DNA of 64,000 nucleotides from Squalus acanthias (lineage: Eukaryota), in the NCBI GenBank assembly GCA_030390025.1, contig CM059432.1, positions 63,862,001-63,926,000 of the forward strand, in the 5' to 3' direction. Positions 1 to 64,000 of the stretch are shown in pieces. Within the stretch, counting starts at the first letter, position 1. The number at the start of each line of letters is the position of its first letter. The translations under genes and the position numbers were made by a program. The notes under the pieces were generated by a model, which did not search any database, was not told the origin of the DNA, and worked only from the letters and a program-made list of their open reading frames with translations.

Positions 1-24
1 ACTCTTGTGCCTTTCTGCTTTCAG

Positions 25-1277
25 ATAGCCAAGAACTGCAACCTGGCCAGGCAGTGGTGGAGGAGCAGGAATTGGAGGAAGAAGAAGGCAGTGATGGTGA
101 AGACATAGCACCATCACTCGATTTCACACTCGCAGCCACCAGCTCAGATACTGACACTCCATGTACTTTAGAGGATAGTTTAGATGTGGGATATGCATGT
201 GGTGAAACACTGGGAATGAGTGGCCTGCAGTCAGGGCAGGAGACAAGGGTAGCGCAGGTGCCAGCTCGCCGGAGGGCGAGGTCACACACGAGTTCTGCTG
301 CAGAGGACTCAGATGAGGACTTTGATGGGGCAGCCTATAGAAGAAAGCTGATGGGCAATATTCCCTCTAATTTTGTTTGGCCCTGCGCGGCCCCTTTAAG
401 CCTTGGTGCAGGAGATGGACAGGAGGAGAGAGGTCCTCTATCCACAGGGGGCCAGGACACTGCGGGGCCGCGCAGCTTACAGAAAACATTGCTGATGGGT
501 ATGCACAATGAAATGCTTGGTGTATTGCCGGGCCTGTCAAATGCCTGCGTGCAATGTCAAGGAGCATGGAGGAGTTCGGCACCAACCTTGCACAGGGCTT
601 TATGCAGAGCTTGGAGCCTGTCCTTTCCAGCATGGAAGTGATGGCCAACTCCATTACCGCACTTGTGGACCCAACCATGATGCAGCGTCTGATGGCCAAT
701 GTCTCAGCTTCCATTGCAACACAAGCAGAAGCCACCCAACGTCTGGGTGCTGCAGTAGAAACTCAGACTTCGGTCATGCAAGTTCAGCTTGTTGCCACAC
801 CAGCAAAGTTTGCTGCAACGCAAGCTCAGGTTGCTGCCATCGTTGCTACAGTTACTAGTGTTGAAAGGAGCTTGCAGGGTGTAACAGCAGTCCAGTAATC
901 TGTCCTCCAACAGATTACTAGGAATGCTGAGGCACCACCCCGGGGAGTGGCAGTGGCCCCGTGGAGCATGACCCTGCTGTCCTCTCTGAGGATGACAACA
1001 TTCCTACTGTCACCACTGCCACTCCGTCAGTGCACTTACTGTTGCCTGTCAGTCAGCCAGTCTGGACTGCTGCCGCCCATGCTGAGATGGTGCAGTCCGA
1101 AGCCAGTCCAGAGCTGCTCGAGATCATCTACCAAGGCAATCTGCAGTCTCACCCACTGAAAGTCACCAGCCCTCCACCAGCCATGCTGCAGTCACTGGGG
1201 TAGCACTGCGAAGGAGCACTAGGACAGGCAAAGGCACACTGAAGACAGGCACTATGGGAATGTGCAAGGGTGATTAG
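25..1277 (+). pseudogene. Last exon of the Harbinger Myb/SANT-like accessory gene, disrupted
   Basis: Acceptor ctgctttcag|at (AG 23-24) matches the exon-3 acceptor at 31335-31336. Peptides LMGMHNEMLG, EDDNIPT and TAAAHAEMVQS align to 31426..32319. Frameshifts and an in-frame TAA at 896-898. Confidence 0.8.
356..491. mobile_element. 136-bp hAT-type MITE
   Basis: 8-bp TSD CTGATGGG (348-355, 492-499). Imperfect TIRs CAATATTCCCTCTAA / TTACAGAAAACATTG (11/15). Internal inverted repeat CTGCGCGGCCCC / GGGGCCGCGCAG. Confidence 0.85.
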
Positions 1278-1429
1278 TTGACTTTGGTATGTAATACTGG
1301 ATGGTTTGATCTATAAATTTGGGTTGGAATGTTTGTTTTCTGGTGGCTTTTATTGTAGCATTGTGGCCAAGAGGGTGCTGTGATGGTCAGTAACAGAGGA
1401 AGGTAAGGAATGGTGAATTGGGTTTATGT

Positions 1430-2563
1430 TCACTGGTACTGTAGTCAGATGAGTCGATCCTGGACAGGCCGGCCAGAAAGGGGTTATGTTGGTTGCCTCC
1501 TCCCTTCCTCTTCCTCCTCCTCCTCCTCAGCTCTTCACCGTATACCTGGTGGCAAGTGCTGTGCCCTAATGATGGCGAGGTTGTGCAGCATGCAGCGGAC
1601 CACGAAAAATCTTGAGACGCGCGTTGGTGAGTACTGCAGGCCTCCTCCAGAGCGGTCCAGGCAGCGGAAGCATTATTTAAGTACCCCAATTGTCTGCGCA
1701 ATCACTTTCCATGTGGCAGCATGGCGTTCATTATATGCATGCTGCCCACGGGTGCTTGTGTTGTGCACCAGAGTCATGAACCAGGTTATCAGAGGATAGC
1801 CCTTGTCGCCCAGTAGCCACCCTCTAGTTTGTCATGGTAGCTCAAATGCGATGGTACAGCGGACTGCCACAGAATGAAGGCATCATGACTGCTGTCAGGA
1901 TATCGAGCGTTGACCTGCATGATTCGCTAAGTATGGTGGCACACCAGCTGGACAGTGAGGAAGTGGAATCCCTTTCGGTTCCAGTACATCTCAGAATTCA
2001 CATGCAGCACCCGCAGAGCGACGTGTGTGCAGTCAATGGCATCCTGCACCATGGGGAAGCCTGCTATCCTGGGGAAGCGCATTCTCGCTCCGCCTGCTTC
2101 TCTCTGGCAAGAGAGAATGAAATGTATTCACCTCTCTTTGCATACAGAGCTTCAGTGACCTCCATTATGCAACAGTGCACGGCAAACTGTGAGATGTTTG
2201 AAATATCGCCTGCTCCAGCCTGGAAGGAGGGCGACGCATAAAATTTCATGGTCACGCTCACCTTCACAGCCACTGGCAATGCCGTCCTCGCCCTGCTCTG
2301 AGGCTGCAGTTCTGCCTGCAACAGGTGTCAGATTTCAGTGAGCAACTCCTTAGTGAAGTGGAGACGTCGCATACACTGTTCCTCACTGAGGTTGCAGTAG
2401 GTGGATTGTTCCCTGAAGACCCTGGGTGGATATGGCCTCCAGCTGAGAGCCCTTCTCCCCCTCCTCCTCCTCCCTCTTCAAGCAGCTTGTCCTCCTCTGT
2501 GTCACCTCTCCTCATTCTCTCTGTCATGCTGCAGCCAAGGGGGATACAAACTACAGCACCCAT
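1430..2563 (-). pseudogene. Harbinger DDE transposase pseudogene
   Basis: Fragments TALPVAVKVSVTMKFYASPSFQAGAGDISNISQFAVH, AIDCTHV and LLGDKGYP, spread over several frames, plus a Glu-rich tail. Confidence 0.9.
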
Positions 2564-3183
2564 GTCTGGGAGAAACTGGACAGAGCAGAAGCCTTGAAGT
2601 AACCTGCCGCAGCACTTCCTGGACACTTCAGCAACTTCAAGTAAGATAACAAACCAAACACTTCTACAAACTCACCAAGTACCAGTAGAAATCAATCAGC
2701 AACTAACCTGAAAGCAGCTGATGATCCCTTTAAATAGCGCTGGTGGGGTGTTCTTCCTGCTGCTGAACGCATGTTCAGCTGTGCGTGTTTCAGAGAGGGC
2801 GTTAACTGGAGCATTGAGGTCAAAAATGGCAGTGCTTGCGTCAAATCAGCGTTACGTGCTGACTGACATCACGATCTGTCTACACTGCTTATTTTTGGCG
2901 CCGCTCCCAGCACCCGCGCTAATGACCTCACCAAAATGGCATCCGGTGTGGCCCGCACCAGAAGTGTGCACGCACGGTGCGGACGCCAGTTTGGACCTAA
3001 AACAGCATCTGTAGTGCCGACAAACCGGGTGCTACAGAGCCAAATGTCGCAGCTCAGGTTTCTGGTTAGCACCTCCAGGCAAGTTCAAATTATGGTAATC
3101 GGCAATTAGGACCAAAATTGTCTGCTAAATTGGGACTTTCAAACAGACAAGTCTTATTAGCACTGCATCCATTTAGTGCCTTT

Positions 3184-4827
3184 TGTAAAATTCGCAATTA
3201 TCGCGATTCAAAATAACGAGATAAAGCAGATTCGTTTCATCAGTTTTATTTCAACGAAATGCTGTCATGATTAAACAGGACACAGAAGCCTGTAAAATGG
3301 CCGCCGCGCCTCGTGGCAGAAGCTTCCAGAATTTTCAGTGGGCAGACAAAATGGCGTTCGAATAAACATTTCAGTATAAGATTGGTTAATACGCAGCAAA
3401 CACTGATAAAGACAGGATGCAACCTGTCTGCATTCGACACAATAGCAAAGATATAAGTGCTGGAATCATTTTCCATGCACAAGTAAGGACCATTGTAATG
3501 GGCAATCGAAGGCCCATCCAGATACATCCATACGCAAATTCCCCACGGCTCTACAATGAGAGAGCCATTCTCGGGTACTTACACAAGTATTCGGAGGCCC
3601 CCAAAACCCCGCCAGGGAGGCTCCTAGCCGGTTCGACAATGGGGAAAACATTAACGGGTAGTTGGCCAGTTTAAGGTGCTACCGAAACCCATTACAAACA
3701 AGAATCACCCCATACTGGGAATTTTGAGCGCCAAGATTTTACAAAGGATGAACATTAAGATTGGGCGGGAGATAAGGAAAACACAGCACTATAACTATAG
3801 TGAACAAATGTCCATCGGTCTCTGGTCTTTTGACTCTTATCTTGCTGCTGGCTGCTGAACGCTCTTATTCCTCTGATCCTCCCGGGGCTGATTCGTTTGA
3901 ACTTTGGAACGAGTCACCTCGACGGAGGCCAGTGACCGGGTGCACCATCCCGAGGGTTGGTAAACGGTGTTCTGGACCCGAAGGCCCGACGTGACGAGAT
4001 GAGAAGAGAAGAAGAAGAATCCACGTGCCGCCGCGGTCAGTAAACCCCGACCGCGCCCGTAAATATAAAGACCATTTTTGAACTCTATCAGGTTGCTGCC
4101 GAACCAGTGGAAGACTCTCTTTCGAATTCTATCGACAACCGGTGTCAATACAGGAAGACTCTTCTTTGAATTCTACCGGCTAACTGGTGTCGGTCCAGAA
4201 AGACTTTTCTTTGAGTTCTACAGCCGGGCCCGAGCACTGTCGAGTTCTTCATGACAACGGGGAGCCCAGCCTGCTAGCCGGAGCAGAGAAGATAAACAAG
4301 TGGGGTACAGAGACCCCTTCCAACACGTGACAGTCAGGTGTTGCAGCGAAACAAGCCGAGTGCCTCGTTTAAAATTCTCCGAAGTATCACGAGTGGTGAG
4401 CATGTTTCCTCGATCCTACAAATCTAGATTAGTGTAGGTATTGATAGAGGAGGGTGATTTTATTAAGGATAAATATAATGTGTTCCCCTTTTTACGATGT
4501 GCCATGCGTTCCTAATTACCCTAGACCAAGCTTTATGAATGTATGTATACTTGTACTGTCATTAATTTGTGCCTATGACATGTACTTCATGATTTTGGAC
4601 GTTATGCAATAAAGATTTCCATTTCGTACTATTCAACCGGGTCTATCTGAGTTTTCTCTGCATTACTGCTCTCGCACCTAAGTCCAGTGTTAGAACCGTA
4701 AGGGCGAGTGGGTCGAACCACTCACAGGTGCTTATTGCAACAAGGCTGGCCGGAGACCAGAGCAAGCAATAGTATTAGGCAACGAAGGCCTAACCCCGTA
4801 CAAGCACCCCGTACCGAACCCCTTACA
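3184..4827 (+). mobile_element. Solo LTR, 1644 bp (Gypsy/ERV-type)
   Basis: TGTAA...TTACA termini, 4-bp TSD CTTT (3180-3183, 4828-4831), TATA-like AATATAAA near 4062, AATAAA 4608-4613. Confidence 0.75.
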
Positions 4828-4839
4828 CTTTGGCCAAAA

Positions 4840-6170
4840 TACCACCCGCCCAACTGATAAATCTGTACTCCTTCATGTTGAACACCACCTGGAGAGATCA
4901 CTGAGTGAAGCAAGGGCATAAAATATACTCTAGGTGCGGACTTCAATGTTCAACACCAAGAGAGGCTCAGTAGTACCACCCCTGGCCGACTCCTGAAAGA
5001 CATAACTGCTACACGAGACACATAGCAAGTGGTGGAGATCCAATATGATGTAATAGCCTACTTGACATTTCTTTCACAAGCCTACCTGTCACAGCCACAT
5101 CTGTGCACAATAGCCTAGGTAGTTTTGACCACCGCACAGTCTTTGTGAAGACACAATGGCCCAGAAATTAATGACGGAGCCTTCGTGCGGGGGTAAGGCT
5201 TCCCCGCGATATCTCACTGCGCGCCTGCCTTTTCATTCCGAGCTCGCACGAACTTGATTTTCTAGACAGCAGCTGTGCAGTGCTTCCGTATCCCACAGGC
5301 GCAGTTAATTCGTGCGAGCTGTGGGATCACGTGATTCAGTTAGAGCCAATGGCAGCACACCATCTTTCATTCATAGTTTTCACAGCAAGGGCTGTGAAAG
5401 CTATGAATCTATACCCCCCCAAAAGAACAGCTAAACCTCAATTAAATTTAAAAAAATAAACCATCACATTAATAAAATAAGTATAGTTAAATTAACCACT
5501 TTAAACAAAAAATTAAATTTTTGAAAAAATTTAAAATCTTTTAAAAAGTTATAAAAATAAACTTACCTTTCTTTAAAGTCTCTAAAAAAGATATACCTGT
5601 TGAAAAAAATTCAAAATAATACTTAATTAACTACTTACCTTGTTAAAAGAGGGTCTTACGCCTCCTTTCTTTATGTGCAAAATCTTCCATGCTTACCTGC
5701 GCGTTCAAAGCACTAAGTGCACTGCGTGCGCGCAAGCCTGTAGCGCGCACGCGGTTCACCTAGGAACCGCCCCCTTTTGAAATCACCAAGTGCCGGTTTT
5801 CAGCGCATGCGCAGTGCATGCAGAAAACCGGCAATTGGAGACAGAATACGCGAGAGTACACAGTGCATACTCTCGCGTAGAGACACTAATTTTTGGGCCA
5901 ATATCATCTTCATCATGCAGCACCTCCCCCTGTAACCTCTACCACTGAGAAGGACAAGAAGGTCATGAGCACATCATCACCTGCAAGATCCCCTCCAGTC
6001 ACACACAATCATGACTTGGACATATACCTCCATTTCATCATCGTTGCTGAGTCAAAATCCTGAAATACCCTACGTAATACCATTGTGAAAGTACATCGCC
6101 ACAAAGGTTTCAGTGGTTCAAATAGAAAGCCCACCACCACCTTCTCAGCAAGGGATGGGCAATATTTGTG
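4840..6170 (+). mobile_element. Degraded, internally deleted LINE (CR1-group family B): endonuclease-like piece plus 3' end
   Basis: Degenerate DKSVLLHVEHHLE...DFNV (APE-like). The 3' part matches the 3' end of the copies at 16993, 27261 and 55251. Confidence 0.65.
5158..5899. mobile_element. Harbinger-type MITE, 742 bp
   Basis: TIRs GGCCCAGAAATTA / TAATTTTTGGGCC, 3-bp TSD AAT (5155-5157, 5900-5902), AT-rich core. Confidence 0.85.
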
Positions 6171-7931
6171 GCCTGACCAGCTGAGAATAATTTTTTTTTT
6201 AAAAATCAGCTCTCTTATTGGAAAGCCGATCCAATCAGGCAAAGGTACTGTTTCCAGGGTCTTTCAGACCTGGAGACCTCAGAGGCCCTCAATTAAACCA
6301 CCTGTGTCAACCTGAACGTGAGGTTCTGGTCGCTTAGCATTGCAAAGGCCAGAGGCCGAGGGGAAATTCCAGGTTTGGAAATGCTCTCCCTCCATCCCCA
6401 ATCCCACGCCCTCCATTGTCATGGACCACATTCTTTGGGGAGGACCCGCCATTCTCCCCAAGCACACGCTGATGGAAATTCGCAGCCTGGGCTATGACCC
6501 AGTATATCCAGGTACTGCCTGATTTTCCACCCTGATTTTCCAGGGAGTGCATGCGAGGCACATGGAAATTCGGAGCCTCCATTTTTTTTTATTGAGAAGT
6601 CTGGGTGAAGCGCAAATGAGCAAGATCAAGAAAACCACCAAGGTTGAAATGAGCTAGAGGTCAGATGAGAAACATCAAGAAATTATGGTTCGGTGATGCC
6701 AAGCTTGGGTTTTTAAAACTTGTACTCTACAAAAAAAAGGAATACTGAGAGAGGTAAGGTTTCACTGTTTTAATCGTTAGTTATTCTGTGGTATCACTAA
6801 TGCATTATGGCATGCATATCACTTTGATGAATCTCATGAAATACTGTATCTGATTTGCCTTTGCAACTGCTGCCTTATAATAGGATGATGGCCAACTATG
6901 AAACATAATCCTGATACTAAATCGGCTCCAGCATGTCTGAAGAAAAAGGACTCTTAAAAGGACACATTGTGAAAGAGCACACAGCAGAGGATAGATCATC
7001 ATAGCAAGAAGAATGAGTCCAGGCCACCTGGAGGTCATTTTGAACACCTGCATATATTATGTTGTGGAAACTGAGAGGAAGCAAGTGAAGTGTCAATCAA
7101 TCATAGATTGTATTTGTAGGAACCTATTGTTGACAAACCGCTGCTCCAGAGGTGTGGTTCAATGTTAAAAAGGGCTTTTAAAAGTTAGGCAGAATTCAGA
7201 GTGGAAATGAAACACAGCTCCACCACAACTGTTCCACGTTTGCCTATCGCTTCCCAGCGACACCACCTCACCTGGTATCTTCCTGACTGTTCGCAATCTC
7301 ACAGCTTCATGCCTCGATGCAGGCTTACAGATTGCCTGTGAAGCAGATGACATGGATAAAAGAGAAAGCCATACCACACTGCAACAGTGTCCATCCAAAT
7401 ACATGGAATCTTCCAGACAAGCTTGAACCAAACACAAGTATAACTTTTGTTATGGGATTAGTCTAAGATAGACATATTGGCGTGCAAATTGGGCCACTTA
7501 CCGCCACCCGTTTGCGCCATTGTCCTGGTGAAAAATGGTGGTCACCACTCTAGCATCCTTCTCTGGCGCGGGACGCAGCATTTTGGTGAGGACCTTAGTG
7601 CTGCCAATAGCAGCGCTGACCCTGGACATGTAAATGAAGAGAAGGTGATGTCAGTCAGCGTGCAATGCCGACTTAACATCATCTCAGCGAACTTGAACCA
7701 TAGCGTTGAGTTCAGTGCTGGGTCCTAAACTCTCTGAAATCAAGTATTCAGCAGACTGACAGAGATGCTGTCAGCACCTCTTAAAGGGACACGCACATCT
7801 TTCAAGTAATTTTGCATTTAAGCTTTTGGACTGGATTTTTTTTATTCTATTGAAGCCGTGATTTGGTGCAATACATGTAGTGCTGCTGGATGCTTGCAAG
7901 GCCTCGGATGGTGAAGGAAGGCCTCTGAGAA

Positions 7932-8071
7932 GACAGGAAATACTGGAAATACTCAGCTAGTCAGGCAGCATCTGTGGGGAGAGAAACAGAGTTCACGTCT
8001 CAGGTCGAGATGCTGCCTGACCTGCTGAGTGTTTCCAGCATTTTAAGCTTTTATTTCAGATTGACAGCATC
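7932..8071. repeat. Short hairpin repeat, probably Penelope-like-element derived
   Basis: Inverted arms ACTGGAAATACTCAGCTAGTCAGGCAGCATCT / AGATGCTGCCTGACCTGCTGAGTGTTTCCAGC. The family assignment is from recall of shark repeats and is unverified. Confidence 0.55.
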
Positions 8072-9331
8072 CGTTCGCGGAGGGAAGAGGAAGACGCAGA
8101 AGAGGAGGAAGCAGAAGAGGAGGAAGCAGAAGAGGAGGAAGCAGAAGGACGGATGCAACCCAGACAGCCCCTTTCTGGCCGGGATATCCGGGATGGAATC
8201 ATCCACCTGCGGTACCAGTGACCACAACCCCAATTCCGCTTTCAACATTTGTCCCACACCTTCCCTTCCCTCTGTTACTGCCCATCACAGCATCCTCTTG
8301 GCCACAATGCTGAAATAAAAGCCACCACAAAGCAAACTTTCCAATCCAACTTTATACATCTATCCATCCAATATGATATCAAGAAATCAACTCATCACCC
8401 TTATGCATTCCCTTAGTGAATGTTTTGTTTGTGCCTTTGCCTATCCTACTGATGTCACGCAGTGCTACCCCAGTGGCTGCAGCATGGCTGGTGGAAGGCT
8501 GCTGACTTTCAGTGGGGCCACTGCAAATGGCCTTGCTGGTCAACCTTGAGGAGCTGGTGGCTGGGAGTGTGAAATCAAGTGACGGTTTTTCTTCTTCTTC
8601 TTGTTCCTCTTCTTGGGAACCCACTGGCTGGGCAGACTGCATTTCTTGGGTCTGTGAAATGAGGAAGGGACAAGTGTGGAGTTGTGGTGAGGGGAGGGCA
8701 GGAAAGCAAGAGGTGCATGCCAGAAGGAGTATAAAGTATGAGGATACCCGCATCTTGTATCCTTTTAGCCCCACCGCTGACCAAGGGCACAGCAATGGCC
8801 CTGCCAAGAATGGCCAGCACCGTCTCCTTCAAGGGGGTGAGGCGAAACTAGGAATGTGAGATGTGCCTCGTGATTGGTATAGATTGTTGGTGGTTGAGTG
8901 ATGGGGGTGGTGGTCATGCATTGAGCAGTGTGTGAGGCTAGTGGTGCAGTTGGTAGGAGACGGCTTTTGAAGATGCATTCACTGAGCTTGACCAGTTGTC
9001 TGAGGTCATGAAGTTTCTTTGAGCACTGGAGCCAGGTGGTGGTTGCGACACTACTGGCAGTGACGGCCTCGGTGATGTACTCTCACATTGTTCTTCCTGG
9101 AGGGCCTCTGGCCCCTGTGGGTAGAGGACATGTCTTGCAGTGTTGACCCCCTGCACAAAGCTGGAGTGCTGCATGCGAGACCCTGGGTGCCTCTTCCTTG
9201 GCTTGCTGAGCCATTTGTGTTAGTGCTGAAGTACTTTTCCCTGTTATTAGGTGCGGAAGAGAATTCAGCTTTAAGAGCTGAAGACTCCCATTTGGGAATT
9301 CTTTTTAATGTTATTTTTTTCATAAAGCAGT

Positions 9332-9550
9332 TGACATGAATCTGTCATTCATGACTTATGAAATAATACTGAGTGGCCTGCGGGTGGCGCTGTCCAGGGA
9401 AAGTATAAATACTCGGGCACGGGCCCAGCTTGCGCAGGGCATTCTTAACAGGAACTAGCGAAGGACACAACTAGACCTCCATGTTGTAAAACAGTTGATT
9501 AAAGCTTTGTTTAACGCTTAGACCAAGTGCCTAGTAGTTTTCTTACGTCA
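9332..9550 (+). mobile_element. 219-bp solo LTR, copy 1
   Basis: TGA...TCA ends, 5-bp TSD GCAGT (9327-9331, 9551-9555), TATAAATA box, ATTAAA signal. Second copy at 54037-54255. Confidence 0.9.
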
Positions 9551-10366
9551 GCAGTTGAGCTGTAAGGGCTAAAAACTGCCTATTTTTATATGATTTTTTT
9601 ATTTCAGAAGGTACTGCCCCTTTAAGAGACCGACAGTGCTTTCTGAAATGACAGCCTCGAATTACGCTACGGCCATGCTACATTGGGGCCTCCTGCCAGG
9701 ACGAACGCCACCAGGACGGCGTTGCACAGTGAGTTTAGTGCTGGGCTAATGTTAATTAGTCCCCAGCGCCAGTTTGTCGGTCCTGCCAGCGCCACCTTTT
9801 TCTGCAGCTGTTAACACCGGCCCGCGGTGGCACCGGCAGCTTTTGTGGCGTTCACGAATTTCTAGGCCTTGATTTCTGAAAGATTATGCAATTTGGAAAT
9901 TCAGGAGGTGTTGTATTGTTAAGGCAATTCTAATTCGTACATAAACCCAAGATATTGTTTCAATTTTAATGTCAATTTTATAGTGTATTAATAATAAATG
10001 ATTGTTTTCTTTTTAAAGCCACGTTTTTTGCCTGAAGTTTTGTTAAGAAAAAGAGCCCATGAAGATAAAAATTAAATTAAATCATGTGGAGATAAAAAGG
10101 CAATGCCCCAAGTTAAAGTGTAAAATCACTTTGCACCTTTTTGCTCCTGCAACTATTACACCTAGATTATTTCTAATTCTCCTAACTTAATGACAGCGGG
10201 ACATGCTCGTGGGGCTAAATGACCTATGTTCCTCTATATTTAATTTTGTAATCAGGGGAAAATGGAAATGTTACAGTGGTGAAGAAGGGATACATTTTTG
10301 AGATTCAGACATTACAGTAGAGTGTTTATTCTGAATCCATTGAATTACCTTGACCTCTGCAGTTAA

Positions 10367-10628
10367 GGCCACGATTTTAACTCCAGGTGGCTCCCCCGCT
10401 CAGGCCTGAGTTAAAATTACATTCGGGTCTCAATGATGTCATTAGGTCGCAACATGCATATGTAAAGAAGGACCCTGTTGGTTCCGGGTGCATGTCCTTG
10501 CTGCCTACTCAGAAGAACCGGTTAAACTTGCCGATGTTGCAATCATGGTGGCTTTCAGACAGGTAAGAGCCAGGGCGATTTTAACTGCCCACCAACCAGA
10601 TTACTGCTGAGCGAGTAGAGTTAAATCA
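10367..10628. mobile_element. Harbinger-type MITE, right end cut by the adjacent CR1
   Basis: TAA|GGCCACGATTTTAAC start, repeated GATTTTAAC/GTTAAA motifs, no second TSD. Confidence 0.45.
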
Positions 10629-11629
10629 AGCAGGAAACTATAGGCCAGTTAGCCTAACATCTCTCATTGGGAAAATGCTGGAATCCATTATTAAGGAGGT
10701 AGCAGCAGGATATTTAGAAAATCATAAGACAATCAAGCAGAGTCAACATGGTTTTATGAAAGGGAAATCGTGTTTGACAAATTTGCTAGAGTTCTTTGAG
10801 GATGTAACAAACAGGGTGGATAAAGGGGAACCAGTGGATGTGGTGTATTTGGATTTCCAGAAGGCATTCGATAAGGTGTCACATAAAAGGTTACTGCACA
10901 AGATAAGAGCGCATGGGGTTGGGGGTAATATTTTGGCATGGATAGGGGATTGGCTAACTAACAGAAAACAGAGAGTCGGGATAAATGGATCATTTTCCAG
11001 TTGGCAACCAGTAAATAGTGGGGTGCCACAGGGATCAGTGCTGGGGCATCAACTATTTACAATCTATATTACTGACTTGGATGAAGGGACCGAGTGTACT
11101 ATAGCCAAATTTGCTGATGATACAAAGATAGGTGGGTTAGCAAGTTGTGAGGAGGACACAAAGGGCTGGATTTTGAATGACCCATGGAGTCGGGTTTGGA
11201 GGCGTGTGGGGGGTTAAATTTGCGGGGTCGGGGTTTCCGACCCCATCCCGACTCCACGCAATTTTGACATAATCAGTCGCGGGGTTCCCAACTCCGTCCC
11301 ACCTTCAAGAGGCGGGAGAGGCCATTAAAGCCCTTAACAAGCTCTAAATTGGCTCTGTAATGCCATTTTGAAATGCTGTAGCTAGTTTAACCCTTTTCTG
11401 ACGTGAAGCACGCCTGGTGTGAAACACTCCAGTGAAACCTGGCGGGAGCACAAGTGGATAGCTGACTATCGGCTGCAGGTCCACTATTACAACGGAGATG
11501 TGATGAAGGTAGTAGTAGTAATAGGTCTGAACGTCGCCTCTGATACTGCTGCATTGAATGTCTTCAGAGACTGCCTGGGAGGACTTGCTTGGCCAAAAAA
11601 TTCATTCTCTGTCTCTGTCTCTGTCTCTG

Positions 11630-11679
<50 letters not shown>

Positions 11680-12854
11680 CCCCCCCCAATTTTTGCATCC
11701 AGGTCCACTCACATCAAAAGCAAGCCAGGCAGGTCCTCTATCACCAACAGTCTCTGAGACTAGGCAGTCAGCAATGATGACATCATCAGAGGCGACTTTC
11801 AGACTAAAAACACTAATTAGTTCATGGGTTCCCACATGCTCCAACTCAATTGCCCAATTAAGTGAAAATTGCATCAGGCATCCACATTAATCTGGAGTCG
11901 GGGGGGAAACACAAATTGCAGATTACACGACCCCAAAACAAAATCCAGCCCAAAAAGTCTGCAAAGGGATATAGATAGGTTAAGTGAGTGGGCAAAAATT
12001 TGGCAGATGGAGTACAATGTGGGAAAATGTGAGGTTATCCACTTTGGAAGGAAGAATGAAAAAGCAAATTATTATTTAAATGGAGTGAGACTACAAAATG
12101 CTGCAGTACAAAGGGATCTGGGGGTCCTAGTACATGAAACACAAAAACTTAGCATGCAGGTACAGCAAGTAATTAGGAAGGCTAATGGAATGTTGGCCTT
12201 TATTGCAAGGGGTATGGAGTATAAAAGTAGGGAAGTTTTGATGCAACTTTACAGGGCCCTGGTGAGACTGCACCTGGAGTACTGCGTACAGTTGTGCTCT
12301 CCATATTTTAAGGAAGGATATACTTGCATTGGAGGCAGTACAGAGAAGGTTCACTAGGTTGATTCCTGGGATGAAGGGGTTGACGTATGACGAAAGGTTG
12401 AGCAGGTTGGGTCGATACTCATTGGAGTTTAGAAGAATGAGAGGTGATCTTATTGAAACATATAAGATTCTGAGGGGGATTGACAGGGTGGATGCTGAGG
12501 GGATGGTTCCCCTAGTGGGGGTATCTAGAACTAGGGGGCATAGTTTCAGAATAAGGGGTCGCCCATTTAAGACGGAGATGAGAAGGAATTTCTTCTCTCA
12601 GAGGGTCGTGAATCTTTGGAATTCTCTACCCCAGAGAGCTGTGGAGGCGGAGTCACTGAATATATTCAAGGCGGAGATTGACAGACATTTGAACTACAAG
12701 GGAGTCAAGGGGTATGGGGAGAGAGCGGGAAAGTGGTGTTGAGGACAAGATTGGCTCAGCCATGATCTTACTGAATGGCGGAGCAGGCTCGAGGGGCTGA
12801 TTGGCCTACTCCTGCTCCTGTTTCTTATGTTCTTATGTTCTTCTTATGTTCTTA
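10629..12854 (+). mobile_element. 5'-truncated CR1 LINE (RT domain and 3' UTR), split by a MITE
   Basis: [38 protein letters not shown]. One frameshift near 12310. (TTCTTATG)n tail. Confidence 0.95.
11163..11951. mobile_element. Harbinger-type MITE, copy 1 of a young family
   Basis: Perfect 13-bp TIR GGGCTGGATTTTG / CAAAATCCAGCCC, TSD AAA. The CR1 frame resumes across it. Near-identical copy at 23098-23911. Confidence 0.92.
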
Positions 12855-14389
12855 AGTGCCTGAGGTGGAAATATATATATAAATTTAAAATGCTTTTTGA
12901 GAGTCAGAATATATAATACCCACCACATTATCATTATCACCAAATACATTACATTCTCAGAGTTCCAATAAATTTGATAGGCATAAATCTGTGTTGAGTT
13001 AGAATTATTTCCTTTGTTCTCATTAGCTGCACTTGAATTATTGCTTTTATAATAGACTACAATGTTTACCGCATTATAGATGCCAAGCTTAGAGGCCTAT
13101 AATTCCCATGATAATGCTTCTGATCTTTTATTTTAAAATTGAAACAATATTAGCAATTCTGCAATCCTCAGGCCTATCTTGAATCCAAAGAGCTATAAAG
13201 TAAACATTCTGCCACCTTTGCTTCTATCATATTTTCTGAAGTACTCTTGCAAACAGATTGAAAAAGACATGTGAAAAAGAGCAAATATTATAAAAGACAT
13301 ATATAAATAGGACAACATGGTAGATAATCTGGCAAAATTACATGTTAATGTAAAGTGACTTCTTGTAAATAGCCTGAATATAAAGCTTTCCAATCTATTG
13401 TTGTTAGTACAATATGTTAAACAATAGCTTAATGCTGGGTTTTGCTAGTTTTAACTACATATAATTTGAGTTATTGTTTCACTTTGGATTTGATATGTGT
13501 AGGTAACGTCAATTTTTTCCCAAGCACTCTGCTTCAGAGTAAAAACACTCAAAATCAGGGGTCACATAAATTTATTCTTCATCCATTCTCTTTGGTCATT
13601 ACATATACGTTTCAATAAATAATAATTTTACTAAATTTCTAGCTGCAGCTAAATAATGTTTTTCAAGAGATTACTTGACAGAAAGTGGGTTACAACAAAT
13701 ATTGTATCAGCTGCACATTTTTTATGGCTTTGCTGTGATTCTCCTGTTACCATGGAAATCATGGATAGCCAGAGAGGAAATATTTTGTCAATCTACATGA
13801 TCGCACAATGTTCCCTTCAATGCACACAACAGCATCTAAAATCAATATGAAAGCTACTGACTTTTTATTGTATTGGTTGTACTAAAAAAAAGCGAATGTT
13901 ACCTTCCAGGCCAGGCCTTCATCAATTTACTACTTGTGGAGCCTACTTTTAACTAAACTTCAAATATAGATGTATTCTGACTATACTGTGCTTTCCCTTT
14001 GGGATATAGATCAATACCATTCAGAATTTAGTCGATCATAGCTCAATGACGATGCTAAAATATTCAATGCTTGCAAAAATGAATTTAAGTAAGTTCAAAT
14101 TAAAACAGATTTGTTCATTCTTTGCTGATTACTTGAGTGGAAGTATTAGCCAGTTCTAATCATTATAATCTAAGGTCAATGAAACATTTCTCATTCTTTC
14201 AAATAAATAGTGAGCAGTTTTGAGGTAGAAAAGAAGAACTACATGCATTTATATAGCACCTCATCCTTCCGGCTCCACAGCACTCCTGAGGACCTCTGTC
14301 GGCCATGATCACTCCATCCGGTTCTCCTCCCCGTCCCCACACCCTCCCCTTTCCAGGCCTAGTAGTGAATTCTGCAACTGTGAGCTAAG

Positions 14390-15900
14390 CCATGTTTTAT
14401 ACAAATTAATGCTACCTTATATAAAACCAAGAATCTAGTTTGCCATGTTATGGACTTGTTTTACAGGAAGACATTAATAAACTTGCAGAATGGGAGTGTA
14501 ATTAGCAAATGACCTTCAATATAGATAGTGTGAGATAGTAAATTTTGGTAGGAAGAATAAGGAGGCCACATACTCCTTGGAAAATGAGGCCCTTGACTGG
14601 GGCAGGTTTTGTGAGTGGGGGGAAGGAGTTGTGCTCGGGAAACCCGGAAGTCTGGGTTTCCCCGCACACTCTGGAGTTTTAACTCCACAACGTGTGTTTT
14701 ATTTTCCCAGCAGGTTCCTCACCCGGAATCCAGCCTGATTGACAGGCTTGGCTTCCTGTTGGGCGGGGAATGCTCCAGAGGAGGCCGCAGCCCAGGAGCA
14801 GGTAGGAAGCCAGCTGCTGGGTTAGCAATAGTGTGGGGAGGTGGTTGCCGATCTGGGGGCTGGGGGATGATTGCGGGCAAGGAAGGAGTTAAGCTTGGTG
14901 GGCCTGGAGGAAGCACTCCAGCTCCTCTTGGCTCTCAAGCAGTGCTGTAAAGGCACTTACCTCTTCCACGCAGTTGTCCTCGCCTCCCTTTAGTTGCCAG
15001 GTTACCCGGCTGGCCACGGTTAAACCTGTAAGATGGTTAAATCTGAGGCATGCAGTCTTATTATAATATTTAAATGACCGACCTGCAGTTTGGGGGGTCG
15101 GGTTTAAGATTTACTTTTAATTTTCACATCTCACTGACCCAAACCCACCTGTTTTTGGGGATTAAAATTTCCCCCTAAGTATCTAAATGGGGTAGAGGAT
15201 CAAAGAGATCTGGGGCTCAAACTATACAGATCACTAAAAGTTGCGACACTGGTTAAAAGGCCATAAAAAAAAGTAAATCAAGCACTGGGGTTCATTGCTA
15301 GAGGGTTAGAATTGAAAAGCAGAGAAGCTATGTTAAACTTGTATCAAACCTTGGTTAGACCACACTTGGAGTACTGTGCCCAGTTCTGGTCTCCATATTA
15401 TAAACAAGATTTAGAGGCACTGGAGAAGGTGCAAAAAGATTTACTAGGATGATACCAGAATGATTATACCTATCAGGAAAGATTGAACAGGCTGGGGCTC
15501 TTTTCTCTAGAAAAGAGAAGACTGAGGGGTGACTTGATAGAGGTCTTCAAGATTATGAAATGGTTTGATAGGGTAGATATAGAGAAGATGTTTCCACTTG
15601 CAGGCGAGACTAAAACTAGGGACCATAAATATAAGATAGTCACTAATAAATCCCATAGGGACTTCAGAAGAAACTTCTTTACCCAGAGAGTGGTTAGAAT
15701 GTGGAATACGCTACACCAGAGAGTAGTTGAGGCAAATAGCATAGATGTATTTAAGGGGAAACTCTAAGCACATGAGGGAGAAAGGAATAGAAGGATATGT
15801 TGATGGGGTTAGATGAAGAAGGGTGGGAAGAAGCTTGTGAAGAGCATAAACACCTGTACGGACCGGTTGGGCCAAATGGCCTATTCTGTGCTGTAAATAC
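14390..15900 (+). mobile_element. Degraded CR1 3' fragment, split by a MITE
   Basis: LVRPHLEYCAQFWSP, LEKRRLRGDLIEVFKIM, RRNFFTQRVV. Confidence 0.85.
14588..15175. mobile_element. Harbinger-type MITE with dissimilar ends
   Basis: Interrupts the CR1 between TGA (14585-14587) and TAA (15176-15178). Ends GGCCCTTGA / AAAATTTCCCCC. Reverse-oriented relative of 22641-24493. Confidence 0.7.
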
Positions 15901-16992
15901 TTCATAATACCTGCAGTCCAAACTTTAAAGAAGTGTGTACCTGTGGATCCCTCTCCTCCTCCACGCTAAGAATCTTACCATTTAGGATATACTTCCTTTC
16001 ACTTGTTTTTCAACTCTCCCAGTTCATACTGGCACGCTTCTTCTTCAGCATGCTCAGTTCAAACTGGTACTTTTCTCCCTCTCCAACCCAGTTAAGCTGG
16101 TACTCTTTTTCCACTCCATCAGTTCAAGGTGCTTTACTCCCCCCTCTCATTTAAAGCGAACACTCTCCCTCCCCACTCCCTGTTGATATTGTCACCTTCC
16201 TACCTGTCCCACTCTAGTTCTCATCTCTTCCCCTGGCTTTTGTCCCCATCACACCCCGATTTTTTATTATCCATTTCCTCTTTCCCTCCATTGGGGTCCA
16301 TTTCCTTCTTCTTCATTACCATCCATTTCTCCTTCCTTCCCCCCATCATTATGGTCCATTTCCTCCTCTTCATTGCTATCCATTTCCCCCTTCCCTCTCC
16401 CCTTTCATTGACATTTAATCACTCCCCCACTTATGCAGTCCTGATCCGACCTTAGGCCAGCTGCTAATACACCCGTCCATCTCTCCTTTCAACCCCGCTT
16501 CCAGCACTACTGGCAGGACTTGCCCTCACTGTAATCTATAAGTGGGAGTGATCCAGCCTGTGCATTATTGTCAACAAGCTCTGACAGGCTGACCGAGCCC
16601 TCAAAATGCTGATAGTCAGCATTAAATGGTGATTAAGGGCACATAAGAACTATTTCCTCCTGCTGTCTTTCCCACAGTATAGCGTGTCCCCTCTTTTGGG
16701 ATCATTGGCAAACTTCAATGTCATTCCTCTTGTGTCTTTGTCCAAATAATTTTTGTAAGTGCAAAGCTAAAGAAGTCCCAGCACAGATCCCTGGGGCAAA
16801 CCACTACCGATATATACAGCATCCAGCACAGATCCCTGTGGCACACCACTACCGATATATACAGCATCCACTGCATTCCTTTCTTCTATACACTGCTATT
16901 TTCTTTAAAAAGTCAATTAAGTTAGTCAAGCACACCCACGCTGACTGTCTCTGATAAGCCCATCCCTTTCTAAGTGTTTGTTAATTTCATTT

Positions 16993-17590
16993 CAGAGGCT
17001 AGGTATTCTGCGGCGAGTGTCTCACCTCCTGACTCCCCAAAGCCTTTCCACCATCTACAAGGCACAAGTAAGGAGTGTGATGGAATACTCTCCACTTGCC
17101 TGGATGAGTGCAGCTCCAACAACACTCAAGAAGCTCAACACCATACAGGACAAAGCAGCCCGCTTGATTGGCACTCCAACCACCACCTTAAACATTCACT
17201 CCCTCCACCACCGGCGTACCGTGGCTGCAGTGTGCACTATCTACAAGATGCACTGCAGCAACTCGCCAAGGCTTCTTCGGCAGCACCTCCCAAACCCGCG
17301 ACCTCTTCCACCTAGAAGGACAAGGGCAGCAGGCGCATGGGAACACCACCACCTCCAAGTTCCCCTCTATGTCATCCTGACTTAGAAGTATATCACCGAT
17401 CCTTCATCGTCGCTGGGTCAAAATCCTGGAACTCCCTACCTAACAGCACTGTGGGAGTACCTTCACCACATGGACTGCAGCGGTTCAAGAAGGCGGCTCA
17501 CCACCATCTTCTCAAGGGCAATTAGGGATGGGCAAGAAATGCTGGCCTTGCCAGCGATGCCCACATCCCATAAACAAATTTTTTTTTTAA
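16993..17590 (+). mobile_element. LINE family B 3' fragment
   Basis: QRLGILRRVSHLLTPQSL ... HHHLLKGN*, matching the C-terminus of 27324..29030. Confidence 0.92.
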
Positions 17591-17814
17591 ATGAAGGTTT
17601 CCCGAGAGTCGATTTTGTTGGTTCACACTATCGGCAGGAGCCTTAAGCATCGATCGCCATGCTGGGAAATTGCAGCACACTCACCATTTCCCGATATGCC
17701 TGGATCTCTGGCAATAGTGTAAACTTGGAAAATTATCCCCAGAGGTTTATTCACAAATGAGCTAAGACTTGCTGCCCTATAATTTCCTAATTTTCGGCCC
17801 TCCATACCCTCCAA

Positions 17815-18195
17815 TCCATACAAAATTATTACAGGACTTGATAGGGTGGATGCTGGGAGAATGTTTCCCTTGGCTGGGGAGTCTAGAACCAGGGGCCACA
17901 GCCTCAGGATAAAGGGTAGGCCATTCAGGAGTGAGATGAGAAGCAATTTCTTCTCTCAGAGGGTGATGAATCTTTGGAATTCTCTACCCCAGAGGGCTGT
18001 GGAGGCTCAGTCATTGGGTATATTCAAAACAGAAGTTGATAGATTTCTGACTAGTAAGGGCATCAAGGGATATGGCGATAGGGTCGGTGAATGGAGTTGA
18101 GGCAGAAGATCAGCCATGATCTCATTGAATGGCGGAGCGGGCTCGAAGGGCCGAATGGCCTACTCCTGCTCCTATTTATGTTCTTAGGTTCTTAT
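17815..18195 (+). mobile_element. CR1 3' fragment
   Basis: ESRTRGHSLRIKG..MRSNFFSQRV, CR1 3' UTR and short-repeat tail. Confidence 0.9.
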
Positions 18196-19852
18196 ATTGA
18201 ATCCGTTCTTGACTTGCAACTTCAGATACAGGAAGAGCTTGATTGGTATTTTTTCATTGCTGTTTATGAATCTCCATTTCTTTCAGTCAACATATAGGAA
18301 TGTCATGTGCAACTGCATTTTCATTATTGAGTCCACTAAAAGTTTGATAAGCCCGCTTTTTGTTAAAAATTGAGACATGTCAGAACCATGATGTGGAGCT
18401 GTGTGTATTGGTGAGACAACCCATGATGGTTGTGTTGTCTAGAATGAAACTACAACAATGTAATGGACAACAGATAGCTATATAATTATCCAAAATATTG
18501 TAGAAAAAGTTCCTTCTTATGAACAAGTACTCCAGACTTACGTAGGTGAGGTGTGTCCCTATGAGGATAGATAGTGCACTCCATATCAGGCAAGTGGAAG
18601 CTCCATTAATGTGGATTTCTCAGTTTTTTGGCTGGAGACTGTTATGTGTGGTGACGGGTTTCCACACGTATCAGACAGTCAGATGACCAAAAATAATTAC
18701 AAACATGCCAACAGGTCACAAACTAGCCTGAATGGTGTCATCCAGACAGGATGCACTATGGAATGAAAATGAAATGTAATCCCTCTGGGTTAAAACAAAA
18801 CACCACTTACAAATTAGATCTCGCCACAATGTAGGGACATACATTTAGTACAATTGGCAGGGGATTACAATCAAGAATAATCAATTGTACTTTCAAACTA
18901 GAAAAAAAAAGATTTGGGGAATGTCCCCCTTAAAAATGAATGTAAATACTATGTGAGCGGGTGGTATGGGATAGTTTATTACATTTTAGAATGATAAAGA
19001 TCCAGGATTCAATAGAAAAGGGTTCAGTACCATTACATATTCCTACTCTTAATATTCCAATTAGTTCCTTTGTGACAAAATTGAACAATTTCCTACACTG
19101 CATATTCAAGCAGCACTGATTAATGTGTCGATGGCTCACGGATTGAAATAAATATATATTTGCATAAGAGAGTATACAAAGAGAATATGGTTTTAGGTCA
19201 AATTGTTCTTACGTAATTCTAAAGAAATGTTGGATATTGGGTAAGTGCTTACATAAGAAAGGGTGATATAAAAAGCAATGTGAAAAATTGCATTCAGATT
19301 TGCTGGTATATTATGTTTGTGAACAAACTGACTGTCAAACTGCTAGGTCATGTGTAGGAGTAAATATCAAGTTCCTGCCAGATGTAGAACAAATTGTTTA
19401 GAATTTGCCTTGGGTTGTATTGTGATACTTAATTCCAGCTCCAGAATCATCCTCCATAAAACGACTCAATTAAACAGCACAGCTAGAAAATCAAACTAGT
19501 AGAGAACAGCATTCAACTGAGATCATCCTGGAGATATCAAGGACTGGACTGGACAATTTTCAGTTCGAAACAAAGCATTTAACTATCGGGCTAATTTCCT
19601 CATTAGCCGGTGAGGAAGGATGCTCATAGGGAGCACCAGTCGGGAAATTGCGTGCCCGCACTGCTTGATTATCCATGCATTAACTTAAATGGATGGAAAA
19701 TCAGGGGCTGCCAAGCTGTGGTTTCCCAACTGGTGCCCCCTGAGAGCACCATTCCTTGCCAGGAGCATGGGATCAGGAAATCAGTGCGAAAATCTGCATA
19801 TTTAGCGATGAGGCAATTGTCAATATAATCATCACAGATGTAACAATGAGCC

Positions 19853-20120
19853 AACTTGCATTTATATAGCACCTTTAACATAGAAAAACATCCTAAGGGG
19901 CTTTGCAGAAACGCAATCAGATAAAAATTGACACTAAGCCAAAGAAGGAGATAGTAGGAGGGGCAACTAAAAGCTTGGTTAAAGAGTTGGTTTAAAGGGG
20001 GGTCTTAAAGGAGGAGAGGAAGCTGGAGAGGCGGAGTGGTTCAGGGAGGGATTTAGAGCTGAGACAGCTGAAGGCTAGGTCGCCAATGGTGGGGTGAAAG
20101 AGTCCAGAATTGGAGAACAC
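19853..20120 (-). mobile_element. L2 LINE 3' fragment
   Basis: Colinear with the 3' end of 36464-37722 (LSSFKT motif; ACTTGCATTTATATAGC end). Confidence 0.7.
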
Positions 20121-20448
20121 ACTACTGGAGTTAATGATTGAAGCAGAGACCATGTCCGCTTTCAAATCAAATTCAAATGAGACTCGATCATGAAAATGAT
20201 TTGAGCCTTTCTCTAGTGCCATCGGATGAGTAGTGCAATTGCTCCGACACTGTGTGCCTTGTGTGTGCTATAAATGAATATCGGCCCACTGTCTCTAAAG
20301 GCCAGGTACATTTTTTTGTCATCTGGGTGTTTGATACCATCATTAAGTGTCTCCAAATCAAACTACTGTGAAATCCACACAGGTAGAGTTTCTATCTTCC
20401 CAGTATGGAGTGTGCATTCTCTTCCTGTAGGGACTCACTCCACTCACA

Positions 20449-21922
20449 CATACGAAGATACGAGGATACGAACAATGACGGACAGGTAAAGACCCTCTGG
20501 TCCATCGAGCCTGTCCCACACAATTGTGATACCTTGTGTATCACAATATATACCCTCCACCCCACCCGAAACAGGTCCAGCTCTCGCTTGAAGGAATTCA
20601 CCGAATCAGCATCCACCGCATGAGGTGGCAGCCTGTTCCAGAGGGCCACTATTCTCTGGGAAAAGAGCCACCTCCTGACATCTAACCTAGATCTAGCCTT
20701 ATACAACTTAAATTAGCGACCCCTGGTCCTCCCTAACCTATTTAATTGAAACAAACTGTCAACTGGAACACAATCTATTCCCTTCATTATCTTATAAACC
20801 TCAATCAGATCACCTCTAAGTCTACGCTTCTCTAAAGTGTAGATTCCCAACTCTTTTAGCCTATCTTGATAACTGAAATGCTTTAAACTGGGAATTAGTC
20901 TAGTGGCCCTCCTCTGCACCCTTTCCAAAGCCTCAATATCACCCATGTGAGGAGACCAAAACTGGACACTGTATTCCAAATGAGGCCTGACTAAGGTCTT
21001 GTACAAGGACAAAATAGTATTACTCGTCTTATACTCAATCGTCTTATACTATAATCCTATAGATACATCCCAACACCCTATTTGCTCTAGTTATCGCTTC
21101 ACGGCATTGCCCATGTACCTTTAAAGACGTATGTACTGGAATTCCCAAATCTCTTTCTATCTCCACCATCTTTAATGCTTTTCCCTGAAGGATGTATGAA
21201 TGTTGAGCACTTGCCCTGCCCACATGCATAACACTGCACTTATCAAAGTTATACACAATTTGCCACTCCTGAGCCCAATCTCCCAACACATTAAGATCTG
21301 CCTGAAGCAGATGAGCATCGTCTACAGTCCTGACACTCGCACAGATCTTGGTATCATCTGCAAATCGTGCCCCAACACCTACATCCAGATCATTAATAAA
21401 AATAGTAAAAAGCAACGGTCCCAACACCGATTCTTGCGGGATAGCACTGGTGACTTGTCTCCAAACGGATCCAAATCCATCTATAACTACTTTTTGCCTA
21501 CGTCCTGCCAGCCAGTTCTCAATCCAGTTCAATATATTACCACTAATACCAGAGGATTCGATCTTAGAGAGAAGTCTCTAGTGTGGTACCTTATCAAAAG
21601 CTTTTTGGAAGTCTAAGTAAACAATATGTACTGGATTTCCCTCATCCAACAACTTTGCAACTTCTTCAAAATATACAATTAGATTTGTAAGACATGACCT
21701 CCTTTTTATGAAGCCATGTTGGGTGTCCCTGATATGTCCCCCTCTATCCAAGCATTCATATATTGCATCCCGAATGATTCCCTCAAGCATCTTACCTATT
21801 ACTGATGTTAAACTAATGGGCTTATAGTTACCCGGGTCTGTCTTGTCATCTTTTTTGAAGATGGGGACTACATTAGCCTCCTTCTAGTCTATAGGAACCA
21901 TTCCAGCGTGCAGTGAGCTATT
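20449..21922 (-). mobile_element. 5'-truncated CR1 LINE, distinct subfamily
   Basis: [31 protein letters not shown]. Several stops and frameshifts. (TCTTCGTA)n-like tail at ~20449-20473. Confidence 0.93.
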
Positions 21923-22640
21923 AGGGGCTCAAATTCAGAGAGCATAAATGTAGGTAAGGAAGAGCCAAGGCTTAGGAACTCTCAGCATCTTCAAGGGTAC
22001 TGCTGGAATTTAAGCAGTTAAAAGCAGATAGCCTACCAGCACAGATCAGCACTAAGTCTCCCACTGCTCTCCATCCAGAACCACCCTACAAATCGAGCAT
22101 TCTACTGCAGGGTTAATTGGAATTGAGGAGGTTTTTGTGTATAGCTAGTTACCCACCGTCCGCTTTTTGGAGTGGACATCAGCTTTTCCAGCCCATAGAC
22201 CCAGAAAACAACTGATTTAGGAATTGCTTAAATCCTCAGTGGCTCACTCTTGTTGCTGCTTTGATTTTGCTTCTAGCCACCCACACACAACACGAACCAC
22301 TATCAGAATTGCAGCACAGGCAGTGGCGTCTAGGAGCTTGTACATGCGGATACGAGAGCGGCAGACAGTAGTGGGATAGAGATATGACATGCTCGGTAAA
22401 CTTTGCATTATGCTGGATTGAACCGTGCCTTTCTCCGTGGCTCTGTGCTGGACAACTGGCGCAGCGCTGCAAATATATAGATGAATTTACCTCGCAAACT
22501 CGGCTTTTTAAAAAGTTCTGGATACAGTATAGTAACAAAATTTGATAAACCTATACTCATCACAGAGGCTAATAAAGCCATTGGTGATGCCTATGGCATA
22601 GCGAGATGGTACATTCCCTATATGTAGAAAACTTGACATT

Positions 22641-24493
22641 GGGGGGAGCTTTATCCCCCTAAAACGGGTGGCTTTGGGTCGGATGGGGTGTTAAAATGTT
22701 AAAAATCTCTAATCCGAACCCAACCCACTTCGAACCCTCCCACTTCCGGTTTTAATAGAGACGGGACAGGGATGGATGACTAACCTGCTCCCAGGAGGTG
22801 GGTTGCACATTTAATTATTTTAATGAGACTGTGTGCCCCAGATTTTACCCCCACTTTAAATTTAACTGTTGACAGCTGCGTTTCCCAGGCCTCGGTAATC
22901 CTGGCAGCTGAAGGGAGGCGAGGACAGCTGGATTCAGCACTTAAGTGCCTTTTCAGCCCTGCTTGTAGGCCAGAAGGAGCAGGAGTGCTTCTCCCCGACC
23001 CACCAAGCTAACCTGCTTCCCGCCCTGCGATCAGCTGTTCGCCCCCACCCTGTGATCAGGCCCCCCCGCAATCCGATCTGTCCCCTCGAGACACGTTGGG
23101 CTGGATTTTGAATGACCCATGGAGTCGGGTTTGGAGGCGTGTGGGGGGTTAAATTTGCGGGGTCGGGGTTTCCGACCCCATCCCGACTCCATCCCGCCTC
23201 CACGCAATTTTGACATAATCAGTCGCGGGGTTCCCAACTCTGTCCCGCCTTCAAGAGGCGGGAGAGGCCATTAAAGCCCTTAACAAGCCCTAAATTGGCT
23301 CTGTAATGCCATTTTGAAACGCTGTAGCTAGTTTAACCCTCTTCTGACGTGAAGCACGCCTGGTGTGAAACACTCCAGTGAAACCTGGCGGGAGCACAAG
23401 TGGATAGCTGACTATCGGCTGCAGGTCCACTATTACAACGGAGATGTGATGAAGGTAGTAGTAGTATTAGGTGTGAACGTCGCCTCTGATGCTGCTGCAT
23501 TGAATGTCTTCAGAGACTGCCTGGGAGGACTTGCTTGGCAAAAAAATTCGCTCTCTCCCTCTCTCCCTCTCCCTCTCCCTCTCTCCCTCGCCCTCTCCCT
23601 CTCCCTCTCTCTCTTTCTCTCTCTCTCTCCCTCTCCCTCTCTCTCCCATATCCAGGTCCACTCACATCAAAAGCCAGGCATTTCCTCTCTCACCAACAGT
23701 GTCTGAGACTAGGCAGGCACCAATGCTGACATCATCAGAGGCGACTTTCAGACTGAAAACACTAATTAGTTCATGGGTTCCCACATGCTCCAACTCAATT
23801 GCCCAATTAAGTGAAAATTGCATCAGGCATCCACATTAATCTGGAGTCGGGGGGGAAACACGAAATGCAGATTACACGACCCCAACCCGACCCCAAGACA
23901 AAATCCAGCCCGTTGTCTCCCTGAGCCACGATGTCACACTAACCCAATCTCCCCCCCCACCCACCCCTGGTCTGTTCAATCCCTCCCTCCCTCCTTCTTC
24001 TGCGCTCCCCGGCTGCGGTATCCGATCTCCCCCCAACCCTTCCAATCTCCCACGACCCTTCCGATCAACTCCCCTCCGATCCTTCCAATCCCCCCGACCC
24101 TTCCAATCTCCCCTCGCTCTTCCAATCCCCCCCTTACCCTTCCAAATCCCCCGGCTCTACCGATCTCCCCCCACCTGAGGCTTCCGAGCTCCCCCCGCCC
24201 CCTCCAGCCTCCGATGTCCCCTGACACCAGCCTCTGATCTCTCCCCTTCCCAGCATTTCCAATCCCTCCTTCTCTCCTTTCCGCAACCCGGCTGTGACCT
24301 GGTGCCGGATGCCTACCCACCTGACAGCCAGCCAGCCTGTCAATATGGCTGGCTGCGGCTAGGAAATGGAGACAATAAATGTTAATCAGGTCCTATTAAA
24401 TTCGGCAGGACCAGAGGGAAACCTGTTCTTCCAGGTTTCCCGAACACAAAAGGGCCCTCTCCCCCCGGCTTCCTCCCCGTAAATATCGGGGCC
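22641..24493. mobile_element. Harbinger-type MITE with dissimilar ends, hosting a nested MITE
   Basis: 3-bp TSD ATT (22638-22640, 24494-24496). Ends GGGGGGAGCTTTA / TAAATATCGGGGCC. C-rich low-complexity core. Confidence 0.72.
23098..23911. mobile_element. Harbinger-type MITE, copy 2 of the young family
   Basis: Perfect 13-bp TIR, TSD GTT (23095-23097, 23912-23914), near-identical to 11163-11951. Confidence 0.93.
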
Positions 24494-24880
24494 ATTGTCT
24501 CTGACAGTTTATTGTACTCTTGGCTTATTGGAGCTGCTTTCCTCAGCTTCACAGTGTTAGGGCAACGCTGTGAATGGGGCTGGAAAAGCTAATGTCTGCT
24601 CCAAAAGCGTTTGTCAACTATGCCCCTGATATTAACTGGGAGATGCGCTGGGAGCCGGGGATCCGATTTCGCATGGGAAAGTTCAACTCGTCTGTCTGTG
24701 GCTTTTTAACTTAGTCACCTCATTGCCATTTTACTTCCGGGTTCAATCAGTGGCAGCGGGAGTGATGAGGACCCGCATGATGCGATCTCAACTCCATTAT
24801 TTAAAGGGCCAATCCAAAGATGCAATTTGCAGGAGTTGGAATTGGAAGCAACAGAGGAATAAGTCCAGAATTGAATCAGG

Positions 24881-26248
24881 ATGTTGAATCAGGCTGCGCC
24901 CCACTTTAATATTGCCTCTCTTGATGTGCTGCTGGGGATGGTGAGGAGTCAGAGAGAGGTTCTATTCTCCAGCAACGGGAGGAAGAAACCTCCAGAAAGG
25001 CACGGCTGGAAGTGGCACAGGAGGTCGGCAGCAGGAGTGTAGTGCCACGCTCATGGATTCAGTGCAAGAAGCGCTTTAATGACCTAAACAAGTCAGTAAA
25101 GGTGAGTACAGGTCCTGCTGTGCGCATCACCCCAAATCCTCACTCTGCCTTCTCAAGCCTACTCCAGCACATCACTCCTCACACCCACTTACCTTGCACG
25201 CCCACCCATCCTTCTCTTTCTATGCATTTCCTCACATCCTAATCTATCCATCCACCACTCCCACTCACCCTCATCCTTATGCAATTTCATGCCTCTCCAA
25301 CATAGTCAGCCTCACTAAATGCACACCATCCATTGGCTGAACACATGCCATTACACAAATTCAAAGGTCTGTTCTTTCTCTCCTTGCAGGAGAAGAGAGC
25401 ACAGAACACCAGGGAGAGGCAGAGAACTGGAGATGGCCCTCCACGCATTTCCCAACTTACAAGTACAGAGGAGGAGGTGCTGGAAATCAGTGGAGTCTCG
25501 GCGTGCCTGGCTGTGGTAGATGGGGAGATGGGGAGCTCCCAGCTACCTGGTGACACAATGAAATATCAGCCACCCACGTGTCATATGGCACTCAGTCATG
25601 TTAACTTGATTTCACCAGTGAGTGGAATATGATCATTTTCATAATAATAACTTGCAACATTCTTAACTTGCCAGTACTCATTCATGTCTTTTATCTCCTG
25701 TAAAATACCCTAGTTGTGTATGATTAGGATTTGGTTTAATCTCATATGATTAAGGTTTTTGTTTTCTTTTTGCTTATAAATGGCTTGTGGATTTGTACTG
25801 TAGCTAGAAATAATGAAATGGTTAAAGTTGTTTATTCCCAGGATGCTTTAATGATTAATGTGTCAGGGTACAATTTAGCTGACTGTGCTGTTTAGCTTCT
25901 GCTGGGGTGCAGGATGTGTGATTCGTGCCTGTTGACTTATTTTTGTGGCAAAAGGGAACATGGAAATGGGGGCTCCACTCAAAGCGCTTCCACTTCTTAC
26001 CCGTTGCCACCTCCCCCCCCCCCCACCCCCATGCTGCACCTGTCTCGATGGCCGAGTCTGCCCCTGCACAGGTGCAGGTGGAGCAGTCTTTGGTGGGCCC
26101 CTCACAGGCTCCAAAACCCAGAGAACGTCGGCGAAGAGCATCTCAGCAGTCAGAGCAGGGATCTGAGCAGCCTGCCTCTACCTCTGCTGAAGACACAGGG
26201 ATTGCAACATGTAGGAGCGATAGGAAAAGGAAGATTATCTATTTGTAG
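24881..26248 (+). pseudogene. Harbinger Myb/SANT-like gene, multi-exon, disrupted
   Basis: VAQEVGSRSVVPRSWIQCKKRFNDL with donor AAG|GTGAGT at 25101/25102. Acceptor ttgcag|GAG at 25389/25390 (EKRAQNTRERQRTGDG). Terminal exon remnant ~26045-26248. Confidence 0.75.
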
Positions 26249-27260
26249 TTACACAAGGGTATGCACATGGGTGTCTTAGACATTGTTATGTTGCTATGTT
26301 TTTGTTCTTTACTTGGGGCACATAAATATTATTCTTTTGCACCACTTTTCCATTTTGCCCATTCTTGGTTGCTGGCTGGCCTTTTAAGTTGTTTGATGAT
26401 GAATGGGAAGACATTAGTTGAAGCAACCAATGAGGAGATGTGAAAGGGGTGGTTGGTTGGTTGCAGGACTGCTTTGTGTTAGTGGCATTGTGGGGGAGGG
26501 GGCGGTGGGGGGATGGCGGAAAAGTGGCTGCTGTATGTGGTTGTGAAATGGGTCCACTGGTGGAACCTATGTGAACCTCACAATAATCATGGCATCCTTC
26601 AGCAGCAATGAGGGTCGCTGGTGGTGCATTTCCTAATCACCTTCCTCCTGCTCCTCCTCCTCTTCTTCCTCCTCCTCCTCCTCCATGGAATCCTCTGAAG
26701 AGGATCTGCGCTCTGCGCCTTGGCCCTCCTGCAGGTCCAAACCTTGCTGCTGAGCGATGTTGTGCAGAGCACAGCACACCATGACCATTCTGGAGACCCT
26801 GGCTGGTGCATACAGAAGGGCACCTCCAGATCTGTCTAGGTACCTGAAGCGCATCTTCAGCATGCTGATGGCTTGTTCGATGTCACATCTGGTGGTGATA
26901 TGGCATTGATTGTAGTGCTCTTGGGTTTCATTCCTTGGCTTTCTGAGGGATGTCATCAGCCACATTTTAAGTGGGCATTCTTTGTCTCCGAGCAGCCACC
27001 AGTATGCAAAGACATCAGGGACGTTAGATTGCTGCAGGACAAAAGCATCAAGGCAACGGCCCAGGAATCTGGCGCACACCTGCATAAAGATCATTTGGTG
27101 GTTACACACCAGCTGCACATTGATGGAGTGGAAGCCCTTGCGGTTGACAAATACTCCTGGGTGATTTGGGGAGGCCCAGATTGCCACGTGTATGCAGTCA
27201 ATGATACCTTGCAACTGTGGAAAGGCAGCCAGAGACACAAACCCGAACATCCATTCATTC

Positions 27261-29240
27261 TTTTTTAAAATTAATTCATGGGATGTGGGCATTGCTGGCA
27301 AGGCCAGCATTTATTGTCCAACCCTAGTTGCCCTTGAGAAGGTGGTGGTGAGCCACCTTCTTGAACTGCTGCAGTCTGTGTGGTGGAGGTACTCCCACAG
27401 TGCTGTTAGGGAGGGAGTTCCAGGATTTTGACCCAGCGACGATGAAGGAACGGCAATATATTTCCAAGTCAGTACGGTGTGTGACTTGGAGGGGAACTTG
27501 GAGGTGGTGGTGTTCCCATGCGTCTGCTGCCCTTGTCCTTCTAGGTGGAAGAGGTCGCGGGTTTGGGAGGTGCTGCCGAAGAAGCCTTGGCGAGTTGCCG
27601 CAGTGCATCTTGTAGATGGTACACACTGCAGCCACGGTGCGCCAGTGGTGGAGGGAGTGAATGTTTAAGTTGGTTGATGGGGTGCCAATCAATTGGGCTG
27701 CTTTGCCCTGGATGGTGTTGAGCTTCTTGAGTGTTGTTGGAGCTGCACTCATCCAGGCAAGTGGAGAGAATTCCATCACACTCCTTACTTGTGCTTTGTA
27801 GATGGTGGAAATGCTTTGGGGAGTCAGAAGGTGAGACACTCGGCACAGAATACCTAGCCTCTGACCTGCTCTTGTTGCCACAGTATTTATGTGGCTGGTC
27901 CAGTTAAGTATCTGGTCAATGGTGACCCCCAGGATGTTGATGGTGGTGGATTCAGCGACAGTAATGCCATTGAATGTCAAGGGGTGGTAGTTAGACTCTT
28001 GCTTGTTGGAGATAGTCATTGCCTGGCACTTGTGCTGCGCGAATGTTATCTGCCACTTTTCAGCCCAAGCCTGAATGTCGTCCAGGTCTTGTTGCATGCG
28101 GGCATGGACTGCTTCATTATCTGAGGAGCTGCGAATGGCACTGAACAATGTGCAGTCATCAGCGAACATCCCCATTTCTGACCTTATGTTGGAGGGAAGG
28201 TCATTGATGAAGCAGCTGAAGATGGTTGGGCCTAGGACACTGCCCTGAGGAACTCCTGCAGTGATGTCCTGGGGCTGAGATGATTGGCCTCCAACCACCC
28301 CAACCATATTCCTTTTTGCTAGGTCTGACTCCAGCCAGTGGAGAGTTTTCCCCCCGATTTCCATTGACTTCAATTTTACTAGGGCTCCTTGATGCCATAC
28401 TTGGTCAAATGCTGCCTTGATATCAAGGGCAGTCACTCTCACCTCACCTCTGGAATTCAGCTCTTTTGTCCATGTTTGGACCAAGGCTGTAATGAGGTCT
28501 GGAGCTGAGTGGTCCTGATGGAACCCAAACTGGGCATCAGTGAGCAGGTTATTGGTGAGTAAGTGCCGCTTGATAGCATTGTCGATGATACCTTCCAGCA
28601 TTTTGCTGATGATTGAGAGTAGACTGATGGGGCGGTAATTGGCCGGATTGGATTTGTCCTGCTTTTTGTGGACAGGACATACCTGGGCAGTTTTCCACAT
28701 TGTCAGATAGATGCCAGTGTTGTAGCTGTACTGGAACAGCATGGCTAGAGGTGCGGCTAGTTCTGGAGCACAAGTCTTCAGCACGACAGCCGGGATGTTG
28801 TCGGGGCCCATAGCCTTTGCTGTATCCAGTGCGCTCAGCCGTTTCTTGATATCACGTGGAGTGAATCGAATTGGCTGAAGACTGACTTCTGTGATGGTGG
28901 GGACCTCAGGAGGAGGCCGATAGGGATCATCCATTCGGCACTTCTGGCTTAAGATGGTTGCAAACGCTTCAGCCTTGTCTTTTGCACTCACGTGCTGGGC
29001 TCCACCATCATTAAGGATGGGGATATTCATGGAGCCTCCTCCTTCCGTTAGTTGTTTAATGGTCCACCACCATTCACGACTGGATGTGGCAGGACTGCAG
29101 AGCTTTGATCTGATCCATTGATTGTGGGATCGCTTAGCCCTGTGTATAGCATGCTACTTCTGCTGTTTAGCATGCATGTAGTCCTGTGTTGCAGCTTCCC
29201 CAGGTTGGCACCTCATTTTTAGGTACGCCTGGTGCTGCTC
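27261..29240 (-). mobile_element. 5'-truncated LINE family B (CR1/Jockey-group non-LTR retrotransposon)
   Basis: Transposase sequence resumes on both sides. Contains a 568-aa open RT frame and a short AT-rich tail. Confidence 0.95.
27324..29030 (-). CDS. LINE ORF2 fragment, reverse transcriptase, lacking the endonuclease
   Basis: [39 protein letters not shown]. An upstream in-frame stop near 29154 and 5' truncation mean it is not a complete ORF2. Confidence 0.9.
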   Translation of the reverse strand: MNIPILNDGGAQHVSAKDKAEAFATILSQKCRMDDPYRPPPEVPTITEVSLQPIRFTPRDIKKRLSALDTAKAMGPDNIPAVVLKTCAPELAAPLAMLFQYSYNTGIYLTMWKTAQVCPVHKKQDKSNPANYRPISLLSIISKMLEGIIDNAIKRHLLTNNLLTDAQFGFHQDHSAPDLITALVQTWTKELNSRGEVRVTALDIKAAFDQVWHQGALVKLKSMEIGGKTLHWLESDLAKRNMVGVVGGQSSQPQDITAGVPQGSVLGPTIFSCFINDLPSNIRSEMGMFADDCTLFSAIRSSSDNEAVHARMQQDLDDIQAWAEKWQITFAQHKCQAMTISNKQESNYHPLTFNGITVAESTTINILGVTIDQILNWTSHINTVATRAGQRLGILCRVSHLLTPQSISTIYKAQVRSVMEFSPLAWMSAAPTTLKKLNTIQGKAAQLIGTPSTNLNIHSLHHWRTVAAVCTIYKMHCGNSPRLLRQHLPNPRPLPPRRTRAADAWEHHHLQVPLQVTHRTDLEIYCRSFIVAGSKSWNSLPNSTVGVPPPHRLQQFKKVAHHHLLKGN

Positions 29241-30439
29241 TGTCATCATCACAGGCAAAGTTGACATAATTGGCAGTCCTAACGAACAAGTTATCAGTCG
29301 CATTTGTGGGCTGCTGACTGAAAGATCCTGCAAATGTCTCCAGCAGAGCCCTGGAAGGATCCAGAGGCAAAAAAGTTGAAGGTGGTGGTGACTTTGAGAC
29401 CCATGGGTAAAGCGTGACCACCGGGCCCAGCTGGCAGCAGGTCTTGTTCCAGCAATCTGCAGATGTCTGCCACCACCTGACGCAACACCCTGAGCCTCCT
29501 GAGACACTGCTGTTCTGACACGTCGAGGAAGCTGATCCTCTACCTTTACACCCTGTGTGGTGGGTATGGCCTCCTGTGAGCTGCACCTCACTGCTACTGC
29601 TCCCCTCTCTGCTGCTCCCCTTTCTCCTGTGCAGCTACAGGTCTGTGACCAGCAGGCTGCTGCTGTTGCTGGTGCTGTTGCTGGTCACCTTGGTCCTCAT
29701 CTGAGGTCCAATCTAAGGCAGCATAAGCGGCATCCATCCTGATGTGATAGATCAAATCTCCAACGTGTAGAAGAAACCTCCAAAGTGTAGAAAGTCAACT
29801 CTCAGCAAAAGTACTGTGAACAAACCCTTTCACACTCGAGGTAAAAAAGCAGCTGTGAGCACTGTGTATTTATTGCCATATTTGCGCACACAGCCTAACG
29901 CGTTGGAATGAAACCCGGAAGTCGGCGAGTTTGAGCCGGCTTCCCGACAGGCTGTCAATTTCACCGGCTTTAACCCCCCACCTGCTCCCAAACCCGCACG
30001 CTCTTCCATGTTAAAATTCCCCCCCGTTTCAGTTTTCAAAGAAAAACAAGCTGAATTACAGAATGTGATCCTGAAACACTATGGGGTAGAAATTAGGTCG
30101 CGCCCCATTTGGGGCGCAAATATCGTCCGGACGCAAATATTAGCGCCTGGCGCTAATTATCGGCACTGACAGGAAACTTCACTTTTACCGCCCCGGGAGG
30201 TGAGTGGAGCGTTAAAGTAGGCGCTGCACACCTCTCTTAAGGCGCAAAGGCCAAGGAGTGAGGCGCTAACTCAGCGCACGAGCGCAGCGCAGCTGCTGCC
30301 AGTTAGCGAGGGAACACAGACACACTGGCGCCGGACACTTCTTAAAGCGGGGGGGGCCACTTGCTCCCCAGCCACACCCTGCTCATTGCAGCCTTGAATC
30401 TCAGCCTGGAGAGACCTGTAATCCATTTTGCTGCCAAGC

Positions 30440-32319
30440 ATGGAGAGGGTGAGAGAACGCGCTCATCGCTTCACCGAGCGGGCCTTGGATGCTCTGGTTG
30501 ACGCAGTGGAGCGCAGACGATGCATGCTGTTCCCGGAGAGTGGCAGGAGGCCTTTGCCACGCGAGTTCAGAAGAGCGTGGAGGGAGGTGGCTCAGAGCGT
30601 CTCCTCCAGGAGCATGGTGCCCAGGACCCATGTTCAATGCCGCAAAAAGTTCAACGACCTCACTCGGGTCGTCAGGGTGAGTGGCTTTTTCTCAATATCT
30701 CTCCATCCCTCCATCTCAACCTCACTCTATGGCCAGAGGGTGTTAAAACCCCAATGCACAACACTCATCCAACACCTATGGCCCTTTCATCAAACACACA
30801 CACACATTCCACACTTTGCATACAGTAAGGGCTATTCACCTATGGGAGGCACATCAGGCAAGACCATGGCTGTATATTGTAAGGGCTATTCAACTATGGG
30901 AGGCACATCAGGCAAGACCATGGCTGTATATTGTAAGGGCTATTCACCTATGGGAGGCACATCAGGCAAGACCATGGCTGTATATTTACTCAGATGCTGT
31001 CCTTTTTCTTGCAGGCTAAGCTGGCTCATAATCGGAGACAGCAGCAACGGACGGGTGGAGGGCGGCTTCAGCTGCAACCCCTCAGCGATCTGGAGGAGCG
31101 CGTCCACAGGATTGTGGCAAGCCGGGTGATCGGTCCCGTCGCCACTGGAGACGCCGACCCCGTTGTGGACAGCAATGGTAAGGTCATCACCTTTTTGTCC
31201 TCTGTCCTTCCACTTGTCCCTCACAATACCAGCCTTTGACACTTTCAATCCAACTTGCTAACTCGCTGCACTTATTCCTCCCTTACTGCCACACTGTCCT
31301 CACGCTAAAGCCACTCTTGTAACTCCCTGCTTTCAGATGGTGATTCACCAGCTGAGGAGACGGGCCCTGAAGCTGCCACTGGGAGTGATGCTGCAGCTGA
31401 GGAGGAAGAGGAAGCCGGAGCATCAGTGCCACCCTCTCCCGAGGAAGCCCATGCCCACACTGGGAACACGCCTTTCCCGGAGGGGAGCAGGGGGGAAGGG
31501 GCTGATGATGGTGAAGCTCCAGGACCCAGCGGGCTGCAGCAACGCCATGGGGGGGGGGGTAGGGAAGAACGGGGGCCTTCTCCCCAGAGGGAGAGTATGC
31601 CAGACACTCCTACTGCAATGGACGCAGAGGAGGAGCGGCTGATTGCAGAAATGAACACCCAGGTGGTGGGCATGCACACTGAGCTCATGGGTGCAGTGGG
31701 AAGGGTGCCCGATTGCATTGAGTCACTGGCAAGGAGTGTGGAGCACTTCGCTGTAGCACAGGCGGATGCCACACTAACGCTTAGTGCTGCAATTCAGTCA
31801 CTGGCTGCCGTGATCCCACCTCTGACTGCTCTCATACAGACTCAGATGGAGGCCACGCGAGCACAGACTGCTGCCAACCTCGATGGTTCGTGCACATGTC
31901 CCCGGGGCTGTCACCGCGCCGCAGCAGGCCAGCAATCTGTTCTCCGGCAAATTGCTCCGGATGCTGAAGTGCTGCCCCGTGGGAGTGCCAGTGTGTCGGG
32001 CGAGCAGGGAGTTGCTGGCCTCTCTCATGATGACAGCATTCCTGCTGCCAACACTGTCACTTCTCCACTGCACTTGCCACCGCCTGTAGGACAGACTGCT
32101 GCCGCCCATGCAGAGTTGGTGCAGTCTGCAGCCGGGCCCTCCAGGCCCAGAAGTGGTCGAGGCCGTCCTTCAGGGGCATCTGCAGTGTCAGGGTCTGACG
32201 AGCAGCAGCCTTCCACCAGCCTTGCTGCAGCCACTGAGGTCCCATTACGGAGGAGCAGTAGGGTTAGAAGGGGGGAAGTGCGCAAGGGAAGGAGATCACC
32301 CTCGAAGGGCAAAAAGTAG
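30440..32319 (+). CDS. Harbinger Myb/SANT-like DNA-binding protein; exons 30440-30676, 31015-31177, 31337-32319; 460 aa predicted
   Basis: RFTERALDALV...WREVAQSV...RTHVQCRKKFNDL. GT-AG introns of phase 0 and phase 1 join into a 1383-nt open frame. Basic C-terminus RRSSRVRR...KGKK. Confidence 0.88.
30825..30986. repeat. 3 x 54-bp tandem repeat in intron 1
   Basis: GTAAGGGCTATTCACCTATGGGAGGCACATCAGGCAAGACCATGGCTGTATATT at 30825, 30879 and 30933; one mismatch. Confidence 0.95.
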
Positions 32320-32613
32320 GAGGTGTGCCAAAATGCTGGTCATTTTTTTATTAAAGGCCGAGGTTCATGGTCCAACTTTTGTTTAGTGTTTTGGACATTA
32401 TCTCCAGGTTGTGAGAACCAGTTATGTTATTGACTGTTTTTTTGTGTTTATTTCTATGAGTTTGTCATGAGGAATTGACACACACAGAGTTTGTAAAATA
32501 AATAAGTTTCTGTATTCAAAATATACATGGCTGGTGGTTGGAATTATTGGTGCCTTGGCCGGCTTAGGGGTTGCGTGCTGGGTTGATTAGTGTTTGTAGC
32601 AATGGCAGGGGCC

Positions 32614-33774
32614 CTAGAAGCGGCTTGCTATTAGTCGTTGACGGACGGCCCTTGCAGTTTGACCATTGTGGGCCGCCCTCCTGCCTTGGTGCTGCTGATG
32701 ATCATCGTCCTCGTCCTCATCCTCCTCTTCCTCCTCCTCCTCTGGTGGTGCTACAAGGCCTGGTGGCATTGGCTGGGTCCTGAGGATTGCCATGTTGTGC
32801 AACATGCAGCACACGACTACGAAGTTCGAAACTTGCTCAGGCGAGTACTGCAGGGCTCCTCCGGAATGGTCCAGACAGCGGAACCGTTGTTTCAGCACGC
32901 CGATTGTGCGCTCAATAATGTTCCTGGTTGCTTGATGGCTTTCATTGTACCGCAGCTCAGCACGGGTGTTTGGCGTACGGAGCGGTGTCATCAGCCAGGT
33001 GCTCAATGCGTACCCCTTGTCCCCCAGAAGCCAACCAACTGGCTGATGCGGTGCCTCGAAAACCTCTGCCACAGTAGTCTGGCGCAGGATGAAAGCATCG
33101 TAGCAGCTGCCCGGATAGTGGGCATTGACAGCGAGTATCACCTGTCTGTGGTCACAGACCAACTGCACATTCAAGGAATGGAACCCCTTTCTGTTCCTGA
33201 ATTCCTCTGCATTCTCTCGCGGAGCACGCAAAGCCACATGCGTGCAGTCAATGGCGCCCTGCACCATGGGGAAGCCTGCTACCCTCGCAAAGCCCAGAGC
33301 ACGGTCACGCTGCTTGTCTGGGGTCATAGGGAAAGAGATGACGTCTCGTCTCCTTCTGAAGAGGGCATTGGTGACCTGCCGGATGCAGCGATGCACCGCA
33401 AACTGGGAGATATTGGCGAGGTCCCCAACAGCAGCTTGGAATGAGCCAGTGGCGTAGAAGTTCAAAGCCACTGTGACCTTCACTGCCACCGACAGAGACG
33501 TCCTGGACCTCAGCTGAGGCTGCAGATCTGGCTGCAGCAGGTGGCAGAGCTCAGTGACCACCTCCTTGCTGAATCGCAGCCTTCGCAAACACAGCTCCTC
33601 GGACATATGGATGTAGGAGAGCTGTTCACGATATACCCTGGGAGGGTAAGCTCTCCTGTACATGCGCCTGATGGCCCTCCTCCGTCTGGCCATCATTGCC
33701 ACTCTCTGTCTGCGTCTCACTATCCTCCGATTCAGCTGGAGCAGGACGACGCCCCCAATCATTGCAGCCCCCAT
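32614..33774 (-). CDS. PIF/Harbinger DDE transposase (HARBI1-like family), 386 aa, uninterrupted
   Basis: [50 protein letters not shown] and an acidic tail. Lies inside TIRs. Confidence 0.95.
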   Translation of the reverse strand: MGAAMIGGVVLLQLNRRIVRRRQRVAMMARRRRAIRRMYRRAYPPRVYREQLSYIHMSEELCLRRLRFSKEVVTELCHLLQPDLQPQLRSRTSLSVAVKVTVALNFYATGSFQAAVGDLANISQFAVHRCIRQVTNALFRRRRDVISFPMTPDKQRDRALGFARVAGFPMVQGAIDCTHVALRAPRENAEEFRNRKGFHSLNVQLVCDHRQVILAVNAHYPGSCYDAFILRQTTVAEVFEAPHQPVGWLLGDKGYALSTWLMTPLRTPNTRAELRYNESHQATRNIIERTIGVLKQRFRCLDHSGGALQYSPEQVSNFVVVCCMLHNMAILRTQPMPPGLVAPPEEEEEEEDEDEDDDHQQHQGRRAAHNGQTARAVRQRLIASRF

Positions 33775-33967
33775 ATTCTCTTTGCCAGAAAAGTAATGAG
33801 GTACAGCAACTAAAGTAGCAACAAAGTTAGGATGAACTAGGCAAAACTACCTCACAAAGCGTTGAGTCAATGTAGAAGTCTCTCTCTCTCTCTCTCCGAA
33901 TCTCTCTCTCTCTCTCAGAACGAGTGGTGCATAAATGTCGACCACAGAAAAAGACAGGAAGAGGCCC

Positions 33968-33981
33968 CCTTTAAATAGCGC
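33968..33981 (-). promoter_or_regulatory. Candidate TATA-like box of the transposase gene (GCGCTATTTAAAGG)
   Basis: About 200 bp upstream of the ATG. Identical 14-mer at the equivalent position at 2727-2740 and at 52179-52192. Confidence 0.6.
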
Positions 33982-35214
33982 CCCCCCCCAGCCCCACACC
34001 GATTGATAACGTTCCAGTCTTCCGGTCGTTGGAAGCGCCAGGCGGTAAGGCAGGGGGCGCCACTCAATTTCCGCTCCGGGGCGCCCCAAGGGCGTTGCAC
34101 CATGGAATGACGTCACAATCTGCGCGCGCAGGTGGTCGCAGCGGTAAGTTTTAGCGCCGCCGCACAATCTCAAGTTAAGTTCTCGAGCGGCGCAAACAGC
34201 GCTGCGCCCGGGTGTTAGCGGCTTAACGCCCCATTAGCGCCCTCTTAAGGCGCTAACGGGAGGCGCAACCAAGTGAATTTTTACCCCTAATATCCTAAAA
34301 TCGAATGCAATAGTAAGAAATGTCACTTATTCAGTCACCTTGAAGCAATGACCTTTTATTATTTGCCTTTTTATTAAGTGCTGCTTTTCGGTTGTACTGT
34401 ATGTTGTTTTATGAGTTGTCAACTTTTGAGGTTGTGTCAAAGTTTTTGTGCTTTGCAGGTTAGCATATATGGAATCATGGTAGGCACCAATCGTTGGATA
34501 TACCAGCACATGTTCTTATACCTGGCCTCCAGATAGCACCTACCAGCAGCTGTCATCCCAAGTCTCGGAGTTTCCTCATCAGCTATATGGTGGATATCTG
34601 CTTTTAATGTGCTGGAAGAAGCTTTACAGTACAACTTGCAATGTACCTACCAATTTGATGTTCTAGATCTAAAGCCCAATGCTACATACCACACTTACTC
34701 ATCGCTAACTGTTTAATTCAGATCTTCATATGAGGGCCTTTGGAAAAGACACATGTCCACTGTGAGGTTACTCCCCAATATCTGCTCCAGGGTGCTCAGT
34801 GACAAGTAGCTGTGGGCTAGAACCCTCAGTCCTTAAAATCATTTCACTATTTTGCCACAAATCCACCTCCGAGCCTACTGTTTGATCTTACATGGGCCAA
34901 AGGAAGCCTTCCATTGTATGCTGAGCAGTTCCAAGTCATGAAGGAAATCAAAAGAAAATTATATTTTTGTATATATAAGTTCTAGCATTATTATATAGTA
35001 CCAATGTTATGTCAGTGGAGGGCTGGTCAGAAAATCTCAGGTCCGCAGACTTGATTTTCCAGCCATTTAAATTAATAGACAGAAAATCAGAAGTTGTAGG
35101 TCCACAATCTCCCAATCTGGTCCTCCCTATGAGTGCTGCTCCTCATCAGGAGTGCCCAATCAAGAATTAGCAAGATTGTAGAGGCCCAATTGCTTCCCTG
35201 AGGGTATCCAGTCT

Positions 35215-35560
35215 CTACCTTGCTCTTGTAGCCACAGTGCTGATATGGCCAGTCCAGTTCAGCTTCTGGGCAACGGTGGCCCCTCAAGATGGTGATGTTG
35301 GGGACTCAGCAATGGTGTGATGGTCGGGCTTTCTCTTGTTGCTTATGATCATTACCTTGCACTCTTGTGGTGCGGATGTTACCTACCACTTATCAGCCCA
35401 AACCTGGATGTTATCCAGATCCTTCTGTAGACTGGCATGGGCTGCTTCATGATCGGAAGAATTGTGAACGTAGCTAAACATTGTGGAATGGTCAGCGAAC
35501 AGCCTCACTCTTTGTGATGGAGTGAATGTCATTGATGAAGCAGCTGAAGATGATTGGATC
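35215..35560 (-). mobile_element. Old LINE family B RT fragment
   Basis: Colinear with ~27860-28230 (CATTGATGAAGCAGCTGAAGATG; FAD motif). Confidence 0.75.
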
Positions 35561-49390: not shown

Positions 49391-49501
49391 TGCACATCCC
49401 TCAGCATGTGTCAACCTAAATTTTATATTTAAGTCTTGGATGGGCCTTGACCTGATGACTTGTTGGCTCACAGGCGAGAGAGGAAGACATTTTACACGAA
49501 G

Positions 49502-49650
49502 GGTATCATTTTAACTTTTATCGCAGGGCGAAAAATGGGTGATGGCGAATTAATAGCCCATTTTACACCTCACCCGATTTTCTTGAAAAACGAGCAGCCA
49601 ATTTGCTATCACCCGTTTTATGCCCTACGGTAAAAGTTACAATCACCCCC
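49502..49650. mobile_element. Short palindromic Harbinger-type MITE
   Basis: Arms GGTATCATTTTAACTTTTATCG / CGGTAAAAGTTACAATCACC; AAG on both flanks. Confidence 0.6.
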
Positions 49651-50166
49651 AAGTACGTGACGTGTTCATATGCTAATATTTATATAAGGCAAATTCAAGG
49701 CCAAGCTGTTTTTTTTATTTTCCATTTATCGTAAATTATATGTCAGCATTTCAGCACTCAAAGGAATTCAACTCAGTGCTACAAATGCTGGCTTCTATCA
49801 ATTTATCTGTCATGCTCCAATTCCTCTTCACTTAATGCACATTTAATGATTCTTAACACATTGCACCCAGAGTAAAATATTGCCTAGTGTCCACATGTTT
49901 TGTTCAGCAAGGTGAGAGATATAAATGCTGGGAAAAGTTCTCTCAACCCTTCCTGAACAATGTGTGTTAATCAAGCCACAGAGAGTATCCCGAACCATAT
50001 TGGGGTGAATTTTCCATTTCCTACATCTGCTACCCTTGTGTCCTCTTTAAGTGACTTTGCCATTTTAGTATCAATTTTGTATGTAGTATATTCAGTCTTG
50101 TGTTGTGGATTTGTGCCCATTAGGAACTGTATTGATTGCTCAAGCATATTTCATGTAAGACACTTA

Positions 50167-51467
50167 GGCCTTGAAATTTGAACCATTAGCTCCGGCCGTT
50201 AAGGCTGGTTTTGAAGAAAAAATGGCTGCGGAATGCGGCGGCCACCATATTGGGCAGGTCAGCAGAGCTGCTGTTGCCTGCGCTCGCCGCAAGTATTTTA
50301 ATTACCAGGAGCGTGACGTCAATCGGTGTGCAACATCGAATTGACGTACGCTCAGCGATTTTGGGGCGTCGTCGCTCCTCTTACCGTGCTCTCCAAAGCA
50401 AGCTTGTGCGTGCAGCCGGTGACAGCATGTAGAGCCAAGAGAAAGCAGCGGTGAGCTACAAACCATACATTAAACAGCTGCTGAAAGAACTGGTAACTAT
50501 GGAGAGCTCAGACTCTGTCATTGGAGTGAAAACTGCTTCCAATGAGATGCATCAAATCTCCCCCCTGGTCAGTCAAACATTACAGGAGGTAACTATTTTT
50601 AAAATAAACTATACTGTACTACAGTTGTAAGAATCTCAGGAAAAAAATCAAAGCTGCATTTCCTTAAATTTTATAAATTGGGTTTTCTAGTGGTGCTACA
50701 GGAAACTTTTGTTTATCCGGCACCCAAATATCCGGAATTCTCGCTTAACCGGCAAAAATCATCCTCCGAAAACTCCTCTCAAATAACCGGCAATGTTGCC
50801 GAGTCGCAGTCGAGTCTCCGCGAACGCCGAATACTCCGAAAACTCCTCTCAAATAACCGGCAATGTTGCCGATCCCGAGTCCGAGTCCGAGTCCGCGAAC
50901 GCCGATTTAGTCAGTAGGGGTAGTTTTCAAAAGTGCCACTACTCGGCCTCCTGGCGCTGTCGGAAGTATACTGCACATTTCTTGATTTATTTATTTTTCT
51001 TTGTTAAAAATAGCCTCGGTAGATATAACTCTCCGTTATCCGGTACTTTCGATAAACCGGCACCACGCCGGTCCCGTCGGTGCCGGTTAAAAAAGAGTTT
51101 CCTGTACTTCCTTTATATTGCACTCAATCCATTACATTTTCTGCATTTGGCTTATATTTTGGGCATAATCTCAGGATTTCTCATGCAACGGTTTAAGGAC
51201 ATCTATGCTGGGCTTTCATTTGGAAATGTACTATTAATAATGTGACTACCCGAGAACGCTGCACCGCTCCTTTAGACGCGACCTTCGGCCTCCTACTAAT
51301 GTTACCGCCGGAAAGAGCGCGTTGCACGGGAGCTTCAGCGCTGCGCTCATTTAAATCAGCAGGCAGCACCAAAATACCAGTGCTGTTTGCGCTCTTTTTG
51401 CGGGTGGACATTAACCGTGACGTGCGGTGGCACTGCCTGTTTCCGGGCTTAATCGAATTCCTAGGCC
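50167..51467. mobile_element. Harbinger-type MITE hosting a nested MITE
   Basis: TSD TTA (50164-50166, 51468-51470). TIRs GGCCTTGAAATT / AATTCCTAGGCC. Confidence 0.88.
50699..51104. mobile_element. Tc1/mariner superfamily (pogo/Tigger-type) MITE, 406 bp
   Basis: TA TSD (50697-50698, 51105-51106). 26-bp TIRs CAGGAAACTTTTGTTTATCCGGCACC (23/26). Internal ~39-bp direct repeat at 50764 and 50834. Confidence 0.9.
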
Positions 51468-51497
51468 TTAAAATCTACAGAGAACGGAGACTTCCAA

Positions 51498-52496
51498 GGG
51501 GTTATTTTGGCCAAAGGGTGAAAACAGGCGCTAAATGGGTGCAGTGCTAATAAGACACGCCTGTTTGAAAGTCTAGATTTAGCAGACAATGTTGGACTTA
51601 ATTGCTAATTGCCATAATTTGAACTTGCCTGGAGGTGCTAAACAGACACCTGCAGGTTTAGCACTCAAGCACTGATTAGACACAATTTTTGTGGAGCAGT
51701 ATATGTGGGCTTCTTGCACCCGCTTCCACTGAAGGTGTGGAGTGCTCTGGCTGGCACATAGCGGCACGTTTCAGGATAGGTCAGGGACCGAGGGAGAGGG
51801 TGCACAGGTTCTCTGATGCGACACTGGAGGTCCTGGTGGAGGAGGTCCAGAGGAGGGGGATGTCCTGTATCTGCAGGGGGAGAAGGACGCCACCTCGCCC
51901 TCCTGTCCCTCTCTCCTGCAGCAGCTGGTGCTGCTCTGCCTCGTCTCATGTCCTCCTCCCATTTCTGTCCAGACCAAGGGGGCCCTTTCTCCTGGTGACT
52001 ACACAAAGGTGTCCAATAAGGTAGAGTAGCACAGCACTTACTATTTTTAGGTGAAATCCTCAGAGAATTTGCTCGAGTGTTGGTGAAGTCTTGACAAAGA
52101 GTTCCAGAAAGTCTCCCGATGTGTTTCAGAGGTCCTCTTCACAGCTCCAACAGCAATGACCATGAAATGGTGACTATTCCTTTAAATAGCGCTTGAAATC
52201 CACATCAACGCTGTGGTTACTCCCAATCAGCTGGTCACTGTTAGGAGAGAGCATTAGAACAAGCACTAGCCACCAAAATGCAGTGCAGCCTCTTTAATGA
52301 GCGCTAGCATGCAATTTAAGTGGTAATGAGTTGCTTAACGATCCTCTGGGTGGCTGTTCCTAGCGCAGGCTTCAATTCCTTTACCATGATGGCGGCTTGC
52401 GCTAAACGCAGGCTAAACCTGCGTTTCAGCTTAAGACCCCATGTTGGCCACCTTGGAGGCTCCTTAGCACCTGAAGTGTTCGGCGAAAATTGCCCC
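51498..52496. mobile_element. Non-autonomous Harbinger deletion derivative
   Basis: TIR-like ends (14/18). Myb start RERVHRFSDATLEVLVEEV on + joined to a transposase 5' region with the conserved TATA-like motif on -. TSD not matched. Confidence 0.75.
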
Positions 52497-52727
52497 TCCC
52501 CCCCCATTTTTTTGCCTGACTTTAGACTGAGATTTAGTTTCAAAGGTATAAGAACTATGCAGTAACTTATGGCACCACCCAGTCACTAGTTTCCACTATT
52601 ATAATCCATACATGGTTTTCTGTACAACCAAGTAAAAATAATAAGTAAACTTATATTTAATAACTATTACACGATTGCCCTCAAATGTAAAATCTCTCTT
52701 ACAGCCTTTTCACATGTGTTACAGAAG

Positions 52728-52820
52728 CATAGGAACATAAGAATATAAGAAATAAGAGCTGGAGTAGGCCATTTGGCCCTTCGAGCTTGCTCCGCCATTC
52801 AGTGAGATCATGGCTGATCT
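52728..52820 (-). mobile_element. CR1 3'-terminal fragment
   Basis: Matches 42837-42930. Confidence 0.8.
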
Positions 52821-53057
52821 TATATACATATATGTATAGGTATAGAGAGCACGCTCTCATTTATATTGTGTAATCTCTGAGTAGCTAATGTTTGCTATGG
52901 CAAAAATCAGTTATGCTCAATTTACAGTAGAATTGATCTAATAGCCTAGAAACCCTAGAAAAAGGGGTGGGACAGCATTATGAGTGCTAGTGAGGATGTG
53001 TGCTTCTTTTGCACGCAATGCACAAGGTGAAAGGGAGAATCCAGCAGTTGTCATAGG

Positions 53058-53887
53058 CAGGGCCGCCGTTAGGAAAAATGGCGCCCTGGGCGAACTTGTA
53101 TTTTCGCACTATTTCTTTGAGCTTAAGTACATAGTAGTATTAGTTAAAAGAAACCCCACTTTTAAATGTCTAAATCCTCTTGCTTCCGTTAAAAGCAAAG
53201 TCAACCAACCAATAGGTTTGCAATCTCTAGTCAAATTTCACCTACAACTAACAGTAGAGTGACTCATTCCCAACTACCACATATTTAAATATTTTTAAAA
53301 CTCCCCTCTCTTGAACAAGGTTCAGTAAAAGTCTATAAGTTCTTTTGTTTATTTTACGGATTGGTTGGTTTATTTAGAAACCTGCCTGAACTCACCTGGC
53401 GCCCACCACCAGCCTTGGTAACTGCGAGTCTACCTGGTGATCTTCGTGCTCTCAGCGCTCCTCCACGCGCGCTGCCTCCCAGGTGAAACAGCCAGCCCAC
53501 TCTGTGCTGCCCATGTGGCGGCCGCGCTCTGCTCCCACCAAACCCGCCTCTAGCCGCCGCTCATTCACTTACTCGCCTGATCCACATTCCCGATGGGAGC
53601 GCCAATTGTTCCGCCTGTGGGTGTCAATCAAACAAACTGGCAGTCACTCTTGGAAATCCCTATTGAAGGGTTTGGTGGCAGGGAACAAGGGAGGGTCTGC
53701 TCAATCTGATTGCAGAGCAATTCGCTACTCGAACTGCTGGTTATGATCTGTGTTAGAAAATAATTACCAAATCAACTTTAAACTATCATTTCAGGGTTTC
53801 CTGCCATGTCATCTTTCTCCGCCCACCACCCCCAACCACGGCGCCCTGGCTGGTCACTCACGTCGCCCACTGGTAAGGCCAGCCCTA
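53058..53887. mobile_element. Possible hAT-type non-autonomous element
   Basis: Ends CAGGGCCGCCGTTA / TAAGGCCAGCCCTA; subterminal GGCGCCCTGG motifs; no 8-bp TSD visible. Confidence 0.4.
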
Positions 53888-54036
53888 ATTAGAGTAGTGT
53901 GGATGTCATGCGTGTGCAAAGTGTGGGGAATAAGACTAAGTGGATTGCTCTCCGAAAGAGCCGGCGCAGACTCGATGGGCCAAGTGGCCTCCTTCTGTGC
54001 TGTACTATTCTATGATTCTAAGTTGAAGATTGGGTT

Positions 54037-54255
54037 TGACATGAATCTGTCATTCATGACTTATGAAATAATACTGAGTGGCCTGCGGGTGACGCTGTCC
54101 AGGGAGAGTATAAATATTCGGGCACAGGCCCAGCTTGCGCAGGACATTCTTAACAGGAACTAGTGAAGGACACAACTAGACCTCCATGTTGTAAAACAGT
54201 TGATTAAAGCTTTGTTTAATGCTTAGACCAAGTGCCTAGTAGTTTTCTTACATCA
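54037..54255 (+). mobile_element. 219-bp solo LTR, copy 2
   Basis: TGA...TCA ends, 5-bp TSD GGGTT (54032-54036, 54256-54260), 8 substitutions versus copy 1. Confidence 0.9.
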
Positions 54256-54259
54256 GGGT

Positions 54260-54892
54260 TATTGGCAGTAGTGAAAGAAGGAAACAGGAGGTGAGCATGA
54301 GAGGTGGTGCTGTGTACCTTTGTGATTGGTGCTGAGGAAAGTGAAGCAGGGTGAGGAGTGGTATGATGGTGCAGGAGGGACAAGGGGAAGTGGAAGGAGG
54401 TGCATTGCAGGAGATGGGTAAAGAAGTACATGTGCTGGCCTCTCCTGACATAGTCAGGTCATTGACACATTGCCTGCACTGGATCCAGGATCTTGGTGTG
54501 ACGCTCCTGCTGCTCACTTCCTCAACCACCTCAATCCATTCCTTCTTTGTGGTGGCAGCAGGTTTCTTCTTCCCACTTGTGAGAAAGAACGCATGCCTCC
54601 TGGCCCTCACTGATGTAGCAGGGCCTCCAGGGAAGCATCAGAGAACCTGGGGCCAGCTTCCCTCTCTTTCCAGACATAATACAGATTTTTAATAACACTT
54701 GATGTACTCCTATCCCTCAGCCTCCCTTGCAGAGGTGGACTGAGCCTTTAAATAATGGCTGGGAAATTATGTCAAACGGGAGGGCAGCACCCGTTAAAAT
54801 CGGGCAGACTTCCACTTCACGTAATGTTGCAGCCTCGTCACCCAGGACAGCCCTCGAACGCTCCATTCCTGTCTCCGGGAAAAATCGGGGTC
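54260..54892 (-). mobile_element. Harbinger end fragment with Myb/SANT exon 1
   Basis: WIEVVEEVSSRSVTPRSWIQCRQCVNDL; terminus GACCCCGATTTT in reverse complement. Confidence 0.75.
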
Positions 54893-55250
54893 TATGATTC
54901 AAGTTATCATTTCTTACTGACCAGTATCTTCTAAAATTGTTTTCATCATAAATTAAACATTTATACTAATACTTCCTCTTTTTTTCTTCCTTGAAACTGG
55001 CATTGAAAGTTCAGTTTGGTGTCTTGAGATATGGCTGGAATGATGAGTTGAAGATGAGTATGCTGAAATGTAGGGAGCCTCAATTTCATACTGTACCTAA
55101 AGCAAAATAAATCCTTAGTCTTGACGATCTGCAACCAGAAAATAATAGTTTCAGCATATTCTGCTCTGACATTCCCCTCATAAATAAAACATGTTCCACA
55201 CATCAAAATACATTAGATAAGTACATGAGGGAGAAAGGAATAGAAAGAAT

Positions 55251-56499
55251 CGATGCTCAGTTTGGTTCCGCCAGAACCACTCGGCTCCAGATCTCATTAC
55301 AGCCTTGATCCAAACATGGACATAAGAGCTGAATTCCAGAGGTGAGGTGAGAATGACTGCCCTTGATATCAAGGCAGCATTTGACCGAGTGTGACATCAA
55401 GGAGCCCTAGTAAAATTGAAGTCAACGGGAATCAGGGGAAATCTCTCCACTGCTGGAGTCATATCTAACACAAGGAAGATTGTTTTGGTTGTTGGAGGTC
55501 AATCATCACAGCCCCAGGACATCGTTGCAGGAGTTCCTCAGGGCAGTGTCCGAGGCCCAACCATCTTCAACTGCTTCATCAATGAACTTCCCTCCATCAT
55601 AAGGTCAGAAGTGGGGATGTTCACTGATGATTTCAAAGTGTTCAGTTCCATTCACAACTTCTCAGATAATGGAGCAGTCCATGCCCTCATGCAGCAAGAC
55701 CTGGACAACATTCAGGCTTGGGCTTATAAGTGGCAAGTAACATTCGCGCCACACAAGTGCCAGGCAATGACTATCTCCAACAAGCGAGAGTCCAACAACC
55801 GCCCCTTGGCATTCAACGGCATTAGCATTGCCGAATCCCCCATCAACATCCTGGGGGTCACCCAGCCACATAAATAGTGTGGCCACAGAGCAGGTCAGAG
55901 GCTGGGTATTCTATGGCGAGTGTCTCACCTCCTGACTCCCCAAAGCCTTTCCACCAGCTACAAGGCACAAGTCAGGAGTGTGATGGAATACTTTCCACTT
56001 GCCTGGATGAGTGCAGCTCCATCAACACTCAAGAAGCTCGACACCATCCAGGACAAAGCAGCCCGCTTGATTGACACCCCATCCACCACCTTAAACATTC
56101 ACTCCCTCCACCACTGGCACACCGTGGCTACAGTGTGTACCATCTACAAGATGCACTGCAGCAACTCGCCAAGGCTTCTTCGGCAGCACCTCCCAAACCC
56201 GCGACCTCTACCACCTAGAAGGAAAAGGGCAGCAGGCGCATGGGAACACCATCACTTGCAAGATCCCCTCCAAGTTACACACACCCATCCTGACTTGGAA
56301 ATATATCGCTGTTCCTTCATCATTGCTGGGTCAAAATCCTGGAACTCCCTCCCTAACAGCACTTTGGGAGTACCTTCACCACATGGACTGCAGTGGTTTA
56401 AGAAGGCGGCTCACCACCACCTTCTCAAGGGCAATTAGGGATGGGCAATAAATGCTGGCCTTGTCAGCAATGCCCACATCCCAGGAACAAATAAAAAAA
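55251..56499 (+). mobile_element. 5'-truncated LINE family B with an A-tail
   Basis: GVPQGSV, FTDD, ...HHHLLKGN*. Flanked by ~97-bp direct repeats. Confidence 0.93.
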
Positions 56500-57734
56500 A
56501 GCATATTCTGCTCTGACATGCTCCTCATAAATAAAACATGCCCCACACATCAAAGCACATTAGATAAGTACATGAGGGAGAAAGGAATAGAAGAATATTC
56601 TGATAGGGTGAGATGAAATAGGATGAGAGGAGTCTCGCGTGGAGCATAAACACCGGCATGGACCAGTTGGGCCAAATGTCCTGTTTCTGTGCTGTAAATT
56701 CTATGTAAAAGGAAATGTATTACATGATCGTACCAGTGAACCAATGCAGAAATAGTTTAATTATAGCACATTCATGCTGTTGCACTAAGATGAATATGCT
56801 GCGTCACGCATTTCATAGCTTGAAATAATTCACACAAATTGGATGTTGATGTTTTCAGTGAGGTAATCAGACTGTGCTCAATGCAAACTAAGTATACTAC
56901 ACTTCGCTGACAGGCAACTAACCATCACTGTGACTTGATCTTTCTCTGACTTAGAGTAAGCAACATTTTTATGTTTCTTTTGTCAGTCTCCCTGATTTGA
57001 TTTGAACATCTTGCAAAATAATCGGTTGGGCTGCTTGTCTTCAGTGCCTTGCAGCCAATCTGCCCCATGCACTGTCTCAAACCAACAAGTCACAATAATG
57101 CCCAATCTCTCTAACATATGATCAATAGCTAGAAAAAATGTCAGTAACACATTATTTTTAATCATTTTATACAATTCCAATTTTATTACAGTTAGTGCTC
57201 CCTGTCCTGTATAATCTGTGCTACACATCACATTTGACAACTTAAGTTTTTCTTTTCCATTTGTTTTCTCAATGAAATTAATGAGCATTTAGCAGGAAAA
57301 TGTGCATTCTGTTACTTCATAAACAAACTGAATTCAACCTGTGGATGGCTGAGTTGCAGATTATCCAAACTCATCAGACAAATGTGTGTGCATTTGAGTG
57401 ATATTGCGGTGACACACATATCACAGCAAAAAGAGATAAGGCTGGGAGCGTTAACATAGCTGCTGTACTTAGCAGTATAGAGGGATGGATTAAGAAATAA
57501 AGTTATTGATTTTCACTCATTCTGACCTTAGAGGAGGATCATTACCATTTTGTGGATGGAGCATGAATACAATAGCAGTAATAGCTCTAATGAGTCTGGT
57601 GTACAGTTACTTCAAACACAAATGGAAAAAAGATGTATTTGGAAATAAATGAACTGCTGGGGTGAGGGGAGCAGACTGCCTCTATGAACTGGAGATGGGG
57701 ATTAGAAGTGGTGCTTGCCTTGGTGAAGAGGGCA

Positions 57735-60700
57735 GGGGATTAGAGGGGTGAGTGTCTCAGTGAGGGGGGATTAGAGGGGTGAGTGTCTCAGTGAGGGGGG
57801 ATTAGAGGGGTGAGTGTCTCAGTGAGGGAGGATGAGCGGGGTGAGTGTCTCATTGAGGTGGATTAGTGGGGGTGAGTGTCACAGTGAGGGGGGATTAGAG
57901 GGGTGAGTGTCTCAGTGAGGAGGATGAGCGGGGTGAGTGTCTCATTGAGGTGGATTAGTGGGGTGAGTGTCACAGTGAGGGGGGATTAGAGGGGTGAGTG
58001 TCTCAGTGAGGAGGTATTAGAGGGGGTAAGTGTCTCAGTGAGTGTGGATTAGAGGGGTGAGTGACTCAGTGAGGGTGGATTAGAGGGGTGAGTGTCTCAG
58101 AGAGGGGGGATTAGAGGGGTGAGTGTCTCAGTGAGGGGGGATTAGAGGGGTGAGTGTCTCAGAGAGGGGGCATTAGAGGGGGTGAGTGTCCCAGTGAGGG
58201 GGGATTAGAGAGGTGAGAATCTCACTGAGGGGGGATTAGAGGGGTGAGTGTCTCAGTGAGGGGGGATTAGAGGGGTGAGTGTCTCAGTGAGGGGGATGAG
58301 AGGGGGTGAGTGTCTCAGTGAGGGGGATTAGAGGGGTGAGTGTCTCAGTGAGGGGGATTAGAGGGGTGAGTGTCCCAGTGAGGGGGGATTAGAGGGCTGA
58401 GTGTCTCAGTGAGGGGAGATTAGAGGGGTGAGTGACTCAGTGAGGGTGGATTAGAGGGGTGAGTGTCTCAGTGAGGGGGATGAGAGGGGGTGAGTGTCTC
58501 AGTGAGGGGGATTAGAGGGGTGAGTGTCTCAGTGAGGGGGATTAGAGGGGTGAGTGTCCCAGTGAGGGGGGATTAGAGGGCTGAGTGTCTCAGTGAGGGG
58601 AGATTAGAGGGGTGAGTGTCTCAGTGAGGGGGGATTAGAGGGGTGAGTGTCTCAGTGAGGGGGGATGAGAGGGGTGAGTGTCCCAGTGAGGGGGGATTAG
58701 AGGGGGTGAGTGTCTCAGTGAGGGGGGATTAGAGGGGTGAGTCTCTCAGTGAGGGGGGATTAGAGGGGGTGAGTGTCTCAGTGAGGGGGATTAGAGGGGT
58801 GAGTGTCTCAGTGAGGGGGGATTAGAGGGGTGAGTGTCTCAGTGAGGGAGGATGAGAGGGGTGAATGTCTCATTGAGGTGGATTAGTGGGGGTGAGTGTC
58901 ACAGTGAGGGGGGATTAGAGGGGTGAGTGTCTCAGTGAGGAGGAATTAGAGGGGGTAAGTGTCTCAGTGAGGGGGGATTAGAGAGGTGAGTGTCTCAGTG
59001 AGGGAGGATGAGAGGGGTGAGTGTCTCATTGAGGTGGATTAGTGGGGGTGAGTGTCACAGTGAGGGGGGATTAGAGGGGTGAGTGTCTCAGTGAGGAGGT
59101 ATTAGAGGGGTGAGTGACTCAGTGAGGGGGGATTAGAGGGCTGAGTGTCTCAGTGAGGGTGGATTAGAGGGGTGAGTGTCTCAGAGACGGGGGATTAGAG
59201 GGGTGAGTGTCTCAGTGAGGGGGGATTAGAGGGGTGAGTGTCTCAGAGAGGGGGCATTAGAGGGGGTGAGTGTCCCAGTGAGGGGGGATTAGAGAGGTGA
59301 GAATCTCACTGAGGGCGGATTAGAGGGGTGAGTGTCTCAGTGAGGGGGGATTAGAGGGGTGAGTGTCTCAGTGAGGGGGATGAGAGGGGGTGAGTGTCTC
59401 AGTGAGGGGGGATTAGAGGGGTGAGTGTCTCAGTGAGGGGGATTAGAGGGGTGAGTGTCTCAGTGAGGGGGATTAGAGGGGTGAGTGTCTCAGTGAGGGG
59501 GGATTAGAGGGGTGAGTGTCTCAGTGAGGGGGGTTTAGAGGGGTGAGTGTCTCAGTGAGGGGAGATTAGAGGGGTGAGTGTCTCAGTGAGGGGGGATGAG
59601 AGGGGTGAGCATCTCAGTGAGAGGGGATTAGAGGGGTGAGTGTCCCAGTGAGGGGGGATTAGAGGGGTGAGTGTCTCAGTGAGGGGGGATTAGAGGGGTG
59701 AGCATCTCAGTGAGAGGGGATTAGAGGGGTGAGTGTCCCAGTGAGGGGGGATTAGAGGGGTGAGTGTCTCAGTGAGAGGGGATTAGAGGGGTGAGTGTCC
59801 CAGTGAGGGGGGATTAGAGGGGTGAGTGTCTCAGTGAGGATGGATTAGAGGGGTGAGTGTCTCAGTGAGGGAGGATGAGAGGGGTGAGTGTCTCATTGAG
59901 GTGGATTAGTGGGGGTGAGTGTCACAGTGAGGGGGGATTAGAGGGGTGAGTGTCTCAGTGAGGAGGTATTAGAGGGTGTAAGTGTCTCAGTGAGGGGGGA
60001 TTAGAGGGGTGAGTGTCTCAGAGAAGGGGGATTAGAGGGGTGAGTGTCTCAGTGAGGGGGGATTAGAGGGGTGAGTGTCTCAGAGAGGGGGCATTAGAGG
60101 GGTGAGTGTCCCAGTGAGGGGGGATTAGAGGGGTGAGTGTCTCAGTGAGGGAGGATGAGAGGGGTGAGTGTCTCAGTGAGGATGGATTAGAGGGGTGAGT
60201 GTCTCAGTGAGGGAGGATGAGAGGGGTGAGTGTCTCATTGAGGTGGATTAGAGGGGTGAGTGTCTCAGTGAGGGGGATGAGAGGGGGTGAGTGTCTCAGT
60301 GAGGGGGTTTAGAGGGGTGAGTGTCTCAGTGAGGGGGATTAGAGGGGTGAGTGTCCCAGTGAGGGGGGATTAGAGGGCTGAGTGTCTCAGTGAGGGGAGA
60401 TTAGAGGGCTGAGTGGCTCAGTGAGGGGGGATTAGAGGGGTGAGTGTCTCAGTGAGGGGGGATTAGAGGGGTGAGTGTCACAGTGAGGGGGGATTAGAGG
60501 GGTGAGTGTCACAGTGATGGGGGGATTAGAGGGGTGAGTGTCCCAGTGAGGGGGGATTAGAGAGGTGAGAATCTCACTGAGGGGGGATTAGAGGGGTGAG
60601 TGTCTCAGTGAGGGGGGATTAGAGGGGTGAGTGTCTCAGTGAGGGGGATGAGAGGGGGTGAGTGTCTCAGTGAGGGGGCATTAGAGGGGGTGAGTGTCCC

Positions 60701-63700
60701 AGTGAGGGGGGATTAGAGAGGTGAGAATCTCACTGAGGGGGGATTAGAGGGGTGAGTGTCTCAGTGAGGGGGGATTAGAGGGGTGAGTGTCTCAGTGAGG
60801 GGGATGAGAGGGGGTGAGTCTCTCAGTGAGGGTGTTTAGAGGGGTGAGTGTCCCAGTGAGGGGGGATTAGAGGGCTGAGTGTCTCAGTGAGGGGAGATTA
60901 GAGTGCTGAGTGTCTCAGTGAGGGGAGATTAGAGGGGTGAGTGTCTCAGTGAGGGGGGATTAGAGGGGTGAGTGTCCCAGTGAGGGGGGATTAGAGGGGT
61001 GAGTGTCACAGTGATGGGGGGATTAGAGGGGGTGAGTGTCTCAGTGAGGGGGGATTAGAGGGGTGAGTCTCTCAGTGAGGGGGGATTAGAGGGGGTGAGT
61101 GTCTCAGTGAGGGGGGATTAGAGGGGTGAGTGTCTCAGTGAGAGGGGATTAGAGGGGTGAGTGTCCCAGTGAGGGGGGATTAGAGGGGTGAGTGTCTCAG
61201 TGAGGGAGGATGAGAGGGGTGAATGTCTCATTGAGGTGGATTAGTGGGGGTGAGTGTCACAGTGAGGGGGGATTAGAGGGGTGAGTGTCTCAGTGAGGAG
61301 GAATTAGAGGGGGTAAGTGTCTCAGTGAGGGGGGATTAGAGAGGTGAGTGTCTCAGTGAGGGAGGATGAGAGGGGTGAGTGTCTCATTGAGGTGGATTAG
61401 TGGGGGTGAGTGTCACAGTGAGGGGGATTAGAGGGGTGAGTGTCTCAGTGAGGAGGTATTAGAGGGGGTAAGTGTCTCAGTGAGGGGGGATTAGAGGGGT
61501 GAGTGACTCAGTGAGGGGGGATTAGAGGGCTGAGTGTCTCAGTGAGGGTGGATTAGAGGGGTGAGTGTCTCAGTGAGGGGGGATTAGAGGGGTGAGTGTC
61601 TCAGTGAGGAGGTATTAGAGGGTGTAAGTGTCTCAGTGAGGGGGGATTAGAGGGGTGAGTGTCTCAGAGAAGGGGGATTAGAGGGGTGAGTGTCTCAGTG
61701 AGGGGGGATTAGAGGGGTGAGTGTCTCAGAGAGGGGGCATTAGAGGGGTGAGTGTCCCAGTGAGGGGGGATTAGAGGGGTGAGTGTCTCAGTGAGGATGG
61801 ATTAGAGGGGTGAGTGTCTCAGTGAGGGAGGATGAGAGGGGTGAGTGTCTCATTGAGGTGGATTAGAGGGGTGAGTGTCTCAGTGAGGGGGGATTAGAGG
61901 GGTGAGTGTCTCAGTGAGGGGGATGAGAGGGGGTGAGTGTCTCAGTGAGGGGGTTTAGAGGGGTGAGTGTCTCAGTGAGGGGGATTAGAGGGGTGAGTGT
62001 CCCAGTGAGGGGGGATTAGAGGGCTGAGTGTCTCAGTGAGGGGAGATTAGAGGGCTGAGTGGCTCAGTGAGGGGGGATTAGAGGGGTGAGTGTCTCAGTG
62101 AGGGGGGATTAGAGGGGTGAGTGTCACAGTGAGGGGGGATTAGAGGGGTGAGTGTCACAGTGATGGGGGGATTAGAGGGGTGAGTGTCCCAGTGAGGGGG
62201 GATTAGAGAGGTGAGAATCTCACTGAGGGGGGATTAGAGGGGTGAGTGTCTCAGTGAGGGGGGATTAGAGGGGTGAGTGTCTCAGTGAGGGGGATGAGAG
62301 GGGGTGAGTGTCTCAGTGAGGGGGCATTAGAGGGGGTGAGTGTCCCAGTGAGGGGGGATTAGAGGGGTGAGTGTCTCAGTGAGGGGGGATTAGAGGGGTG
62401 AGTGTCTCAGTGAGGGGGATGAGAGGGGGTGAGTGTCTCAGTGAGGGGGATGAGAGGGGGTGAGTGTCTCAGTGAGGGGGATTAGAGGGGTGAGTGTCTC
62501 AGTGAGGGGGGATTAGAGGGGTGAGTGTCTCAGTGAGGGGGATGAGAGGGGGTGAGTCTCTCAGTGAGGGTGTTTAGAGGGGTGAGTGTCCCAGTGAGGG
62601 GGGATTAGAGGGCTGAGTGTCTCAGTGAGGGGAGATTAGAGTGCTGAGTGTCTCAGTGAGGGGAGATTAGAGGGGTGAGTGTCTCAGTGAGGGGGGATTA
62701 GAGGGGTGAGTGTCCCAGTGAGGGGGGATTAGAGGGGTGAGTGTCACAGTGATGGGGGGATTAGAGGGGGTGAGTGTCTCAGTGAGGGGGATTAGAGGGG
62801 TGAGTCTCTCAGTGAGGGGGGATTAGAGGGGGTGAGTGTCTCAGTGAGGGGGGATTAGAGGGGTGAGTGTCCCAGTGAGGGGGGATTAGAGGGGTGAGTG
62901 TCTCAGTGAGGGAGGATGAGAGGGGTGAATGTCTCATTGAGGTGGATTAGTGGGGGTGAGTGTCACAGTGAGGGGGGATTAGAGGGGTGAGTGTCTCAGT
63001 GAGGAGGAATTAGAGGGGGTAAGTGTCTCAGTGAGGGGGGATTAGAGAGGTGAGTGTCTCAGTGAGGGAGGATGAGAGGGGTGAGTGTCTCATTGAGGTG
63101 GATTAGTGGGGGTGAGTGTCACAGTGAGGGGGGATTAGAGGGGTGAGTGTCTCAGTGAGGAGGTATTAGAGGGGGTAAGTGTCTCAGTGAGGGGGGATTA
63201 GAGGGGTGAGTGACTCAGTGAGGGGGGATTAGAGGGGTGAGTGTCTCAGTGAGGGTGGATTAGAGGGGTGAGTGTCTCAGTGAGGGGGGATTAGAGGGGT
63301 GAGTGTCTCAGTGAGGGGAATGAGAGGGGGTGAGTGTCTCAGTGAGGGGGATTAGAGGGGTGAGTATCTCAGTGAGGGGGATTAGAGGGGTGAGTGTCTC
63401 AGTGAGGGGGATTAGAGGGGTGAGTGTCTCAGTGAGGGGGATTAGAGGGGTGAGTGTCTCAGTGAGGGGGATGAGAGGGGGTGAGTGTCTCAGTGAGGGG
63501 GGATTAGAGGGGTGAGTGTCTCAGTGAGGGGGATTAGAGGGGTGAGTGTCCCAGTGAGGGGGGATTAGAGGGGTGAGTGTCTCAGTGAGGGGGGATTAGA
63601 GGGGTGAGTGTCTCAGTGAGGGGGGATTAGAGGGGTGACTGTCTCAGTGAGGGGGGATGAGAGGGGTGAGTGTCCCAGTGAGGGGGGATTAGAGGGGTGA

Positions 63701-64000
63701 GTGTCACAGTGAAGGGGGGATTAGAGGGGGTGAGTGTCTCAGTGAGGGGGGATTAGAGGGGGTGAGTGTCTCAGTGAGGGGGGATTAGAGGGGTGAGTGT
63801 CTCAGTGAGAGGGGATTAGAGGGGTGAGTGTCCCAGTGAGGGGGGATTAGAGGGGTGAGTGTCTCAGTGAGGATGGATTAGAGGGGTGAGTGTCTCAGTG
63901 AGGGAGGATGAGAGGGGTGAGTGTCTCATTGAGGTGGATTAGTGGGGGTGAGTGTCACAGTGAGGGGGGATTAGAGGGGTGAGTGTCTCAGTGAGGAGGA
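57735..64000. repeat. G-rich minisatellite, unit ~31 bp (ATTAGAGGGGTGAGTGTCTCAGTGAGGGGGG), about 200 copies, continues past the window
   Basis: Direct reading; units vary by 1-2 bp through G-run length and recurrent variant units. Confidence 0.99.

Follow-up and report, generated by a model that had tools for sequence, protein, structure and literature searches.

A young, full-length PIF/Harbinger transposon of an abundant family in a shark genome, with a transposase that is probably impaired

The repeats of sharks have been described as dominated by LINEs, with DNA transposons at 1.58% in the grey reef shark (PMC12498223, in its relevant passages), and a 2022 survey, in the passages concerned, recorded the elephant shark as lacking Harbinger and called for checks of other cartilaginous fishes (PMC9179366). 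In a 64-kb window of Squalus acanthias (the whole stretch of DNA analysed here, 64,000 nucleotides), an initial annotation pointed to a complete two-gene Harbinger transposon, which it regarded as a young copy, a candidate recently active element and a possible mobiliser of the local MITEs. Here we ask how much of this description holds, and in particular whether this copy could still move by itself or is a passenger of a family that moves it.

The element spans 4205 bp (30083..34287, unstranded), and its limits are drawn by a pair of terminal inverted repeats (TIRs), an edge in contig depth and a contig of the empty site. The left TIR (GGGGTAGAAATT, 30083-30094, + strand) and the right TIR (GGGGTAAAAATT, the reverse complement of 34276-34287, - strand) are 12 bp long, match at 11 of 12 positions and start with GGGG, i.e. 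with a purine; in the scanned bases 1-57700 the right TIR is the sole inverted match with at most one mismatch. Summed contig depth drops from 1.5e6 in the last bin of the element to 80 just beyond it, and loose contig ends begin exactly behind 34287 in runs X17 and X8. The flanking triplets, TAT on the left (30080..30082, +) and TAA on the right (34288..34290, +), had been noted as a caveat, as they are not identical. The empty site reads TAA, like the right copy, and the left TAT, one change away, is therefore an altered copy of the target-site duplication (TSD). This settles the caveat in the element's favour: the empty TAA and the filled TAT/TAA, with one mismatch, agree at this one site with the 3-bp TWA target of PIF/Harbinger.

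Both ends of the element carry dense arrays of short motifs. GGCGC or GCGCC occurs there at 30 per kb, versus 1.4 per kb inside the element and 0.6-0.8 outside it, and nine of the 11 GGCGCWAA copies in the window lie in the element ends (in 5000 doublet shuffles of these ends the motif count averaged 0.09 and never exceeded 4). The left array (30113..30269, unstranded) comprises five GGCGCWAA motifs in both orientations and the right array (34151..34256, unstranded) four; they are probably binding sites of the Myb-like protein encoded by the element. The observed/expected ratio of CpG is 0.58 in the element, with 0.85 and 1.07 in its two ends and 0.59 in the transposase coding sequence, versus 0.40 elsewhere in the window, whose relic transposases show 0.51, 0.29 and 0.23. 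Many CpGs have indeed been kept, as initially stated, and as an argument for youth this retention is real and modest.

The gene on the - strand (33774-32614) encodes an unbroken Harbinger transposase of 386 aa, which covers 158 of the 158 positions of Pfam DDE_Tnp_4 (PF13359, E=1.8e-37) and has its catalytic residues D176, D252 and E288 intact. Its structure as modelled from an alignment (pLDDT 90.4) shows a predicted RNase H-like order of strands and helices; a Foldseek search with this model returned no PDB match at E<=0.001 and weak rows to DDE transposases and integrases only, and searching the PDB by sequence returned 0 matches. The protein departs from the homologue majority in 5 of 140 conserved columns, equal to the best of 75 well-covered homologues. 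The nearest proteins come from sharks and rays. For example, P0001 and P0002 of Pristiophorus japonicus, labelled 'putative nuclease HARBI1', belong to the same clade as our transposase (60-66% identity) and have an MGA start and an acidic C-terminal tail in common with it. Among the 120 proteins listed none exceeds 66% identity, and the family described here is therefore missing from those annotations.

The convergent gene on the + strand consists of three exons, which when joined give 460 aa without stops. Exon 1 (30440..30676, +; aa 1-79) encodes the Myb/SANT-like domain that is expected of the second PIF/Harbinger ORF (PF13873, Myb_DNA-bind_5, E=8.2e-10), and its product shares 51-55% identity with 11 proteins of sharks and rays. 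Intron 1 (30677..31014, +; 338 bp, GT-AG, phase 0), which contains three 54-bp tandem units (30825-30986), is bracketed by homology to protein P0007, where exon 1 stops at residue 82 and exon 2 (31015..31177, +) begins at residue 83 (56% to residues 83-116, E=2.9e-8). The joint of this intron is absent among the 15 of 49 joints listed, and X17 and X19 have unspliced contigs over its donor. Intron 2 (31178..31336, +; 159 bp, GT-AG, phase 1) is skipped exactly as predicted in X17 and X19 (depths of 264 and 52), both probable RNA runs (the RNA label was guessed by a tool), and the spliced joint is absent from the DNA runs X1 and X8. The junction 31177/31337, suggested earlier as a check, was accordingly recovered in both of the probable RNA runs and is missing from both DNA runs; in the 460-aa splice model the GT-AG borders, the phases 0 and 1 and intron 2 stand, and intron 1 is predicted from homology only. 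Exon 3 (31337..32319, +), which encodes a basic C-terminal tail, resembles shark Myb-like proteins over its full length at 22-30% (best E=1e-14). Its G tract at 31549 has 11 letters, 6 more than the corresponding tract in three of the four runs, and this difference keeps the frame. Between the two genes lies a common 3' region (32320..32613, unstranded) with candidate AATAAA signals at 32497 on the + strand and at 32347 and 32447 on the - strand. No indel among the 12 rows listed shifts the frame of the coding exons relative to the family, and both frames (386 and 460 aa) are open, as an autonomous copy would require. The anatomy initially described, i.e. TIRs, subterminal GGCGC arrays and two convergent genes, is confirmed by the TIR match, the motif density, the ORFs and Pfam.

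The family to which this copy belongs is very abundant. In run X1, 29,357 contigs match the element, 6,225 of them at 99% or above, 10,387 at 95-99% and 12,745 at 90-95%, and the family also includes internally deleted derivatives. Summed X1 depth amounts to 2.3e5-1.5e6 inside the element versus 16-147 in the right flank; the ratio of the least-covered internal bin to the flank is bounded by about 460 and about 14,000, a measure of depth and not of copy number, and these bounds place the family at hundreds of copies or more. One X1 contig (record 4; 1,251 nt, depth 16.4) joins both flanks without the element, reading AAACAC-TAA-TATCC at the join. It follows the window at 29919-30078 with 0 differences and continues directly at 34287-34800, where 2 bases are substituted and 14 letters fall in gaps. 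Over about 670 bases of flank the empty and the filled allele are separated by no more than 2 substitutions, with 2 indels in the right flank. This empty-site evidence is one contig of one run (X1, about 55% read), whose source organism (organism A, by best match) may be a sister species of the window's own; in X8 (organism C) the flanks adjoining the element are uncovered. The element is absent here in another sequenced sample and therefore inserted relatively recently. Near-identical copies and presence/absence variation, the two marks of recent activity, are thus both found, and the description as a young copy is supported.

The state of the transposase is a different matter. At codon 225 (33100..33102, -) this copy has Tyr and the family His: the His base takes 340,120 of 341,256 depth units in X1 (99.7%) and the entire depth in X17, X8 and X19, and the Tyr base is carried by 1,136 depth units in X1. 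Among homologues with an intact DDE triad, His225 occurs in 118 of 128 (48 of the 51 distant ones) and Tyr in one of 128, and codon 225 is the only column with at least 90% conservation where this copy departs. An autonomous copy would be expected to keep every highly conserved residue of its transposase; here Tyr replaces His225 and adjoins the conserved Asp226, in a motif that reads GSCYD in place of the usual GSxHD. Likewise, codon 145 (33340..33342, -) encodes Val here and Phe in the family, the Phe base making up the entire depth of all four runs and Tyr or Phe standing at this position in 201 of 238 homologues. No solved structure of a Harbinger transposase was matched in which His225 could be placed, and a literature search found no experiments on this residue.

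Private substitutions are not confined to these codons. Of the 215 substitution rows 40 were examined, and in 11 of 37 scored element rows the other base accounts for 93% or more of X1 depth; the private status of these positions may be overstated, as Logan contigs drop rare variants. Seven of the eight private coding changes alter the residue (74-76% are expected at random), and the distance of this copy to long contigs is about 0.8% (in X8, 18 differences in 2,186 bases). Such changes, at roughly 0.3-0.8% of sites, gathered after insertion without visible selection. Because they include His225 to Tyr next to Asp226, the transposase of this copy is probably weak or dead, and its autonomy is doubtful. 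Residues lost from the family consensus, which were to speak against the initial annotation, are present in part: Tyr225 and Val145 are private, and the DDE triad is intact. 'Recently active' accordingly holds for the family, by identity, empty site and spliced intron 2, and is doubtful for this copy as an autonomous element.

Our preferred reading, with a probability of about 0.7, is that the element is a young, full-length member of a PIF/Harbinger family of very high abundance, that this copy has undergone private decay and that its transposase is probably weak or dead; it is probably a decaying passenger and not an active master. Harbingers require two proteins and use a TAA target (PMC2836001 and PMC4482050, in the passages on the mechanism). 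By the mechanism established for the superfamily, the spliced Myb-like protein would here bind the subterminal GGCGCWAA arrays and bring the DDE transposase both to the nucleus and to the TIRs; the two proteins would then excise the element and insert it into a 3-bp TAA target, which would be duplicated. The Myb-like gene of this copy may still work, and since its ends are intact, sister copies could still mobilise it.

We found no support for the proposal that the element mobilises the local MITEs, as the ends of these are different from its own. Five MITE-like elements were compared, one (9566-9868) from a separate TIR scan and four from a brute-force scan of the window for inverted termini, which yielded mostly chance matches; two of the four have a 3-bp duplication and perfect 13-bp TIRs, and two have one mismatch. 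Their TIRs differ from those of the Harbinger element, GGCGCWAA occurs in 0 of the five, and BLASTN against the element ends found a CT microsatellite, one weak 30-bp match (E=0.026) and matches at chance level. With so little common sequence beyond the CT microsatellite, the element was rejected as their partner.

Could this very copy nevertheless be autonomous, with Tyr225 and Val145 tolerated and both proteins working to move itself and the family's derivatives? We consider this unlikely. The open frames, the intact D176, D252 and E288, the 5 of 140 departing columns, the intact ends and motifs and the absence of the insertion from another sample would all suit such a copy, and His is absent in 3 of 51 distant DDE-intact homologues. 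However, His is found in 94% of the latter and in 99.7-100% of family depth across four runs, silent sites are not favoured among the private changes, and Tyr is rare in the family, so the Tyr lineage has not multiplied. A reading that we hold to be more plausible, if still short of an even chance, concerns timing and can be combined with the preferred one: the insertion may be old in years, as an old polymorphism or a fixed species difference in a slow-mutating lineage whose family has already stopped. The 6,225 contigs at least 99% alike, the spliced transcripts in two organisms and the 2 substitutions between empty and filled flanks speak against great age. Yet over its 4.2 kb the copy carries 11 or more private substitutions, it lies about 0.8% from long contigs, and at the epaulette shark rate of 7e-10 per base per generation (PMC10587355, in the part giving this rate), if applicable, 0.3% would represent millions of generations; moreover, seven labelled organisms contain 41-84% of the element's words, which fits inheritance from a common ancestor.

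The empty site itself might be the scar of a precise excision instead of a pre-insertion allele, given that PIF/Harbinger excision usually takes the element with one TSD copy and is footprint-free, which makes the two states look alike (PMC2836001). The empty haplotype resembles a separate allele, with 2 substitutions and 2 indels in its right flank, and we regard a scar as improbable; either way the element is mobile. Finally, the label 'putative nuclease HARBI1' on the nearest named proteins and the likeness of exon 1 to conserved shark Myb-like host genes might be expected of a domesticated, non-mobile two-gene locus of HARBI1/NAIF1 type. Such a locus would be a single fixed copy without TIRs, which the empty site and the very high copy depth refute unless both are artefacts; with TIRs, a TSD and at most 66% identity to the HARBI1-labelled proteins in addition, domestication is exceedingly improbable.

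Several known systems can be compared with this element, as far as the relevant passages of the sources extend. PIF/Harbinger within the PHIS superfamily has the same TWA target, ORFs for a DDE transposase and a Myb/SANT protein, short TIRs starting with G and an average length of about 4.1 kb, versus 4.2 kb here (Han et al. 2015, PMC4482050); those passages name no cartilaginous-fish family. NuwaI, also of PHIS, fits by its GGG-start TIRs and was rejected by its CWG target, versus TAA here (PMC4482050). The zebrafish Harbinger3_DR (Sinzelle et al. 2008, via PMC2836001 and PMC3016246) is likewise a two-component vertebrate system, and the left half of its consensus AAACAC-CWG-GTCTTT agrees at 6 of 6 bases with those left of the target here; the right half agrees at 1 of 6, and the core is CWG there and TAA here. 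Whereas Harbinger3_DR needed reconstruction, open-frame copies occur naturally in the present family, together with spliced transcripts. By description it can also be likened to Harbinger-Snek of sea kraits (PMC8437027), a massive young vertebrate expansion in which intact two-gene copies occur beside non-autonomous derivatives, with support from RNA, and whose horizontal origin is shown there, in sea kraits, and to the coelacanth Harbingers, which belong to another lineage and show signs of continued accumulation in a slowly evolving fish genome (Smith et al. 2012, via PMC5381603 and PMC9179366).

The Harbinger mechanism was already known, and PIF-Harbinger is present in the repeat tables of whale shark and grey reef shark. 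The empty allele and the spliced helper transcript testify directly to relatively recent cut-and-paste transposition in slow-mutating sharks. What is gained is a defined family for further study, a source of presence/absence markers, and a natural His-to-Tyr variant with which an unstudied conserved residue could be probed. We tentatively suggest, as a possibility that we do not favour, that the family is transposing in the shark germ line today. It would then be a two-component vertebrate Harbinger, spliced and naturally active, that inserts at TAA cores and prefers AAACAC-type flanks, near-identical (about 98-99%) in at least seven organisms by persistent activity in a slow clade or by horizontal spread. 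If this were true, it would offer a natural vertebrate Harbinger system that is usable without rebuilding it from dead copies.

The two-gene PIF/Harbinger transposon at 30083-34287 is bounded by a pair of 12-bp terminal inverted repeats (TIRs) identical at 11 of 12 positions, the right one being the sole such inverted match in a scan of bases 1-57700, and is flanked by the triplets TAT (left) and TAA (right). Its GGCGC arrays resolve to an 8-bp motif, GGCGCWAA, with nine of the eleven occurrences in the window lying within the two element ends (shuffled mean 0.09). The minus strand carries a 386-aa transposase reading frame that spans the whole DDE_Tnp_4 model, and the plus strand a convergent Myb-like gene whose three exons (30440-30676, 31015-31177 and 31337-32319; GT-AG introns, phases 0 and 1) join into 460 aa, the first encoding a Myb/SANT-like domain. 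All these parts had been described in the initial annotation and are present, the arrays now sharpened to a defined motif; the CpG retention it reported is likewise real but modest (0.58 vs 0.40 elsewhere, with a peak in the element ends). Two further CpG-rich stretches, 3001-6000, which contains two MITE-like elements, and 50001-54000, reach observed/expected values of 0.63-0.94 in most 1-kb bins, at least those of the element.

Contigs of four public runs were aligned to the stretch: X1 (DNA) and X17 (guessed RNA) of organism A, X8 (DNA) of organism C and X19 (guessed RNA) of organism B. Of the two splice junctions predicted earlier, that of intron 2 (31177/31337; 159 bases, GT..AG) is exactly skipped in X17 (depth 264) and X19 (depth 52), in transcripts assigned to the family and not necessarily to this copy, and is absent from both DNA runs. 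The intron 1 junction (30676/31015) does not occur among the 15 of 49 joints listed, and contigs in both guessed RNA runs cross its donor unspliced. Homology supports the predicted intron 1: in the alignment to P0007, a shark/ray Myb-like protein, exon 1 ends at residue 82 and exon 2 starts at residue 83; in nine of eleven exon-1 homologues, again from sharks and rays, the match stops at residue 77 and is followed by DKLA, while exon 2 starts with AKLA; and the read-through translation of intron 1 matches no homologue. Within this intron lie three 54-bp units, 98% alike (30825-30986); at 30824 an X8 contig diverges into different sequence, joints in X1 are rearranged around the units, and the intron's content therefore differs among copies.

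An empty site, which the initial annotation had proposed to look for, is represented by one contig in one run: record 4 of X1 (1,251 nt, depth 16.4) matches 29919-30078 without difference and continues directly with 34287-34800 (2 substitutions, 14 gap letters). The C at 34287 in this alignment stands for the C at 30079, and the join reads AAACAC-TAA-TATCC. The insertion target is therefore TAA and the left TAT an altered copy of it, which removes the earlier caveat about unequal flanks; TAA fits the canonical TWA target site (PMC4482050). The contig may derive from another allele of the same species, from a sister species or from precise excision. Among PIF/Harbinger elements excision is precise and the target 3 bp long (PMC2836001, PMC9179366), and no footprint stays behind (PMC2836001). 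On the left the target is preceded by AAACAC, identical over six bases to the left half of the Harbinger3_DR consensus quoted in PMC3016246; the right half agrees at 1 of 6 positions. A single site cannot establish a flank preference.

The near-identical copies sought for a young element are abundant. In counts from about 55% of X1, 29,357 contigs align to the stretch, 6,225 of them at 99% or more, 10,387 at 95-99% and 12,745 at 90-95%. Summed X1 depth is 2.3e5 to 1.5e6 within the element, but on the right flank only 16 to 147; as it is not a copy number (crude bounds ~460 to ~14,000), our claim is kept to hundreds or more family copies. In X1, depth is higher over the end bins (1.2-1.5e6) than over the internal ones (0.23-0.93e6), and this excess is larger in X17 and X19. 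A joint in X1 omits 30217-33948, and several runs share loose contig ends at 30274 and 33949; internally deleted derivatives of the family itself are therefore present elsewhere in these genomes. Another X1 joint (depth 45) leads from the right element end at 34287 to the left end at 30083 with a single A between, and represents either head-to-tail copies or a circle junction.

Between 41 and 84% of the stretch's 31-letter words are present in 20 of 24 listed runs (11 studies, seven organisms), corresponding to about 97-99.4% identity if differences are random (99.4% where 0.84 of the words are shared, 97.8% where 0.50 are); run X13, of just 9 million letters, contains half of them. In organism C the element is met as long, ~99% identical contigs of low depth (10-40 internally), in organism A as a deep fragmented pile; organisms may carry very different numbers of copies, run depth being uncontrolled. 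The best 120 of 337 transposase homologues come almost entirely from sharks and rays, the closest being 60-66% identical; with the exon-1 homologues from the same groups, the host is taken to be a shark-like elasmobranch. A Myb-like protein conserved across sharks and rays (P0121-P0130, ~400 aa in most entries) resembles the helper along exons 1 and 3 and has the appearance of a Harbinger Myb gene that was domesticated.

The transposase of this copy retains its catalytic triad (D176, D252, E288) and agrees with the majority of the 120 homologues listed at all but 5 of 140 conserved columns; the coding exons show no frameshift among 12 indel rows, and an 11-G run at 31549, which exceeds its length in three runs by six letters, keeps the frame. 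These features would suit a copy that is itself fully autonomous, but one of the five departures matters. Codon 225 (base 33102) reads Tyr in the window, while the His base accounts for 340,120 of 341,256 X1 depth units and all depth in X17, X8 and X19. Residue 225 is His in 118 of 128 triad-intact homologues (Tyr in one), including 48 of 51 distant ones picked from 251 for intact triad, coverage and identity under 45%; of all columns conserved at 90% or more, it alone differs in this copy. An alignment-based model (pLDDT 90.4) places it between strand 213-221 and helix 226-232, in a turn that, by analogy with RNase H-like folds, would border the active site, and Tyr225 may impair catalysis; structure and literature searches found neither a solved Harbinger transposase structure nor mutagenesis of His225. 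Val145 is also private to the copy (Phe in the family). We consider full autonomy of this copy unlikely.

Among the 40 of 215 substitution rows listed, 38 lie inside the element and 37 were scored, one without X1 support being left out. At 11 of the 37 at least 93% of X1 depth carries the other base, "private" being limited here by the loss of rare variants in contigs; eight fall in coding sequence, seven of them as amino-acid replacements, a share near the 74-76% expected under neutrality. Assembly errors may account for some of the private bases. Together with the long X8 contigs, which show 18 differences from the window over 2,186 bases, the private substitutions therefore place the copy about 0.3-0.8% away from its family. 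At the mutation rate of the epaulette shark (PMC10587355) this distance could mean millions of generations, and "young" is therefore only relative. The young, candidate recently active copy of the initial annotation stands as regards youth, in this relative sense, on near-identical copies and an empty site, but this copy is unlikely to be the master.

A role as mobiliser of the local MITEs, also suggested earlier, is rejected. The comparison covered five MITE-like elements (3641-4488, 5158-5899, 9566-9868, 11163-11951 and 23098-23911): their TIRs are unlike those of the element, none contains GGCGCWAA, and BLASTN against the element ends returned a CT microsatellite, one weak 30-bp match and otherwise chance-level similarity. 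With TIRs that start in GG and clean 3-bp duplications, three of the five look Harbinger-like; all five belong to other families, several with dead autonomous relics in the window. The elements at 11163-11951 and 23098-23911 are two copies of one MITE, 91% alike with perfect 13-bp TIRs, and their duplications (AAA and GTT) are not TWA; that of 5158-5899 is AAT. A dead Harbinger relic at 671-2438 has an equal convergent layout, ~69-70% DNA identity to the element, stops and frameshifts. An older Harbinger transposase survives in two pieces (26753-27265 and 29300-29578), apparently separated by later insertions, with a TIR-like probable end near 30025, only ~57 bases left of the young element; further Myb-like gene relics lie at 8129-8677, 24994-25101 and 54452-54613. 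A G-rich, nearly CpG-free 31-bp satellite (57735-63996, 202 copies) runs up to the window end.

Harbinger presence in sharks is already known, from repeat annotations of whale shark and grey reef shark (PMC8455134, PMC12498223), and the element is a further family of an established superfamily. The elephant shark is described as lacking Harbinger, other cartilaginous fishes being left open (PMC9179366), and a 2026 preprint (PMC13320814) reports a broad spectrum of segregating TE insertions in cartilaginous fishes, Harbinger being unnamed in its main text. Young intact expansions are known from other vertebrates, namely sea kraits (PMC8437027) and coelacanth (as cited in PMC5381603); the literature searched, with few subscription papers and no Repbase, yielded no paper characterising an intact or segregating shark Harbinger family.

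In the superfamily both proteins are required, the Myb-like protein binding the ends and bringing the transposase to the nucleus (PMC2836001, PMC9179366); GGCGCWAA would be its putative binding site here. The component parts, the TAA empty site, the abundance and one spliced intron are demonstrated for the family or this copy, the empty site and the spliced intron being solid additions to the initial account. Our preferred reading, with a probability of roughly 0.7, is that of a young copy under neutral decay, whose ends are intact and which can be mobilised in trans, from a family that has been active recently and maybe still is.
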